Assembly (NCBI GenBank): GCA_963674695.2
Contig: CAXXGI010000002.1
Location: 768,001-832,000 of the forward strand
Direction: 5' to 3'
DNA from: a bacterium
GTDB lineage: Bacteria; UBA10199; 2-02-FULL-44-16; JAAZCA01
Length of the DNA: 64,000 nt
Positions 1 through 64,000 of the stretch are shown in pieces; position 1 is the first letter of the stretch; every line of letters starts with the position of its first letter. The notes beneath the pieces are model-generated. The model made no database searches. It saw nothing but the letters and a program-made list of their open reading frames with translations, and was not told the origin of the DNA. Position numbers and translations under genes: made by a program.

Positions 1-1145
1 AGTCCATCGCGAAGTTTTTGGCCGACATCGTTTCGATCCCGTCGCTCTCCGGAAAGGAGAAGGCGGTCGTCGAACGCATCGGCGCTGAAATGGATGCCGC
101 CGGTTTTGACGAGGTGCGCGTCGATGGGTTGGGCTCGATCATCGGTCGCATCGGCAGCGGCAAGACGATCATCGCCATGGATGCCCACATCGACACGGTC
201 GACGTGGGCAATCCGGACAACTGGAGTTTCAAGCCGCATCAATCCTTCATCAAGGACGGCAAGGTCTGGGGGCGGGGGAGCGCCGATCAGAAGGGCGGCA
301 TGGCCTCGATGGTCTCTGCCGGAAAGATGATCAAGAAACTGGGGCTCGAAGGGGACTATACGCTGCTCGTCACCGGCACGGTGATGGAGGAGGACTGCGA
401 CGGCCTCTGTTGGGACTATCTCATCCGCGAGGAGAACGTCCGTCCCGATGTCTGTGTGATCACGGAACCCACGGGGCTCAAGATCTATCGTGGCCATCGC
501 GGCCGCATGGAGATCGAGGCGCGGGTCGCGGGCGTCTCCGCGCATGGCTCCGCACCCGAGCGGGGCGAGAATGCGATCTACAAGATGGCGCCGCTGATCA
601 CCGAGATCGAAAAGCTCAACGAGCGACTGAAGAAGGACGACTTCCTCGGCAAGGGGACGGTGGCCATGAGCGACATCCGCTCCACCTCGCCCTCGTTCTG
701 CGCGGTGGCCGACTCCTGTCGCGTCTACCTCGACCGGCGCCTCACCGCTGGCGAAACCAAGGAGACGGCGGTGGCCGAGATCAAGGCGATCGTCGAGGGT
801 GTCGGTGGGGTCGTGAGCATTCCCGTCTACAACCGCCCGGGCTACACGGGGAAGATCTTTCCGATGGAGAAGTATTATCCCACCTGGGTGATTCCCGAGG
901 AGCACCCGGCGGTGCAGGCGGCGGCGACGTCCTGCCGCGATCTCTTTGGGAGCGTACCGAAGATCGACAAGTGGACCTTCTCGACCAATGGCATCGCCCT
1001 CTGTGGTCTGCACGGCATTCCCTGTGTCGGCTTCGGTCCCGGCTTCGAGGAACAGGCCCACGCGCCGGACGAGTTCACCCCCACCGAACACCTCTGGAAG
1101 GCGTCAGCGTTCTACGCACAATTCCCGCAGGTGTACGGAGCGTGA
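1..1145 (+). CDS. ygeY: YgeY-family M20 metallo-hydrolase (5'-truncated by window edge)
   Basis: Frame is open from position 3 (SIAKFLADIV...). M20 motifs: DAHIDTV, GRGSADQKGG, MEEDCDG, HGSAPERG, AHAPDE. 'IYRGHRGRMEI' and 'KWTFSTNG' are typical of YgeY. Confidence 0.85.
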   Translation, partial: SIAKFLADIVSIPSLSGKEKAVVERIGAEMDAAGFDEVRVDGLGSIIGRIGSGKTIIAMDAHIDTVDVGNPDNWSFKPHQSFIKDGKVWGRGSADQKGGMASMVSAGKMIKKLGLEGDYTLLVTGTVMEEDCDGLCWDYLIREENVRPDVCVITEPTGLKIYRGHRGRMEIEARVAGVSAHGSAPERGENAIYKMAPLITEIEKLNERLKKDDFLGKGTVAMSDIRSTSPSFCAVADSCRVYLDRRLTAGETKETAVAEIKAIVEGVGGVVSIPVYNRPGYTGKIFPMEKYYPTWVIPEEHPAVQAAATSCRDLFGSVPKIDKWTFSTNGIALCGLHGIPCVGFGPGFEEQAHAPDEFTPTEHLWKASAFYAQFPQVYGA

Positions 1146-1206
1146 GGGTTTCCCCTCTTGTCTTGCACGAAGAATCGCGATACGTTTGCCGACACAGGAG
1201 GAGACC

Positions 1207-2223
1207 ATGGATCTCACATCGCTCAAGGGGAAACACTTCATCACGACGCAGGATTGGAGCAAGGCCGAGCTCGATCATGCGCTGGCGCAGTCGTTCGAGT
1301 TCAAGGAGCTTAAAAAAAGGAACGTCATCACCGACTGGCTTACCAACCAGACGCTCTTCATGATGTTCTTCGAGCAATCCACCCGTACGCGCAATTCGAT
1401 GGGCTGCGGTATCACGCAGCTCGGGGGCAATTCGCATGATCTGACCCCCGACAAGATGCAGCTTTCCCACGGCGAGAGCGCCAAGGACACGGCGATCGTC
1501 CTCTCGCGCATGGGATATGCGATCGCCTGCCGGAACTGTTTCTATGGGATCGGCAATGCGTACTTGCGCGAGATGGCCAAACACGCGACCATTCCGGTCA
1601 TGTCGCTGCAGGACGACTTCTATCACCCGATGCAGGTCATGGCCGATACGATGGTCATGCAGGAGAAGTTCGGCAAGGATCTCAAAGGCCTCAAGGTGAC
1701 GGTCAGCTGGGCCTACGCCGAGAGTCATGCCAAGCCGCTCTCCGTGCCGCAGTCACAGATTCTCATGTTCCCGCGCTATGGCATCGATGTGACGGTGGCC
1801 GCCCCGAAAGAATTTCCGCTGATGCCGGAGATCGTGAAGACCGCCGAGGCGAATGCCAAGGAGGGCGGCGGCAGCATCCGCTTCGTCGACGACATGGACG
1901 CCGGCTTTGAGGGCGCGCAGGTGGTCATCCCCAAGAACTGGGGCGGGTTCGCGCACTTCGATCGCTGGGAGGATTCCGACGCGCAGAAGAATGAAATGAA
2001 GGCCAATCTCGGCAAACATAAGGATTGGATCTGCGACGAGCGCAGGATGAAGCTTGCCGACCCCGACGTGAAATACATGCACGCCCTCCCGGCCGACCGC
2101 GGCCGCGAGGTAACCGACGCCGTGATCGACAACGAGAAGTGGTCGATCATCTACGACGAGGCGGAGAATCGCCTGCACACCGCAAAGGCCATCATGGCCC
2201 TCACGATGGGAGCCGCTCGATAG
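1207..2223 (+). CDS. Ornithine/aspartate carbamoyltransferase family protein, YgeW-like
   Basis: RBS AGGAGGAG then ATG 1207. STRT carbamoyl-phosphate motif, HPMQ, MHALPA, EAENRLH. 'SWAY...KPLSVPQ' segment resembles YgeW/knotted transcarbamylases. Adjacent to ygeY. Confidence 0.8.
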   Translation: MDLTSLKGKHFITTQDWSKAELDHALAQSFEFKELKKRNVITDWLTNQTLFMMFFEQSTRTRNSMGCGITQLGGNSHDLTPDKMQLSHGESAKDTAIVLSRMGYAIACRNCFYGIGNAYLREMAKHATIPVMSLQDDFYHPMQVMADTMVMQEKFGKDLKGLKVTVSWAYAESHAKPLSVPQSQILMFPRYGIDVTVAAPKEFPLMPEIVKTAEANAKEGGGSIRFVDDMDAGFEGAQVVIPKNWGGFAHFDRWEDSDAQKNEMKANLGKHKDWICDERRMKLADPDVKYMHALPADRGREVTDAVIDNEKWSIIYDEAENRLHTAKAIMALTMGAAR

Positions 2224-2356
2224 CAAAGGGCCGAGGGACGAAGGACGAAGAAGCTCTATCGTCCGAGATCCCGGAGTGATCGGTCGTCCTTCGTCTTAGC
2301 GAACGGAGTGAGCGATCGTCCATCATTCATGATATTTTCATCAAGCGGAGGTCTTT

Positions 2357-2578
2357 ATGGGTTTTTTCAAGATCAACACCGAGTATCTCACCGAAAAACG
2401 CGTGAAGTGGTATTTCCTCATCGACCTCATCCTCGGTGCGGCCGCCCTCGGCGTCGCCATGGAGCTCTATGGTACCAAGTGGTCGCTCATGTGCGCGGTC
2501 GTCTCCGTCATCTGTCTCGTCGATTCTTGCCTCTTGCGCTATGCGTATGAGGTCAAGAAGACAGTAGAAAATCGATGA
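2357..2578 (+). CDS. Small hypothetical membrane protein (2 TM)
   Basis: GGAGG RBS before ATG; 73 aa with two hydrophobic stretches. Confidence 0.6.
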   Translation: MGFFKINTEYLTEKRVKWYFLIDLILGAAALGVAMELYGTKWSLMCAVVSVICLVDSCLLRYAYEVKKTVENR

Positions 2579-2579
2579 T

Positions 2580-2707
2580 ATCTTTTTCGTATCACATGGA
2601 AATCACAGGCGAATTTTAGATATTGATTCATATGTGTATATATATGCATTACTGAATATATATTCGGTAATTGCTTTATATATCAAGCTGTTGTATTGTT
2701 TTTTTGT
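2580..2707 (+). promoter_or_regulatory. AT-rich promoter/operator region upstream of HTH gene
   Basis: Sharp AT-rich tract in a GC-rich genome, with short palindromes such as GAATATATATTC (2654-2665). Confidence 0.45.
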
Positions 2708-3403
2708 ATGGAAACGGTCGAGATAAGAGAGTTTCGTCTTCGTATCGGACGGGCGATTCGTTCCTTGAGGGAGAAGGAGGGGATCAGTTCGCGTTTTTTG
2801 GCCAAGGTTCTTGGCGTGACCCAGCCGACGATCTCCCGTATCGAAAACGGGACGACATCCCTATCCGCAGAACGCCTCTGTTTTCTCGCTCGCGTCTACA
2901 ATCGGCCGCTCTCCTCTTTTGTTGGCGAACAGAGTCCCCTGGTTCACAGCGAGGAGGATATCCTGCGTGCTGCAGCTGTTCATTTTGGAGCTCGTCATCT
3001 CAAGTGCAAGCGGACCATCGATGTGCACGAACACTACAAGACCTATGCTGATTTTCTTCGTGCGGCTTTGAGTGTTGTCGAACAGCCGCGTTTTGCTGCA
3101 GCTGTGGCAGCGACGCTCTATCAGCAGGCCGCGCATGACGCCATCAATGTTACGCGCATTATCACCAGCCTTCCCCATGAACGGCTTGTGGTGAACCTTC
3201 GCGAGCTTCTTCGATTCGTCATCGCCTGCGTTCCTTCGATTGATCGCTCTGCGACGGAAAAGCGGCGCGTGCGCTCAGTTCTGCAGAAGCTCAACCAGGC
3301 GCTTGGGCACGCATCGGAAGTGGAACAGGGGCACAGCGATGTTCCAGAGATGAGTGCTGCGTTTTTTATGCCATTCGTCAACGCGGAGTCCGCTCATGGA
3401 TGA
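2708..3403 (+). CDS. XRE-family HTH protein, putative antitoxin/regulator
   Basis: N-terminal HTH 'IRSLREKEGISSRFLAKVLGVTQPTISRIENG'; its 3' end overlaps the next start (ATGGATGA). Confidence 0.75.
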   Translation: METVEIREFRLRIGRAIRSLREKEGISSRFLAKVLGVTQPTISRIENGTTSLSAERLCFLARVYNRPLSSFVGEQSPLVHSEEDILRAAAVHFGARHLKCKRTIDVHEHYKTYADFLRAALSVVEQPRFAAAVAATLYQQAAHDAINVTRIITSLPHERLVVNLRELLRFVIACVPSIDRSATEKRRVRSVLQKLNQALGHASEVEQGHSDVPEMSAAFFMPFVNAESAHG

Positions 3404-4022
3404 TGCCTATGTCACATTCTTGAGGAATATTGATGCCGCCGTCCGGGAACGATTTCATCCCTTGCAACTCGAGCTGAGTATCGTCGGTTTTACGGCGCTT
3501 GCCCTTGCCGGGATGACGGATAGGGGGACCAAGGATATCGATGCCCTGAGGGGGGCTGCTTTTTTCGATGAGAAACAATCGGACGCCCTTGATTATCTTG
3601 TGGCTGAGTTTGGCCGGGGCAGTGCCGGTGCTCTTCGGTATGGAATGTACCTGGACCTCGTTCCACAGGAGATTATCTGGCTTCCGCCACACCCACGATT
3701 TCTCCCCGGATTTCGGTTGGATCATATCGAAGTGCGTCGACTCGATCCGATCGATGTGTGTGTTTCAAAAACCTTTTCGAACTTTCAAAGAAAGCAGGAT
3801 CGGGCAAACGACCGAACGGACATCATGCAGGCGTTGCATGAACAGATCATGTCTTTTGATAGCTACGTTTCCCGCCTGGATGAGTCGTTCCCTCGATACG
3901 AGTGTCATGCACAGGCGCCGGAGGTCTTTCCGCGCGTGATCGCTTTCATCGAAGAGATGCGACCCCTCTATGGCCAGGCTCGACTGAGTTATTCGATTCC
4001 AAGCTGGATGGAGAATATGTAG
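3396..4022 (+). CDS. Nucleotidyltransferase-fold protein (DUF6036/AbiEii-like), putative toxin
   Basis: 'IVGFTALALAG...RGTKDIDAL' matches the G-x-x-A...R-x-T-x-D-x-D signature; downstream 'SK...R.NDRTD'. Confidence 0.7.
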   Translation: MDDAYVTFLRNIDAAVRERFHPLQLELSIVGFTALALAGMTDRGTKDIDALRGAAFFDEKQSDALDYLVAEFGRGSAGALRYGMYLDLVPQEIIWLPPHPRFLPGFRLDHIEVRRLDPIDVCVSKTFSNFQRKQDRANDRTDIMQALHEQIMSFDSYVSRLDESFPRYECHAQAPEVFPRVIAFIEEMRPLYGQARLSYSIPSWMENM

Positions 4023-4073
4023 ATATCTTGATATCGATGGTTTTCTATGATCGTATCACGGAGAGGTTTTCAC

Positions 4074-5327
4074 ATGCCCGAAGAAGGTTATAACTCGCAG
4101 CAGGCGCTCCTGGAAGCTAACCGCTGTCTGATGTGCGCCGATGCCCCCTGCACCTGCGACTGCCCCGCAGGGGTGGATGCGCGCGCCTTCATCCGTAAGA
4201 TTCGGTTCGACAATCTCGATGGTGCGGTGCGTCTGCTCAAGCGCGCGAATGTGCTGGCCGCCTCCTGTGCGCGGATCTGTCCGACGGGAACGCTCTGTGC
4301 CAAGGGGTGCACGGCCGCGGGGCTTTCCACCCCGATCGACATCGGGGGACTGCAGCAGTTCGTGATGGATTGGGAGCGCGCCCACGGCATGATCGAACCG
4401 CGCGTTCCGGTTCAAAACGGCAGGCGCGTCGCGATCATCGGTTCCGGTCCGGCGGGGCTCGGGTGTGCCGCTGAACTTGCCATTCGCGGGCATATCGTCA
4501 CCGTCTTTGAGCGGCGCGACATGCTCGGCGGGATGCTTCGACGCTGCATCCCGGCCTTTCGCCTTCCCGACGATGTTCTCGACTTCGAAATCGCATTCCT
4601 CAAGAACCTCGGGATCGCGTTCGTGACGGAACACGAAGTTGCCGATCCGCGCGAGCTGCTCCAGAAGGACTTCGAGGCGGTCTTCCTCGCCACGGGTCTG
4701 CATCGCGCGCGCGGAGGAGATCTTGCCGGCATGGAGCTCTCCGGTGCCCATCAGGCGATCGACTACCTCCAGGCGGTCAAGGATGGCAATGCGCCCTCGA
4801 TCGGAAGGCGCGCTGTGGTCATCGGCGGTGGTGACACCGCGCTCGATGCCGCGCGTACAGCGCGTGCGCAGGGCGCCGAATGTTTCCTCCTGTACCGCAA
4901 GCCGCAGGCCGAGATGCCCGCCTATCCCAACGAAGTAGACGACGCCTGGAACGAGGGCGTCGAGTTCTACTTCCGTGTCGTCGTGCAGCAGATTCTCGGG
5001 AAGGAGAAGGTCGAAGGCGTGCGCTGTATGCGCGTGAAGTGGCAACCGAAGCAGGCGGGCGGCAAGCGCACATATGATGTCGAGGCGACGGCGTTCGACA
5101 TCGCCTGCGACGCGGTGCTCATGGCCATCGGCCAGGGGGCGGAGTCGACCTTCGAACTGGCGACGGCGCCGAACGCGCTGATCGCCGTCGATTCCGAGAT
5201 GATGACTTCGACGCCCGGCCTCTTCGCTGGAGGCGATGCGGTGATGGGCGGCGGTACCGCCGCACGCGCGGTGGGGCAGGGCCGCCTTGCGGCGACGCAC
5301 ATCGACGCGTTTGTGAAAGGATTGTAA
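4074..5327 (+). CDS. preT: Dihydropyrimidine dehydrogenase subunit PreT / GltD-like NAD(P)-FAD Fe-S oxidoreductase
   Basis: [13 protein letters not shown]...CP Fe-S motif, [20 protein letters not shown]; TAATG coupling to preA; GGAGAGG RBS. Confidence 0.85.
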
Positions 5328-6538
5328 TGTATCCGGAACCCAAAGTTGATCTCAGCGTCTCTTTCTGTGGTGTTTCGTTTGCCAACCCCTTCATCCTCGC
5401 TGCGGCACCGCCTTCCGATGAGCAGGATATGGTCGCCGATGCCTTTCGCGCGGGGTGGGCCGGTGCGGTCCTCAAGACTGCGACGGTCGAGAGCGAACCG
5501 GTCGATCTCGTCTATCCGATGATGAGCGGCCTGGATGCAGGGCCCGAGCGCCTCATCGGTATGGGCAACATCGATCTGGTGAGCGAATACCATATCGACG
5601 TCGTCGAAAAGCGTATCGTCGAACTCAAAAAAGAATTTCCCGACAAGCGCGTCATCTGTTCGATCAGTGGCCAGTCCGAGGAAACCTGGAAGGAACTCGC
5701 GGCGCGGGCGGCGAGCGCGGGTGCCGATTGCATCGAGTGCAGCTTCTCCTGTCCGCAGGGGTCGATGGGCCTCAAGCCCGGCATGATGCTCGGCCAGGAT
5801 GCGGTCGCCAGTGCCAGTGCTGCCGGTTGGATCAAGGCGGCCTCAGGGGATGTGCCGGTCATCATCAAGCTCACCCCACAGGTCGCCGACATCGTCGAGA
5901 TCGTTCGCGCGGTCAAGGATGCGGGGGCCGATGCGGTCTGTCTCGGCAACACGATGCCCTCGCTCATGGGGGTTGATCCCGTGAGCTTCGTTCCGATTCC
6001 CAACGTCGGTGGCAAGTCGACCTATTCGGGGCTCTCCGGTTCTGCGGTCCGCCCGATCTCGCTGCGCGCATTGGCGCTCGCCTCCAAGGAGGTCGGCATT
6101 CCACTCGCGGGAAGCGGCGGGGCCATCACCTGGAAAGACGCGTTGGAATTTCTGCTGGTGGGCGCCACGGTCGTCGAGTTCTGTACGGCGGTCATGCACT
6201 ATGGCGTCGACATCATCGAGGATCTGACCGAAGGCCTGGCCTTTCACCTCGAACGCCGAGGCATCGCATCGGTGCAAGAGGTCATCGGCGCGGCCCTGCC
6301 TCACATCGTCGCGCACGAGGAGCTTCCACGCGATGGGAAGTGGCGTCCCGCCATCGATCTCGATCGGTGTGTGCGCTGCGACGCCTGCATGATCGCCTGC
6401 CGCGACGGCGGCCATCGTGCGATCACGGTCGATGCGGAGCGCACGCCGATCATCGACGACGAGAAGTGCGTCGGCTGCGCCCTCTGCTCGGTCATGTGCC
6501 CCGTGCGCTGTATCGAGATGCAGGAACAGGGAAAGTGA
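5327..6538 (+). CDS. preA: Dihydropyrimidine dehydrogenase subunit PreA (FMN, two 4Fe-4S)
   Basis: NPFILA, GWAGAVLKT, FSCPQG, IKLTP, GLSG.AVRPI; C-terminal CxxCxxCxxxC ferredoxin motifs with DGGH. Confidence 0.85.
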   Translation: MYPEPKVDLSVSFCGVSFANPFILAAAPPSDEQDMVADAFRAGWAGAVLKTATVESEPVDLVYPMMSGLDAGPERLIGMGNIDLVSEYHIDVVEKRIVELKKEFPDKRVICSISGQSEETWKELAARAASAGADCIECSFSCPQGSMGLKPGMMLGQDAVASASAAGWIKAASGDVPVIIKLTPQVADIVEIVRAVKDAGADAVCLGNTMPSLMGVDPVSFVPIPNVGGKSTYSGLSGSAVRPISLRALALASKEVGIPLAGSGGAITWKDALEFLLVGATVVEFCTAVMHYGVDIIEDLTEGLAFHLERRGIASVQEVIGAALPHIVAHEELPRDGKWRPAIDLDRCVRCDACMIACRDGGHRAITVDAERTPIIDDEKCVGCALCSVMCPVRCIEMQEQGK

Positions 6539-6549
6539 GCAGCTGTATG

Positions 6550-6639
6550 TGTCATCCCGAGCGAAGCCCGGAGGGCGCAGTCGAGGGATCTCATGAGATC
6601 CCTCCACGCGTTCGCGTTGCTCACTTGGTCGGGATGACA
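6550..6639. repeat. REP-like palindrome, TGTCAT...ATGACA family (variant)
   Basis: TGTCATCCCGA...TCGGGATGACA ends, internal GAGGGATCTC/GAGATCCCTC. Confidence 0.8.
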
Positions 6640-6706
6640 GCTCAAGCAGGTCGTTATCCACTTGATAGGTGGATCACCTGAATAGTTGCCAAAATGTTTA
6701 TAATGA

Positions 6707-6784
6707 GCCGCCGCGAGGGGAAATCATTTGCGTCTGGAACAAGCTTCATCTGTGAAGATGCAAATGATTTCCCCGGAAGGCGGC
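6707..6784 (+). repeat. Repeated structured hairpin element, copy 1 (upstream of thrC-like gene)
   Basis: GCCGCC-GCGA-GGGGAAATCATTTGC...GCAAATGATTTCCCC-GGAA-GGCGGC; homologous inverted copy at 9878-9954; begins just after TATAAT (6699-6704). Confidence 0.8.
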
Positions 6785-6814
6785 ATCAATAGCTGAGTTT
6801 TTAGAGGTGTTCTC

Positions 6815-8083
6815 ATGCGATCGTATCTCTTCGAATGTATCGACTGTCGCAAACACTACGCGCCGGATGAAGTCGAATATGTCTGTCCTGAGTGCGCGCG
6901 CGAGCAGCAACCGATGCAGCCGCTCAAGGGCTTGCTTCGTTGCATCTACGATTATGAATCGATCGCGCGGCAGTTCGATGCGGACCTGATCGCCAAGCGC
7001 GAAGAGCTGGGGTTCGATCGTTGGATGGAACTGTTGCCGCTCGAGTCGGCCGATGCATTGCCGCCGCTCATTACCGCGGCGACACCGCTGCGGCCGGCGC
7101 CGAAGTTGGGCGATCTGCTCGGGCTCGAAGAACTCTGGCTCAAGGATGACACGGGGCTGCCGACCGGATCCTTTAAGGACCGTGCCTCCGCGCTCGTGGT
7201 CGCCTGCGCCTATGAGCGTGATCGCGAGACGGTGGCTACCGCTTCTACAGGGAACGCCGCGACCGCGCTCGCCGGACAGTGTGCCTCGATGGAGATGGAG
7301 AGTGTCATCTTCGTGCCCGAGTCCGCGCCGATGGCGAAACTCACGCAGATCGCCGTCTATGGCGGAAAGCTCATTCCCGTGCGCGGCAGCTATGACGATT
7401 GTTTCGAGCTCTCGCTTGCGGCGTGTGAACGCTTCGGGTGGTATAACCGCAACACCGCTTACAATCCTTTCACGGTCGAGGGGAAGAAGACGGCGGCGCT
7501 CGAGATTTGGGAACAGCTCGAATTCGAAACGCCCGACTGGGTGATCGTACCCACGGGCGACGGCGTGATCCTGGCAGGGATCGAAAAGGGGTTCTCCGAT
7601 CTGGCTGCCCTGGGGCTCATCGAGCGTGTGCCGCGGCTTGCGGCCGTGCAGGCCGCTGGCTGTGCGCCGATCGTGGATGCCGTCGCGTCTGGATCGACCA
7701 CCATCATTCCGGAGATGAAGCCGGAGACGGTCGCCGATTCCATCCGTGTGGGCGTTCCGCGTGCAGGGCATTGGGCGCTTCAGGCGCTCGCCTCGACAAA
7801 CGGGGTAGCGGTGGCCGTCGACGACGAGGCGATCCTCGAAGCGATCGCGCTCATCGGTCGGAGCAGTGGTGTCTTTGCCGAACCGGCAGCGGCGGCATCG
7901 ATTGCGGGGGCGCAAAAACTTGCGCAGGATGGGATCATCGCTCCCGACGAGGTCGTGGTGGCGCTCATTACGGGCAACGGTCTCAAGGATGTTCCCGCGG
8001 CGGCAAAGGCGGTTTCCTTTCCGAAACCGATCGAAGCCACTATCGAAGGCGTTCAGGATTTCATCGATCAATCCGCAAAATAA
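6815..8083 (+). CDS. thrC: Threonine synthase-like PLP enzyme (fold type II) with N-terminal Zn ribbon
   Basis: CIDC...CPEC, PTGSFKDR (PLP lysine), ASTGNA, EGKKT, VPTGDG, TGNGLKD. Confidence 0.8.
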   Translation: MRSYLFECIDCRKHYAPDEVEYVCPECAREQQPMQPLKGLLRCIYDYESIARQFDADLIAKREELGFDRWMELLPLESADALPPLITAATPLRPAPKLGDLLGLEELWLKDDTGLPTGSFKDRASALVVACAYERDRETVATASTGNAATALAGQCASMEMESVIFVPESAPMAKLTQIAVYGGKLIPVRGSYDDCFELSLAACERFGWYNRNTAYNPFTVEGKKTAALEIWEQLEFETPDWVIVPTGDGVILAGIEKGFSDLAALGLIERVPRLAAVQAAGCAPIVDAVASGSTTIIPEMKPETVADSIRVGVPRAGHWALQALASTNGVAVAVDDEAILEAIALIGRSSGVFAEPAAAASIAGAQKLAQDGIIAPDEVVVALITGNGLKDVPAAAKAVSFPKPIEATIEGVQDFIDQSAK

Positions 8084-9801
8084 TTTCGTGCCAGGGTGAT
8101 TTCACCCGTAACCGCATCCATAGAGGCGGTGATCGCGCCCAGCTCAAAGCGATGCGAGAGCGTGCGGGCCTTCGGCTGGATGACGAGTGAAGAGGGAAGC
8201 GTGCGTGAGCGGCGAAGTTGTGCCTCGACGGCGCTGAGTACTGCTTCATCGCGGGTGAGTGTGGAAAGGTTTTGCCATCGCTCGCTCGAGAGGGGTTTTG
8301 CAGACCATGTTTTGATCTCGCGGCGCGTCTGGATGAGCGCCTTGCGGATGTGTCGCAGGATGCGTCCGCGTCCATCTGCGGCTCGTACCAGGATACGCTC
8401 GTCGATCTCGTTTCGTTTGATCTCGCGAACATTCTTGGTGGTGACTCCAACGGCTTTGTTGGCCTTCACGAACAACATGCCGCCGGGTTTGACCGTGTTT
8501 TCGACAAACCCTTGGCCGAGCATCGGGATCATCCGATCATTGCGCGTGCGGTGGAGCTGTGGATAGACGGTTCGCTCTCCCGCGGCGGTGGACGACTCAA
8601 CTCCCGCTCCGAACAGCGCGGTTCCTTTTCGGCGGAAGTGCGTGATGACATCTTTTGCTGATTTCAGCGTGCGGCCGTCCTCCTGCGCGGGGGAAAAGCT
8701 CAGTGCCAGTCCTCCCTGCGGCGCGCGATGGGCTTTGACAAAGGTCTGCGTCACGATGTTGCGTGCGAGCGCCTCCTCTAAAATGATCGCCCGCAGCGTG
8801 TTGGGATCGATGGGCAGTCGCCCGGCTTCAGCAAGTGCCTCCATGCCGGCAAGTATTGCGTTCACGAAATCTTCGCGGTCGACCCGTCCCGGCGGATAGT
8901 GGCGCGCGTGCTCCCACAGGATCTTGAGGGCGGTTTCATACGCCTCCTGCTCGGTCAGATAGGGGATGTCGGCGATGCGCTCTTTGACCGCCCAGAAGAA
9001 GTTGCCGTAGATCTTGCCGCGCTCATGGCATTCCGATGACGTGTTGCGATCGAAACGCGCAAACTGCGAGATGTCGCGCAGACCCGCCTCGCGATCGTTT
9101 CCCGTGAAGACATAGGAATCCTCGGCGATCTGCGGGTCATGGTGGATGAAGGCGGCCAGCGCATCGGCGAACCCCTCGTGGATGGCGTTTTGCTCGCCCT
9201 GGTACATCTGTCGTCCGTTGGGCGTTGGCGGGATGTAGTTGGCCGGATCGAGCATGTCGGGATTGCGATGATCGAGAACGAGGTGCCCGAATTCGTGCAC
9301 AAGGATGTCCCCGTCGGCGGGGGTGTCCATCTCCGGGCAGGAGCCGAAGTTGAGATCCTCGCTGTTCCGATTGTAATAGGCGTTGCAGATGGGGCCGACA
9401 TCGACGTTGACCTCGATCCGGTTCAGGTCCTTGCGTCGAAAGGTGTGAAGCATCTGCGAGGTGTTCAGGCCCAGAGCGGTCAGGTAGTCGAGCAAACTCG
9501 TGTAGGTGACGTAGGCATGCACCTGGTTGAACTGATCGCGCGTGCGATGGACATGATTTCGATTGGTGGCGCGGTGGTCGAACGGAAACTGGCGGAAGTT
9601 TCCGGCCAGCGATGTGGCGCCGTGAACCGTGATGCGTTTTCCCCGGAGTTCCTGCGCGCCGATGGGAAGGTCGATGGAGATGCCGGCGTTTCTGGTCTCG
9701 TCGAAGCCGTCGCCGTCGCGGTCGACGCCGTCGTTGGAGGAGATGAAATTGTGGCCTTCCCAGAGAATCGGGATGCGGGAATCGGTGATAGGATCGGGCA
9801 T
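8068..9801 (-). CDS. M4/M36 (thermolysin/fungalysin-like) zinc metallopeptidase with atypical domain order
   Basis: NAYY, D.DILVHEFGH, NAIHEGFAD (third ligand), ECHERG; C-terminal MDAVTGEI PepSY-like motif; no signal peptide. Confidence 0.75.
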   Translation of the reverse strand: MPDPITDSRIPILWEGHNFISSNDGVDRDGDGFDETRNAGISIDLPIGAQELRGKRITVHGATSLAGNFRQFPFDHRATNRNHVHRTRDQFNQVHAYVTYTSLLDYLTALGLNTSQMLHTFRRKDLNRIEVNVDVGPICNAYYNRNSEDLNFGSCPEMDTPADGDILVHEFGHLVLDHRNPDMLDPANYIPPTPNGRQMYQGEQNAIHEGFADALAAFIHHDPQIAEDSYVFTGNDREAGLRDISQFARFDRNTSSECHERGKIYGNFFWAVKERIADIPYLTEQEAYETALKILWEHARHYPPGRVDREDFVNAILAGMEALAEAGRLPIDPNTLRAIILEEALARNIVTQTFVKAHRAPQGGLALSFSPAQEDGRTLKSAKDVITHFRRKGTALFGAGVESSTAAGERTVYPQLHRTRNDRMIPMLGQGFVENTVKPGGMLFVKANKAVGVTTKNVREIKRNEIDERILVRAADGRGRILRHIRKALIQTRREIKTWSAKPLSSERWQNLSTLTRDEAVLSAVEAQLRRSRTLPSSLVIQPKARTLSHRFELGAITASMDAVTGEITLARNYFAD

Positions 9802-9853
9802 GTAGAGACCCTATTATACGACGCATCGGTCTGTCAATGGTCTGTGTGTTTCG

Positions 9854-9979
9854 TTCCCCTCGCGGCGCAAAAGCCTGGGCGCCTCCCGGGGAAATCAGGC
9901 GCATCTTCACAGATGAAGCTTGTTCCAGACGCACCTGATTTCCCCTCGCGGCGCAAAGGCCTGGGCGCCTCCCGGGGAA
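9854..9979 (-). repeat. Repeated structured hairpin element, copy 2, framed by two 40-bp palindromic direct repeats
   Basis: TTCCCCTCGCGGCGCAAARGCCTGGGCGCCTCCCGGGGAA at 9854-9893 and 9940-9979; the intervening core is the reverse complement of 6729-6761. Confidence 0.8.
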
Positions 9980-9984
9980 TAGGT

Positions 9985-10082
9985 TGTCATCCCCGCGCAG
10001 GCGGGGATCTCGTTTTTCCATAATAAGCGAGATTCCCGCTGGAGCCTGCCCCCGAATGATTGAATCGGGGGCGGGAATGACA
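9985..10082. repeat. REP-like palindrome (long variant with internal insert)
   Basis: TGTCATCCCCGCGCAGGCGGGGATCTCG...CGAGATTCCCGC-insert-GCGGGAATGACA; insert shared with 35693-35790. Confidence 0.85.
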
Positions 10083-10091
10083 GCATTGTTC

Positions 10092-10790
10092 TTAAAGCTC
10101 AAGCGGGATCAATCGGCAGGTGGAAAGGTCCAGGCGCAGGAGGGTGTTTTTCGGTGGCAGCGGTGTCTCGGCCAGATGCGCGATGGCCAGATGGGCCTGG
10201 AGGGAGGCGACCATCGTGACGGTGGAGGGAATGTTTCCCACGGTCGTTTCCAGGCCGGCCTCGGGCGACTGGGCCTTTGGACCGTAGACGGCATCGAGGC
10301 CTTTCCCCTCGGGGGTGATCATCATGACTTGGCCACTCAGTCCCGCGACCGCCGCATGCACCATCGGGATTTCTGCGGCGCGCGCTTTGCGCTCGAGCAG
10401 AAAGCGATCCGGAATCGAATCGAGGCAATCGCAGACGAGATCGATGTCGGTCAGAAGATCGCGGGCGTTCTTTTCGTCGAAGCGACCAGCGTAGGCTTCA
10501 ACGACGACCTCCGGATCGATGGCGCGTGCACGCTCAGCCGCGGCCAAAGCCTTATTCGTTCCGAGCGTGTCGATCGTCGCGTTGATCTGTCGATTGAGAT
10601 TGGAGGGGACAAAATCATCGAAGTCGACGATGCGCAGAAATCCCACGCCCGCGCGGGCGAGGATTTCACAGACCGTTCCGCCCAGCCCCCCGGCACCGAT
10701 GACCGCAACCCGCGCATCGTGCAAGCGCTGCTGCCCCTCTTTGCCGAGCGTACCGATGTTGCGCTCAAAGCGTTGTGGAATTTCGTTCAT
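10092..10790 (-). CDS. HesA/MoeB/ThiF family adenylyltransferase
   Basis: GAGGLG, DFD....SNLNRQ, DCLDS; lacks C-terminal CxxC zinc motifs. Confidence 0.85.
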   Translation of the reverse strand: MNEIPQRFERNIGTLGKEGQQRLHDARVAVIGAGGLGGTVCEILARAGVGFLRIVDFDDFVPSNLNRQINATIDTLGTNKALAAAERARAIDPEVVVEAYAGRFDEKNARDLLTDIDLVCDCLDSIPDRFLLERKARAAEIPMVHAAVAGLSGQVMMITPEGKGLDAVYGPKAQSPEAGLETTVGNIPSTVTMVASLQAHLAIAHLAETPLPPKNTLLRLDLSTCRLIPLEL

Positions 10791-10804
10791 GGTTTATCCT
10801 GTAT

Positions 10805-10832
10805 TGTCATCCTCGCGAAGGCGGGGATGACA
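10805..10832. repeat. Minimal REP-like palindrome
   Basis: TGTCATCCTCGC-GAAG-GCGGGGATGACA. Confidence 0.8.
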
Positions 10833-10860
10833 CTTCCTTGGCTCGTCTCCCTTCGGAGAT

Positions 10861-11679
10861 TCAGATCCATCTCCAAAGCCGTTCCGTCATCTTCCGCGGA
10901 TCGTCCGGGTGTGGCTCGACGATAAACTCAAAGCCGACGCGTTCATCGGCGTAGACGCGGCGTTCCTCTATTTCGCAGATCCCCTGTTTCCAATGTGTGG
11001 GGGGGCAGCTCGGCGAAGCATCGGTGATGGCGTCCCCCCACCAGATCACGCGCGGCCAGACGGCCACCGCGCGAATCCTTCCCCCGCGACGACACCAGAA
11101 GTGGTGTTGCGCGTGCGCGGTTGTCGGGATGTGACCGGCGAACTCGACGGAGAGGAGTCGCTCGGGCGGACAGAGGAGATCGGCTTCATCGATATCGCCG
11201 ATCTCAGCGGGATTGTCGTTTTCGGGGAGCGTCGTGATCGGCGCGCCCCAGAGTTCGAGCGTCGCGGGGACGATGGCGCCATGTTTGCGCAGCAAACGAC
11301 GCTTGGCATCGGAGAGGGTCGCCAGGATATTTTCGTCGAAGGCATAGCTGCCCACCGTTTCGCAGAGGATGCAGTCGACGCGTTGGGGGAGTTTCACATC
11401 GAAGGAGAGCCCTTCGATGAAGGTGATGCGATCGGTGACGCCCTCGTCGTCGGCCAATGTGCGCGCGGTTCCCAGTGCATCGGCATCGCAGTCGATGGCG
11501 AAGACCTCTTTTGCTCCGGCCTGTGCGGCGGCGATGGCGAGCACGCCCGTTCCCGTGCCGATGTCGCAGACGGTATCGCCCGGTTGAACCGCGCGCGCGA
11601 TCGCGCGTTTGAGCGGCTCGGTGCGCTGGGGGTCGTCCACCATGTGGGCGTGGCGTGCGGTGGCATCGTTCTGATTCAT
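10861..11679 (-). CDS. SAM-dependent methyltransferase, protein-arginine methyltransferase (PRMT)-like
   Basis: H..M..D..R helix, DIGTGTG, VDCILCETVGSYAFDE (double-E loop), LLRKHG, PPTHWKQ (THW loop). Confidence 0.8.
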   Translation of the reverse strand: MNQNDATARHAHMVDDPQRTEPLKRAIARAVQPGDTVCDIGTGTGVLAIAAAQAGAKEVFAIDCDADALGTARTLADDEGVTDRITFIEGLSFDVKLPQRVDCILCETVGSYAFDENILATLSDAKRRLLRKHGAIVPATLELWGAPITTLPENDNPAEIGDIDEADLLCPPERLLSVEFAGHIPTTAHAQHHFWCRRGGRIRAVAVWPRVIWWGDAITDASPSCPPTHWKQGICEIEERRVYADERVGFEFIVEPHPDDPRKMTERLWRWI

Positions 11680-11859
11680 GTGCGTCAAGCTATGCGGTTG
11701 TCTTGCGCGGGTCAACCAGGAGCGATCGAGTTGTACGATGACAACTTTAAAATGACGTTATATTTCAAGGGGTTTTGCCTTGCACTCCCCTGATGCATGA
11801 ATAAGCTTCGAGGCATCATCTTGTGAACGATCTCTTTCAACCGCAACCGATAGGAAAGG

Positions 11860-13845
11860 ATGACCGTTATGACGACAACCATGTTTGTGCCGACCGTGAC
11901 CGCGATGGGATCGATGACGTTCGAGGGAATCGATTCGCTCTCCTATGAGCTCAATTTCCTTCCCGTCGAGAATGCCGATCAGTTCTGCAGGGGAAATCCG
12001 GTTTCTCCGGAGGTAGGTGCGACGATGGCGGAGTTTGCCGCCGGGATGATGGAGGGAGACGCGGCCAACGTGCACAAGGGGGCCGAGGCTTTGCTGGCCG
12101 TTCAGGCCCAGGAGATCGACATGCTCGGGCAGAAATCCATTCCGGCACCGGCAGATGATATCGAGCCCTCCCTGTGGGAAGTCGTCTTCAAGACGCAGGA
12201 GACGATGCGCGATGCGGAGATGGTTATGCTCACCGCAAAGGGCACCGTTTCCATGACCGCCGAGGAGGTCGAGCGGATCGTCGGCGCGAGCATCGATAGG
12301 AATGTCGAAAGAGGGATGAGCGCAGGACAGGCCACCGTTGGCCTCGTCGGGACGAAGGCCGATGAAAAGCGCTTCCTCTTCCCGGATGTGAACGCCTTTC
12401 GGGAGTATTTTTCTGAGAAGGATTCCTTTCGAATTCGTGATGCGCGCGAGGATCTCTGGGGATCCGTTCTGCATCCCAGCATGTACAATGCGGCGAGCCT
12501 GCGCGAATCGATGGAGCTTCTGGCGTTTAACTCTTCGTTCAATCCGAACGAGGATGTCCGGAATCTGGCCCGTTGGGTGATCTGGGAAGGCTCCCGCATG
12601 GCGAATGCCGAGTCCGCCTCTATTCACGATGTCTATATGGACCGCGCTGCAGGGGGCTGGAGCAATCGAACCATTCCGGCCATCAACCTGCGCACGCTGA
12701 CGTTTGATACGGCCAAGACGATCTTCGAGCGGCTCGAGCGTGATAGCGGAACGGCGATCTTCGAGATCGCCAAGTCCGAGATGGGGTATACGGATCAGCC
12801 CCCGGCCGAATATGTAGCGACCGTTTTGGCCGCGGCACAGGCGGCCGGTTACAAAGGCCCGGTCTTCATCCAGGGCGATCACTTCCAGGTTTCGGCCAAG
12901 GAGTATGCGGCCGATCCGAAAAAGGCCATCGCTGACGCCAAGGTGCTCATCAAGGCGGCGATCGAGGCCGGCATGTACAACATCGACCTCGACACCTCCA
13001 CGCTCGTCGATCTGGATAAACGCACGATCAAGGAACAGCAGGAGCTCAACTATAAGGTGGCGGCGGAACTGACGGCGTTTATCCGTGCCAATGAGCCCGA
13101 GGGGATCACGATCTCGATCGGCGGCGAGATCGGCGAGATCGGCCTGGGCAACTCCACGGTCGAGGAGCTCGATGCCTTCATGGAGGGCTATACCGAGGAG
13201 CTCGCGACATATGGCGAGAATCTCATCGGTATCAGCAAGATGTCCATTCAGACCGGCTCCGCACACGGTGGTCATGTCGATGCGAATGGAAATCTCGCCA
13301 GCGAAGTCAACATCGCCTTCGACGTGATCGAAAACCTCGATGCGCGTGCTCGTGAACAGTGGGGGATCGGTGGTGTGGTGCAGCACGGCGCCTCCACGCT
13401 TCCTCAGGACCTCTTCGATAAATTTCCGCTCTACGGCGCGATGGAAGTCCACTTGGCCACCGGTTTTCAGAATACGGTTTTCGGGAGCCTCTTCTTCTCT
13501 GGCTTCCTGCACAACTGGATGAACGACTGGTTGTTGGGGCAGGGCGAAACGAAGGGGTGGCGCAAGGAGGGACAGAGCCAGGGGCAGTATCTCTACAAAT
13601 TGCGCAAGAAGGCGCTGGGTCAGTTCAAGCGTGAGATCGCCATGCTGCCGGCCTTTATGCGCGCTGGGATCCAGATGGCGCTCGAACCGCAGTTTGCCAT
13701 GCTCTTCGATAAGTTGAACGTGAAGGGGAGCGCTTCCCTCGTGCAGCGGGAATTTGGCGCGGTTCCGGAAAGGGCTCTTCCGCAGATGGGCGAGGCGGAA
13801 ACGCAGGTCGCCATCGTCGACGACGGCAATCCGAACGCCGATTGA
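11860..13845 (+). CDS. Class II fructose-bisphosphate aldolase family protein with about 170-aa N-terminal extension
   Basis: PAINLR, FEIAKSE, FIQGDH, DTSTLVD, GGEIGEIG, GSAHGG, VQHGAST, HLATGFQ; paralog of 32495-33916. Confidence 0.8.
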   Translation: MTVMTTTMFVPTVTAMGSMTFEGIDSLSYELNFLPVENADQFCRGNPVSPEVGATMAEFAAGMMEGDAANVHKGAEALLAVQAQEIDMLGQKSIPAPADDIEPSLWEVVFKTQETMRDAEMVMLTAKGTVSMTAEEVERIVGASIDRNVERGMSAGQATVGLVGTKADEKRFLFPDVNAFREYFSEKDSFRIRDAREDLWGSVLHPSMYNAASLRESMELLAFNSSFNPNEDVRNLARWVIWEGSRMANAESASIHDVYMDRAAGGWSNRTIPAINLRTLTFDTAKTIFERLERDSGTAIFEIAKSEMGYTDQPPAEYVATVLAAAQAAGYKGPVFIQGDHFQVSAKEYAADPKKAIADAKVLIKAAIEAGMYNIDLDTSTLVDLDKRTIKEQQELNYKVAAELTAFIRANEPEGITISIGGEIGEIGLGNSTVEELDAFMEGYTEELATYGENLIGISKMSIQTGSAHGGHVDANGNLASEVNIAFDVIENLDARAREQWGIGGVVQHGASTLPQDLFDKFPLYGAMEVHLATGFQNTVFGSLFFSGFLHNWMNDWLLGQGETKGWRKEGQSQGQYLYKLRKKALGQFKREIAMLPAFMRAGIQMALEPQFAMLFDKLNVKGSASLVQREFGAVPERALPQMGEAETQVAIVDDGNPNAD

Positions 13846-13871
13846 TGCGAATGCATGATGATAAAGAAGAA

Positions 13872-13909
13872 GGGGAGGTGGATGCGATATCCACCTCCCC
13901 CTTTTTTTT
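13872..13909 (+). terminator. Rho-independent terminator
   Basis: GGGGAGGTGGAT/ATCCACCTCCCC stem followed by a T run. Confidence 0.8.
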
Positions 13910-13934
13910 AGAGGTATGCGCGGGAACGAAATGT

Positions 13935-14672
13935 TTATGCGGGCTTTCTTCCCAGCAGTTTCATCACCTGCTGCATGTCCTCCCAGACCGGTTTCTTCAT
14001 GGTGCCGTTTCGCAGGAGAAATGCGGGATGATAGGTGGGCATGACGGGGATGCCCTGCCATTCGGTGAAGCGTCCGCGAAGTTTTGAGATCTTCTCCTCG
14101 GTCTGCAGAAGATTCTGTGTGGCCACGCTTCCCAGGCAGACGATCACCTTTGGTTCGATGATCTCGGCCTGCCCGATCAGAAACGGGATGCAGCTTTTGA
14201 CCTCATCCGGCTCCGGGTTGCGATTGCTCGGAGGACGGCATTTGCAGATGTTTCCAATGTAGACCTCGTCGCGCGTATAGGTCATGGCTTGAATGATGTC
14301 GGTCAGCAGCTTTCCCGCGCGGCCGACGAAGGGGATGCCCTGCTTGTCCTCATCGCGTCCCGGGGCTTCGCCGACGAAGAGGATCTCCGCATCCGGGTTG
14401 CCGACACCGAAGACAAGCTTGTTGCGCCCATCGCAGAGTTTACACCGCTTGCAGTCGCCGATCTCTGTACAGAGCGCATCGAGCGCCGCTTGTTTCTGTT
14501 CCGATGTCATCGCGTTCCTTTTGAGGGTGTCTGTTGGTTTGGTCGAATTCGTCCTTCGTCCTTCGTCCTTCGTCCCTCGTGCTTCCGAAATCGGCACTTC
14601 CGTCATTCCCAGCGTTTCGGCATATTCGAGAAGGTTGCGGACATCCCGAGCTAGTTCCTGTTTGTCGGACAT
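13935..14672 (-). CDS. Uracil-DNA glycosylase family 4 (Fe-S)
   Basis: CKRCKL, GEAPG, PFVG, KCRPPSNRNP, TYHPA; GGAGG RBS before MSDKQEL. Confidence 0.9.
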   Translation of the reverse strand: MSDKQELARDVRNLLEYAETLGMTEVPISEARGTKDEGRRTNSTKPTDTLKRNAMTSEQKQAALDALCTEIGDCKRCKLCDGRNKLVFGVGNPDAEILFVGEAPGRDEDKQGIPFVGRAGKLLTDIIQAMTYTRDEVYIGNICKCRPPSNRNPEPDEVKSCIPFLIGQAEIIEPKVIVCLGSVATQNLLQTEEKISKLRGRFTEWQGIPVMPTYHPAFLLRNGTMKKPVWEDMQQVMKLLGRKPA

Positions 14673-14710
14673 AGAACCTCCCATTGGACTACAGATAACG
14701 CTCTCTCGTA

Positions 14711-14783
14711 TTGTCATTCCCGCGAATGCGGGAATCTCGATTGTCATGAAACATCGAGATCCCCGCCTTCGCGGGGATGACAA
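14711..14783. repeat. REP-like palindrome doublet
   Basis: TTGTCATTCCCGCGAATGCGGGAATCTCGAT...ATCGAGATCCCCGCCTTCGCGGGGATGACAA. Confidence 0.85.
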
Positions 14784-14844
14784 AATTCAAGTTTGTTATC
14801 AATCTCGTTGCTCCAACAACGCCACAAGCTCTATAATGAAGCCC

Positions 14845-15762
14845 ATGCCGATTGTCTATGCTGCAATTTCCCTCTGTTTCCTGGTGCTTTGGCCGGCGAC
14901 CGCGCTGGCCTGGGGGCCGGGCATGCACGTCGATATCGCCTCCGAGGCGCTCGCGAGCATCGCCCTGCTCGCGCCGATCGTGCGCGAGGTGATCGAGCAA
15001 TATCCGAATGCCTTCATCTATGGGGCGGCCAGCCCCGACATCGTCGTCGGAAAAAAGTTCGCGGGCTATCAACATCATTGCCACAACTGGCATGTCGGTT
15101 CCCTCATCCTGAGTGAAGCCGAAAGCGATCTGCAACGCGCGGCGGCCTATGGATACCTGATGCACCTGGCCGCGGACGTCGTGGCGCACAACTACTATAT
15201 TCCGGTGAAATATGTGCGCAGTTATGGAGCGCGACTTCTTTCACACACCTACTGGGAGATGCGCTTCGATCTGGGAGTGAGCGAAGAGGTCTGGGCGCGT
15301 TTGGATGCAGTGACGGAAGAGGAGGTCGATCAATTCGATCGGTTGCTCGAGAGTGTTCTCAAAAAGACCCTCTTTTCCTTTTCGACGAACAAACGCATCT
15401 TCAATACGATTCTCATCCTGCAGAAGATGCGGGGTCTGCGCACGAGCCTGCGGCTCTATGCGAAGCGCTCGCGCTATGGTATCCCCGAGGAGAATCGGGA
15501 ACACTACCGGGATCTGGCTGTGGAGTCGGCGCTCGATCTGCTGAAAAATCCGACAGGGGCTCCCTGCTTGGCGATGGAGCCGATGGGGATACAGCGGATC
15601 GCCTATGCCAAGAACCTGCGGCGCCGCATCCGGGCGATGCTGATGCGCGGGATGATGACCGAGGTGCAGGCCGAGCGCTTGGTCGAACTCGTTCGCGAGC
15701 GCTTGGCCGTCGGTCTCTATCGTCCGGATTTAGCACTCCCGGATGTCGTGGATATTCTGTGA
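14845..15762 (+). CDS. Zinc-dependent phospholipase C family protein
   Basis: Signal-like segment ALA-WGPGMH (mature W...H), GA.SPD, HCHNW, HLAADVVAH, HTYWE. Confidence 0.75.
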   Translation: MPIVYAAISLCFLVLWPATALAWGPGMHVDIASEALASIALLAPIVREVIEQYPNAFIYGAASPDIVVGKKFAGYQHHCHNWHVGSLILSEAESDLQRAAAYGYLMHLAADVVAHNYYIPVKYVRSYGARLLSHTYWEMRFDLGVSEEVWARLDAVTEEEVDQFDRLLESVLKKTLFSFSTNKRIFNTILILQKMRGLRTSLRLYAKRSRYGIPEENREHYRDLAVESALDLLKNPTGAPCLAMEPMGIQRIAYAKNLRRRIRAMLMRGMMTEVQAERLVELVRERLAVGLYRPDLALPDVVDIL

Positions 15763-15773
15763 GGAAGGGATTG

Positions 15774-16133
15774 ATGATGCACGCAAAGACGATTCCCTGT
15801 GCTCAGTGTCGCGGCGATTGCTGTACGGGCATGGCCGTCGAGATTCCGACGCCAAAGACGCGCAACGACTATCTCGATATTCGATGGTATCTCTATCATG
15901 AACGCACGCAGGTCTACATCGATCACGCGGGGATCTGGGTGATCGAGATGGATCTCCCCTGTCGCCACCGGGATCCGCGCGGGGGCCGATGCCGCATCTA
16001 TGCCAAGCGCCCTCCGGTCTGTCGCCAGGCTCGTCCCGCTCACTGTGAGATGAACGAGGATGATGCCCTGCTGCGGTTTCGGACGGTTGCGGAGTATGAC
16101 GCGTGGTTGGCCGGAGGGCGGCGGACGAAATAA
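15774..16133 (+). CDS. YkgJ-family (CxxCxxCC) cysteine-cluster protein
   Basis: CAQCRGDCC...C...CRIYAKRPPVCR. Confidence 0.8.
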   Translation: MMHAKTIPCAQCRGDCCTGMAVEIPTPKTRNDYLDIRWYLYHERTQVYIDHAGIWVIEMDLPCRHRDPRGGRCRIYAKRPPVCRQARPAHCEMNEDDALLRFRTVAEYDAWLAGGRRTK

Positions 16134-16195
16134 CTTGCTTTATCGCGCACTTGGAGTAAAAACAGTCCCGATATGGAACCTCCTCAAGGCCGCAT

Positions 16196-17476
16196 ATGTT
16201 TACTTTTTTCACCGAGCTTGTCCGCAAGGATGTCCTGGACCGCCACGGGCGTTTCGTTGGGCACCCGTACGACTTCACCGCGCAGTTGAACGAGACCTAT
16301 CCGCGCGTTACCTCTCTCATCGTCGCCTCCGGCCTGATTCGCAAGACCTACTACATCGTCCCCTGGAACGAGGTGCATCAGACGGCCTCCGGCCTTCAGC
16401 TCAAGGTGCCGCTGGCGTCGCTCGAGGGGCGCCCCGACTATCCGCGCGATGAAGGGGCGACCCTGCGCCGTGGGGTGCTCGATCAGCAGGTGGTCGATAC
16501 CTTTAATCGCAAGGTGGTCCGGGTGAACGACCTGCACTTCCTGCGTGTCGATGATGATCTGCGCATCGCACATGTCGATATCGGCTTTCGCGGACTCATC
16601 CGTCGGCTCGGGTGGGAGCACGCGGTCGATGGCATCGTGAAGTTTTTCAATCGACATGCGCGCTATCTCACCGACGAGGGATTTATCTCCTGGAAATACG
16701 TCCAGCCGCTCTCCATTCAATCGGCGACGGGCTGCATTCAACTCTCCGTCGAGATGGAGGAGCTGCGCAAGATTCCGCCGTCGGACATCTCGACCATGCT
16801 CATGGAGCTCGATCCATATCAGCGCGCGGCGCTGGTGAAGACCATGGACGTGCAGAGTCAGGTCGATGTCATTACCGAGCTGGAGCTGAAGTGGCAGAAG
16901 GATCTGCTCGAAGAGCTCGACACGCAGACCGCGGTGCGCCTCATCGAACGGATGCCCGCCGATGAGGCGACCGATCTGCTCGCCGAGCTCTCCAAACGCG
17001 ATGCCGAGCGAATTTTGGGCGCCATCAGCACGAAGAAGGCGCGCGAGATCGCCGAGCTCATGGAACACGAATCCGATTCGGCCGGCGGTCTGATGACCAC
17101 CGAATTCATCACGCTGCGTCCCGGCATGTCGGTCGGCGAGGCGATCGAGTATATTCGGACAGTCGAGCTGAAAAAGGCGGAGACGATCTATACCTGCTTT
17201 GTCGTCGACGACGAGGAGAAACTCATCGGTACAGTTTCCTATCGTAAGCTTTTGCTCGAGCCGCTCGACGAGCGCATCGACGATGTCATGTTGGAGAAAC
17301 CTCCCGCAGTGAACGTCGAAGATTCGGTGAAGGACGTCGCCTACGCGATGGATAAATACAATCTCTATACGCTCCCGGCGGTGGATGACGACGGCATCCT
17401 CGAGGGCATCATCACCGTCGATGATGTGCTGCATCTCGTCGTCGAAGAGGCGTGGGGTCGCAGGAGCGGAATGTAA
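16196..17476 (+). CDS. MgtE intracellular/CBS-domain protein (no TM domain)
   Basis: PRC-like N-terminus, MPADEATDLL, SAGGLMT, paired CBS ending GIITVDDV. Confidence 0.85.
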   Translation: MFTFFTELVRKDVLDRHGRFVGHPYDFTAQLNETYPRVTSLIVASGLIRKTYYIVPWNEVHQTASGLQLKVPLASLEGRPDYPRDEGATLRRGVLDQQVVDTFNRKVVRVNDLHFLRVDDDLRIAHVDIGFRGLIRRLGWEHAVDGIVKFFNRHARYLTDEGFISWKYVQPLSIQSATGCIQLSVEMEELRKIPPSDISTMLMELDPYQRAALVKTMDVQSQVDVITELELKWQKDLLEELDTQTAVRLIERMPADEATDLLAELSKRDAERILGAISTKKAREIAELMEHESDSAGGLMTTEFITLRPGMSVGEAIEYIRTVELKKAETIYTCFVVDDEEKLIGTVSYRKLLLEPLDERIDDVMLEKPPAVNVEDSVKDVAYAMDKYNLYTLPAVDDDGILEGIITVDDVLHLVVEEAWGRRSGM

Positions 17477-17480
17477 GAAC

Positions 17481-17552
17481 GTTCGATGGTCCGATGGTTC
17501 GACGGTTCGATGGTGAAACCGACGAACTGACGAACTGACGAACTGACGAACC
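17481..17552. repeat. 8-bp tandem microrepeats (GTTCGATG x4; CTGACGAA x4)
   Basis: Direct reading, with 1-bp variants in some units; fills the intergenic gap. Confidence 0.85.
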
Positions 17553-17554
17553 AC

Positions 17555-18808
17555 ATGGATCATCTGCACAAAAGCAAATCACCCGTGAAAGGGTTTTGGC
17601 GGAACATCGCGCTCTTCCTGGCGGTGTTGGGGCCGGGCATCATTACGGCCAACGTCGACAACGATGCAGGTGGGATCGCCACCTATTCCATCGCGGGTGC
17701 GCATTTCGGCTATGCCTTTCTCTGGGCCGTCATCCCCGTCGTCTTTGCCCTCATCGTTATTCAGGAGATGAGTGCGCGCATGGGCGCGATCACCGGCAAG
17801 GGGTTGGCCGATCTCATTCGTGAAAACTTCGGCGCCAAGGTGACCTTCTACGCCATGCTCGCGCTGCTCTTTACGAACCTGGGCAACACCATGTCGGAGT
17901 TCTCCGGCGTAGCGGCCAGTCTCGAGATCTTCGGCGTCTCCAAATACATCAGCGTGCCGGCGGCGGCCATCTTCGTCTGGCTCTTGGTCGTGAAGGGGAA
18001 CTACAAGACGGTCGAGAAGGTTTTTCTCGTCGCCTGTCTCTTCTATGTGACCTACATCGTCTCCGGATTTATGGCAGGACCCGATTGGGGGACGGTTGGT
18101 TCCGAACTCGTCTCGCCCGAATTTCACTTCGACACGCCCTATATCTACATGCTCATCGGTATCATCGGTACGACCATCGCGCCCTGGCAGCTCTTCTTCA
18201 TGCAGTCCTCGATCGTCGAGAAGGGGATCGGGCCTGAACACTACAAACATTCGCGATGGGATGCCGTGATCGGGTGCCTCATGGCGGGAGTGGTCGTCTT
18301 CTTCATCATCGTCGCCTGTGCCGCGACCATCCATCCCACGGGCATTCGCATCGAAACGGCTGCTGATGCCGCGCTCGCCCTCAAACCGCTGGCCGGGAAA
18401 TACTGTTCCTGGCTCTTTGCCTTCGGGCTCTTCAACGCCTCGATCTTCGCCGCGACCGTGCTGCCTCTGGCGGTGGCCTATTATGTCTGCGAGGGCCTGG
18501 GCTGGGAAGCGGGGGTGAACAAGAGCTTTTCCGAGGCCCCGCAGTTCTACGGGCTCTTCACCGCGACGATTCTCATCGGCATGGGGGTCGTGCTCATTCC
18601 GGACTTTCCGCTCTTTCGCATGATGGTGATGTCGCAGGTCGTCAACGGCATCGTGCTGCCCTTCATCCTCGTCTTCATGGTGCTCATCATCAATCGTCGC
18701 GATATCATGGGCGAGTTCGTCAACGGTCGCGTCTGGAACTTCGTCTCTTGGTTCACCGCCGTCGCCACGATCGCCCTGACCCTCCTCATGATCCTGACGG
18801 TATTCTGA
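17555..18808 (+). CDS. Nramp-family divalent metal (Mg/Mn) transporter
   Basis: GPGIITANVDNDAGGI, QEMSARMG, GTTIAPW; multiple TM helices; paired with the MgtE/CBS gene. Confidence 0.9.
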   Translation: MDHLHKSKSPVKGFWRNIALFLAVLGPGIITANVDNDAGGIATYSIAGAHFGYAFLWAVIPVVFALIVIQEMSARMGAITGKGLADLIRENFGAKVTFYAMLALLFTNLGNTMSEFSGVAASLEIFGVSKYISVPAAAIFVWLLVVKGNYKTVEKVFLVACLFYVTYIVSGFMAGPDWGTVGSELVSPEFHFDTPYIYMLIGIIGTTIAPWQLFFMQSSIVEKGIGPEHYKHSRWDAVIGCLMAGVVVFFIIVACAATIHPTGIRIETAADAALALKPLAGKYCSWLFAFGLFNASIFAATVLPLAVAYYVCEGLGWEAGVNKSFSEAPQFYGLFTATILIGMGVVLIPDFPLFRMMVMSQVVNGIVLPFILVFMVLIINRRDIMGEFVNGRVWNFVSWFTAVATIALTLLMILTVF

Positions 18809-18839
18809 TCTGATAGCCGCTGCTTCGCTTCAACCGTTG

Positions 18840-19044
18840 CATCGCGATCCGGATTCTTCCCTTCGTCGTAGGGGCGCGCTTCGCTCGCTACCCCTCACAA
18901 AAAATCCGTTGGCCTCATCAACATTGAGGATCCTCCTTCGTCGGCTCTCAATGTCGTGAGGCCAATCGGATTTTGTTGTTTCGGGATACGCTCGTCTCGC
19001 AAACGCGCCTTTATACTCCTTCGGGAAGAATCCGGATCGCGATG
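18840..19044. mobile_element. 205-bp palindromic element (MITE-like or structured ncRNA)
   Basis: Perfect 22-bp terminal IR CATCGCGATCCGGATTCTTCCC; inner IR AAAATCCG-TTGGCCTCA / TGAGGCCAATCGGATTTT. Confidence 0.6.
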
Positions 19045-19152
19045 AAAGAAGAGGTCCCCGAAAGACACCCTGCCGGACGAGGGCTCACGAAAAGCGACGG
19101 AGCAGGACAGGGCTTCGCATGAAGTATGCCGGATGCATGGGGGAAGCTGTAT

Positions 19153-19803
19153 TCAGCCTAGCACGTGCGAGAGGATGACGAGGGCGAGATCCTCTTTGGG
19201 GAGCTGGGGCAGGGCGATCTTTTTGCCTTCGCTCGGGATGAGCAGGGCGCGTGCGGTTTTTGCGCCGATGACGTTGGCGTGGTTGGCGACGATCCAGTCG
19301 CATGCTTTTACTTTCAATTTCTTGCGGGCGTTGCGTTCCAGGTCTTTCGTCTCCAGGGCGAAACCGACGAGGATTTGATGCGATGGTTTGCGCTTGCCGA
19401 GTTCGGTGAGGATGTCGGGGTTTTCGATCAGTTCGATGGTTCGATGGTTCGATGGTCCGACGGTTTTCTTCCGCTTCTGTTTCGCCATTCGTCTTGGTCG
19501 CCAGTCGGCTACCGCGGCGGCCATGATGATGAGGTCCATCTTGGGCGCGAGTCGTTTGACCTGGGCGTGCATATCGCGTGCGGAGAGGACGTCGATGCGC
19601 GTGATCCCTTCGGGCGTGGCCAGTTCGACGGGACCCGCGACGAGGGTGACTTCACCGCCGAGGTGCGCAGCAGCGCGTGCGAGGGCAAAACCCATCTGTC
19701 CGGAGGAATCATTCGAGAGATAACGGACCGGGTCGATATATTCCCGCGTCGGCCCCGCCGTCACGAGCACCCGCTTTGCATGCGATGTCTGTCGCTTCAT
19801 CAT
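19153..19803 (-). CDS. coaB: Phosphopantothenate--cysteine ligase (stand-alone CoaB)
   Basis: VTAGPTREYIDPVRYLSNDSSGQMG, AAAVADW, VGFALET, D.IVAN. Confidence 0.9.
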   Translation of the reverse strand: MMKRQTSHAKRVLVTAGPTREYIDPVRYLSNDSSGQMGFALARAAAHLGGEVTLVAGPVELATPEGITRIDVLSARDMHAQVKRLAPKMDLIIMAAAVADWRPRRMAKQKRKKTVGPSNHRTIELIENPDILTELGKRKPSHQILVGFALETKDLERNARKKLKVKACDWIVANHANVIGAKTARALLIPSEGKKIALPQLPKEDLALVILSHVLG

Positions 19804-19814
19804 CGGCAGTCTGC

Positions 19815-20366
19815 CTATGAAAGGATGGTGGTGATCTCCGACACGATCGCAGCTGTTTCCGGTAAACGACCTTTGCCTTCATAGCCGCAGGCGAGTTCTC
19901 CCTCGGCGGGATCGATGAAGCGATAGCCGAGTTTCGTCAGACGCGTGACGTTCTCCTGGGTGATCGCATTCTCCCACATGTGGACGTTCATGGAGGGGGC
20001 AAAGACGACGGGTGCAGCGGTCGCACAGATGACGGTTGTGAGCAGATCGTCACAGATGCCGCAGCTCACCTTGGCGATGAGGTCGGCCGTTGCCGGTGCG
20101 ACGAGCAGGAGGTCGGCGCGGTCGGCGAGCGCGATGTGTCCCACCTCGCGCTCGCGGATCAGGTTGAACATCTCGGTGTGGACGGGATTTCCGGAGAGCG
20201 TCTGGAGTGTGAGCGGCGTGACGAATTGCAATCCGGCTTGTGTGAGCACGATGTGGACGTCAGCTCCCTGTTTGACCAACAGGCGCGTGAGCTCGCAACA
20301 CTTGTAAGCCGCGATTCCGCCGCCGATGCCGAGGACGATCTGCTTGGCTTTGAGCGTTTGGCCCAT
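19815..20366 (-). CDS. coaC: Phosphopantothenoylcysteine decarboxylase (stand-alone CoaC)
   Basis: GGIAAYK, HIALAD, APATA, PSMNVHMW, LACG..GKGRL. Confidence 0.9.
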   Translation of the reverse strand: MGQTLKAKQIVLGIGGGIAAYKCCELTRLLVKQGADVHIVLTQAGLQFVTPLTLQTLSGNPVHTEMFNLIREREVGHIALADRADLLLVAPATADLIAKVSCGICDDLLTTVICATAAPVVFAPSMNVHMWENAITQENVTRLTKLGYRFIDPAEGELACGYEGKGRLPETAAIVSEITTILS

Positions 20367-20367
20367 A

Positions 20368-20847
20368 TTAGCTCCGCTTTGCTGTCTTTCGTTTTGTCTT
20401 CGGTTTCGCCGTTTTCTTCGCCATGCGTTTGGCGGCGCGCTTTCGTCGCTCGCGCTGCAATCGGCGTTTGGCGCGTTCCATATCCTTCCAGTAGTCCCAC
20501 AGCTCGAGATCGGTCTGGAAGACGTGTTCGATGTCGTCGTATTCCTTTGGCGAGGCCATGCCGTGATCGCAGCGCCCCGGCATGTGTTTGCGGCAGATGC
20601 GCGAGCGCCGCTCATAGATGGTGCAGCGGTTGTCCTCGCCCAGATAGCTGCAGCGGTTGCGCACATAGAGGTTCCAGGCCTCGTCGTTGCCGACGTGAAT
20701 TTCGGCGCCCTGATGGGCCAGGATCCACGCGAGGTCGTCGACTTCGCTGCGTGTGTCCGGCTCATCGATCTCGATGCAGAAGTAGGTGCAGCAGGCAGCA
20801 CACTGTTGGCAGATGGCGGGTTGTTTCTCTCGTTTTTTGGTCGTCAT
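20368..20847 (-). CDS. YkgJ-family cysteine-cluster protein (second copy) with basic tail
   Basis: CQQCAACC...CSYL....CTIYERRSRICR. Confidence 0.8.
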   Translation of the reverse strand: MTTKKREKQPAICQQCAACCTYFCIEIDEPDTRSEVDDLAWILAHQGAEIHVGNDEAWNLYVRNRCSYLGEDNRCTIYERRSRICRKHMPGRCDHGMASPKEYDDIEHVFQTDLELWDYWKDMERAKRRLQRERRKRAAKRMAKKTAKPKTKRKTAKRS

Positions 20848-20909
20848 AGTGATGCATCGCCTACTTGATGAGAACGTGCGAGTCAAGCGGGACAAACGGA
20901 GTGCGAGTG

Positions 20910-21069
20910 TTCTGGGAAATTGACGTTTGCTCTGCTCCTCTCGCTTACGGCTCCTCGCCTCAAACGCCGGCTCGTCGCCTGCTCTTCTTCGCACCGCAAC
21001 ATATGAGGCTTCGATTGCGGTGCTCGAAGAAGCCGCTCGAGGAGCAGAGCAAACGTCAATTTCCCAGAA
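20910..21069. mobile_element. 160-bp MITE-like element
   Basis: Perfect 31-bp terminal IR TTCTGGGAAATTGACGTTTGCTCTGCTCCTC; internal hairpin CACCGCAA/TTGCGGTG. Confidence 0.7.
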
Positions 21070-21154
21070 AAGCTGTTCACCGCTCACGGTTTACGGTTCA
21101 CCGTTTACGGTTCCTGTCTCCTGCGATAGCATGATGCTCAACACGGGAGGTTCT

Positions 21155-21727
21155 ATGGAGACGCTGCTCACCGATGTTCAGAAGGAGACGCTCTTGAAGT
21201 TGGCGCGGGCGACGATCGTCGCCTATCTCGAGGATGGCTCGCGCGCGCCGCTTCCTCCGGCGGAAGGGATCTTGGGGGAGAACTGTGGTGCCTTCGTGAC
21301 GCTGCATCTGCGGGGTCGGTTGCGTGGCTGTATCGGCAACATGGTCGGGCACTCGCCGCTGGTCGAGACGATTCAGGAGATGGCGATCGCTGCGGCCACG
21401 CAGGATCCGCGATTTCAGCGGGTGACGTCGGAGGAATTGAGCGCAATCGACATCGAGATTTCGGTGCTCACGCCCCTCACGCGCATCACGGATGTGAGCG
21501 CCATCGAGGTCGGTCGGCATGGGATCATCATGCGCCGGGGGCTCAATCAGGGCGTGCTCCTCCCGCAGGTGGCCAGCGAATATGGATGGGATCGTGAGAC
21601 CTTCCTGGAAAACACCTGTTCCAAGGCGGGGCTTCCCCCCGATGCTTGGCGCGATCCCGAGACCGTCATCGAGATCTTCTCCGCGCAGGTCTTCGGGGAA
21701 AAGGCCCGTGAGGGGGCTTCAGCCTGA
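21155..21727 (+). CDS. amrA: AmmeMemoRadiSam system protein A (AMMECR1 domain)
   Basis: GAFVTL, LRGCIG, DPRF, EISVL, GVLLPQVA, KAGL; GGAGG RBS. Confidence 0.9.
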   Translation: METLLTDVQKETLLKLARATIVAYLEDGSRAPLPPAEGILGENCGAFVTLHLRGRLRGCIGNMVGHSPLVETIQEMAIAAATQDPRFQRVTSEELSAIDIEISVLTPLTRITDVSAIEVGRHGIIMRRGLNQGVLLPQVASEYGWDRETFLENTCSKAGLPPDAWRDPETVIEIFSAQVFGEKAREGASA

Positions 21728-21867
21728 GGCCCTCATCGGCGGGTTCCCTCTTCGGGGATCGAAACCAAAATCCCAGAAACACCCCTAAAATCAACCTCTT
21801 CTTGCATTCATTTCAGCTCGGTGCTAGCCAAAGCGCTTGAATCCTATGCGGTTATTGGGTGAGGGTC

Positions 21868-23418
21868 ATGGTGCGCACAAAAATCTGCTCCATCATTATA
21901 GGGATTGGTCTTCTCCTTTTTCCCCTCCTGTCGTCGGCGCAGCTCGGCCCGGGCGAGCCCATTCGGCTGAGTGCCGATGCGGTCATGAATCTGGCGCTCG
22001 AGCGCAGCTTCTCCATCAAGGAGACGGAGACGAAGCGCGATGTTGCCTATGAGAACGTCCGCGCCGCCAAGGGGATCTTCGACACCGATTTTGCCGCGAT
22101 GTTTTCGCACGAGATCGATAAATCCAAGCGGATGAGCACGGTCTTCGGCACGCGCAACGATTCTACCACCTGGCAGCTTTCCTTCGATCAGAAACTTCCC
22201 AGCGGTACGGGGCTGGGGCTGTCGCTTACAAACTTGCGCGAGAAGACCAGCGGCGCGCTTGCGGTTGGCGGTGTGCCCATCGTGCCCACACAGGCGCAGT
22301 GGGAGCCGATTCTTGGTATTCAGTTTTCTCAGCCCCTCATGCAGAACGCCTTCGGCTACATCGATCGGCGCACGGTCGAAGAAGCGCGCCGGGCGTACGC
22401 CTCCGCCGATGCGAACGTGCGCTATCAGGTGAGCCAGATCGTCGCGCAGTCGATGCTCAACTATTGGGGTGTGGTTTTCACTCGTGCACACGTTGCGGCG
22501 CTCAAAAAATCGGTGCAGTTTGCCCGCAACTTTCTCAACACGACGCTCGAGGAGCATAAGCTTGGCACGGCGGAGAAGACCGACGTGTTGGCTGGGCGTG
22601 CCAACCTTGCCAGCCGCGAGGTTGAGCTCGAAGAGGCGAAGGATCTGGCGCACAAGGCGGAACAGTCGTTGCGTGAATCGCTCGAGCTCGATCCGGGCGT
22701 CGATCTGGTGACGCTCGAACAGAAGCCGCCCATGGTCGATGGTGGGCGCGTGGACGACGCGCGGCTTGCCCGTTCTCTGGCGATGCGCGGCGATTACCAG
22801 GGCGCGTATGAAGAGGCCCAGCGTTCCCGCGTGAAGTTGGCCATGGAGAAGAATCGCCGTTGGCCGAGCTTGGATCTCGTCTCCACGCTCGAACTCAACG
22901 AGATCGATCCGAGCTATACGGATGCCTTCGCCGGGATGGACAGTCCCGATTGGACGATCGGCATGAACTTCAGCGTGCCGCTGCAAAATCGCGTCGCCCG
23001 CGCCGGCGCGCGCCAGGCCGAGGCGGAGCGGGCGCGATCGGTCTTCGCCCTCAAGAATCTCGAGAACCAGGTTATCAACGAGGTGAGCCGCCTCGCGCGA
23101 TCGCTCACCGATCGAAAACGTATCGTGCACACTGCGAAGCGATCCCACATCTTGCGCATAGAAAAACTCCACGGGGAGTTGGGAAAGTATAACCAGGGCC
23201 GTTCCTCCGCCGATTTTATCATTCGCGATCAGGATGATGCGGTTCGCGCAGAGCGCACGCTCATCGAATCCTGGTATGATTATGAGCGCGTGTTTCTCGA
23301 GCTGGCGGTCGCGGAAGGGATCCTCATACCCGTGCCCCCCTCGGTGGAGGAACAGGCGATTGCCGCCGCTGCTCCCGAAAGAGTCGAGGTGAGTGTTTCT
23401 CCGAAGGATGGTCGATAA
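21868..23418 (+). CDS. TolC-family outer membrane efflux protein
   Basis: Signal peptide, two OEP repeats (QPL, PSLDL, FSVPLQNR), upstream of the RND gene. Confidence 0.85.
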   Translation: MVRTKICSIIIGIGLLLFPLLSSAQLGPGEPIRLSADAVMNLALERSFSIKETETKRDVAYENVRAAKGIFDTDFAAMFSHEIDKSKRMSTVFGTRNDSTTWQLSFDQKLPSGTGLGLSLTNLREKTSGALAVGGVPIVPTQAQWEPILGIQFSQPLMQNAFGYIDRRTVEEARRAYASADANVRYQVSQIVAQSMLNYWGVVFTRAHVAALKKSVQFARNFLNTTLEEHKLGTAEKTDVLAGRANLASREVELEEAKDLAHKAEQSLRESLELDPGVDLVTLEQKPPMVDGGRVDDARLARSLAMRGDYQGAYEEAQRSRVKLAMEKNRRWPSLDLVSTLELNEIDPSYTDAFAGMDSPDWTIGMNFSVPLQNRVARAGARQAEAERARSVFALKNLENQVINEVSRLARSLTDRKRIVHTAKRSHILRIEKLHGELGKYNQGRSSADFIIRDQDDAVRAERTLIESWYDYERVFLELAVAEGILIPVPPSVEEQAIAAAAPERVEVSVSPKDGR

Positions 23419-23419
23419 G

Positions 23420-26400
23420 ATGCGTCGTATTTTCGAGTTCGTCGTCAAACAACCGCTGTTTGTCAATCTCCTCACCCTGTTGGTGGTGGTGGCGGGGATG
23501 ATGGCGATGCTCAACCTCAACCGTGATGTTTTTCCGAACATTCAGCTCGACATCGTCATCATTCAGACCGCCTATCCCGGTTCGACGCCGAAGGAGATCG
23601 AGAAGCTCATCACCATCCCCATTGAGAAAGAGCTCAAAGAGGTGAGCGACATCAAGGAGATGACCTCGATTTCGCTCGAGGGGGCCTCCACGATTTCGAT
23701 CGAAATCGATCCTGACGCGCCTGACAAGAGTAAGGTGGTCACTGATATCCAGCGTGCGGTCGACCGGGTGGATGATCTCCCCGATGACCTCAAGGACAAG
23801 CCGATCGTGACCGAGATCGAGACGCGCAATCGGCCGGCGGTGGAGCTCTCGCTCTCGGGGGATCTTTCGCTCGAGGAGCTTTCGCGTCATGCGGAGGCGC
23901 TCGAGACGCGCATCCTCGACTTGCCCGATATCGCCAAGGTGAGTCTGAACGGGTGGCGGGACCGCGAGATCTGGGTGGAGGTCGATCCCCAGAAGGTGAG
24001 CGAGCTGTATCTGTCGTTGGCGCAGGTGGTCGAGGCGCTCAAAGAGCGCAATGTCAGCATTCCCGGCGGGACGATCTTCGAGGGGGGACGCGAATACTTG
24101 GTGCGCACCGTCGGCGAGTTTATGGACGCCGAGGGGACCAAGCCCGTGGTCATTCGCGCCAACGAGCGCGGCCATTGGATTCGCCTGAGCGATATCGCTC
24201 GCGTGACCGATACCTTCGAGCCGTTCACGACCATCCAGCGCACCAACGGCCATCGCGCCATCAACCTGGTGGCGGTCAAAAAAGAGCGTGGCGATGTGAT
24301 CGATGTGGTCGACGAACTCAAGGAGCTCGTCGCCAACTACAAGACGATTGCGCCGACCGAGCTCGACATTCGGTTGGTGAACGACATGTCTTATTATGTG
24401 CAGCGGCGGCTCAATGTGCTCAAGAGCAACGGCTATGTCGGGTTCGTCCTCGTGCTCGTCTGCCTCTTCCTCTTTTTGACGACGCGCATTGCCATCGCCA
24501 CTGCGGTGGGCATTCCCATCGCTTTTCTCACGACCTTTCTCGTCATGCAGTATGCCGGCATCACGATCAACCTGATCACGATGTTCGGTCTCATTATGGT
24601 ACTGGGCATGATCGTGGACGATGCGATCATCATCGCCGAGAACGTGCACCGTCACATCGAGGATGGCATGCCGATCCGAGAGGCGGGGGTGGCCGGTGCC
24701 TACGATGTTTGGCGCCCGGTGGCGGCTACGGTTATCACCACGATTGCGGCATTTGCCCCGCTCATGTTCATGACGGGGATTATGGGAAAGTTCATTCGCT
24801 TCATCCCGCTGGTCGTGATTCTAGCGCTTATCTCGTCGCTCCTGGAAGCGTTTATCATCCTCCCATCGCATCTGGTGGAGCTCGAGCGTCTGCCGCGCAT
24901 GCGGGCATTTGGTCGGCTTGGCAACGAATGGTTCACGCGCTGGTTCGATCGGCAGCGCGATCGGTACGTGCGTTGGTTGGGGACGCTTATCCGTCACCGT
25001 TGGCCCTTCATGTCGGGCGTGGTGTTCTTCTTCGTGATGTCGCTCTACGTCGGATTTGTGCATCTCCCCTTTGTCCTCTTTCCGCAGAAGGGGATCGAGG
25101 CCTTCTTCGTGCGTGCGAAAGCGCCGGTGGGCACACCCGTCGAAGAGATGGAACGGCGTATGGAGCCGCTGGAACGCCTGATCGAGGAGACGCTTCCCCA
25201 GAGCGAGTGGGACGACTATGTCACGCATGTGGGTATTCAGCAAAACGATGACATCGATCCCTTCGGCGAGCGCGCCAGTCACGTGGGGCAGATTCTGATT
25301 CACTTGAAACCCAGCACGCAGCGCGAGATGACCTCCGATGAACTGGTGGAGCTATTGCGAGCGCGCAAAGGGGAGCTGACGGGATTCACCGAAGTGATCT
25401 TCGAGAAGGTGCGCCATGGTCCGCCGGTGGGCAAGTCTGTTGTCATTCGCGTGCGCGGCGATGATTTCGACATCCTCGAGGCGGCCTCCGAGAAGATCAA
25501 ACAGTTTCTCACGGAGATGCCCGGCGTTTCCGATGCGAAGGATACCTACGAGCCGGGAAAGGATGAGATTCGTGTGGTGGTTGATGATGCGGCGGCGTCC
25601 CGCGCGGGACTCTCCGTTCAGGAGGTGGCGCTGGCGGTGCGCACCGCCTTCGATGGCATGATCGCCACGACGGTCAAGAAGACCGACGAGGAGATCGACG
25701 TGCGCGTGCGCTATCCGGATGCTTCCCGGTATAAGGAGGGAGCGATAGAAGGGGTGATGATTCCCAATGGAAACGGAAACCTCATACCGATCATATCGGT
25801 CGCTTCCTTCGCACGCGGTCCCGGCATCAATGCCATTCGCCACTACGATCGCAAGCGCACGATCATCGTCTCCGCCAGCGTCGACGAAAAACGTGCGACG
25901 TCGATCAGCGCGACCGAAGCGGTCGATCGCGAGTTTCACGACATCGGTCGCGAGTTTCCGGGCGTGACGCTCAACTACGGCGGAGAGTGGGAGAGCACGC
26001 AGGAGTCGTTCACCAGTCTCAAAATTGCCATGGTGATGGCGGCTTTCATCATCTTCATCGTCCTGGCCTTCCAGTTTCAGTCGCTCCTGCAGCCGGTGAT
26101 CGTCATGCTCGCGGTGCCCTACGGTTTTGTCGGCATCGTCTGGGCCTTCTTCTTCCATCTCGAACCAAAGAGCTTTCTGGCGATGGTCGGAGCGGTGGGG
26201 CTGGCGGGCGTGGTGGTCAATAATTCCATCGTGTTGATCGATTTCACCAACAAGGCCAAGGCGCGCGGAATGACGCTGCGCGAGGCGATCGTCGAGGCGG
26301 CACGCATTCGTCTCCGGCCGATCATCCTGACGACCGTGACGACCGTGCTGGGGCTCTTGCCCGTGGCCTACGGCATCATGGGGTTCGATCCCTTCATTGC

Positions 26401-26587
26401 CCCGATGGCGCTGGCCATCGGTTGGGGATTGGCCTTTGCAACGCTGTGCACGCTCTTTGTCACGCCCTGTCTCTATGCGGCGATCGACGATGTGCACTGT
26501 TGGGCAGGCACTCATGTCCCGTTTTTGCGCTGTGACCGCGAACGCAATGCGCAGATTCGCGAGCGCAACCATTCGGATGAAGCGTGA
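23420..26587 (+). CDS. RND efflux permease (AcrB/AcrD/AcrF family)
   Basis: GMIVDDAIIIAENV, GVVVNNSIVL, RLRPIILT; about 1055 aa. Confidence 0.92.
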   Translation: MRRIFEFVVKQPLFVNLLTLLVVVAGMMAMLNLNRDVFPNIQLDIVIIQTAYPGSTPKEIEKLITIPIEKELKEVSDIKEMTSISLEGASTISIEIDPDAPDKSKVVTDIQRAVDRVDDLPDDLKDKPIVTEIETRNRPAVELSLSGDLSLEELSRHAEALETRILDLPDIAKVSLNGWRDREIWVEVDPQKVSELYLSLAQVVEALKERNVSIPGGTIFEGGREYLVRTVGEFMDAEGTKPVVIRANERGHWIRLSDIARVTDTFEPFTTIQRTNGHRAINLVAVKKERGDVIDVVDELKELVANYKTIAPTELDIRLVNDMSYYVQRRLNVLKSNGYVGFVLVLVCLFLFLTTRIAIATAVGIPIAFLTTFLVMQYAGITINLITMFGLIMVLGMIVDDAIIIAENVHRHIEDGMPIREAGVAGAYDVWRPVAATVITTIAAFAPLMFMTGIMGKFIRFIPLVVILALISSLLEAFIILPSHLVELERLPRMRAFGRLGNEWFTRWFDRQRDRYVRWLGTLIRHRWPFMSGVVFFFVMSLYVGFVHLPFVLFPQKGIEAFFVRAKAPVGTPVEEMERRMEPLERLIEETLPQSEWDDYVTHVGIQQNDDIDPFGERASHVGQILIHLKPSTQREMTSDELVELLRARKGELTGFTEVIFEKVRHGPPVGKSVVIRVRGDDFDILEAASEKIKQFLTEMPGVSDAKDTYEPGKDEIRVVVDDAAASRAGLSVQEVALAVRTAFDGMIATTVKKTDEEIDVRVRYPDASRYKEGAIEGVMIPNGNGNLIPIISVASFARGPGINAIRHYDRKRTIIVSASVDEKRATSISATEAVDREFHDIGREFPGVTLNYGGEWESTQESFTSLKIAMVMAAFIIFIVLAFQFQSLLQPVIVMLAVPYGFVGIVWAFFFHLEPKSFLAMVGAVGLAGVVVNNSIVLIDFTNKAKARGMTLREAIVEAARIRLRPIILTTVTTVLGLLPVAYGIMGFDPFIAPMALAIGWGLAFATLCTLFVTPCLYAAIDDVHCWAGTHVPFLRCDRERNAQIRERNHSDEA

Positions 26588-26590
26588 TGC

Positions 26591-26815
26591 TCACTTCGGT
26601 TTGATCCCTTCTTTCTCATCCATCGTCCTGCCGACCTCATAGCGAAAGATCGAGGAGACGGGCGGTGCGGATGCATCCGGTCGCTTCGCGATGGAATCCA
26701 TCACGAGTTCGCGCAGTTCCTCATCGCTCATGTCGAGTTTGCGCGCGATGAACTCGAGATGCCGCGCGGTGGTTGCGGGAATGCCCATGTGACGAAGGAG
26801 CTTGAGTGGGGCCAT
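26591..26815 (-). CDS. Small hypothetical protein
   Basis: AGGAGG RBS before ATG 26815; 74 aa; no recognisable motif. Confidence 0.5.
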   Translation of the reverse strand: MAPLKLLRHMGIPATTARHLEFIARKLDMSDEELRELVMDSIAKRPDASAPPVSSIFRYEVGRTMDEKEGIKPK

Positions 26816-27096
26816 GGTTGTCCTCCTGTGTTTCCTGCGCATTCCTTATCGGTTCGAGTGTAGCCCCAAGTTGCGTGGGCCGTGATTTTTCTGAAGGATA
26901 CGCGTCGTCATAAAGGGGGAAAAGTGCCGGCGCGTCAGCATCTCCGATGCACGCGCACAGTAATCGGAAGGAGTTTGGAGGGGAGAAGCCGCAACATCTG
27001 ATTATGTAAAAGAAATGACAGCGCTGTGTTGCGCGTAAAAAACTCGGGCCGGCACTTTCGCACCGGCCCGATTCAATTCCCATACTCGTATCAGGA

Positions 27097-27495
27097 TTAC
27101 GGAATCACGTTCATGGCCTTTTCGATCGTGGGTGTGCCCAAGACGATCCAGGTCTCGCCGTTTTTGCCGGCCGTGGCGTAGCAGTAGTCGAGGTCGACGC
27201 CGGCGGTGGCCAGCTGTTGCGACGCGCGAAAGAGCGTGCCTGCTTCGTTGCTCGTTTCGATGACGAGCACTTCCTTTTCATCAACCGTATAGCCCGCTTT
27301 TTCGAGGGAGCTCTTCGCGGCAGCGTTGTCGGAGGTGAGCACGAAGAAAGTAGCTTTGCCTTCGCCCTCGCGCCAGGCGCAGATAGCGTTGAGGTTCACC
27401 CGGGCCTCCGCAATCGGTCCCGTGACACGGGCGAGCGTTCCGGGTTTATCGTCGGCCGAGATCGACAGTTGCTGAGCTTTGAAGACGCGCGTCAT
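27097..27495 (-). CDS. ACT-domain protein (tandem ACT)
   Basis: DKPGTLARV...VNL and NEAGTL...VDL.Y.Y repeats; AGGAGG RBS. Confidence 0.85.
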   Translation of the reverse strand: MTRVFKAQQLSISADDKPGTLARVTGPIAEARVNLNAICAWREGEGKATFFVLTSDNAAAKSSLEKAGYTVDEKEVLVIETSNEAGTLFRASQQLATAGVDLDYCYATAGKNGETWIVLGTPTIEKAMNVIP

Positions 27496-27573
27496 GGAAA
27501 ACCTCCTGGTTGGAATAGGTGTGTGGGAAAAAACCTAGTATGACGCTGCAAGCATCGCAAGGGGAAAGGGAGC

Positions 27574-28323
27574 TTATGTTTTTTTGAAGTGAAGGAGAAA
27601 TTCGTGGTTCCCCTTCGCGCCGGTGATGGGGGAGTCGGCCATGCCGCAGCAGTTCCAGCCGATCGCGGTGGCCTCTGCGCGGACGCGTTCGATCGCCTCC
27701 GTGTGGGCGTCAGGGTCGGTGACGATTCCACCCTTGCCGACGCGATCACGGCTGACCTCGAACTGCGGTTTGACCAGGGCAATGATCTCGGCTCCGGCTT
27801 CGAGAAAGACGTCGATCGTTCGCATCACGAGCGTGAGCGAGATGAAGGAGAGGTCGATGACCGCCAGCTCGACGCCGTCGGGAATCTTGTCCGGATCCAT
27901 GGTGCGGATGTTGGTGCGTTCGATCACGATAACGCGTTCGTCCTGCGCGATCTTCCATGCCAGTTGTCCGTAGCCGACGTCGATGGCGTAGACGCGCTGT
28001 GCTCCGTTTTGCAGGAGGCAGTCGGTGAATCCCCCGGTCGAGGCCCCCACATCCATGCAGATGCGGCCGTCGATGCTGCAGCCGAAGCTCTCGATGGCAT
28101 GGGCGAGTTTCACGCCGCCGCGACTGACGAAGGCGTGGTCCCGCCCGCGGATACGGATGGAGACAGCCGGATCGACGAGTGTTCCCGGCTTCTCCGAGGG
28201 TTCATCCTCCACGAGGACGCATCCGGCCATGATGAGCGCCTGCGCCTTTTGGCGCGTCGGAGTCAGCTCACGTTCGACCAGCAGCTCATCGATGCGGACC
28301 TTTTTTGATCGCTTCGTCGCCAT
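27574..28323 (-). CDS. tlyA: TlyA rRNA 2'-O-methyltransferase
   Basis: S4 domain, VSRGGVKL, DVGASTGGFTD, DLSFISL, KPQFE, G.KGN.EF. Confidence 0.93.
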   Translation of the reverse strand: MATKRSKKVRIDELLVERELTPTRQKAQALIMAGCVLVEDEPSEKPGTLVDPAVSIRIRGRDHAFVSRGGVKLAHAIESFGCSIDGRICMDVGASTGGFTDCLLQNGAQRVYAIDVGYGQLAWKIAQDERVIVIERTNIRTMDPDKIPDGVELAVIDLSFISLTLVMRTIDVFLEAGAEIIALVKPQFEVSRDRVGKGGIVTDPDAHTEAIERVRAEATAIGWNCCGMADSPITGAKGNHEFLLHFKKT

Positions 28324-28363
28324 AGGTATTTTTATTATACAGTACCAATACTGTAAATAGCAG

Positions 28364-28400
28364 AAAAAATCCCCTTCGCCTGTGAAGCAAAGGGGATTTT
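28364..28400 (-). terminator. Rho-independent terminator
   Basis: AAAATCCCCTT/AAGGGGATTTT stem downstream of the SHOCT gene. Confidence 0.7.
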
Positions 28401-28418
28401 ATGAGTTATATGAACTCG

Positions 28419-29375
28419 TTAGAGGTCCTTGAGGATTTCCTTCCGCTTGGCATCATATTCCTTCTTGTTGATCAGCCCCTCTTTCTGCAGGCGATCCAAC
28501 TCGCGCAGGCGCTCGGCCGTGGCCGATGTGGCTGGTGCTGCACTCGGAGCCGAGGAAGAAGCCGTCGTCCCCGCCATCGAAGCGCCGGCCGTCGCTCCCG
28601 CCGCGACGGGAACGGGTGCTGCTGGGGCGGCCATCACCGGAGGAGGGGTCTTGGCGGCCTTTGCCTTCTTCTCCTTCTTGGCGCTCTCCTGTGCGGTCTT
28701 GCCGTAGGTCTCCACCTTCTGTCCGGACATCGTATAGTCGATGAGCGGTGTCTTCACCATGCCGGGCTTGGTGGCGTAATCGTAATTCAGATCGAGGATG
28801 AGCGTCTCGAGGTCATTGGCCGCCATGGTCTGTCCCGGAGCCAGCTCCAGTTTCACCCGTAGGCCTCGTGCCTTCGATGCGGCGCGCGCCTCGTTTCCGC
28901 GCTTGTCGATATCGCCGGTGATCTTCGCATAGAGCTTCATGAAGTGAATGTAGAGCTTGTTGCCCGAAATCCACATGCTGGCGATGTTGAGGCGATCGTT
29001 GCGCAGGATGAAGATCGGGTTCTTGGAGAGATACGAGATGATCACCTGTTCCATCGGGGTGGCCTTGGCAAAGGCACGCACGATTCCGGGTGCCAAAAAA
29101 TCGATCGCGTCGTCGTCGAAGACGCGCTGCGTGTCGACCTCTTTCTTGAGCACATAGCCACGGGAGAGCTTCACCGACTCGAGCGCGGCGCGCACCCCCT
29201 GTTCGTTGAGCGTCATCGGATGGGTCATGCGGCGCGCCTCGGCCTCACTCCCTTTGATTTCTTTGACCTTCACATAGTTGAAACGGTGGTTGGTGACGAT
29301 ATAGGTCGTCTTGGCGGCCCAGCTCGCAGCTGGCGCCATGATGATGATCAAGGCCGTGAGTAGGATGCGTTTCAT
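28419..29375 (-). CDS. Secreted protein with C-terminal SHOCT domain
   Basis: Signal peptide (ASWA), Ala/Pro linker, 'ERLRELDRLQKEGLINKKEYDAKRKEIL'; AGGAGG RBS. Confidence 0.8.
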   Translation of the reverse strand: MKRILLTALIIIMAPAASWAAKTTYIVTNHRFNYVKVKEIKGSEAEARRMTHPMTLNEQGVRAALESVKLSRGYVLKKEVDTQRVFDDDAIDFLAPGIVRAFAKATPMEQVIISYLSKNPIFILRNDRLNIASMWISGNKLYIHFMKLYAKITGDIDKRGNEARAASKARGLRVKLELAPGQTMAANDLETLILDLNYDYATKPGMVKTPLIDYTMSGQKVETYGKTAQESAKKEKKAKAAKTPPPVMAAPAAPVPVAAGATAGASMAGTTASSSAPSAAPATSATAERLRELDRLQKEGLINKKEYDAKRKEILKDL

Positions 29376-29538
29376 GTGATCGATTCCTCCTGAAGAGAGA
29401 GACATGTATGATGTGTGCTGCGTGTAGCGCAGCTCTGTTCCCTTGTCCACGTCAAATGCGCCTCCAGTCGCAGGAGGGGGGTTTTCAATCGATGCGGTCT
29501 ATGGCACGATGGGGCAGTTCTGAAAGCCGTGGTTTGGT

Positions 29539-29571
29539 TGCCGCCGCACCCGATTTCCCCTCGCGGCGGCA
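29539..29571 (-). repeat. Truncated third copy of the 6707/9878 hairpin element
   Basis: GCACCCGATTTCCCCTCGCGGCGGC matches one arm of the other copies. Confidence 0.65.
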
Positions 29572-29619
29572 CATATGAATGTGAAGAAATGCCCACGTGT
29601 CGATCAGCGGGAGGTTTAA

Positions 29620-29988
29620 ATGGACGAACAACAGATCCCCGAGATTCCTGTCGCACAACCGGTTGCACCCTCGCCGCAGCCGGCCGGAACGGCGCAGAAT
29701 GCGAGCACCCGAGCCACGTTGGCGCTCGTGTTGGGGGTGCTCTCGATCCTCTGCCTCGGGTTTTTCACCGGCATTCCTGCCTTCATCATCGGCTCGATGG
29801 AGCTCAAGGATATCCGGGCGGGGCGCGCGCCCGCAGCGGGCGAGGGGTTGGCCAAGGTGGGATATGTGCTCGGCATCGTCGGATCGATCCTGTCCTGCCT
29901 GGCCATGCTCGTCTTTATCGGTTTGCTCGTGCTGGGCATCACGTTCGGTGCGCAACAGGCTGTGCAGAACACGAGCTTCATTTTATAA
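29620..29988 (+). CDS. DUF4190-type membrane protein
   Basis: A.LALVLGVLS...G...L..I......GEGLA..G.VLG; GGAGG RBS. Confidence 0.8.
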   Translation: MDEQQIPEIPVAQPVAPSPQPAGTAQNASTRATLALVLGVLSILCLGFFTGIPAFIIGSMELKDIRAGRAPAAGEGLAKVGYVLGIVGSILSCLAMLVFIGLLVLGITFGAQQAVQNTSFIL

Positions 29989-30016
29989 AGCTGGGGCATG
30001 TCCTCATTTCATAGGG

Positions 30017-30087
30017 TGTCATTCCCGCGAACGCGGGAATCTCGATTGTCAGTGTACGTCGAGATCCCCGCCTGCGCGGGGATGACA
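30017..30087. repeat. REP-like palindrome doublet
   Basis: TGTCATTCCCGCGAACGCGGGAATCTCGA...TCGAGATCCCCGCCTGCGCGGGGATGACA. Confidence 0.85.
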
Positions 30088-30112
30088 AAAACCAAGATTC
30101 CGCCTCTCGCCT

Positions 30113-30676
30113 ATGCGTGTTATTGCCGGAAGTGCAAAAGGCCACAAGCTGGTGGCGCCGCCCTCGAACCGGACGCGTCCGGTGCTCGATCAGGTCAAGG
30201 AAGCCATCTTCAACATCCTCTTCGACGTGACGGATCTGCGCGTGGGCGACTTCTTCGCCGGCTCGGGTGCCGTCGGCATCGAGGCGCTCTCGCGCGGGGC
30301 GCGCGACGCGGTCTTCGTCGAATCCTGGTCTCCGGCCGTGGAGGTCATCCGCCGTAATCTTGCGCACACACGGCTTGAGGATCGCGCGATCGTCATCGCT
30401 CGCCCGGTCGATATCGCCATCGCCCAGTTGGGCCGCCAGGGGCGCCGCTTCGACCTGATCTTCGTCGATCCTCCCTACGAGCGCGATCTCGTCGGTCCCA
30501 CGCTCGAGCGGATTGCCGAGCAGGAGCTTTTGGCCCCGGCCGGCCGTATCGTCGTCGAACACCATCCGAAGGAGCCCATCCAAGCGCCGCCAGGCCTTGT
30601 CTTGACCGATACCCGGAAATATGGTCAGACGCGCATATCTTTCCTCGAACCAACCTCGAAGGATATCTCCAGCTGA
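30113..30676 (+). CDS. rsmD: 16S rRNA m2G966 methyltransferase
   Basis: MRVIAG, TRP, FAGSG, EALSRG, DPPY. Confidence 0.92.
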   Translation: MRVIAGSAKGHKLVAPPSNRTRPVLDQVKEAIFNILFDVTDLRVGDFFAGSGAVGIEALSRGARDAVFVESWSPAVEVIRRNLAHTRLEDRAIVIARPVDIAIAQLGRQGRRFDLIFVDPPYERDLVGPTLERIAEQELLAPAGRIVVEHHPKEPIQAPPGLVLTDTRKYGQTRISFLEPTSKDISS

Positions 30677-30685
30677 GGAGTACAT

Positions 30686-31186
30686 ATGAGCACCACGGCT
30701 ATTTGCGCCGGCAGCTTTGATCCGCCAACGAACGGTCATATCAATATCATCGAGCGGGGTCTGAAGATTTTCGACCGCATCGTCATCGCGGTGGCGGTCA
30801 ACACGCGCAAGCAGCCCATCTTCAACGTCGACGAGCGGCTGACGATGTTGCGCGAGATCTTCAAGGACGACGCGGATATCGAGATCGATACGTTCAATGG
30901 GCTCCTGGTCGACTATGCGCGCAAGCGAGGCGTGCACACCATTCTGCGCGGCCTGCGTACGAACGAGGACTATCAGTACGAGTCGCAGATGGCGCTGGCG
31001 AACAAGACCCTCGATCCAGAGATCGAGATCCTCTATATGATGACGGAGGGGAAGTACGCCCACCTGAGTTCCTCGATCATCAAAGAGATCATCGCCTGCG
31101 GGGGCAGCGGTCACGGCATGCTCCACCCCGTTGTGGAAGCGCGCTTGAAGGAGAAGATATTGCGGTCGTCCTGCGCGAATGCGTGA
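30686..31186 (+). CDS. coaD: Pantetheine-phosphate adenylyltransferase
   Basis: GSFDPPTNGH, RGLR...DYQYE, LSSS. Confidence 0.95.
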   Translation: MSTTAICAGSFDPPTNGHINIIERGLKIFDRIVIAVAVNTRKQPIFNVDERLTMLREIFKDDADIEIDTFNGLLVDYARKRGVHTILRGLRTNEDYQYESQMALANKTLDPEIEILYMMTEGKYAHLSSSIIKEIIACGGSGHGMLHPVVEARLKEKILRSSCANA

Positions 31187-31212
31187 GGCGCACGAAAAGG
31201 AAGGCACCATTC

Positions 31213-32412
31213 ATGATGCATCTCTCAAAGCGGGCAGAGCAGCTCAAACCCTCGGCGACGCTGGCCATGGCGGCCAAAGCGGCGAAAATGCGCCGGGACG
31301 GCATCGATGTCATCAGCTTCGCCACCGGTGAACCCGATTTCGACACGCCCGCGCACATCTGTGCGGCGGGAAAGCGCGGCATCGATGCGGGGCTGACGCG
31401 CTATCCCCCCAGCCGCGGCACGCCGGAACTCATCGACGCCATCCGTGAAAAGCTCGCGCGCGAAAACGGCCTTTCCTACGAGGCCGACGAGGTAGCCGTT
31501 AGCTGTGGCGCGAAGCAGGCCATCTACAACGCCCTGCAGGTGATGGTCGATCCGGGCGACGAGGTGGTGCTCATCGCTCCCTACTGGGTCTCCTATCCCG
31601 CGCAGGTGCGCCTCGCCGGGGGAGAGCCCGTCGTCGTCTCCACCGATGCGGAGACGAACTTCAAGGTCACGCCGGCGATGCTGGGCAGTGCGATCACCGA
31701 GCGCACCCGCGCGGTCATCCTCAATTCGCCGTGCAACCCGTCGGGCAGCGCCTACACCAAGGCGGAACTCGCTGCGTTGGGCGAGCTGCTCGTCGAGCGG
31801 GGTGTTGCGGTGATCGCCGACGAAATCTATGAGAAGCTCGTCTACGATGGCTTTGTCAGCACCTCGATCGTCGCAGCCTGTCCGAAGCTGAAGGCGCAGA
31901 CGATCCTCATCAACGGCGTGGCCAAGGCCTATGCCATGACCGGTTGGCGCATGGGGTATGCGGCCGGCCCGGCGTCGGTGATCGCCAAAATGATTTCGCT
32001 CTCGGGTCAGCAGCTCACCGGGATTGCGCCGTTCGTTCAGAGCGCGTGCGTCGAAGCCCTGTCGGGGCCGCAGGAGGAGGTCGAGCGCATGCGCGCCGCG
32101 TTCGCCGAGCGCCGCGATCGGATGCTGGAACTGCTTCGAGCGATTCCGGATGTGCGCTGTCATCGTCCGGAAGGGACCTTCTATCTCCTGCCGGATCTGT
32201 CCGCCTTCATCGGTCGGTATGCAGGGGAGTTTGCCATCGCCGATGCGACGGCGTTGGCGCAGTACCTGTTGGAGGAAGGACACATCGCGACGGTTTCCGG
32301 CGATGCGTTCGGAATACCGGGGCATGTGCGCTTTTCCTATGCCACGTCGATGGAACAGATCGAAGCGGGAGTCGCGCGCCTGGCCGATGCGCTCGGGCGA
32401 TTGCAGAAATAA
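31213..32412 (+). CDS. PLP-dependent class I/II (aspartate-type) aminotransferase
   Basis: GEPDFDTP, PYWVSY, NSPCNPSG, DEIY, KAYAMTGWR. Confidence 0.92.
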   Translation: MMHLSKRAEQLKPSATLAMAAKAAKMRRDGIDVISFATGEPDFDTPAHICAAGKRGIDAGLTRYPPSRGTPELIDAIREKLARENGLSYEADEVAVSCGAKQAIYNALQVMVDPGDEVVLIAPYWVSYPAQVRLAGGEPVVVSTDAETNFKVTPAMLGSAITERTRAVILNSPCNPSGSAYTKAELAALGELLVERGVAVIADEIYEKLVYDGFVSTSIVAACPKLKAQTILINGVAKAYAMTGWRMGYAAGPASVIAKMISLSGQQLTGIAPFVQSACVEALSGPQEEVERMRAAFAERRDRMLELLRAIPDVRCHRPEGTFYLLPDLSAFIGRYAGEFAIADATALAQYLLEEGHIATVSGDAFGIPGHVRFSYATSMEQIEAGVARLADALGRLQK

Positions 32413-32419
32413 TCATGTT

Positions 32420-32451
32420 GTTGTCATTCCCGCGGAAGCGGGAATGACAAC
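32420..32451. repeat. Minimal REP-like palindrome
   Basis: GTTGTCATTCCCGC-GGAA-GCGGGAATGACAAC. Confidence 0.85.
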
Positions 32452-32494
32452 GAAGGAACTCGATAACGTTTTTTTTACATAGAGGAGCAACGAC

Positions 32495-33916
32495 ATGGAA
32501 CTCTGGAAGAACACGGAAGAGATGAACACGGACAACAATGGCATCTATGCCATCAAAGGCGACACGCTCGACGTGGTCGACGAACATCGCTTTCGCAATG
32601 GGATGGACCGGTTGGCCTGGAATGCGGTCTTCAACCCCGAGGCGGGCGTGCGCGACACGGCGCGCTGGATCATCTGGGAAGGATCGCAGGCGCTCGGCTG
32701 TCCCTCGGCCTCGATCAACGACCTCTATATGGCGCGCGCCAAGGATGACTGGAAGGGCATGACCGTCCCGGCGATCAATGTGCGCGGCATGACCTATGAC
32801 GTCGCGCGCACGCTCTTCAAGGTGCTCGGGCGCCACAACGCCGCGGCCTGTCTCTTTGAGATCGCCAAGTCGGAGATGCTCTATACCGAACAGCGCCCCG
32901 CAGAATATGTGAGCGTGATCCTCGCCGCGGCATTGCGCGAGGGATGGAAGGCGCCGGTCTTCATCCAGGGCGATCACATCCAGGCGAATGCGAAAAAATT
33001 TGCCGCCGATGCCAATGCGGAACTGAAGGGCATGAAGGACCTGATCGCCGAGGCCATCGCCGCGGGTTTCTACAATATCGACATCGATACCTCCACGCTC
33101 GTCGATCTGGACAAGCCCACGGTCGCCGAGCAGCAGCGGTTCAACTTCGAGGCGGCGGCGGAGCTCACCAAGCATATCCGCGCCTGCGAGCCCAAGGGCG
33201 TGACCGTCTCCGTCGGCGGCGAGATCGGCGAGGTGGGAACGAAGAACTCCACGCCGGAAGAACTGGCGGCGTTCGTCGAGGGGTATAACAACGCGCTCGG
33301 CAAGGATCTCGTCGGGATGAGCAAGGTCTCCGTCCAGACCGGCACGAGCCACGGCGGCGTCGTTCTGCCGGACGGTTCGATCGCCGAGGTCGCCATCGAC
33401 TTCAAGGTGATCGACGAGTTGGGCCGGATGTGTCGCGAGCAGTACGGCATCGGTGGCGTGGTGCAGCACGGCGCCTCCACGCTTCCCGAGTCGGCGTTTC
33501 ACAACTTTCCCGAGCATCAGGCCGTCGAGGTCCATCTGGCCACCGGGTTTCAGAACACCATCTTCGATTCGACCTCTTTCCCGAAGGCGTTCAAAGAGCA
33601 GATCTACGCCTGGCTCGATACGAATGCGGCCTCCGATCGCAAGCCGGATATGACGCCGGAGCAGTTCTATTACAAGGCGCGCAAGCGCGGATTCGGTCCG
33701 TTCAAGCGCGAATTCTGGTCGCTCACCGACAACACGCGCGCCACGCTCATGTCGGAGCTGGCGCGCCAGTTCGACATGCTCTTCACCCGCCTGGGTGTGG
33801 AGGGGAGTCTCGAGCTCGTCGAGCGCTTCATCAAACCGGCGCGCGTGCAGCAGTCGCGCACGGCAAGCGGGGTGACCGCCGTGATCGAACACGACGACAA
33901 CCCGAACGCCGACTGA
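32495..33916 (+). CDS. fba: Class II fructose-bisphosphate aldolase family protein
   Basis: PAINVR, FIQGDH, GGEIGEVG, GTSHGG, VQHGAST, HLATGFQ; GAGGAG RBS. Confidence 0.85.
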   Translation: MELWKNTEEMNTDNNGIYAIKGDTLDVVDEHRFRNGMDRLAWNAVFNPEAGVRDTARWIIWEGSQALGCPSASINDLYMARAKDDWKGMTVPAINVRGMTYDVARTLFKVLGRHNAAACLFEIAKSEMLYTEQRPAEYVSVILAAALREGWKAPVFIQGDHIQANAKKFAADANAELKGMKDLIAEAIAAGFYNIDIDTSTLVDLDKPTVAEQQRFNFEAAAELTKHIRACEPKGVTVSVGGEIGEVGTKNSTPEELAAFVEGYNNALGKDLVGMSKVSVQTGTSHGGVVLPDGSIAEVAIDFKVIDELGRMCREQYGIGGVVQHGASTLPESAFHNFPEHQAVEVHLATGFQNTIFDSTSFPKAFKEQIYAWLDTNAASDRKPDMTPEQFYYKARKRGFGPFKREFWSLTDNTRATLMSELARQFDMLFTRLGVEGSLELVERFIKPARVQQSRTASGVTAVIEHDDNPNAD

Positions 33917-33993
33917 TCGCGCTCGATTGTATTGCCTTTGAAATATCCGGGGCATGCCCGTATCGCGGCATGCCCCGGTCTGTATCCGAGGGC

Positions 33994-34021
33994 TTGCAAA
34001 TCAAGCGGTGAATGGTATAGT
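33994..34021 (+). promoter_or_regulatory. Putative sigma-70 promoter
   Basis: TTGCAA-16 nt-TATAGT with extended -10 TG, after a GC hairpin at 33947-33978. Confidence 0.55.
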
Positions 34022-34052
34022 CCAAAAAATTTATGAATTCCCAGGAGTTATC

Positions 34053-35660
34053 GTGATTCGACGTCGTTTGTTCCTCATCTTTCTGGCGATCTTCTTTGCG
34101 GCGTGTGCGGCCAAGACCGGTCCTCAGGTGACGCGCATCGATCTGGATGCGGATGACGATCCCTATTATCAATTCCTTCGTGCCGACCTGCACGCGCTGG
34201 CCGGTGAGACGAAGAAGTCCACCGTGGAGCTTGAAAAGCTCGTCGAGCAGTATCCGGACATGGCCTTCTTTCACTATCTGTTGGCGGTCAACTATGGTCA
34301 GTCGCGTCGGGTGGCACAGGCTATCGCCGAATGTCGACGCGCCATCGAGTTGAATCCGGAATTTGTCGATGCGATCGCTTTTTTGGGCGAGCTCTATTTG
34401 GCTCAACAGCTCTTCGACGATGCCATTCGTTCCTTCACGCGTGCGATTCGTCTGGACCCCACGCGCGAGGATCTCTATCTCATGTTGGCGCGCGCTCAGA
34501 TCGGGCGCAAGGAGTACCGGCCGGCCGTGACGACCCTCAAGCGTCTGCTCGCGGTCAATCCTGATGCGGTCGTGGCTCACCTCTACATCGGGTCGATCGC
34601 CGAGCAGCATCTGAAGAATACCTCGCAGGCGCTCGCCTCCTATCGGGCCGCGCTCGCCATCGACCCGAATAACGCCGGTGCCTCCAACGCCATCGCGCAG
34701 ATTTATCTCCAGCGGAAGCAGCCCCAGAAGGCGCTGGCGACCTATCGGGAGTTGGCTCGTATCGAGCCGGACAACGTGGCGGTGCAGCTGCGCATCGCGC
34801 TCATCTACTATGAGATCAAAGACTACGATCGCGCCATCGAGGCCTTTTCGCAGATCATCGAGCGCAATCCGGAAGCGGACAAGATTCGATACTATCTGGG
34901 CATCCTCTATGAGAGCGTCGATCGAAACGAGCAGGCGCTCATCGAGCTCCAGCAGGTTCCCGCCAACTCGAGCTATTTTCAGGAGGCGCGGCTCCATATC
35001 GCGGCGCTGCTCCGAAAGAGCGGGCGCATCGATGCGGCGATCGCTTCGCTTGCCGAGGCGATCGAGGTGCGGCCGAAGACGGTTGAATTCTATGAATTCC
35101 TCGCGGCGCTTCATGAAGAACAGAAGGACTATCCTGCGGCGATTGCTGTGCTCGATCAGGGCGTGAAGGCGAACCCCACGAGCGAGCGCACCTTCTATCT
35201 GCTCGGCATTCTTCTGGAGCGGGCGCACGAGCGAGATCGCGCGCTCAAGGTGATGCATCGCGTGCTCGAACTCAATGCGCAGAACGCGGGCGCGCTCAAT
35301 TATATTGGCTACACCTATGCCGAGCGGGGCGAGCAGCTCGAGGAGGCGCAGGCCTATATCGAGCGTGCCCTCCAGGTGCGCCCGAACGATGGCTACATCA
35401 TCGACAGCCTCGCCTGGGTACGGCTGCAGCGGGGTGATGTCGATGGCGCGCTGGAACTGCTGATCAAGGCCAACGCGCTGGTGCCGAACGAGCCGACCGT
35501 GCTCTTCCATCTCGGCGAGGTCTATCGGCTCAAGGGAGAGAACGCGCGTGCCCTGGGTTCCTATCGGCGCGCGCTCAAGGCCGGTGAGAAACGCGCGGAG
35601 CAGGACGAAGAGGAACTCGGTCGCATTCGAGCGCGGATTGAGGAACTGGAACAGCGGTGA
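34053..35660 (+). CDS. TPR-repeat lipoprotein
   Basis: AGGAG RBS, GTG start, lipobox FAAC, many TPRs, ALNYIGYTYA, YIIDSLAW. Confidence 0.85.
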   Translation: MIRRRLFLIFLAIFFAACAAKTGPQVTRIDLDADDDPYYQFLRADLHALAGETKKSTVELEKLVEQYPDMAFFHYLLAVNYGQSRRVAQAIAECRRAIELNPEFVDAIAFLGELYLAQQLFDDAIRSFTRAIRLDPTREDLYLMLARAQIGRKEYRPAVTTLKRLLAVNPDAVVAHLYIGSIAEQHLKNTSQALASYRAALAIDPNNAGASNAIAQIYLQRKQPQKALATYRELARIEPDNVAVQLRIALIYYEIKDYDRAIEAFSQIIERNPEADKIRYYLGILYESVDRNEQALIELQQVPANSSYFQEARLHIAALLRKSGRIDAAIASLAEAIEVRPKTVEFYEFLAALHEEQKDYPAAIAVLDQGVKANPTSERTFYLLGILLERAHERDRALKVMHRVLELNAQNAGALNYIGYTYAERGEQLEEAQAYIERALQVRPNDGYIIDSLAWVRLQRGDVDGALELLIKANALVPNEPTVLFHLGEVYRLKGENARALGSYRRALKAGEKRAEQDEEELGRIRARIEELEQR

Positions 35661-35692
35661 CACGTCAGATTTCTGATCTTGTTTTCTCCTGT

Positions 35693-35790
35693 TGTCATTC
35701 CCGCGAAAGCGGGAATCTCGATTGTCATGGTCGATCGAGATCCCCGCTGGAGTTTACCCTCGAATGATTGAATCGGGGGCGGGGATGACA
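35693..35790. repeat. REP-like palindrome (long variant with internal insert)
   Basis: Same ends as the family; GCTGGAG...CGAATGATTGAATCGGGGG insert as at 9985-10082. Confidence 0.85.
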
Positions 35791-35852
35791 GTGCCAAGTT
35801 TTTCATCATATTGACGAGTCATGATATGCATGCACGGTTCACGAGGATGGGT

Positions 35853-36638
35853 ATGAAACGTCTTGGCATCATCGTCATCTGTATCGCTACGCTGACGATA
35901 TCGTGCGCGAAGCAATCGCCGCGTGTGGTGACGGGGGATGTTGGGCGTGTGACGAAACAGTCCGAGGCGTTGACGAAAGCGCTCGAGTCCTATCGCGAAA
36001 CCACCACGACGATGCGCGCGCTGGCTTGGGCGGAGATGGGCCTGGACGAGGAGGTGCGCAAGACCGAAGCGGCGCTCGTGATCGCGCGTCCGACGAGTTT
36101 GCGCATCGATGCGATGGATGCCCTGGCGGACGTCTGGGCACGTGCGGGTACCGCCGACGGCCGCCTCTGGCTCTCCCTCCCGGCGAAACGAAAACTCTAC
36201 TCCGGGCGCGCCTCCCGTGCGATGCTCTCACGGCTCACCGGTTTTGACTGGCGCGTCGATGAGCTCGTGGCGGTGCTGGCCGGGTCCGCGCCGGTTCCCG
36301 TTGGAGCCCAGCTCCATCAGGTTGGTCCCGGTCGGGATCGACACTTCCGTGTCGTCGGCGAGCCGTTGCACCTCTGGTTGGCAAAGCGCGGCGGTCCCGT
36401 GGTGCGCTGCGCACGCTATACGAATGATGAACGCGAGCCGCTCTACATCGTCACCTTTTCCGATCATCGTTCGGTCGGGGGGGTCCTCGTACCGCATCGC
36501 ATCGAGGCCCTCTTCCCCACGCGGCGTGCGCGGATTCTCGTTGAACTGCATGAGGTGGATCGGGGCGCGACGATCGAACGCGCGACCTTTCTGCCGCCGT
36601 CGAAGGGGCGGTTCAAACACGTGAGGTTTCGGGAATGA
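35853..36638 (+). CDS. Lipoprotein, LolB/DUF4292-like
   Basis: Lipobox TISC, 'RP..LRID', 'VPHRIE'; follows the TPR gene as lolB does in many Proteobacteria. Confidence 0.55.
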   Translation: MKRLGIIVICIATLTISCAKQSPRVVTGDVGRVTKQSEALTKALESYRETTTTMRALAWAEMGLDEEVRKTEAALVIARPTSLRIDAMDALADVWARAGTADGRLWLSLPAKRKLYSGRASRAMLSRLTGFDWRVDELVAVLAGSAPVPVGAQLHQVGPGRDRHFRVVGEPLHLWLAKRGGPVVRCARYTNDEREPLYIVTFSDHRSVGGVLVPHRIEALFPTRRARILVELHEVDRGATIERATFLPPSKGRFKHVRFRE

Positions 36639-38239
36639 GAAGGCCCAGCCCTCGATCGGTCGTTCTCGGTGTATGTGCGCTCATCGCGCTCATGATCTCC
36701 TCCTGCGACTTTCGCGTCGAGCGCAGCCCGGACGTGCTCACCACCTCGTTGTTGGGCGATCCGACCATCCTCAATCCCGTGTTGGCCACCGATGCCTACG
36801 CGCAGGGAATCTTGAGCTATATCTATCAAGGCTTGCTCGATCTCGATATCGAGACGATGGAACTCGTTCCCATGCTCGCCGAACGGTGGGAGGCATCTGA
36901 GGATCACCTCTCCTATACCTACTGGATTCGCGAAGGCGTGCGGTGGCAGGACGGCACTCCCTTTACCGTCGATGACGTCCTCTTTACGTTCGAGACCATC
37001 CTCGATCCGAAGGTCGATGCGGCGCGCCTGCGCAACTATTTTCGAAACCTCAAGGCGATCGAGCGCGTCGGCGATCGCGGCGTGCGTTTTGTCTTCACCG
37101 AACCCTATTTTCGCGCCCACATCATGTGCGGACGCCAGCCGATCATCCCCAAGCATATCTTCGGCGACGGGCAGGAGATGAACAGCCATCCCGCCAATCG
37201 CACGCCTGTGGGCACGGGGCCGTATCGCTTCGCCGAATGGAAGACGGGCCAGCGCGTGCGGCTCGATCGATTTGAGGGATATTGGGGAGACAAGCCGGCC
37301 ATCCGCGGTATCGTCTATAAGATCATCCCCGAGCAGGTCACCGCATTCCAGCTGATGCGCAAGGGTGGCCTCGATGCGGATACGGTCAGTGCGGTCCAGT
37401 GGGCGCGGCAGACCGAGGATCGCGCCTTCAACGAGCGGTTTTCAAAGCATCGCTTCTTTCCGCCGAACTATTTCTTTGTCGCCTGGAATAATCGCAAGCC
37501 CTATTTCTCCGATCCGCTCGTGCGCCGCGCGATGACGATGCTCATCGACCGCGAGGCGATCGTACGCGAGCTCCTCTTCGGGCAGGGGCATGTGATCGAC
37601 TCCTCCTTCTATCTCTACGGGCGCGAGGTCGATCGCGACATCACGCCCTTGCCCTACGACCCGGCCCAGGCGGTCAAGCTGTTGGATGCGTCGGGCTGGA
37701 TCGACCATGACGGCGACGGCATCCGGGACAAGGATGGCACCCCCTTTCGCTTCGTCTATCTCTATCCGGCCGAGAGCCGGTTGGCCCGAAGCATCGGGAT
37801 CTTCATGCGTGAGGACTTGGCCAAGGTCGGTATCGATTGCGAGCCGCGACAGATCGAATGGGCCACCTTGCTCAAGCTCCTGGGCGAGCGCAATTACGAT
37901 GCGACGCAGCTGGGGTATACGGGGCAGTTGGAATCCGATCCCTTTCAGGTCTGGCATTCCTCGCAGGCCGAGGCCGGTTCCAACCTCTCGGGGTTTGCCG
38001 ATGCGCGCGCTGATGCCCTCATCGAGGAGGCGCGTCGCACCTTTGACCGCGACCGACGCATCGAACTCTATCGCGAATTTCAGCGCATCGTTCATGCCGC
38101 GCAGCCCGTGACGTTTCTCTTTACCAGTGCCACCCTCGAGGTGGTCGATCGACGCTTCACCGATGTCGTCGATTATCCGATGGGCCTCGACCTCATGAAG
38201 TGGGGCATCGGCCCGTCGGCGGTGTTGTATGAATGGTAG
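36635..38239 (+). CDS. oppA: Peptide ABC transporter substrate-binding lipoprotein
   Basis: Lipobox, P.LAE.W, WQDG.PFT.DDV, GTGPY, VRRAM. Confidence 0.9.
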   Translation: MRRPSPRSVVLGVCALIALMISSCDFRVERSPDVLTTSLLGDPTILNPVLATDAYAQGILSYIYQGLLDLDIETMELVPMLAERWEASEDHLSYTYWIREGVRWQDGTPFTVDDVLFTFETILDPKVDAARLRNYFRNLKAIERVGDRGVRFVFTEPYFRAHIMCGRQPIIPKHIFGDGQEMNSHPANRTPVGTGPYRFAEWKTGQRVRLDRFEGYWGDKPAIRGIVYKIIPEQVTAFQLMRKGGLDADTVSAVQWARQTEDRAFNERFSKHRFFPPNYFFVAWNNRKPYFSDPLVRRAMTMLIDREAIVRELLFGQGHVIDSSFYLYGREVDRDITPLPYDPAQAVKLLDASGWIDHDGDGIRDKDGTPFRFVYLYPAESRLARSIGIFMREDLAKVGIDCEPRQIEWATLLKLLGERNYDATQLGYTGQLESDPFQVWHSSQAEAGSNLSGFADARADALIEEARRTFDRDRRIELYREFQRIVHAAQPVTFLFTSATLEVVDRRFTDVVDYPMGLDLMKWGIGPSAVLYEW

Positions 38240-38280
38240 CCTCGTGAGATGGCGAGATAGCACAATAGCGAGATAGCAAT

Positions 38281-39285
38281 ATGTTTTCTTACGTTATCAA
38301 ACGATTGCTCCTCATGATTCCGACTTTTTTCGGAATCGTGGTGGTGACCTTTGCGGTGGTGCACTTGGCCCCCGGTGATCCGGCCGAGCTCAAGGCCCAG
38401 TCGGCGCGTGAAGCGATCGCCTCCGACCAGGCCACACAGCAGATCGTCGCGGAGACGCGCGCGCTCTATGGCTTGGACAAACCGCTCGTCGTCCAGTTCG
38501 GGTTGTGGATGAAACGCGTGGTGACCCTCGATTTCGGGACCTCCTTTCGCGACCATCGCCCGGTGATCGACAAGATCGGCGATGCGCTCCCCATCACGCT
38601 CACGCTCAACGTATTGACCATCCTCATCGTCTATCTGGTCTCCATCCCGCTGGGTGTCTATACGGCGCTCAAGCCTCGGGGGGTTGCCGATCGCGCGGCG
38701 ACGGTGGGGCTGCTCGTCCTCTATTCGCTGCCGAGCTTCTGGGTGGCCATGATGCTCATCGTCGCCTTCGGTGGCGGCGGCGACTGGTTCAACTGGTTTC
38801 CGATCACCGGTTTTGTCTCCGATCATGCCGATCTCCTCCCCTGGTACGGGTGGGTGGCAAACGTCGCCTGGCACCTCGTGCTGCCGGTGGCCTGTCTCAC
38901 CTACGGCGGGTTCGCCTTCCTCTCGCGCTTTGCGCGCACGGCGATGCTCGAGGTGATTCGCCAGGACTATGTGCGAACCGCGCGCGCAAAAGGGCTCTCC
39001 GAGTGGTGCGTGGTGACCAAACACGCCCTGCGCAACGCGCTCATCCCGATGCTCACGCTCATGGGCACGCTCCTTCCCGCATTGCTCGGCGGGAGCGTGA
39101 TCGTCGAGCAGATCTTCGCCATTCCGGGCATGGGGCGGCTCGGGTTTGAATCGGTGCTCGCGCGTGACTATCCCGTGATCATGGCGATCGCTACAATTTC
39201 AGCGGTGCTCACGCTCCTGAGTATCCTCATTACCGATATCCTCTACGCGGTCGTCGACCCGCGTGTGACGTTTGGAAAACGATGA
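38281..39285 (+). CDS. oppB: Peptide ABC transporter permease
   Basis: APGDP, YVRTARAKGL, HALRNA, DPRV. Confidence 0.92.
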   Translation: MFSYVIKRLLLMIPTFFGIVVVTFAVVHLAPGDPAELKAQSAREAIASDQATQQIVAETRALYGLDKPLVVQFGLWMKRVVTLDFGTSFRDHRPVIDKIGDALPITLTLNVLTILIVYLVSIPLGVYTALKPRGVADRAATVGLLVLYSLPSFWVAMMLIVAFGGGGDWFNWFPITGFVSDHADLLPWYGWVANVAWHLVLPVACLTYGGFAFLSRFARTAMLEVIRQDYVRTARAKGLSEWCVVTKHALRNALIPMLTLMGTLLPALLGGSVIVEQIFAIPGMGRLGFESVLARDYPVIMAIATISAVLTLLSILITDILYAVVDPRVTFGKR

Positions 39286-40274
39286 TGCCTTCGCAGACCT
39301 ACAGCGCCATCGTGTGGCGACAGTTTCGAAAGAGTCGGCTGGCAACGGTGAGCCTCCTCTTCGTCGTCGTGCTCGCGTGCGTGGCGATCATGGCACCGCT
39401 GATCGCCAACGATCGCCCGCTCATCATGCGCGATGCACAAGGGTTCGCTGCTCCGGCGCTCCATCTTCCGGCGCGATTGCGCGGTGTGGATATGCAGCTC
39501 TTTACCCAAAATCCGCCGCCGGGGGTGTGGCTCATCATGCCGCCCATTCCGTATCGGCCCGGATCGTATGATCTGGGCGCGGTGCTCGTCTCCCCGTCGC
39601 GCGCACACCTTTTGGGGACCGACGGCGATGGTCGCGATGTGGCTTCGCAGATCGTTTGGGGAACGCGCATCTCGCTCTCGGTTGGACTTATCGCCGTAGG
39701 GTTGGCCGTCTTCATCGGTCTGATCCTGGGAGCGCTGGCTGGGTTCTACGGGGGATGGATCGATATCGTCATCTCCCGTTTTGTGGAGGTGATGCTCTGT
39801 TTCCCGACCTTCTTTCTCATCCTGGTGGTGCTCGCTTTTGTCGGCCCGTCGATCTATAACATCATGATCGTCATCGGCATCACCAGTTGGACCGGGACGG
39901 CGCGCCTGATACGAGCGGAGTTTCTACGCCTACGCTCGCGCGAGTTCGTTTTGGCAGCGACTGTCTCCGGCGCGCGGCACCTGCGCATCATGCGCCGGCA
40001 TCTGCTGCCCAACGCCATTGCGCCGATCCTGGTGGCGGCTCCCTTCGGTGTCGCCGGTGCGATCCTCGTCGAGGCGTCGCTCTCCTTTCTGGGCTTCGGC
40101 GTACCACCGACGGAGCCGAGCTGGGGAAGCATGCTGGCGCAGGCCCAGCGATTTATGGATATCGCGTGGTGGTTGACTTTGGCCCCGGGCTTTGCGATTT
40201 TCGCGACGATCATGGCGTATAACCTCATCGGAGAGACGCTGCGCGATGCGATCGATCCGAACCTGAAAACCTAA
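39282..40274 (+). CDS. oppC: Peptide ABC transporter permease
   Basis: HLLGTDGDGRD, RHLLPN, SFLGFG, PSWG. Confidence 0.92.
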   Translation: MMPSQTYSAIVWRQFRKSRLATVSLLFVVVLACVAIMAPLIANDRPLIMRDAQGFAAPALHLPARLRGVDMQLFTQNPPPGVWLIMPPIPYRPGSYDLGAVLVSPSRAHLLGTDGDGRDVASQIVWGTRISLSVGLIAVGLAVFIGLILGALAGFYGGWIDIVISRFVEVMLCFPTFFLILVVLAFVGPSIYNIMIVIGITSWTGTARLIRAEFLRLRSREFVLAATVSGARHLRIMRRHLLPNAIAPILVAAPFGVAGAILVEASLSFLGFGVPPTEPSWGSMLAQAQRFMDIAWWLTLAPGFAIFATIMAYNLIGETLRDAIDPNLKT

Positions 40275-40280
40275 GAGCGC

Positions 40281-40372
40281 GAGTCAGGCAAGTCAGGCGA
40301 GAAAGGTTTACAGCTTGAATCAAAGTCGTTTTTAGCCTGACTGGCTTGACTGGCTTGACTGGCCTGACTGGC
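40281..40372. repeat. 9-bp tandem microrepeats in inverted pair
   Basis: AGTCAGGC(A/G) x2 and (C/T)TGACTGGC x4. Confidence 0.8.
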
Positions 40373-40387
40373 AGATCTTGAGGTGTT

Positions 40388-41407
40388 GTGACATTACTCC
40401 AGGTCGACAATTTGCAGACCCACTTCTTCACCGACGATGGAGTGGTGCGCGCCGTCGACGGCGTCTCCTTCTCGATCGACCGCGGCGAGACTCTGGGGCT
40501 CGTCGGCGAGAGCGGATGCGGCAAGAGCGTGCTCTCGCTCTCGCTCATGCGCCTTATCTCCAATCCGCCCGGGCGGATCGTCGCCGGCGAGGTTGATTTT
40601 CAGCTGACCGAGAATGGCGGTCCGGTCGATCTCCTTAAGCTCAGCGAAAAACAGATGCGCATGGTGCGGGGCAAGCGCATGGCGATGGTCTTTCAGGAGC
40701 CGATGACCTCCTTGAATCCCGTCTACACGATCGGCAATCAGATCGGCGAGGCCCTGCACTTGCACGAGGGCGGCAGCTCCGCGCAGGTTCGCGCGCGCAT
40801 CATCGAGATGCTGGGGCTCGTGGGGATTCCGGCGCCGGAGCGTCGTCTCAAGGATTACCCGCATCAGCTCTCCGGCGGGATGCGTCAGCGCGCCATGATC
40901 GCTATGGCGCTGGCCTGTCGGCCGGATCTGCTGCTCGCCGATGAACCGACCACCGCGCTCGATGTGACAATTCAGGCGCAGATCCTGGATCTCATTCGGC
41001 GGCTGCAGTCGGAGTTGGGCATGGCGCTGGTGCTCGTGACGCACGATCTGGGCGTCGTGGCCGAGATGGCCTCGCGCGTGATCGTCATGTATGCGGGTCG
41101 TTTCGTGGAGATGGGCACGACCGATGAGATCTTTCGCGAGCCGATGCATCCGTATACGCAGGGCCTGCTTCGTTCCATTCCGCCGCTCGAACGGCTCCCG
41201 CGCGGGACGCGTCTGCCGACGATCCCGGGGATGGTGCCGGACCTGGCTCATCTCCCCAAGGGATGCGCCTTTGCCGATCGCTGTCCAAAGGTGCAGGCGC
41301 GCTGTCGCCAAGAGGAGGTCCCGGCCGACCCCTGTAACGTGGGTCGGCTGGTGCGGTGTTTTTATGCGGGTGCAGGCGAGAAAGGCCAGTCAGGCGGGAA
41401 CCGATGA
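40388..41407 (+). CDS. oppD: Peptide ABC transporter ATP-binding protein
   Basis: [28 protein letters not shown]. Confidence 0.93.
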
Positions 41408-42438
41408 CCGATATTTTGCTCGACATTCAGAATCTCGTAAAGGGGTTTCCCGTGACCGGCGGCATCCTCGGTCGTGAGGTGGCGCGCGTGCATGCGGTGC
41501 GCGGCATGACGCTTTCCATCCACCGCGGCGAGACGTTGGGGCTCGTCGGCGAGAGCGGCTGTGGCAAGTCGACGCTCGGACAGCTCATCCTGCGCCTGAT
41601 CGATCCGGATGCGGGACATATTTTTTTCGAAGGGCGTGAGATCACACATCTGTCTCAGCGGCAGCTGCGACCGCTGCGCCGTCAGATGCAGATCATCTTT
41701 CAGGATCCGTATGCCTCGCTCAACCCGCGCATGACCGTCGGCGAGATCGTCGCCGAGCCGCTCCTGGTGCACCATGTGGGCAATGCGTATGAGCGGCGTG
41801 AACGCGCGATGGAATTGCTGCGGTTGGTGGGGCTGAAACCCGATGCCGCGGGGAAGTATCCGCATGAGTTCTCCGGCGGACAGCGTCAGCGCGTGGGCAT
41901 TGCGCGCGCCATCGCGCTCAACCCGAAGCTCATCATCGCCGACGAGCCGGTCTCCGCGCTGGACGTTTCGATTCGTGGTGAGATCCTCAACCTCTTGAGC
42001 GATCTGCGCGAGCAGTTCGAGTTGACCTATCTCTTCATCGCGCACGATCTCAAGGTGGTCGAGCATATCAGTCATCGCGTTGCGGTGATGTACCTCGGAA
42101 AACTCATGGAGCTCTTTCCGGCCGATGAGCTGGCGCAGGCGCGTCATCCGTACACGCAGGCGCTTATCTCGGCCATTCCGATTCCGGATCCAAGCGTGCG
42201 CAAGAAGCGGATGGTGCTCATCGGGGATACGCCGTCGCCGCTCTTCCCCCCGGCCGGGTGTCCGTTCCACACGCGTTGTCCCTATGCCGAGGAGATCTGC
42301 CGGTGGGAAGAGCCGCCGGTTGCGGAGTATCAACCCGGTTTTTCGGCCTCCTGTCACCTCATCGATCGCATGCAGGATCGGTGTGTGGGGATGCTCACAC
42401 CCGGAGGAGAGAAGACGTTGACCCGTTCCTATCCGTAA
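41404..42438 (+). CDS. oppF: Peptide ABC transporter ATP-binding protein
   Basis: [33 protein letters not shown]. Confidence 0.93.
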
Positions 42439-42466
42439 GAGGAACAAAAGCTGTTCTGGAGGTTGT

Positions 42467-42970
42467 ATGCGTCGATGGGGAATGCTTGTCATGCTCGTGG
42501 TACTGATGGTGGTCTTCGCGTTTCCCGCACAGGCCAAGAAGAAGAAGGACGTTCGCGTCTATGGGGGGATGGTCATCAATCCCTACGGCATCGCGGTGGA
42601 TGCCAGCTATGATCGGCGCCTCGACAATCTCGTCCCGGGGTACAAGGTGGTCGATGTGGTGATCATCAACGACTCGCTGCAGGTGGTCTATCTCAATCCC
42701 GAAAAGGACAAGTGGTGGGTCAAACTCGCGGAGAACAAGCGTCCGATCAAGGCGATTCACGATCTGCGCCGAGCCGATTCGAAGTCCTGGTCGCACATCC
42801 CCGAACGCGCCCGCGGGCTCCTGAGCTATCCGCTCGTCATTCCGATCGGGGCGCGGCAGGTGATCGACCTCTTCGTTCCCGATACGGTCGACCTCGATCG
42901 CCTCCAGGAACTCATCATCCAACTCAAATCCGCCGGTGGCCCCAAGTTCGAGATCATGTTGCGCCAATAA
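42467..42970 (+). CDS. Secreted hypothetical protein
   Basis: GGAGG RBS, signal peptide ending AQA. Confidence 0.7.
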   Translation: MRRWGMLVMLVVLMVVFAFPAQAKKKKDVRVYGGMVINPYGIAVDASYDRRLDNLVPGYKVVDVVIINDSLQVVYLNPEKDKWWVKLAENKRPIKAIHDLRRADSKSWSHIPERARGLLSYPLVIPIGARQVIDLFVPDTVDLDRLQELIIQLKSAGGPKFEIMLRQ

Positions 42971-43064
42971 GGTATTATCATCGAATGGATCGAGGGAAGG
43001 GTTTGTGGTTGGGGGGGGCGTGATCGGCCTGGTATGTCGATGGGATCTGAAGTATAATTCCTCT

Positions 43065-44018
43065 ATGTCTACAAATCGTTATAAGCATCTTTCGGAAGAA
43101 TTCCGCGCAGGGTATACCATTTTTGAAATCATCATCGTTATCTTGATCATCGCCGTTTTGGCGCTGACGGCGGTTGCCTTTTTTTACAATATCCACGGAG
43201 AAGCTGTGCAGGGGGGTGAACAGGGGGTTGTCGGAGCGGTGCGTTCCGGTTTGGCGACCTATGCGGTTGAATCACAGATGCTCAATCGGCAGCCACGATA
43301 TCCGGAAATGCTCGATGATGCCGAGAGCGGTGCTGCGGCTCCAGATAACCTCTTTTTTTCAACGATCGTTGCGCCTTCGATCAACAGCGATTGGAATAAG
43401 ATCGATACGAATCGGTATGAGGGGCCAACCGGGGTGCAGTATATCTACGACCAGGCAAATGGGACGTTTGCTGCGACCGATCCCGTCCTTGCCTCCTACT
43501 CCTTTGATGAGGGGGAGGGCGATTGGGTCGTTCGGGGGACGACGGTTGCCATTACGGACGGGCAGTTGGTCCTTGGGGATGGGGAGTGGCGTCCTGAAAA
43601 TCGGGCTTTTGTCGGTGATGAAAACTGGACCGACTATACCGTTGAGACCGATGTTCTGCTGCAGCAGGGGTCTGGATACGGAATCTTTTTTCGCGCCCAA
43701 AATCCCGACAGCCCAGAAGGATATATCTTTCAGTACGACCCCGGCTATGGGAGCGGGACTTTCCTTTTTCGGCGATGGGATGCTGGGCATGAGCGATCTC
43801 CGTTTGCACGGGCAGAGCCGGCCGATCCCGATTTCGACTGGTATGGAGTGGAGCGAAATGTTCGCGTTGAGGTCCAAGGGGATACATTTTCCGCCTATGT
43901 CGATGGCGAACTGGTCTTGACCGGAACGGATGACACCTATGACTCCGGTTCTGTCGGTGTTCGATCTTGGCACAATAGCTTGGTCGAATTCGACAATATG
44001 ACCGTTACAGAGCCGTAA
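43065..44018 (+). CDS. Prepilin-like protein with C-terminal DUF1080/ConA-like domain
   Basis: AG-YTIFEIIIVILIIAVLA class III signal; 'WTDYTVE', 'YGIFFR', 'G..F..YVDG', 'G.VG.......EFDN'. Confidence 0.75.
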   Translation: MSTNRYKHLSEEFRAGYTIFEIIIVILIIAVLALTAVAFFYNIHGEAVQGGEQGVVGAVRSGLATYAVESQMLNRQPRYPEMLDDAESGAAAPDNLFFSTIVAPSINSDWNKIDTNRYEGPTGVQYIYDQANGTFAATDPVLASYSFDEGEGDWVVRGTTVAITDGQLVLGDGEWRPENRAFVGDENWTDYTVETDVLLQQGSGYGIFFRAQNPDSPEGYIFQYDPGYGSGTFLFRRWDAGHERSPFARAEPADPDFDWYGVERNVRVEVQGDTFSAYVDGELVLTGTDDTYDSGSVGVRSWHNSLVEFDNMTVTEP

Positions 44019-44042
44019 AGATCTATTGCAAAAGGCGTTGAG

Positions 44043-44082
44043 ACCGCGGATGCCATTCTCGGCCATCCGCGGTTGCTTTTTT
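44043..44082 (+). terminator. Rho-independent terminator
   Basis: ACCGCGGATG/CATCCGCGGT stem then T run. Confidence 0.7.
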
Positions 44083-44166
44083 GAGGGGGGCGTGATTCAC
44101 ATCACCGCGCGACGGTTTTTTCCCAAACGGGTTGCGTCACGTATTGTCATTTTTGTGCCTCAGTGA

Positions 44167-44199
44167 ACGAGTCACGAGTCACGAGTCACGAGTCACGAA
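44167..44199. repeat. 7-bp tandem microrepeat (ACGAGTC x4)
   Basis: Direct reading, immediately before the patatin start. Confidence 0.85.
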
Positions 44200-44201
44200 T
44201 T

Positions 44202-45605
44202 ATGGGTATTACGATCGTCCAAAAGAGTGATCTCACGAAGAAGCGGCCGCATGCGGTCAAGGCGCTCATTCTCTCCGGCGGGGCGGTGACCGGCGGTTCG
44301 TTCAAGGCCGGTGGCATCAAGGCGTTCAACGACTATCTCTCCGGATTTACGGTGAACGACTTCGATTGTTTCGTCGGCATCAGTTCCGGTAGCCTGCTCG
44401 TGACGCCCCTGGTGGGCGGCATCTCGCCCGAATCGGTCCTCAAGAGTCTCGATGGAACGAGCCGGCATTTTTCACCGCTGAGCGCGTGGCACTACTATCG
44501 TCCGAACGTCTCGGAACTCATCTCGCGGCCGATCTCCTTCATGATGCAGGCGGCCACCTGGTTGCCCGGAAGGGTGGCCGCGATCGTCGGTCAATCGGCG
44601 CGCTGGCCGGGGGGATTCATCGGTGCCATCCTCGATTTTGTGCGTCATCCGACGGATGCCTCCTATGAAGAGCTGATGGCGCCGCTGACGACGCTCATTC
44701 GAGGCGGTGATTTCCCGTCGCTGATGGGGCTTCTGCCTTCGGGCCTCTTCGATAACCGTCCCATCGAGCGCTATATTCGCACCAACATCGAGCGCAACGG
44801 GTTGACCAACGATTTTGTCGAGACCGAACGCCTCACGGGAAAACGCCTCTACATTTCGGCGATGCGCCTCGATGGCGCCAGCCGCGTCGTCTTCGGCCCG
44901 GACGAGGAGACCGATCTCTCGATCTCGGAGGCCATTCAGGCCTCCACCGCGATGCCGGGTTTTTATCGCCCGGCGACCATTCGCGGCGTCGATTACGTCG
45001 ATGGCGGCGTGCGCGAGACGGCGAACATCGATGTCGCCATCGACAAGGGGGCCGAGCTCATCGTCTGCTACAATCCCTTTCGTCCCTACGATTCCCAGGA
45101 GTTCGTCAGGGGGATGCAGCGCAGCAATCGCCGGCTCGCTTCGAGCGGCGTGCTGGCGGTGCTCAATCAGATCTTCCGCGCCTTCTTTCACTCGCGACTG
45201 ACCGTCGCCTTGGATCATTTTCGAGAGAGCGATCGTTTCCACGGCGACATCATCCTCATCGAGCCGCGCGCGGACGATCTCGACTTCTTTGCCCTCAACC
45301 CATTGGCGCTGGCCAACCGCGTTGAAGCGGCGCGCCTGGGGTTCGTCTCCGTGCGCAACTCCATCGAGGAACGCTTCGACGAGATGGCCGAAATCCTCGC
45401 CGCCTATGGTATCACCATGAGTCGCTCGGGAGTGGATGCTGAATATCAGTGTATCGCGGAACCGGATGCGACCGAGCAGGATGTGCAGTTCCTTCTGGAA
45501 GGGCGCAGCCGTCTTCCGGCGAAGAAGGCGGCCAAACGGACGAGACGGGGTCGTTCGAAGACGAAGAAGAAGACAAAGACAACGAGGAAGAAGAGCACGC
45601 GATGA
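44202..45605 (+). CDS. Patatin-like phospholipase
   Basis: SGGAVTG, GISSG (GxSxG), AS.AMPG, YVDGG; basic C-terminal tail. Confidence 0.88.
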   Translation: MGITIVQKSDLTKKRPHAVKALILSGGAVTGGSFKAGGIKAFNDYLSGFTVNDFDCFVGISSGSLLVTPLVGGISPESVLKSLDGTSRHFSPLSAWHYYRPNVSELISRPISFMMQAATWLPGRVAAIVGQSARWPGGFIGAILDFVRHPTDASYEELMAPLTTLIRGGDFPSLMGLLPSGLFDNRPIERYIRTNIERNGLTNDFVETERLTGKRLYISAMRLDGASRVVFGPDEETDLSISEAIQASTAMPGFYRPATIRGVDYVDGGVRETANIDVAIDKGAELIVCYNPFRPYDSQEFVRGMQRSNRRLASSGVLAVLNQIFRAFFHSRLTVALDHFRESDRFHGDIILIEPRADDLDFFALNPLALANRVEAARLGFVSVRNSIEERFDEMAEILAAYGITMSRSGVDAEYQCIAEPDATEQDVQFLLEGRSRLPAKKAAKRTRRGRSKTKKKTKTTRKKSTR

Positions 45606-47050
45606 AATCTCGGCAACTCGACATCTTTGGAGCGCCTCCTGTACAGAAGGATTCCGCGTCCAAGCCGAAGCCAAAGTCCAAGGCCAAGACAAAAGCAGAG
45701 CCGAAGAAACGCCGGGCCTCGTCGCGCTCGCGTACGGCCAAGACCGCGCCGATGATCGTGGATGCGTATAATGCAGCCAGTCAGGCCAGCCAGGCCAGTC
45801 AGGCCAGTCAGGCCAGTCAGGCCAGTCAGGCCAGTCAGGCGAGTGCGGAGGCGGAGAAGGGGCCTCGTATCTATTCGATCGCCGAGATCACCGATTCGAT
45901 CAAGGGGCTCATCGAGCGGAACTACACCGATGTCTGGGCCTGTGGTGAAGTGACCGACTTTCGCAACCGGACCGGCCGGCACTTTTACTTCGCGCTCAAG
46001 GACGACAAGGCTAAGATTCGCGCCATCATCTTCGGCGCGGGGCAGCGGCGATTGCCCTTCGAGTTGACCGATGGTCTGGAACTCATCTGTCATGGGCGCC
46101 TCAACGTCTATCCGCTCGGCGGCAGCTATTCGCTGGTGATCGATCACTGCGAGCCCAAGGGGATCGGCGCGCTGCAGCTCGCGTTCGAACAGCTCAAAAA
46201 GAAACTCGAGGCCGAAGGCCTCTTCGCGCGTGAGCGCAAACGCCCGTTGCCGTTTCTGCCGCGACGCATCGGCGTGATCACCTCGCCGACCGGTGCGGCT
46301 GTGCGCGACATCATTCAGGTTCTCACGCGCCGCTTCCCCGGCATCGAGGTGCTCATCGATCCGGTGCGCGTGCAGGGAGAGGGATCCGCACCCGAGATCG
46401 CCGCGGCCATCGATCGCATGGGCGCACGCACCGATCTCGATTGCCTCATCGTCGGGCGCGGCGGCGGATCCATCGAGGACCTCTGGGCCTTCAATGAAGA
46501 GATTGTGGCGCGCGCCATCGTGGCATCAAACGTGCCGGTGATCTCGGCGGTTGGGCATGAGATCGATTTCACCATCGCGGATTTTGTGGCGGATGTGCGG
46601 GCGGCCACGCCCTCGGCTGCGGCCGAGATCGCGGTGCCGGTGCGCAGCGAGTTGATGCAGATGCTCGCGGATCGCCGACGGCAGTTGGGCTTGGCCCTGC
46701 GCGGGGGCCTGGAGCGTCGGGTCGATGCCGTCGCGCGTCTCTTCCATCGCCTCGGTGACCCGAGTCGGCGCCTTCCCGATCTGATGCAGCGCATCGATGC
46801 CCTCTCCCGCAGCCTTCGGTTCGGCATGGAGGTGGGTGTTGAGAAGCGCGCGCAGCGGTTTCAGGCGTTGGTGGCCAACCTAGGGCACCTCTCGCCACTC
46901 GGGATTTTGGCGAAGGGATATGCCGTTGTGGAGGATGAGCGCGGGCACACCGTCCGGGCGGCGCGCGGGCTCAAGGTGGATCAGGAGCTGGCCATACGCC
47001 TGCATAAGGGGGCTGTGCGTGCCCGCGTCCGTAAAATCGTTGACGGATGA
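45602..47050 (+). CDS. xseA: Exodeoxyribonuclease VII large subunit with N-terminal extension
   Basis: GHFYF-type OB fold, TSPTGAAVRD, RGGGSIEDLWAFN, GHEIDFTIAD, TPSAAAE; (ASQ)7 extension. Confidence 0.92.
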   Translation: MKSRQLDIFGAPPVQKDSASKPKPKSKAKTKAEPKKRRASSRSRTAKTAPMIVDAYNAASQASQASQASQASQASQASQASAEAEKGPRIYSIAEITDSIKGLIERNYTDVWACGEVTDFRNRTGRHFYFALKDDKAKIRAIIFGAGQRRLPFELTDGLELICHGRLNVYPLGGSYSLVIDHCEPKGIGALQLAFEQLKKKLEAEGLFARERKRPLPFLPRRIGVITSPTGAAVRDIIQVLTRRFPGIEVLIDPVRVQGEGSAPEIAAAIDRMGARTDLDCLIVGRGGGSIEDLWAFNEEIVARAIVASNVPVISAVGHEIDFTIADFVADVRAATPSAAAEIAVPVRSELMQMLADRRRQLGLALRGGLERRVDAVARLFHRLGDPSRRLPDLMQRIDALSRSLRFGMEVGVEKRAQRFQALVANLGHLSPLGILAKGYAVVEDERGHTVRAARGLKVDQELAIRLHKGAVRARVRKIVDG

Positions 47051-47094
47051 GGGGGTGGTGCAGTAAGGGTCGTATAATGATAACGGAGGGGGCG

Positions 47095-47328
47095 ATGACG
47101 GAAAAACGCAGCTTTGAAAAGGCGATGACCGAACTCGAGGGGATCGTGCGGCAGCTCGAATCGAACGACCTGACGCTCGACGATTCCCTCAAGGCCTTCG
47201 AAAAGGGAGTGACGCTCACGCGCGAGTGTGAAACGTATCTCACCGAGGCGAAGGGCAAGGTCGAAAAACTCGTGCGCGACGCGGATGGCGTGGAAAAGAC
47301 CGAGGCGTTCGAACCGCGCGAAGCGTGA
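47095..47328 (+). CDS. xseB: Exodeoxyribonuclease VII small subunit
   Basis: SFEKAMTELE.IV..LE...L.LDDSL..FEKG. Confidence 0.93.
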   Translation: MTEKRSFEKAMTELEGIVRQLESNDLTLDDSLKAFEKGVTLTRECETYLTEAKGKVEKLVRDADGVEKTEAFEPREA

Positions 47329-47434
47329 ACGGTGAACGGTGAACGGTGAACGGTGAACGGTGAACGGTGAACACTGCAGTGTAACACGATTTTGCTTACG
47401 GTTTACGGTTCACCGTTTACGGTTTACGGTTCAC
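47325..47434. repeat. 7-bp tandem microrepeats in inverted pair (GTGAACG x6-7; degenerate GGTTYAC run)
   Basis: Direct reading; same unit at 21075-21113 and 48743-48763. Confidence 0.9.
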
Positions 47435-47450
47435 AAGTCACGGAAAAATC

Positions 47451-48332
47451 ATGAATCTCAAAACATATCTGGCAGAACGCAAGGGGTGGGTCGAGGCGGA
47501 GCTCAAGCGCTCGATCGATGATCCGTCCATTCCGCAGCAGCTGGCGAAAGCGATGCGCTACAGTCTGGAGGCGGGCGGCAAGCGCTTGCGCCCGGTGCTG
47601 GCGTTTGCCGCGGCCGAGGCGGTGGGGAGCGATGCGCGTCGGGCCATGCCCGCGGCCGTCGCCCTCGAGATGATCCACACCTTCTCGCTCATCCACGATG
47701 ATCTCCCGGCCATGGACGACGACTCGCTGCGCCGGGGAAAACCCACCAACCACAAGGTCTTCGGTGAAGCCACAGCGATTCTCGCCGGCGATGCGCTCCT
47801 GGCCGAGGCCTTCTCGGCCCTGGCGCACGCGGCGGTCGATGTTTCCCCTGTGCAGCTCATCGAGGTCATCGCCGATATCGCCGATGCCACCGGCTGTCGC
47901 GGCATGACCGGTGGCCAGCAGATCGACATCGATGCGACGGGAGAGACCATCTCGCTCGAAGCGCTCGAGGGTCTGCACCGGTACAAGACCGGGGCGCTCA
48001 TTCGGGTTGCCCTCACCTCCGGCGCGAAATTGGCTGGCGCCGATGCAGAGCAGGTGGAGCGTCTTGCGCATTTTGGCGAAGCGATCGGGCTCGCCTTTCA
48101 GATCGCCGACGATGTGCTCGACATCGAGGGCGATCAATCGCTCATGGGCAAGGACATCGGAAGCGATGAGGGACAGGACAAATCCACCTATCCGTCGATC
48201 ATCGGGCTGGATGCGTCCAAACGGCGTGCAGCCGCCCTCATCGACGAGGCGGTCGAGACGATCGCTCCCTTCGGCGAGAAGGGTGAACCGCTCGGCCAGA
48301 TCGCCCGCTACATCATCGAGCGAACATCATGA
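47451..48332 (+). CDS. ispA: Geranyl/farnesyl diphosphate synthase
   Basis: GGKRLRP, HDDLPAMD...RRG, GQQID, KTGAL, FQIADDVLD. Confidence 0.93.
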   Translation: MNLKTYLAERKGWVEAELKRSIDDPSIPQQLAKAMRYSLEAGGKRLRPVLAFAAAEAVGSDARRAMPAAVALEMIHTFSLIHDDLPAMDDDSLRRGKPTNHKVFGEATAILAGDALLAEAFSALAHAAVDVSPVQLIEVIADIADATGCRGMTGGQQIDIDATGETISLEALEGLHRYKTGALIRVALTSGAKLAGADAEQVERLAHFGEAIGLAFQIADDVLDIEGDQSLMGKDIGSDEGQDKSTYPSIIGLDASKRRAAALIDEAVETIAPFGEKGEPLGQIARYIIERTS

Positions 48333-48754
48333 GACATCACTGCGCTGAAATAGACGTCGCTACCAAGGATCCCGTCGAGTTTCTCGACTGCACGGAACGC
48401 GTCTGCGAGGTGGTGGCCAAAAGCGGTATTCGCAACGGATTGGCCACGGTCGCCACGCAGCACACCACGGCCGCGGTGCGCATCACTGAACGGTGCGAGC
48501 GGTTGCAACAGGATATGCGCACGTGGCTTAACGAGACGATCCCGGCGGCACCCTATCGGCACGATGAACAGACCGTCGACGATCGTCCCAATGCGCGTGG
48601 CCACCTCATGGCCATGCTCATGCCGCACGCCGAGACGATTCCGATCGTCGACGGCAAGCTCAAACTGGGGCAGTGGCAGTCGATCTTCTTCGTCGAGGTG
48701 GACGGTCCGCGCCCCGAGCGCCGTTTGTTTGTGCAGGTGATTGGTGAACGGTGA
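48329..48754 (+). CDS. yjbQ: YjbQ-family protein
   Basis: HTTA, YRHD, NA.GH, LGQWQ.IFFVE.DGPR; ATGA overlap with ispA. Confidence 0.9.
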   Translation: MRHHCAEIDVATKDPVEFLDCTERVCEVVAKSGIRNGLATVATQHTTAAVRITERCERLQQDMRTWLNETIPAAPYRHDEQTVDDRPNARGHLMAMLMPHAETIPIVDGKLKLGQWQSIFFVEVDGPRPERRLFVQVIGER

Positions 48755-48779
48755 ACGGTTCACGAGTAGTGGAGGTGGT

Positions 48780-50159
48780 ATGAACACACAGGATATGCAG
48801 TCGTTCTTTGCCGATGAAGAGACGATCGATCGCGACGTCTCCGTCATCTTCACCTATTTCATCGAGACGCTTACATCCGTGAAGGAGGCGGCGGCCTCCC
48901 TCTGCCAGGAGACCTCCACGGCGCAGTGGAAGCGCCCGAACGTCGACGAGGATTTTCGCCCGCGTCATGCGGCCAAGGTGATCTCGCTCGAGCCGATCGA
49001 CGAGGGAGCCGCGTCGGTCTTTTCGAGCACCGCGGTTTTTGGCTCGCGGTTTTCGCGCGCGCGCGTGCGCATCGCACACCCGATCGAAAACTTCGGCGCA
49101 CGCCTGCCCAACCTGCTCACCGTCGCCATGGGCGAAGGCGCCTTCTTCAGCCACGGCATCACGTCGATCAAACTCATCGACATCGAGTTTCCGGATAGCT
49201 TCTTGGCAGCCTTCCAGGGACCGCAGTTCGGGACCGCAGGCCTGCGCCGGATCATCGATGTCTTCGATCGCCCGCTCTTCTTCGGCGTGGTCAAACCCAA
49301 CGTTGGGCTCGATCCCGCAGGCTTTGCGGAGCTTGCACGCGAGGCGTGGGTCGGCGGGCTCGACGTCGCCAAGGATGATGAGATGCTCGCCGATACGGCG
49401 TATTCTCCCTTTGCCCAGCGCATGCAGCTCGTGGGGCAAGCGCGGCAGGAAGCTGAGCAAATCACCGGACGGCCGAAGATTTTTATCGCCAATATCACCG
49501 ATGAAGTCGATCGCATCATCGAGCTGCATGACATCGCGGTCGAAAATGGAGTCAATGCGGTCATGCTCAACGTCATGGCCGTGGGGCTCTCCGCAGTGCG
49601 TATGCTGCGCAAACGGTCGCAGGTGCCGATCATCGCTCACTTCGATTGCATTGCGCCCATGTCGCGGCATCCCTATTTCGGCGTCTCCACGACGGTGCTG
49701 ACGAAACTTCAGCGCCTGGCCGGTTGCGATGCGATCATCATGCCGGGGTTTGGCGAGCGAATGATGACCTCCGAGGAGGAGGTGTTGGCCAACGTGCAGG
49801 AATGCGTTGCGCCCATGGGGTCGATCGCATCCGTCCTGCCGGTTCCGGGCGGAAGCGATTGGGCGGGGACGTTGCCGCAGGTCTATGAACGCTTGCGCAC
49901 GATCGACTTTGCGCTCGTTCCGGGGCGAGGCGTCTTCGGCCATCCGCAGGGCCCGCGCGCCGGGGCGGAGAGCCTTGTCCAGTCGTGGGAGGCCACCGTC
50001 GCGCGCATCGATCTGGCCGAGTATGCCGAGCAGGCGCCGCAGCTGCGTGCCGCGATCGAGGCCTTTAGCGCAGCAGGCGGACAGGACGATACGACCGATG
50101 GAGAGGCGCTCATACATGGGTATACGGGGGCGGTACTCTCGTCGGTGATGCGCCATTGA
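48780..50159 (+). CDS. RuBisCO-like protein, form IV (resembles the IV-Photo clade)
   Basis: STAQWKR..VDEDFR, GVVKPNVGL, DVAKDDE, PVPGGS, VPGRGVFGHP; GGAGGTGG RBS. Confidence 0.9.
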   Translation: MNTQDMQSFFADEETIDRDVSVIFTYFIETLTSVKEAAASLCQETSTAQWKRPNVDEDFRPRHAAKVISLEPIDEGAASVFSSTAVFGSRFSRARVRIAHPIENFGARLPNLLTVAMGEGAFFSHGITSIKLIDIEFPDSFLAAFQGPQFGTAGLRRIIDVFDRPLFFGVVKPNVGLDPAGFAELAREAWVGGLDVAKDDEMLADTAYSPFAQRMQLVGQARQEAEQITGRPKIFIANITDEVDRIIELHDIAVENGVNAVMLNVMAVGLSAVRMLRKRSQVPIIAHFDCIAPMSRHPYFGVSTTVLTKLQRLAGCDAIIMPGFGERMMTSEEEVLANVQECVAPMGSIASVLPVPGGSDWAGTLPQVYERLRTIDFALVPGRGVFGHPQGPRAGAESLVQSWEATVARIDLAEYAEQAPQLRAAIEAFSAAGGQDDTTDGEALIHGYTGAVLSSVMRH

Positions 50160-50227
50160 TGCATCCCGCGTGCCGTTGTTCTCGAAGGGAGTTTTCATGA
50201 ACGCGTTGCCTGTGCGAGCGATGCTCC

Positions 50228-50379
50228 AGGCTGCTGACAAAGTCCAGAAGAGATGATTATCTCATGATTGTCATTCTGAGGCGTCAGCCGAAGAATCCCT
50301 TGTTGACGATGTTTGTAGGGGATTCTTCGCTTCGCTCAGAATGACAATACTATTCGTCATTGGGGTTTGTCATCAACCT
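50228..50379. mobile_element. 152-bp MITE-like element containing a REP-like palindrome (50267-50348)
   Basis: Imperfect 14-bp TIR AGGCTGCTGACAAA / TTTGTCATCAACCT; flanked by 39-bp direct repeats (50188-50226, 50389-50427). Confidence 0.65.
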
Positions 50380-50397
50380 CATATTTGAGGAGTTTTT

Positions 50398-51285
50398 ATG
50401 AACGCGGCGCCTGTGCGAGCGATGCTCGTCCTAATTCTGCTCGTCATTCCATCGATGGTCTTCGCCAAAATTCCGCCGAAGATCGAGAAGGTCGTCTTCT
50501 CGCAGTTCGTGCCGGCGCTGTCGAATCCGGGGATCATCTCCGCCTATACCGATCCGGATCCGGCGAAGATGCGGACCTATGTCGTGATCGAGCGTGGCGG
50601 CATTCCGGCCGAGCGCGCGACGTTCTTTATCTCCTGGAGTGACTACGACTATCGCGGTGCGGTCATCAATCTTGCGAAGAACGATCGGATCACGACGCGT
50701 CGCGGTGGGGTCTACACCTATCTCCAGAAGGGGGATGTCATGGCCGTGACCGGCGTGCGCGTCTTTGGGTCGACGGTCTACGTGAAACTCCTTTCCGCAG
50801 ACGTTTATCGCCCCGAAGCGCGGGAGAAGGATAAACGCTTTGCTCGGGTGTCGGTGGAGGTCGGGTTCAAATTTCCCAAAGAAGTGTTTAAAACGGATGA
50901 TGCCGATACGGTGATCAAGACGATGCTCGAATGGTTCACGCCTTTCTCCTCTCGCGATGAGGCCTTTGCTTATGCGGAAACCATCGGCGGCAATACCGCA
51001 GAGATAGCGGGCCAGGAGTGGGAGCAGCTGAAGGCCGAGGAGCGCGCGGCGCGGGAGGCCAGGCGCAAGCGCAAGGCTTCGACTGCCGTCGGCGATGAAT
51101 CGCCGGCAGATGCCGCCGCAGCGGAGCATGTCGAGCAGGAGGGACAGCGCAAGCAGGTCAAAAAACTCGATGAAAAGATCGAAGCGCTTCAGCGCCAGAT
51201 GGAGGAAAACGCCGCGGAGATGGAACGGCTCAAACAGGAGATGAAGGCGAATGCGCAGGCCGAGGATGCGTCGCCGAAAAAGTGA
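50398..51285 (+). CDS. Secreted hypothetical protein with C-terminal coiled coil
   Basis: GAGGAG RBS, signal peptide (VFA), heptad-rich tail. Confidence 0.7.
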   Translation: MNAAPVRAMLVLILLVIPSMVFAKIPPKIEKVVFSQFVPALSNPGIISAYTDPDPAKMRTYVVIERGGIPAERATFFISWSDYDYRGAVINLAKNDRITTRRGGVYTYLQKGDVMAVTGVRVFGSTVYVKLLSADVYRPEAREKDKRFARVSVEVGFKFPKEVFKTDDADTVIKTMLEWFTPFSSRDEAFAYAETIGGNTAEIAGQEWEQLKAEERAAREARRKRKASTAVGDESPADAAAAEHVEQEGQRKQVKKLDEKIEALQRQMEENAAEMERLKQEMKANAQAEDASPKK

Positions 51286-51303
51286 ACGACCTGTTTCAAA
51301 CAC

Positions 51304-51337
51304 AAACGGCCGACTCTCTTCGAGTCGGCCGTTTTTT
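51304..51337 (+). terminator. Rho-independent terminator (possibly bidirectional)
   Basis: AAACGGCCGACTC/GAGTCGGCCGTTT stem with T run. Confidence 0.8.
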
Positions 51338-51383
51338 GTGCGATGAAATATTTTCACGGCTTTAAAGAATTGTTCAGGGGGTG

Positions 51384-52319
51384 CTAGCCCTCATCCGCTT
51401 CGCGGCGTGTTCGATCGGCATCGAAGCTTTTTCCCAAATCGAAGGCGATGCCGGCCGTGACCGTGAATTTCGGGCCGCCTGCGGCGTTCAGGACAGAGGC
51501 ACCACCGGCTGCGCGGAAGGAAAGTCCCATCGGCAGGCGGTAGCTGAGTCCACCCATGACGATGAGCGGCGAGGTGCGCCGGTCGATGTCGCGCATGACG
51601 ATCGATCCGTTCGCTTCCGCCATGACCTCCAAACCCTTGTAGACCGGAACCATGGCGCCGAGTCCAAAGGTGAGTTCGTCCCCGAACTTTCTTCCGCCGA
51701 TCGTCTGATCGGGAAGAAGACTGTAGCCGACATTTGCGGTAATGTAGGTATCGCGCAGGCCGAGGAAAGCCTTGTCGACGATGATCTTTGCGCCGCCGGA
51801 TATCCCCTTATTTCCCATGAACTTTTTATCGTTCCCCGTCGGGGCATCGACGAACCCCAGGATCGCAATGCCCGGGAGGTTGCCCTTGTCGGCGAGCGCG
51901 CGTCCCTTGAGAGCAAAGCGGATATCACCGAGCCCAACCGTGGTGATGGTGCTCGCATTGACGGTATACATCTCCGAGACGTAGGCGTGTACGGGGACGT
52001 CGAAGCCGATATCGATCCGGTCAAAGAATCCGATTCCAGCGGTGACATCGGCGGTCAGCATCTTTTTGATGAGCTGGGTGCTGCCACCACCGGCAGCCCG
52101 AATTGCAAAGAGCGACTGGGCATAGTCGGCATCGATGGCGAAGGTGGGCCGCAGGTGCGTGAGGGTTCGCGAACCATAGACCGTGAGGATGCCGCTCCGA
52201 TCGAACGTCGGGCGGAAGCGCTGGATGTCGAAGCCGACAATACCGGTATCGGCGGCATGTGCTGTGCTGGCGATGAGCAGGGCGGCGACGAAGAGGGTCG
52301 AAACGAGTCGCTTCTTCAT
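51384..52319 (-). CDS. Putative outer-membrane beta-barrel protein
   Basis: Signal peptide (AHA), amphipathic beta strands, 'GLGDIR...K', 'PTG....FMG'; no OmpA C-terminal domain. Confidence 0.6.
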   Translation of the reverse strand: MKKRLVSTLFVAALLIASTAHAADTGIVGFDIQRFRPTFDRSGILTVYGSRTLTHLRPTFAIDADYAQSLFAIRAAGGGSTQLIKKMLTADVTAGIGFFDRIDIGFDVPVHAYVSEMYTVNASTITTVGLGDIRFALKGRALADKGNLPGIAILGFVDAPTGNDKKFMGNKGISGGAKIIVDKAFLGLRDTYITANVGYSLLPDQTIGGRKFGDELTFGLGAMVPVYKGLEVMAEANGSIVMRDIDRRTSPLIVMGGLSYRLPMGLSFRAAGGASVLNAAGGPKFTVTAGIAFDLGKSFDADRTRREADEG

Positions 52320-52420
52320 GGCATCTCCAACGAATGAGGGACAAGGGATAACAGAAAATACTAATTATTTCGATGGGATGTACTCTTTTTGCGGAAAGGC
52401 GTCAAACCGATTTTGGGGAG

Positions 52421-52455
52421 AAAAAACGGCGGGCCCGCGGGGGGTCCGCCGTTTT
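52421..52455 (-). terminator. Rho-independent terminator
   Basis: AAAACGGCGG/CCGCCGTTTT stem downstream of the large lipoprotein gene. Confidence 0.7.
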
Positions 52456-52480
52456 AGCGTGTCGTATCCTTTCTCCCTTC

Positions 52481-54832
52481 TTACTCGGGCTCTTCGTCGA
52501 TACAGACCATCCTCATAAGCATCTCGCCGGAGGTGTTGTGAGCACCAAATGTTTCCTCGTCGACGCTAACGCCGACCGTACACTCCCATGTGGTGTAGGG
52601 ATCCTGGCCGTAGTCAGCGGATGTGTCTTCCGGATCGTTCAGGCACGTGAGTTCATCGCCGTTCCCGCGCTCCTCATCGTACGGATCGAAGAGTTCAAAC
52701 CACGTTCCCGCACCACATCCGTCCACCCCATCATGGCAATTGAACCGGATGGAGAAGTGATTCATCGTGGAGTCCTCCCAGTCGTAACCGATAAAGGCGT
52801 GATTACTTCTTAATGATGCTCCATCTAGCTCCAATCCTGGCCACGTGATGTCGAGACGACCATCAGAGGCGATGATATCATTGGCGATCTCGAGATCGGG
52901 CAGATCCAGGTCGGATGTCAACTGGCTAGCGTACATCGTTATACTGCAATATTTTCCTTCAATCTGATTGGGAACTTCCATGTTGCAGGTTCCCTGGATG
53001 GGAGTAACGAGTCCATCGATATCCTCAAACTCACCCATGCCCATCCCGTTAAGCAAAGATAATTTCGCGCTGATCGTCGCGCTTCCCTCGAAGGTTGAGA
53101 AAGTTCCTCCGACGTCTGTCGCTACGATATTGTCAGAGACAATTGAAGAGGCATCGAAGAGGTCCTGCATTGTCAATCCTGGGGCCAATTGATTTGTTGA
53201 AACGGGCATGGTGAGGCTCAACGTCGAGTAGTCGTCTGAAAATGTTCCAGTGATCTCGTCGATATCGTCCTCTTCGTCGACTGTACTGGAGATAGTCAGC
53301 GCAGTTCCGTCCTGATCTGCTTCCCATTTCGATATGTATTCCATGCTTGCACTCCCACTCATAAACATGAGAAGTGCGGTCAAATTTCCATCCAAGCCAG
53401 TGAAGTTCCAGTTGATTGCGCAGGTCGTTCCACTCAAATCCGGCGGTCCGTCGTTCTCCGGGATCGGCTCGAACGCGGCGAGCATAGAGTTGGATGTGGT
53501 GCGTTTCACCATGGCATTCGCGATTGCTTGTGCTCCAGCCGCCGCAGACCCGAAGGCGGCCTGTGCCTGTGCCATGGCCTCGCCGACCGTCGGGGTGAAA
53601 TCGATCGAGGTGAAGTTGAGCAGGTCTCCCGCGTTGTAGAGGGCCTCCTGCAGGAGGGTGCCTCCCTCATCTGCGACGACCAGTGCGAGCGTGAGAGGGC
53701 GGAAGCCGGAAAAGAAACGCGAGACCTTGGGGTCTGTGCCTGCCGCCGCGTTTCCCATGCGGATGAGGGTGCGATAGTTATGGACCGAAAATGTCCCCTC
53801 GAGGTTATCGAAGGTTGGCTCTTGGATATCCCGATAGGAGACGGAGTCGGGATTGAGGTCGAGGTTGGCGACCATCTCCACGCCCATCATGTCCTCGACG
53901 CCGCCGAGGAAATAGAGACGTTCGGCATCCTGGTTGAAGTAGGTGACGAGCTGCTCGCTCCCATCGGATTCTTCGATGGCGGACATGATCCAGTAACCGC
54001 TGAGGTCCACTTCGATCGTGGCGTTGAGCAGGCCGTATCCCCGCGAGTTGCCGGAGGCCGTGTGGATCATATGGAGGAAGTCGGATCCGTTCGTGTCGAG
54101 CGCATAGATCTCCTTCGAATCGACGAGCAGGACGGCACGGATGATGTCGGGTGACGTACCGCCCACGTAGAAGAGCTTCGTTTCGATGATGCCGTTGCCG
54201 GGGCGCAGCAGGAGCCAGGCGATGGGGTCGCCGGCCTGGTCCCAAGCCTGGTATTCGATTTCGAAGGCTCCGGTCTGGTATTCGGCCGCCTCAGCGGTAA
54301 AGACGAACGATGTTCCACCGATCTCGACCGATCCGACGACTGCGCCAGAAATTCCGTTTTCATCGATCGTGAAGGCCTCATTTTCGATCATGGCCTGGAT
54401 GTGTGTGAGATAGGGAAGGGCGCCCATCATCTTGCGGTACGTCTCGTAGCGGATGGAGACGCCCGTGTCCGCAACAGCGATAGCAGTCTGCTTATCGCCT
54501 GTGCTGGCGCGGCGCTCCGGATCGTCGAGGAGAAGGACGCCGGCGACGGCGCTCGAGTCCTTGGTGCCCAGTGTCGCCAGGCTCGGAGATGCGCTGGCGG
54601 AGAAGGATGGATCGCTCGAAGCGAGATCGAGCAACGCCGAGAGTTCGGCGGTCGACATAGTCCCGATGCTCGAGAGGACCGACATCTGCGCTGCCACCTC
54701 GCTGCTGCCGCTGGCCGCTTCGATCTGTCCCTCGGTGAGCGAGTCACCGTTCCAGGGGGTGACGCTGGAACTGGAACATCCCGCCAGTGCTATGACGATC
54801 ATCCACAGCATAACGAGCCGTGTGCGTTTCAT
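52481..54832 (-). CDS. Large acidic lipoprotein of unknown function
   Basis: Lipobox LAGC, GAGGGGGAGG RBS, Ser/Asp/Glu-rich, Cys-containing C-terminus. Confidence 0.75.
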   Translation of the reverse strand: MKRTRLVMLWMIVIALAGCSSSSVTPWNGDSLTEGQIEAASGSSEVAAQMSVLSSIGTMSTAELSALLDLASSDPSFSASASPSLATLGTKDSSAVAGVLLLDDPERRASTGDKQTAIAVADTGVSIRYETYRKMMGALPYLTHIQAMIENEAFTIDENGISGAVVGSVEIGGTSFVFTAEAAEYQTGAFEIEYQAWDQAGDPIAWLLLRPGNGIIETKLFYVGGTSPDIIRAVLLVDSKEIYALDTNGSDFLHMIHTASGNSRGYGLLNATIEVDLSGYWIMSAIEESDGSEQLVTYFNQDAERLYFLGGVEDMMGVEMVANLDLNPDSVSYRDIQEPTFDNLEGTFSVHNYRTLIRMGNAAAGTDPKVSRFFSGFRPLTLALVVADEGGTLLQEALYNAGDLLNFTSIDFTPTVGEAMAQAQAAFGSAAAGAQAIANAMVKRTTSNSMLAAFEPIPENDGPPDLSGTTCAINWNFTGLDGNLTALLMFMSGSASMEYISKWEADQDGTALTISSTVDEEDDIDEITGTFSDDYSTLSLTMPVSTNQLAPGLTMQDLFDASSIVSDNIVATDVGGTFSTFEGSATISAKLSLLNGMGMGEFEDIDGLVTPIQGTCNMEVPNQIEGKYCSITMYASQLTSDLDLPDLEIANDIIASDGRLDITWPGLELDGASLRSNHAFIGYDWEDSTMNHFSIRFNCHDGVDGCGAGTWFELFDPYDEERGNGDELTCLNDPEDTSADYGQDPYTTWECTVGVSVDEETFGAHNTSGEMLMRMVCIDEEPE

Positions 54833-54885
54833 ATTACCCTCCCCCTCATTTGTACACTGACCCATCGAACGCATCATTTAAGAAT

Positions 54886-54901
54886 AGCAATAGGCGTGCC
54901 G
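54886..54901 (-). promoter_or_regulatory. Sigma-54 (-24/-12) promoter
   Basis: Minus strand CGGCACG-CCTA-TTGCT versus consensus TGGCACG-N4-TTGCW, 54 nt upstream of the start. Confidence 0.7.
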
Positions 54902-54991
54902 AGGGGAATGAGAGGAATGATATTTATAATTTCAAAGAGTTAGGTGTGTCATCATGAAGATGGTGGGTAAAAGTTTGCCGGGTTTTCGTCA

Positions 54992-55015
54992 CAATCGTCA
55001 ATGCATTGACGATTG
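54992..55015. promoter_or_regulatory. Perfect 24-bp palindrome, candidate enhancer (bEBP) site
   Basis: CAATCGTCAATG/CATTGACGATTG about 90-110 bp upstream of the sigma-54 site. Confidence 0.55.
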
Positions 55016-55101
55016 GATTGTGGTGGTCAAAAAATACTATAAATACTGGATTTCAATAGGGGTTTCGTGTGGAGGCTGCACGGCTATTGGATCGATTACA
55101 G

Positions 55102-57120
55102 TCAGTTTTTGGCCCTCCGGGGGAGGAGGCGGCGCATGACGATGAGGATCAGAATTGCAAAGGGACTCAACCAAAGGGCCGAGGTCTTTTCAGCATGGCC
55201 TGTGAGCGAGCAGCCGCTTCCGCCCAGGGCTTCGAGTTGTGTGATCGTCGGACTGAAGAGCGCCTTGGTGAGCTTTCCTCCCTCGCGCGTGCACTGGATG
55301 ATGAACGGGGAGGCGTTCACCCCGAGCGATGTCTCGAAATAGGCGATCGTCTGGTCGCTCGTCGCGAGCAGCTCCGCCGTCGTGTCGCCGACCGTCACAC
55401 CGGTGACGTTGGGACACTGGCAGTAGCCCTGCAACAGAAATGAAGCACTGTCCACATAGGAGGTCTCACCGATGTTGGTAACATAGACGTTATCCCCCGC
55501 GCAGGCCCCCACTCCGGAAGGCGTTGTTCCCACGCTGTTCATCGGGTCGGAGAAGGCGGAGGTGTTTCCATCCGCGTCGGTCACCGTCGCCGTGTAATAA
55601 TGTGTCGAGTCGATCGCCGTCCAGCCGCTTCCCGAAAAGAGCCCGTCGGAGGAGATTGCTTCGGCAAGGAATGTTGCGCCGTCTGCGGAGATATCGTCGA
55701 AAATCTCGACGGTGGATCCGTCGGCGGTCTCCACAGAGCCGCCAACCTGTGTTGAGGAGATGGCGATAGGGGCGGTGGCGCTTAAAACCGGTGAAAGGAT
55801 GCCGCCGTTGGCGTCGTGCAGAAGATAGATGCCGGAGACGAGGCTGCCCGTGATGGCGTTGCGACGCAGTTGGTTACGCAAGGCGGCAGCACCGTCGATG
55901 AAGACACCGTAGGTGTCGTTGTTCGTTATCGCGTTGGCGGAAAAATTTCCGTCGTTGTCCATGCCCACGAGCGAATCCACTGCGTTGAAGAGCCCCAGCC
56001 CCGAGAAGGCCATCTCTGAAAGGGTGTTTCCGGTGATGACGGCGTCGGTGGAGCCCGTGAGGCAGAGCCCGCTTCCTGCGAGCTGGGCGTACATGATGCT
56101 GGGATACTGGGTGCCGGTGTCGTAGCCGAGGGTTCCTGCAGCGATTTCGGCCAGAAGATTTGAGCCATCGAAGTTACGTCCACTGCCCTGTCCCACGAAG
56201 GCGAAGGGGACGACGTATTGGACAGAGCTGTCCTCGAAGAACAGCTCGACGGCCGCGGTGATTTCCTCGCGCGTCGTTCCGGGGATGAGGGCGCTGTCCA
56301 CAAACATCGCGATGTTGGTGGTGTAGGCGTCGCGGGTGCCTTTGTAGAGAACGAGGTGATAGGATTCACTGCCGGTTACGAGGCTTTGAGCAACATCCTG
56401 GGACGATGAACCGCTTGCCATCGGCATGATGGTGTGAAGCGCAGTATAGTTGCCGTCGTACATTCCGACGAGTGACCAGGAATCGGGGCAGTAGTCGCCC
56501 TCTCCCCCGTAGGTGTAGCAGGTATAACTGGGAGGGTAGAGGGTGGCGTGAAAGGACAGAAGGGTGTCGTCGCTTCCTGTGAACGTATTATTGCGTATGA
56601 TATGCCCCGATCCGCCGAAGAGCATGACGTGGTAGGCGGCTGCATCGACCGAGGTGTTGTCTTCGATGATGAGGTCGCTGGGGCCATCGGGGCTCCAGCG
56701 TGATCCGCCCTTGGGGGTTTGCCCCTGTGTGTGTGCTCCATAGGAGAAGATGGCGACGATCGTTCGGCTGGCATCGAAGTTGAGTCCCCGAATCTCCGTC
56801 TCCGATGCGCCCGCGTTGAGGTTGAGGAGGCCGGAGAGAAACCAGCTGTCGGAGGAAAGCGTGATGTCGCGGTCAGTCGCGTCGATGATGAGCTTCTTGT
56901 CGATCTCGAGTTCGGTGACGAGCGAGATCGTTTCGCCGTCGAGTGCGGCAGCAAATTCAATCGTGTCGCCGGCGACGGCGTCTTCCACTGCCTCGCGCAG
57001 GCTGCCCGCCGGTGCAGGGTCGGCGTCGGTGGCGACGGTGACGGTGTGGATGGCGGCCTGGACAGTGGTCGAGAACAACAGCGCCAGAACGAAAAAAACG
57101 GCCCTGATAAGACGCATCAT
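55102..57120 (-). CDS. Surface protein with right-handed beta-helix repeats and Cys-containing C-terminal sorting signal
   Basis: Signal peptide, GSLREA motif, PbH1-like repeats, GNTS.FS, terminal GGSGCSL-TM-RR. Confidence 0.75.
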   Translation of the reverse strand: MMRLIRAVFFVLALLFSTTVQAAIHTVTVATDADPAPAGSLREAVEDAVAGDTIEFAAALDGETISLVTELEIDKKLIIDATDRDITLSSDSWFLSGLLNLNAGASETEIRGLNFDASRTIVAIFSYGAHTQGQTPKGGSRWSPDGPSDLIIEDNTSVDAAAYHVMLFGGSGHIIRNNTFTGSDDTLLSFHATLYPPSYTCYTYGGEGDYCPDSWSLVGMYDGNYTALHTIMPMASGSSSQDVAQSLVTGSESYHLVLYKGTRDAYTTNIAMFVDSALIPGTTREEITAAVELFFEDSSVQYVVPFAFVGQGSGRNFDGSNLLAEIAAGTLGYDTGTQYPSIMYAQLAGSGLCLTGSTDAVITGNTLSEMAFSGLGLFNAVDSLVGMDNDGNFSANAITNNDTYGVFIDGAAALRNQLRRNAITGSLVSGIYLLHDANGGILSPVLSATAPIAISSTQVGGSVETADGSTVEIFDDISADGATFLAEAISSDGLFSGSGWTAIDSTHYYTATVTDADGNTSAFSDPMNSVGTTPSGVGACAGDNVYVTNIGETSYVDSASFLLQGYCQCPNVTGVTVGDTTAELLATSDQTIAYFETSLGVNASPFIIQCTREGGKLTKALFSPTITQLEALGGSGCSLTGHAEKTSALWLSPFAILILIVMRRLLPRRAKN

Positions 57121-57239
57121 ATTCTCCCCGGGAAGATTGTGGAACAGGTGTCAAATGACATCATCGCCTTCTTGATCGATTGCCGCAAGTATTTTTCACG
57201 GTGCGGAAGCGGAGAATGAACAGGGTGCTTGCCTTATGT

Positions 57240-57271
57240 AGACGGCCGACCACTCATGGTCGGCCGTCTTT
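57240..57271. terminator. Hairpin terminator
   Basis: AGACGGCCGACCA/TGGTCGGCCGTCT. Confidence 0.65.
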
Positions 57272-57302
57272 GTATTGACGATAAGATTTTGATGATGCGA
57301 CA

Positions 57303-58619
57303 TCACTTCAGGAAATCGCTTAACACCGTATTGAGCGTGGGTTCGCCCATCTCCTCGAGTTCATAGTAGACGCGCATGGCGGGTTTTTTGAGGTCGATGA
57401 CGCGTCGGATATCGATCGGGCTGCCGATGAGGATCAGATCCGCCGGCGTGGCTTCGATGGATTTCTCCAGATCCTCGAGCTGATCATCATAGTAGCCCAG
57501 CGCGGGAATGAGATTTCCGAGGTTCGGATACTTCGTATAGGCATCCTTGATGGAGCCGACAGCAAACGGTTTCGGATCGACGATCTCCTGGGCATCGAAT
57601 TCATCTGCGGCCACCATGCCGGCGCCGTAGCTCATGCCGCCGTGGGTGAGCGTGGGGCCGTCTTCGATGACGAGGACGCGCTTCCCACGAACGGCGGCGG
57701 GGTCATCGACGGTGATCGTCGAGGCACCCTTGATCACCTGTGCATTCGGGTTGAACTGTTTGATGTTGGCCAACACCGTGTTGAGTTGTTCGGCGGAGGC
57801 CTGCTTGTATTTGTTGATGACGAGGACATCGGCCATGAGAAAGTTTGTCTCACCGGGATAGTAGCTGCGCTCATGCCCGGGGCGCAGCGGGTCGAGCACC
57901 GTGATGGCCAGGTTCGGTTTCACAAACGGCGTATCGTTGTTGCCGCCATCCCAGATGATGACGTCGGCCTCCTTCTCCGCCTGCCGCACGATCGCTTCGT
58001 AATCGACGCCGGCATAGACGACCATGCCGTTGTCGATGTAGGGCTCGTATTCCTCGCGCTCTTCGATGGTGCAGTTGTGGCGATCGAGGTCTTCGTAGCT
58101 CGCAAAGCGTTGAACCGCCTGCTCGGCGAGATCCCCGTAGGGCATCGGGTGGCGAATGGCGACGACCTTCTTTCCGTGTTCCTTAAAGATCTTCACGATA
58201 CGGCGCGAGGTCTGGCTCTTGCCGCAGCCGGTGCGGATGGCGCAGACGGAGATCACCGGGACCTTCGCTTCGATCTGCGTCTTGCCCGGTGCCAGCAAAA
58301 GAAAGTTTGCGCCGACGGCAGCGACCCGCGAGCCCATCTGCCCAACGTATTCATGCGAGACATCGCTGTAGGAGAAGACGACCAGGTCGATCTTTTCCTT
58401 GGTGATGATGTCAGTGAGTTCCTCCTCGGGGCAGATCGGAATGCCGTTTGGGTAATCGGGGCCGGCAAGCGCTGCTGGGTAACAGCGTCCTTCGATATTC
58501 GGAATCTGGGTTGCGGTGAAGGTGACGACCTCATAGTCGGGGTTGCCCCGAAAATAGGTGTTGAAGTTGTGGAAGTCGCGTCCAGCCGCTCCCATGATCA
58601 GTACGCGTTTCTTGGTCAT
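57303..58619 (-). CDS. arcE: Arginine synthetase ArcE-like P-loop protein (COG2403, often annotated cyclic 2,3-diphosphoglycerate synthase)
   Basis: IMGAAGRDFHNFN, TATQIP, RTGCGKSQT, RHPMPYG, WDGGNND, EDGPTLTHG; GGGAGG RBS. Confidence 0.75.
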   Translation of the reverse strand: MTKKRVLIMGAAGRDFHNFNTYFRGNPDYEVVTFTATQIPNIEGRCYPAALAGPDYPNGIPICPEEELTDIITKEKIDLVVFSYSDVSHEYVGQMGSRVAAVGANFLLLAPGKTQIEAKVPVISVCAIRTGCGKSQTSRRIVKIFKEHGKKVVAIRHPMPYGDLAEQAVQRFASYEDLDRHNCTIEEREEYEPYIDNGMVVYAGVDYEAIVRQAEKEADVIIWDGGNNDTPFVKPNLAITVLDPLRPGHERSYYPGETNFLMADVLVINKYKQASAEQLNTVLANIKQFNPNAQVIKGASTITVDDPAAVRGKRVLVIEDGPTLTHGGMSYGAGMVAADEFDAQEIVDPKPFAVGSIKDAYTKYPNLGNLIPALGYYDDQLEDLEKSIEATPADLILIGSPIDIRRVIDLKKPAMRVYYELEEMGEPTLNTVLSDFLK

Positions 58620-58989
58620 CTCAGCCTCCCGAGCCCCGTGGACTCTTCTTGCTGCGTCTGTTGAGGGTTTCAGTCCTGGAGTGGGGAAACGATGTGCCGA
58701 CGCAGTGAGGCTTGCCTTCGTGCATCCCAATCCGGCGTCTTGCCGAGAACCATCTTTAGCAACCGAAGCAGGGAAACTCAAGCCGTGCGTTGTGTGTGCG
58801 GGATCGATATCGCAACCCCCCGAAGAGGCTGGAAAAAGGCAAGTCATTTCAATGTGTTATGTTCTGCTTGTGAAGAAAGAAATGACGCAACTTTTCGGGG
58901 GATCGACCGAAAACTCTTTTAGTGACGACTTTTATTAGCTACGGAGCGGTCGGAGCTTTGTCGACCCGGCTTTGTGAGGAAGGATGTGT

Positions 58990-60444
58990 ATGGATCCATT
59001 GACGATAGGTGTGATGATTTGTGTCGCCCTTTTTGCTGCGAGTTGCACCGGGAAACCTTCGGAGAAGGTGCCGGTCGATGGCGATGAGGATCTGCCGATC
59101 GGCGGCGATGAAGATCTCGATGATGATGGCGAAGCAGTCGATGAAGTCGCTGATGGTCCGGATCCGGAAGAAGAGGTGGAGTCGGAACGCACGCGCCCCG
59201 ATGGCTTCGTCCGTCTGCCCGATCCTCGCGATCGCGATGCGGTCTGTCGGAATGTGGTGGACATCGATCTGACCGGAGATCGCCTCGCCTTCGTCTGCGG
59301 CTATCCGACCAACCGCGTCGGGACCTACGATGTGCGCACGTTCGAGGAGGGGGAGGGTGATCCCGAGGCGGTTTCGGTGAACTTCGCTGGTGCATTCGCT
59401 GGTCATGTCGATAGTCTCGAAGGTGGCCTCGAGGCCGTGCAGCTCATCGAGTATGGCGCTGACTATCTGATTCCATTCGCTAACAAAACGGAGAATGAAG
59501 AGGAAATTTTCAGCGGCTTTGCAACCGTCACCGGCGATGGCCAGTTGGTGCCGACCGTTTCCATCGATACCGTTTCCTTCGCGAACGATGTCCCGATGGA
59601 GATGGACGTTCATCATATCCGTTCGGCGGTCGTCTATGACAATCGTCTTTGGGTTGCCGCAACCGATCGCGAGACGGATCACGGTATCGTCTATTCCTAC
59701 AGCTTTCTCATGAACGGTGCGATCAATCCGCGCAGCGCGCGCATGCCCATTCCGACGACGGGGATCTTTCCGACGAGCCTGACGATGATCGATGAGGATG
59801 CCGGCCTGGTCGCGGTGCTCAACCTCGCCGGGGAATACCCCCATGGGACCATGGGCCTGAATCCCACGAAGCTCGATCTGCTCGATCTCAATGCGACGGA
59901 CCCGGCTTCGGCGCTGGTGGAATCGGTCGATTTACGCGTGGTGCCCATGATGCCCTCTCCGGAGCTCGCCTTCGATGCCGAACACATGCAGGCGGCGATC
60001 GCGTTCGCCGGGATGGATCCGGGAATTCTCATCGTCGATCTGCACGCGGGACGCCGTGCGATTCACAATGTCATCCACATGAATGATTGTGGGCTGGAAT
60101 CTGAGGTGAAGGCGCTGGCCGTTCGAGACAATAGGGTCTGTGCCGCGCTCGAGGGGGGAAAACTCCTCTGTTTTGACCATGCCGATGTTCCGACACTTAG
60201 GGGGACGTTTCCTGCGCGCCTCATCGATGCGCAGATGCCCGTCGGGGCGATCGCCCTCGGTCGGAACGACTATCTCTACGCGGTTGTCGACGACGCCCAT
60301 ATCGAGGCGATCGATCTCAATGCGGTGGAGGACGAGGCGCTCACCTGCGGAACGGTGATCGTCGAAAAGCCGGAGGTCGATGGCGATGAGGATAACGATG
60401 CCATCGACGTCGATCCGGATTACGAACATATCTCAAAGCTGTGA
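58990..60444 (+). CDS. Acidic lipoprotein, probable beta-propeller
   Basis: Lipobox AASC, acidic linker, repeated short beta strands. Confidence 0.65.
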   Translation: MDPLTIGVMICVALFAASCTGKPSEKVPVDGDEDLPIGGDEDLDDDGEAVDEVADGPDPEEEVESERTRPDGFVRLPDPRDRDAVCRNVVDIDLTGDRLAFVCGYPTNRVGTYDVRTFEEGEGDPEAVSVNFAGAFAGHVDSLEGGLEAVQLIEYGADYLIPFANKTENEEEIFSGFATVTGDGQLVPTVSIDTVSFANDVPMEMDVHHIRSAVVYDNRLWVAATDRETDHGIVYSYSFLMNGAINPRSARMPIPTTGIFPTSLTMIDEDAGLVAVLNLAGEYPHGTMGLNPTKLDLLDLNATDPASALVESVDLRVVPMMPSPELAFDAEHMQAAIAFAGMDPGILIVDLHAGRRAIHNVIHMNDCGLESEVKALAVRDNRVCAALEGGKLLCFDHADVPTLRGTFPARLIDAQMPVGAIALGRNDYLYAVVDDAHIEAIDLNAVEDEALTCGTVIVEKPEVDGDEDNDAIDVDPDYEHISKL

Positions 60445-60466
60445 TGTCTGCAAAATGTGGAATCGG

Positions 60467-60497
60467 AAGGGTCGGCCGTCGCCGGCCCTTTTCTTTT
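60467..60497 (+). terminator. Rho-independent terminator
   Basis: AAGGGTCGGC/GCCGGCCCTT then T run. Confidence 0.7.
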
Positions 60498-60556
60498 GCG
60501 TTGGATGCGGAAAGCCGATTGACGCCGCGGTCGTGGATGCGCTAGCCATGCGGGCC

Positions 60557-61426
60557 ATGAACGCCATCACCATTTCTGCCCCCGCCAAGGTCAACACCGT
60601 CCTGCGCGTCGTTGGGCGCCGGCCGAACGGCTATCACGACCTCGAGATGGTCATGGTGCCGCTGTCCGTCGCCGACGAGATCAGTTTGACTAAACGCGAT
60701 TCGGGGATCGAGCTTGTCTGCGATGGGGGTTCCGACGAGGGAATGCAGGCCGAGCGCAACCTCGCCTGGCGTGCCGCGCGTGCCCTTCAGGAGGCCGCGG
60801 GGATCTCCTCCGGGGTGCGCATCGAGTTGACCAAACGCGTTCCCATCGCCGCGGGGTTGGGCGGCGGCTCGAGCGATGCCGCGGCGGTCCTGCGCGGGCT
60901 CAATGAGTTGTGGGAGCTGGGATGGGAGCCACAGCGGCTGGCCGAAATTGGCGTACATCTGGGGGCGGACGTGCCCTTCTTCTGTTTCGGGCGTTCGGCC
61001 TGGGTCGGGGGGATCGGCGATCGCATCGACCCCCTCGAAAAATTTCCAAACCTCTCGTTATTATTGGTGAATCCGAATATCTCCGTGGCCACCCCCTGGG
61101 TCTATGGCCAGTGGGATGAACTGCAGAACCAACGCAAAAACAAGGGGTTGACTGGTCATGAGGCCGGTGCTAGGGTCCGCCCGCTTTTTCAGGGTGTTTC
61201 GGATGTGATCGAATCCCTGCACAACGATCTCGAAGCCGTCACGATTCCGGCTTATCCGATCATTGCCGATATCAAGCGCGCGCTGCAGGAGAACGGGGCA
61301 GCGGGAACGCTCATGTCCGGGAGTGGCCCGACCGTCTTCGGCCTCTTTCGCGATCGCGACCAGCGCGACCGGGCGGCACAGCGCATCGATGGCGATGCGT
61401 GGCGAGTGATCCCAGCCGACGTGTAA
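60557..61426 (+). CDS. ispE: 4-diphosphocytidyl-2-C-methyl-D-erythritol kinase
   Basis: APAKVN, GYH, PIAAGLGGGSSDAA, GADVPF, NDLE, MSGSG. Confidence 0.95.
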   Translation: MNAITISAPAKVNTVLRVVGRRPNGYHDLEMVMVPLSVADEISLTKRDSGIELVCDGGSDEGMQAERNLAWRAARALQEAAGISSGVRIELTKRVPIAAGLGGGSSDAAAVLRGLNELWELGWEPQRLAEIGVHLGADVPFFCFGRSAWVGGIGDRIDPLEKFPNLSLLLVNPNISVATPWVYGQWDELQNQRKNKGLTGHEAGARVRPLFQGVSDVIESLHNDLEAVTIPAYPIIADIKRALQENGAAGTLMSGSGPTVFGLFRDRDQRDRAAQRIDGDAWRVIPADV

Positions 61427-61444
61427 GGGAACCTCGGAGGCATA

Positions 61445-61729
61445 ATGGAAATCACCGACGTCTCGGTCTTTCCGGTCGACGAGGAACGGCTCAAGGGGTA
61501 CGCGACGATCACCTTCGATAGGTGTTTTGTCGTGCGTGACGTCAAGATCATCGCGGGCACGAAGGGGTTGTTTGTCGCGATGCCCTCGAAGAAGCGTCGT
61601 GATGGCACTTATCGCGATACCGCGCATCCGCTCAACCAGGAGATGCGCGAGGTGATTGAGGCGCGGGTGCTCGGTGCTTATACGGTGCAAGCGGAGAAGG
61701 GGACGGGCGAGTCCGGTAACGCCGAGTAG
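61445..61729 (+). CDS. spoVG: SpoVG
   Basis: MEITDV...LKGYA.ITFD..FVV, GLFVAMPSKK, DTAHP. Confidence 0.93.
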   Translation: MEITDVSVFPVDEERLKGYATITFDRCFVVRDVKIIAGTKGLFVAMPSKKRRDGTYRDTAHPLNQEMREVIEARVLGAYTVQAEKGTGESGNAE

Positions 61730-61796
61730 GGGGAGTGTTTTTCGTCCATCGTCCGAATGAGCGCAGCGAGTGGACATCATGCGTCCTTCGGCAATT

Positions 61797-61868
61797 TGGG
61801 GCGTCGACAAGCGGTAAGTCACCAGCCTTTGGAGCTGGCATCCGGAGGTTCGAATCCTCCCGCCCCAG
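61797..61868 (+). tRNA. tRNA-Gln (TTG)
   Basis: Acceptor TGGGGCG/CGCCCCA, anticodon arm CCAGC-CTTTGGA-GCTGG, T arm GGAGG-TTCGAAT-CCTCC; CCA not encoded. Confidence 0.95.
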
Positions 61869-61873
61869 CACTT

Positions 61874-61958
61874 TCGTGGTCTCGTGAATCGTGGTCTCGG
61901 GGATCGTTCCAAACACGAGACCACGAGTTCACGAGACCACGAGACCACGAGACCACGA
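61874..61958. repeat. 8-bp tandem microrepeats in inverted pair (TCGTGGTC / CACGAGAC)
   Basis: Direct reading between tRNA-Gln and prs. Confidence 0.85.
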
Positions 61959-61965
61959 GGAACAT

Positions 61966-62916
61966 ATGTTTGGAAACAACAACCTCAAGCTGATTACGGG
62001 AAATGCCAATCGCGATCTTTCGGAGGCCATCGCCCGATCGTTGCGGCGCGAGTTGGCACATGCGACGGTCAAGCGCTTCTCCGACGGTGAGACTTGGGTG
62101 GAGATCGACGAGAACGTCCGAGGTGCCGACGTCTTCGTGATCCAGCCGACCAGTTTTCCGGCAAATGAACAGCTCATGGAGTTGCTCATCATTATCGATG
62201 CGCTCAAGCGTTCTTCGGCCGGTCGTATTACGGCGGTGATTCCCTATTATGGCTATGCCCGCCAGGATCGGAAGGTCAGCCCGCGCACGCCGATCAGCTC
62301 GAAGCTGGTCGCTGATCTGATCACGGCGGCGGGGGCAGAGCGCGTGTTGACCATGGATCTCCATGCGGGCCAGATTCAGGGGTTTTTCAATATCCCGGTG
62401 GATCACCTCTTTGCCAAGCCGGTGCTCATCGATTATCTGCGCGAGCATTGTGGGAAACAGGAGCTGGTCGTCGTTTCTCCCGATGCCGGCGGTGCAGAGC
62501 GCGCGCGTTCATTTGCGAAGCTCCTGCATGCGCCGATCGCCATGATCGATAAACGGCGTTCCAAACCGAACGAGAGCGAGGTCATGCATATCGTCGGTGA
62601 TGTCGAAGGTCGGAAGGCCGTCATCGTCGACGATATCGTCGATACCGCAGGGACCATGGTGGTCGCAGCCGAGGCGCTCACGGCTAACGGAGCCACAGGG
62701 GTGATCGCTTGTTGTACGCACGCGGTGCTCTCCGGGCCGGCGATCGAGCGGCTGAACGAGTCGCTCATCGAAGAGTTTATCACCACCGATACCATTCCGC
62801 TGGGCGACAAGGTGGCGCGGTGTTCGAAGATCAAGGTGCTGTCGGTAGCTTCGCTTTTGGGTGAGGCGATCAAGCGTATTCACAACGCCGATTCGGTGTC
62901 GTCGTTGTTCGTGTAG
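61966..62916 (+). CDS. prs: Ribose-phosphate pyrophosphokinase
   Basis: FSDGE, YARQDRK, DLHAGQIQGFF, SPDAGG, VDDIVDTAGT. Confidence 0.96.
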   Translation: MFGNNNLKLITGNANRDLSEAIARSLRRELAHATVKRFSDGETWVEIDENVRGADVFVIQPTSFPANEQLMELLIIIDALKRSSAGRITAVIPYYGYARQDRKVSPRTPISSKLVADLITAAGAERVLTMDLHAGQIQGFFNIPVDHLFAKPVLIDYLREHCGKQELVVVSPDAGGAERARSFAKLLHAPIAMIDKRRSKPNESEVMHIVGDVEGRKAVIVDDIVDTAGTMVVAAEALTANGATGVIACCTHAVLSGPAIERLNESLIEEFITTDTIPLGDKVARCSKIKVLSVASLLGEAIKRIHNADSVSSLFV

Positions 62917-63013
62917 GTCTTATTCAACGGCCGCTCATGTGGTGGCCTCAATTTCGTCGGGCTGGATGCTGAAAGCTGTAGGCCACAGGCCGAGGGCGAA
63001 CGAAGGAGGACGT

Positions 63014-63694
63014 ATGGAACGCGTTGCAATAACAGGAGAGAAAAGGAGTGTTGGAAAGGGCGCTTCGCGCCGAGCTCGCGCGGCGGGTCAGGTGCCGGCG
63101 GTGCTCTACGGGCAGAAGGTGGATCCGCAGCCGCTCGTGGTCAATCGCAAGGAGTTGGAGCGTGCCGTGAAGACCAAGGCTGGCCTCAACGTCCTGGTTG
63201 ACCTTACGATTGCCGGAGGCGATTCCGGCCTGGCGGTTATCCGTGATTATCAGGCAGATCCGTTTCGGCGCGATTTTATTCACATCGATTTTCAAGCGGT
63301 GAGTCTGGACGAAAAACTCGAGATCGAAGTTCCGATCCGCCTGGTCGGCACATCCCGCGGTGTCAAGGAGGGCGGTGTCATCGAGCAGTCGCGCCATGCC
63401 CTGACGATTTGCACCACGCCGGATCGCATTCCAGATGGCATCGAAATTGACATCACAAACCTCGATATCGGCGACAATCTCCATGCCAACGACGTGGTGT
63501 TGCCCGAGGGCGCAACCTTCCCCCGTCAGGTGAACTTTACCGTCGTGGCCGTCGTTCCGCCGGCCAAGGAAGAGGAGGCCGCAGCGACGACGGAAGAAGG
63601 TGTGGCAGCAGCGGCTCCGGCTGAGGGTGCTGTGGCAGCAGCGGCTCCGGCTGAGGAGAAGAAGGCCGAAGATGGCGCCTCGGAGAAGGCGTAG
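63014..63694 (+). CDS. rplY: 50S ribosomal protein L25 / Ctc
   Basis: GKGASRR.R..G.VPAVLYG, HIDF, GVKEGG; AGGAGG RBS. Confidence 0.95.
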   Translation: MERVAITGEKRSVGKGASRRARAAGQVPAVLYGQKVDPQPLVVNRKELERAVKTKAGLNVLVDLTIAGGDSGLAVIRDYQADPFRRDFIHIDFQAVSLDEKLEIEVPIRLVGTSRGVKEGGVIEQSRHALTICTTPDRIPDGIEIDITNLDIGDNLHANDVVLPEGATFPRQVNFTVVAVVPPAKEEEAAATTEEGVAAAAPAEGAVAAAAPAEEKKAEDGASEKA

Positions 63695-63699
63695 CTTCC

Positions 63700-64000
63700 G
63701 TGAAACTTATCGTCGGCCTTGGAAATCCTGGGCGTTCTTATGCACGGCATCGGCATAACATCGGTTTCGATGTGATCGATGCGCTGGCGGCTCGTCTCGG
63801 GGTCGATGTGGGAAAGAAGTCCTTTCAGGCGCTCGTCGGCGATGGGCGCTTGGGCTCCGAGAAGGTGCTGCTCATCAAGCCGCAGACCTTCATGAACGTT
63901 TCGGGCGAGTCGGTGGCGCCGCTGATCGGCTATTACCGGCTGACGATCGACGATTTGGTCGTCGTGCATGACGATATCGATCTCGCCCTCGGTCAGATCA
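63700..64000 (+). CDS. pth: Peptidyl-tRNA hydrolase (3'-truncated by window edge)
   Basis: GTG-KLIVGLGNPG, RHNIGF, KPQTFMN.SG, HDDID. Confidence 0.95.
   Translation, partial: MKLIVGLGNPGRSYARHRHNIGFDVIDALAARLGVDVGKKSFQALVGDGRLGSEKVLLIKPQTFMNVSGESVAPLIGYYRLTIDDLVVVHDDIDLALGQI

Follow-up and report, generated by a model that had tools for sequence, protein, structure and literature searches.

RuBisCO-like protein and YjbQ in the dxs position behind ispA: candidates for a replacement route to DXP in a bacterium that lacks Dxs

The genes of interest lie on the forward strand of the window, by which we mean the whole 64,000-nucleotide stretch of DNA that was analysed, and run co-directionally from a patatin-like phospholipase gene (44163..45605; PF01734, E 2e-19) to the gene of a form IV RuBisCO-like protein (RLP). 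The patatin gene heads a patatin-xseA-xseB-ispA array that is kept in relatives, and its stop codon overlaps the ATG of xseA as ATGA. The genes for the large (xseA, 45602..47050; TIGR00237, 450.5 bits) and small (xseB, 47047..47328; TIGR01280, 77 bits; NF002140, 80.8 bits) subunits of exonuclease VII are followed by ispA, encoding farnesyl diphosphate synthase (47451..48332; NF045485, 379.5 bits against a cut-off of 275; PF00348). Between xseB and ispA is a REP-like hairpin, a palindromic array of GTGAACG heptamers (47324..47440) with a predicted fold of -65.2 kcal/mol (z -8.3) and a 14-mer that is found at 13 loci genome-wide; the array may make ispA-yjbQ-RLP a unit of transcription or mRNA stability distinct from xseAB. 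The start of yjbQ (48329..48754), a UPF0047 gene, overlaps the stop of ispA, again as ATGA, so that yjbQ is translationally coupled to ispA, and the RLP gene (48780..50159) begins with an ATG 26 nt past the yjbQ stop, with a GGAGG box upstream. The original prediction was thus right about the single direction of the genes from xseA to RLP, the overlap of ispA with yjbQ, the presence of ispE (the MEP-pathway kinase; 60380..61426, forward strand; TIGR00154, 225.3 bits against a cut-off of 138.7) in the window, and the absence of dxs behind RLP. The next gene (50398..51285, forward strand) is conserved downstream and encodes a secreted protein with a signal peptide and a coiled-coil tail, for which no Pfam or NCBIfam family match was found. 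It is separated from RLP by a 240-nt gap containing an inserted repeat, and we judge that it is not a member of the ispA-yjbQ-RLP module.

The host xseA-xseB-ispA genes have the same order and direction as in the canonical xseB-ispA-dxs(-yajO/-tlyA) operon (xseB-ispA-dxs-yajO in E. coli), but in the host yjbQ and RLP stand after ispA in place of dxs. The tlyA gene, which elsewhere comes after dxs, is here 20 kb from the ispA cluster on the opposite strand (27574..28323; TIGR00478, 259 bits). A search of the host genome (100% complete, three contigs) with two HMMs and tblastn located no dxs elsewhere: TIGR00204 gave no match, the best PF13292 match had an E of 0.24, and tblastn with five true Dxs proteins of relatives gave a best E of 0.009. 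The host nevertheless encodes three DXP consumers, Dxr (497 bits), ThiG (359 bits) and PdxJ (323 bits), together with IspG (434 bits) and IspH (288 bits), and has no match to HMG-CoA reductase of the mevalonate route; it must therefore obtain DXP from another source. Other cells could supply DXP or the isoprenoid, thiamine and PLP precursors, or a promiscuous ThDP enzyme could make it, in which case the RLP would be irrelevant to DXP. The genomes of the phylum are small (1.6-3.7 Mb), and the host has no transketolase-like gene, a hint that its central metabolism is reduced or unusual; both points would suit such a dependence. However, the full set of DXP-consuming enzymes is kept, and DXP is a phosphorylated intermediate for which we know of no uptake system. 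Promiscuity has precedents in the E. coli dxs suppressors described in aceE and ribB (PMC3424233, PMC10663253), but no ThDP protein resembling Dxs, transketolase or PDH-E1 was found in the host genome. We regard supply from outside or by a promiscuous enzyme as very unlikely.

The RLP matches the families of both RuBisCO large-subunit domains, N- and C-terminal (PF00016, 173 bits; PF02788, 28 bits). Its nearest solved structures are the C. tepidum RLP (1TEL/1YKW; E 7e-154, 515 bits) and R. palustris RLP2 (2QYG; E 3e-147, 494 bits), far ahead of the next PDB match (3NWR, 225 bits) and of MtnW (2OEK, 174 bits), and they confirm its assignment to the Chlorobaculum-type IV-Photo clade. As a true form III RuBisCO (TIGR03326, 235 bits against a cut-off of 497), as the DK-MTP-1-P enolase MtnW of the IV-YkrW clade (NF007095, 212.6 against 409; TIGR03332, 185.9 against 513.6) and as the 3-oxo-isoapionate-4-P decarboxylase OiaX (NF042437, 275 bits against 700) it was rejected, although OiaX is its top NCBIfam match. 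The motifs K198-D-D200-E201 (KDDE) and K172-P-N174 (K-P-N) do not vary among 16 sequences, and the residue after H287 is F. We take these positions to correspond to RuBisCO K201/D203/E204, K175/K177 and H294/R295, in which case the carbamylation and Mg2+ motif would be retained while residues needed for carboxylation would be replaced. The C. tepidum RLP and R. palustris RLP2 share the fold and both motifs with the host protein, but their organisms have Dxs, and an RLP linked to ispA is seen only in the phylum of the host.

YjbQ is a full-length member of UPF0047, like its E. coli namesake, and scores above both curated cut-offs (PF01894, 123.7 bits against 27; TIGR00149, 108.9 bits against 67.75). 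Its His, Glu and Asp residues are conserved, and every one of its PDB relatives is named a hypothetical protein. The E. coli protein is known solely from its suppression, in multicopy, of thiE and pdxB defects (PMC3010111); the locus protein differs from it in being coupled to an RLP and in being one of three paralogues. Across this candidate phylum, 29 of the 32 RLP-bearing relatives have RLP immediately behind ispA or with only yjbQ between them (RLP identity down to 44%; among the other loci, one lies at the edge of a contig and in two RLP is not linked to ispA). This recurrence, for which the original prediction had proposed a test, shows that the arrangement is not due to chance; with no dxs in the genome and the linkage conserved, the refuting result named in that prediction did not occur, and its interpretation is upheld in part. 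However, conserved gene order says little by itself about a shared pathway, given that the unrelated genes xseB and ispA also form a conserved operon. The proposal that RLP and YjbQ form a two-enzyme module fares less evenly, as yjbQ is immediately 5' of RLP in 23 of the 29 ispA-linked loci but absent between ispA and RLP in the remaining six. In other phyla the yjbQ-RLP pair is kept in 33 of 63 loci, which counts in favour of a role in DXP supply.

Outside the phylum, the context of these genes is less favourable to such a role. The pair occurs alongside Dxs in four of five genomes tested (Allochromatium palmeri, Ectothiorhodospira magna, Chromatium okenii and a Chloroherpetonaceae MAG), a coexistence that counts against DXP supply, and none of its neighbours in the purple sulfur bacteria and the Chloroherpetonaceae MAG is an isoprenoid gene. 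In Desulfobacterota and Chloroflexota, close homologues of the RLP (55-59% identity) are found inside sugar-catabolic clusters, so the chemistry of the clade may differ from that which we propose. RLP and YjbQ might have a different ketose or acid-sugar phosphate as substrate, or take part in thiol/sulfur stress physiology, their place behind ispA being as historical as that of xseB. The phototrophs that combine the pair with Dxs, the sugar clusters, the sub-cut-off OiaX match and the thiol/sulfur stress phenotype of the C. tepidum RLP mutant cited in PMC5893883 all agree with this explanation. We consider it unlikely, as the ispA linkage is held phylum-wide and the DXP gap would stay unexplained; moreover, an exclusive, non-homologous module that occupies the same slot (see below) points to selection for expression together with ispA.

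Our preferred reading, that ispA-yjbQ-RLP is a Dxs-independent module for DXP supply, draws on gene content and context; we advance it tentatively, rating it slightly short of an even chance, with DXP as the presumed product. The host has MtnP (TIGR01694, 345 bits against a cut-off of 274.85) and MtnA (TIGR00512, 441.9 bits against 279), the phosphorylase and isomerase for which a genome search had been proposed. These would convert the SAM by-products 5'-deoxyadenosine and/or methylthioadenosine (MTA) to 5-deoxy- or 5-methylthio-D-ribulose-1-phosphate. Canonical methionine salvage downstream of MtnA is absent from the host: ARD/MtnD has no match in its genome, and its sole class II aldolase was rejected as MtnB (77.7 bits against a cut-off of 137). 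The possibility that we favour, with somewhat less than even confidence, is that the RLP isomerises the MtnA product into DXP or a precursor with the help of YjbQ. The RLP would use the enolisation machinery of carbamylated Lys and Mg2+ to shift the carbonyl from C2 to C4, a 1,3-isomerisation of a ketose-1-phosphate as is known for the R. rubrum RLP. A 5-deoxy substrate would give DXP directly, and a methylthio substrate would give 1-methylthio-xylulose-5-P; YjbQ could correct the ribulose epimer or tautomer, or could do the work of the R. rubrum cupin and remove the methylthio group. In the family of the host, all genomes of which have a class II aldolase, this enzyme could add 5-deoxy-pentulose-1-P made de novo from DHAP and acetaldehyde. 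Against this, the flux of SAM by-products may be too small to serve as the sole source of DXP; the spermidine-synthase match is weak (51.7 bits), and many RLP-bearing genomes without Dxs have no class II aldolase.

The closest characterised system is the MTA-isoprenoid shunt of Rhodospirillum rubrum and R. palustris, which consists of MtnP, MtnA, an RLP of the DeepYkr clade and a cupin, the MTXu-5-P methylsulfurylase; the RLP and cupin are described as converting MTRu-1-P to DXP (PMC5893883, PMC6302742). The host likewise has MtnP, MtnA and a form IV RLP that is a candidate for the 1,3-isomerisation, with a proposed product that would feed Dxr. It differs in that its RLP is of the Photo clade and is joined to ispA in the dxs slot, its neighbours being ispA, YjbQ and the secreted protein with no adjoining cupin, and in that the route would be the sole source of DXP rather than a side shunt beside Dxs. 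For the Photo clade itself, slow formation of MTXu-5-P from MTRu-1-P by R. palustris RLP2 in vitro is described (PMC5893883, PMC6302742). PMC5893883 nevertheless terms this rate negligible and describes R. palustris without RLP2 as having no defect in MTA metabolism, and both observations count against our reading.

The RLP might instead only dispose of the MtnA product, as might a dehydrogenase/aldolase module found in RLP-less relatives, in MTA/5'-deoxyadenosine detoxification or sulfur recycling without a yield of DXP, which would then come from another phylum-wide, unrecognised enzyme. MtnA is over its cut-off in 38 of 41 genomes of the phylum, the host included, and is near-universal together with MtnP, while MtnD exceeds its cut-off in only two of the 41, with two further weak sub-cut-off matches. 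The aldolase and alcohol dehydrogenase resemble the DHAP shunt (MtnP or MtnK, MtnA, the class II aldolase Ald2 and an alcohol dehydrogenase; PMC5893883), the upstream enzymes of which are the same in the host; a class II aldolase occurs in the host and its whole family, and an aldolase with an ADH in RLP-less relatives. However, the host aldolase is linked neither to mtnA nor to RLP, and the ADHs of the module are of polyol-dehydrogenase type (Tdh, IolM and GatD-like) and not typical aldehyde reductases. Against disposal we also count family f7, which has ADH1, the Zn polyol-dehydrogenase module, at ispA, and one relative (G024) with no detected aldolase of either class.

Dxs was detected in 13 of 65 genomes of the phylum (8 of 41 in a smaller set, in which 40 have Dxr over its cut-off). 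The predicted anti-correlation of RLP with Dxs did not hold: RLP is found in 9 of 13 genomes with Dxs and in 36 of 52 without it (69% each), which counts against our reading. What RLP does exclude, almost without exception, is ADH1, since 44 of the 65 genomes have RLP only and 19 have ADH1 only; the one genome with both has a divergent RLP (38% identity), and the one with neither has Dxs. Each of four families (f6, f11, f16 and f23) includes both states. In RLP-less members of the phylum this non-homologous module fills the slot of RLP: Zn polyol dehydrogenases, in some cases with an aldolase, lie between ispA and tlyA, the usual place of dxs, and an ADH gene adjoins ispA in 13 of the 18 ADH-bearing genomes in which this could be determined; ispA-tlyA adjacency is also seen in relatives. 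All 52 genomes without Dxs carry RLP (36) or ADH1 only (16), but this figure discriminates little, since one or other module occurs in 64 of 65 genomes whatever their Dxs state. Mutual exclusion would also suit disposal of the MtnA product, as would the presence of either module in 12 of 13 Dxs-bearing genomes, which is expected if the modules work independently of Dxs. Disposal, however, does not explain why both modules lie between ispA and tlyA and leaves 52 of 65 genomes without a candidate source of DXP, and we think it rather improbable.

The exclusive alternative in the ispA-tlyA slot is new support for DXP supply, and we suggest that RLP and YjbQ in the dxs position are testable candidates for a replacement route. 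In the RLP-less relatives, the dehydrogenase module would reach the same product by reduction at C2 and oxidation at C4. It is conceivable, if doubtful, that the MEP pathway operates without Dxs throughout the phylum and that the two modules make all the DXP, both from 5-deoxy- or 5-methylthio-pentulose-1-phosphate. If so, IV-Photo RLPs and UPF0047/YjbQ would each gain a first physiological reaction, and there would be a general answer for some unexplained Dxs-less bacteria. We note that E. coli offers a loose precedent for such a dehydrogenase module in YajO, an oxidoreductase annotated as a DXP synthase, which comes after dxs.

The window carries six genes that read in one direction and encode a patatin-like protein (44163-45605), XseA (45602-47050), XseB (47047-47328), IspA (47451-48332; FPP synthase subfamily, 379.5 bits), the UPF0047 protein YjbQ (48329-48754) and a form IV RuBisCO-like protein, RLP (48780-50159). 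The patatin-like gene and xseA share an ATGA overlap, as do ispA and yjbQ, and the RLP start, which is preceded by a GGAGG box, is located 26 nt past yjbQ. The closest structures to the RLP are the Chlorobaculum tepidum RLP and Rhodopseudomonas palustris RLP2, and the protein scores under the curated cut-offs of the models for true RuBisCO, MtnW and OiaX. With ispE also within the window, the original prediction described the locus correctly on all points (gene order, overlap, IV-Photo type of the RLP and presence of ispE). A promoter and terminator scan inside the operon gave no signal above chance. The order in Escherichia coli is xseB-ispA-dxs-yajO, and the RLP here therefore holds the usual dxs slot; in relatives that have no RLP, tlyA or other genes come after ispA.

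The genome holding the window (3.03 Mb, three contigs, 100% complete) encodes Dxr, IspE, IspG, IspH, ThiG and PdxJ; a search for HMG-CoA reductase found none. The dxs equivalog model gave zero matches in this genome, the N-terminal Pfam domain of Dxs a best match of only E 0.24, and tblastn with five true Dxs proteins from relatives nothing better than E 0.009. The lack of dxs that had been noted after the RLP thus holds for the whole genome by both HMMs and tblastn, and neither the dxs HMM nor tblastn detected a Dxs-, transketolase- or PDH-E1-like ThDP protein. The three DXP-consuming enzymes (Dxr, ThiG and PdxJ) are left with no known source of DXP, and this is a real gap rather than an assembly artefact. 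Relatives, unlike this genome, carry long or split transketolase-like genes. Split or fused genes of this kind were considered as a cryptic Dxs and rejected: many relatives have them, with scores of 124-227 bits against the dxs model, and they are absent from the window's family and genome.

The gap recurs across the phylum. Among 41 genomes of relatives, this one included, Dxr scores over cut-off in 40 and Dxs in eight; in the sample of 65, which comprises all genomes available here for the phylum with a completeness of at least 90% and represents a single class, Dxs was found in 13. NCBI labels on the related MAGs are vague (Deltaproteobacteria, Myxococcales, Bdellovibrio sp., Pseudomonadota). 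Surveying about 4,400 complete genomes, PMC10663253 counts 181 MEP species without Dxs and leaves 172 of these unexplained; its supplementary species list holds isolates only, with the group studied here unrepresented. The expected anti-correlation between RLP and Dxs did not materialise, as RLP occurs in 9 of 13 genomes with Dxs and in 36 of 52 without it (69% each). Dxs is also present in four of the five tested yjbQ-RLP genomes from other phyla, the exception being G071, a Planctomycetia MAG whose completeness is unknown. It carries yjbQ-RLP at locus L111, among neighbours of no assigned function, and has no Dxs match at E ≤ 1e-100 in 5.0 Mb. As an alternative explanation of the gap, we regard an external supply of DXP, or its supply by a promiscuous enzyme, as quite improbable.

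The linkage to ispA, whose loss in related genomes would, together with an intact dxs elsewhere, have refuted the original prediction, is conserved: RLP lies directly after ispA, with or without yjbQ between, in 29 of 32 RLP-bearing relatives. The yjbQ gene intervenes in 23 of these 29 loci and is missing in six; the remaining three RLP loci are one at a contig edge and two unlinked to ispA. We scanned RLP loci more widely, taking one genome per species and the best 80 loci (17 from this phylum, 63 from elsewhere). Outside the phylum, yjbQ is immediately upstream of RLP in 33 of the 63 loci and ispA occurs in none, and thus, among these 80 best loci, yjbQ-RLP is an old two-gene module whose joining to ispA is phylum-specific. 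The 33 loci belong to Chromatiaceae, Ectothiorhodospiraceae, one Planctomycetia MAG and one Chloroherpetonaceae MAG. The other 30 (contig-edge loci among them) come mostly from Desulfobacterota, Chloroflexota, Spirochaetota and Chlorobiaceae, and their RLP neighbours encode UPF0261, class II aldolase, RpiB, metallo-beta-lactamase, a SorC regulator, xylose-isomerase-like barrels and ABC transport proteins. Closely related, IV-Photo-like RLPs of 55-59% identity that have no yjbQ occur in Desulfobacterota, Chloroflexota and Spirochaetota (loci L074, L075, L092, L097, L100, L102, L105, L115 and others), with genes for ABC transport of sugars among their neighbours, and the sugar-type gene clusters around yjbQ-less RLPs look like an uncharacterised sugar-phosphate pathway. 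In the RLP tree (94 rows, of which seven wrong-strand ORFs on a 3.1-long branch were disregarded) the remaining rows form three groups only. Homologues in sugar-type clusters leave room for the view that the function of the RLP is unrelated and its place after ispA historical, as with xseB-ispA itself; with the dxs slot also occupied by a second, non-homologous module, we consider this unlikely.

That second module came from seven genomes of the 41-genome sample that have neither Dxs nor RLP and at first resembled a refutation of the RLP route. In all seven, Zn-dependent polyol-type dehydrogenases adjoin ispA; they are Tdh-, IolM- and GatD-like, yet fall under every cut-off. Across the 65 genomes, one of these (ADH1) and RLP show near-perfect exclusivity: 44 genomes have RLP only, 19 have ADH1 only, one has both (its RLP being a divergent copy of 38% identity) and one, in which Dxs is present, has neither. 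At locus L170 (genome G055, contig C24), a genome of the dehydrogenase type carries a divergent RuBisCO-family protein with 37-38% identity to the window RLP. Both states are found within families f6, f11, f16 and f23 and within genus g20, so the switch between them has been repeated. Of the 18 dehydrogenase-bearing genomes in which the position could be determined (it could not in two more), 13 have such a gene adjoining ispA, in many cases with tlyA on its other side, and one genome has xseA-xseB-ispA-aldolase-ADH1, all in one direction. In several lineages, ADH1 is accompanied by a paralogue (ADH2) and a DeoC/LacD-type aldolase, the latter highly conserved (71-76% identity) and present in 4 of 41 genomes. 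We take the dehydrogenase module to be a second candidate Dxs substitute. All 52 Dxs-less genomes carry RLP (36) or ADH1 only (16), a figure that is statistically light because 64 of the 65 genomes carry a module regardless of Dxs.

The loci with one or two such dehydrogenases between ispA and tlyA, with or without the aldolase, are L047, L049, L050, L053 and L157-L169, from the RLP-less relatives G024, G030, G035, G036, G042-G046, G050, G051, G055, G056 and G063. In family f7 (L047:4574-6034, L157-L159), the genes after ispA-ADH1 encode a prenyl-FMN-dependent decarboxylase of the UbiD family and a haem-binding protein, and in G036 (L053:5255-7025) ispA has genes for a class II aldolase and for an MDR dehydrogenase beside it. 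The names of ADH1 homologues include Nitrospinota, NC10 and Ktedonobacterales MAGs; compared with the published Dxs-less isolates, they gave no usable link.

The salvage of SAM by-products offers a possible substrate. MtnP and MtnA, the MTA phosphorylase and MTR-1-P isomerase that the original prediction had left to a whole-genome search, are both present in the window's genome, and 38 of the 41 genomes, RLP-less ones among them, have an MtnA that exceeds the equivalog threshold. Only two of the 41 have an acireductone dioxygenase (MtnD) that passes its cut-off, each copy adjoining a class II aldolase, with two further weak sub-cut-off matches and none in the window's genome, whose single class II aldolase is under the MtnB cut-off. 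The MtnA product is thus left with no canonical sink in most genomes. The gene of this aldolase adjoins one for an HpnL-like membrane protein (L155:6693-8427), and in another genome (G040:C15:10807-13211) a class II aldolase gene directly adjoins dxs. According to PMC6302742, the DeepYkr RLP of Rhodospirillum rubrum and R. palustris converts 5-methylthio-ribulose-1-P to 1-methylthio-xylulose-5-P, from which a cupin yields DXP. PMC5893883 describes the same isomerisation for R. palustris Photo RLP2 as very slow in vitro, with no in vivo role in MTA metabolism, and reports no assigned reaction for IV-Photo RLPs since their discovery; PMC3010111 presents YjbQ only as a multicopy suppressor with no assigned reaction. 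We suggest that the same carbonyl shift on 5-deoxyribulose-1-P would give DXP directly. Our literature search found no report testing this conversion or a Photo-RLP route to DXP, and no paper naming both a RuBisCO-like protein and YjbQ; among the papers listed for RuBisCO-like proteins and ispA, none names the two together. The orphan MtnP-MtnA pair may also be read as a sign that the RLP and dehydrogenase modules are merely alternative sinks for SAM by-products, a possible if rather doubtful explanation that would not account for the place of both modules in the dxs slot.

The most economical reading, which we favour tentatively from gene content and order, is that the slot after ispA may represent a DXP-supply function, filled by Dxs in most bacteria and, in this phylum, by either YjbQ-RLP or the dehydrogenases. 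It draws on the DXP gap of 52 genomes among the 65, the occupation of the dxs slot by two non-homologous modules that exclude each other, the orphan MtnP-MtnA pair and the precedent in the RLP family for making DXP precursors. The rivals stay alive because the RLP also occurs alongside Dxs, because homologues sit in sugar-type clusters, and through the outcome of the RLP2 knockout and a flux problem. The DXP source of Dxs-less MEP bacteria, the reaction of IV-Photo RLPs and the role of the widespread UPF0047/YjbQ family all become open to direct testing once two or three genes are cloned, and the mutually exclusive dehydrogenase module serves as an internal control for this hypothesis as well as being a second, independent candidate route. 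As Dxs is the regulated bottleneck, terpenoid pathway engineers would also have an interest in a way of making DXP that needs neither Dxs nor ThDP.

The 295-residue product of the gene downstream of RLP was rejected as a third enzyme: it has a signal peptide and a coiled coil and no family matches, and an inserted repeat intervenes, so this secreted protein was judged not to belong to the module. At 50188-50427, a 39-nt stretch with the ribosome binding site and first codons of its gene is directly duplicated on either side of an insert; this insert has perfect inverted repeats of 14 nt (50267-50280 and 50335-50348) and looks like a small MITE-like insertion. In the xseB-ispA gap, GTGAACG heptamers and their complements are arrayed as a 117-nt palindrome (47324-47440; fold of -65 kcal/mol). 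The same 14-mer of the array occurs at 13 loci of the genome, including the yjbQ stop (48744-48765), and the arrays look like a REP-like dispersed palindromic element. Elsewhere, the window holds ordinary genes for a PreT/PreA-like NAD-dependent dihydropyrimidine dehydrogenase pair (4047-6538), an RND efflux pump (23393-26587) and an Opp/Dpp-type ABC transporter (38281-41407).
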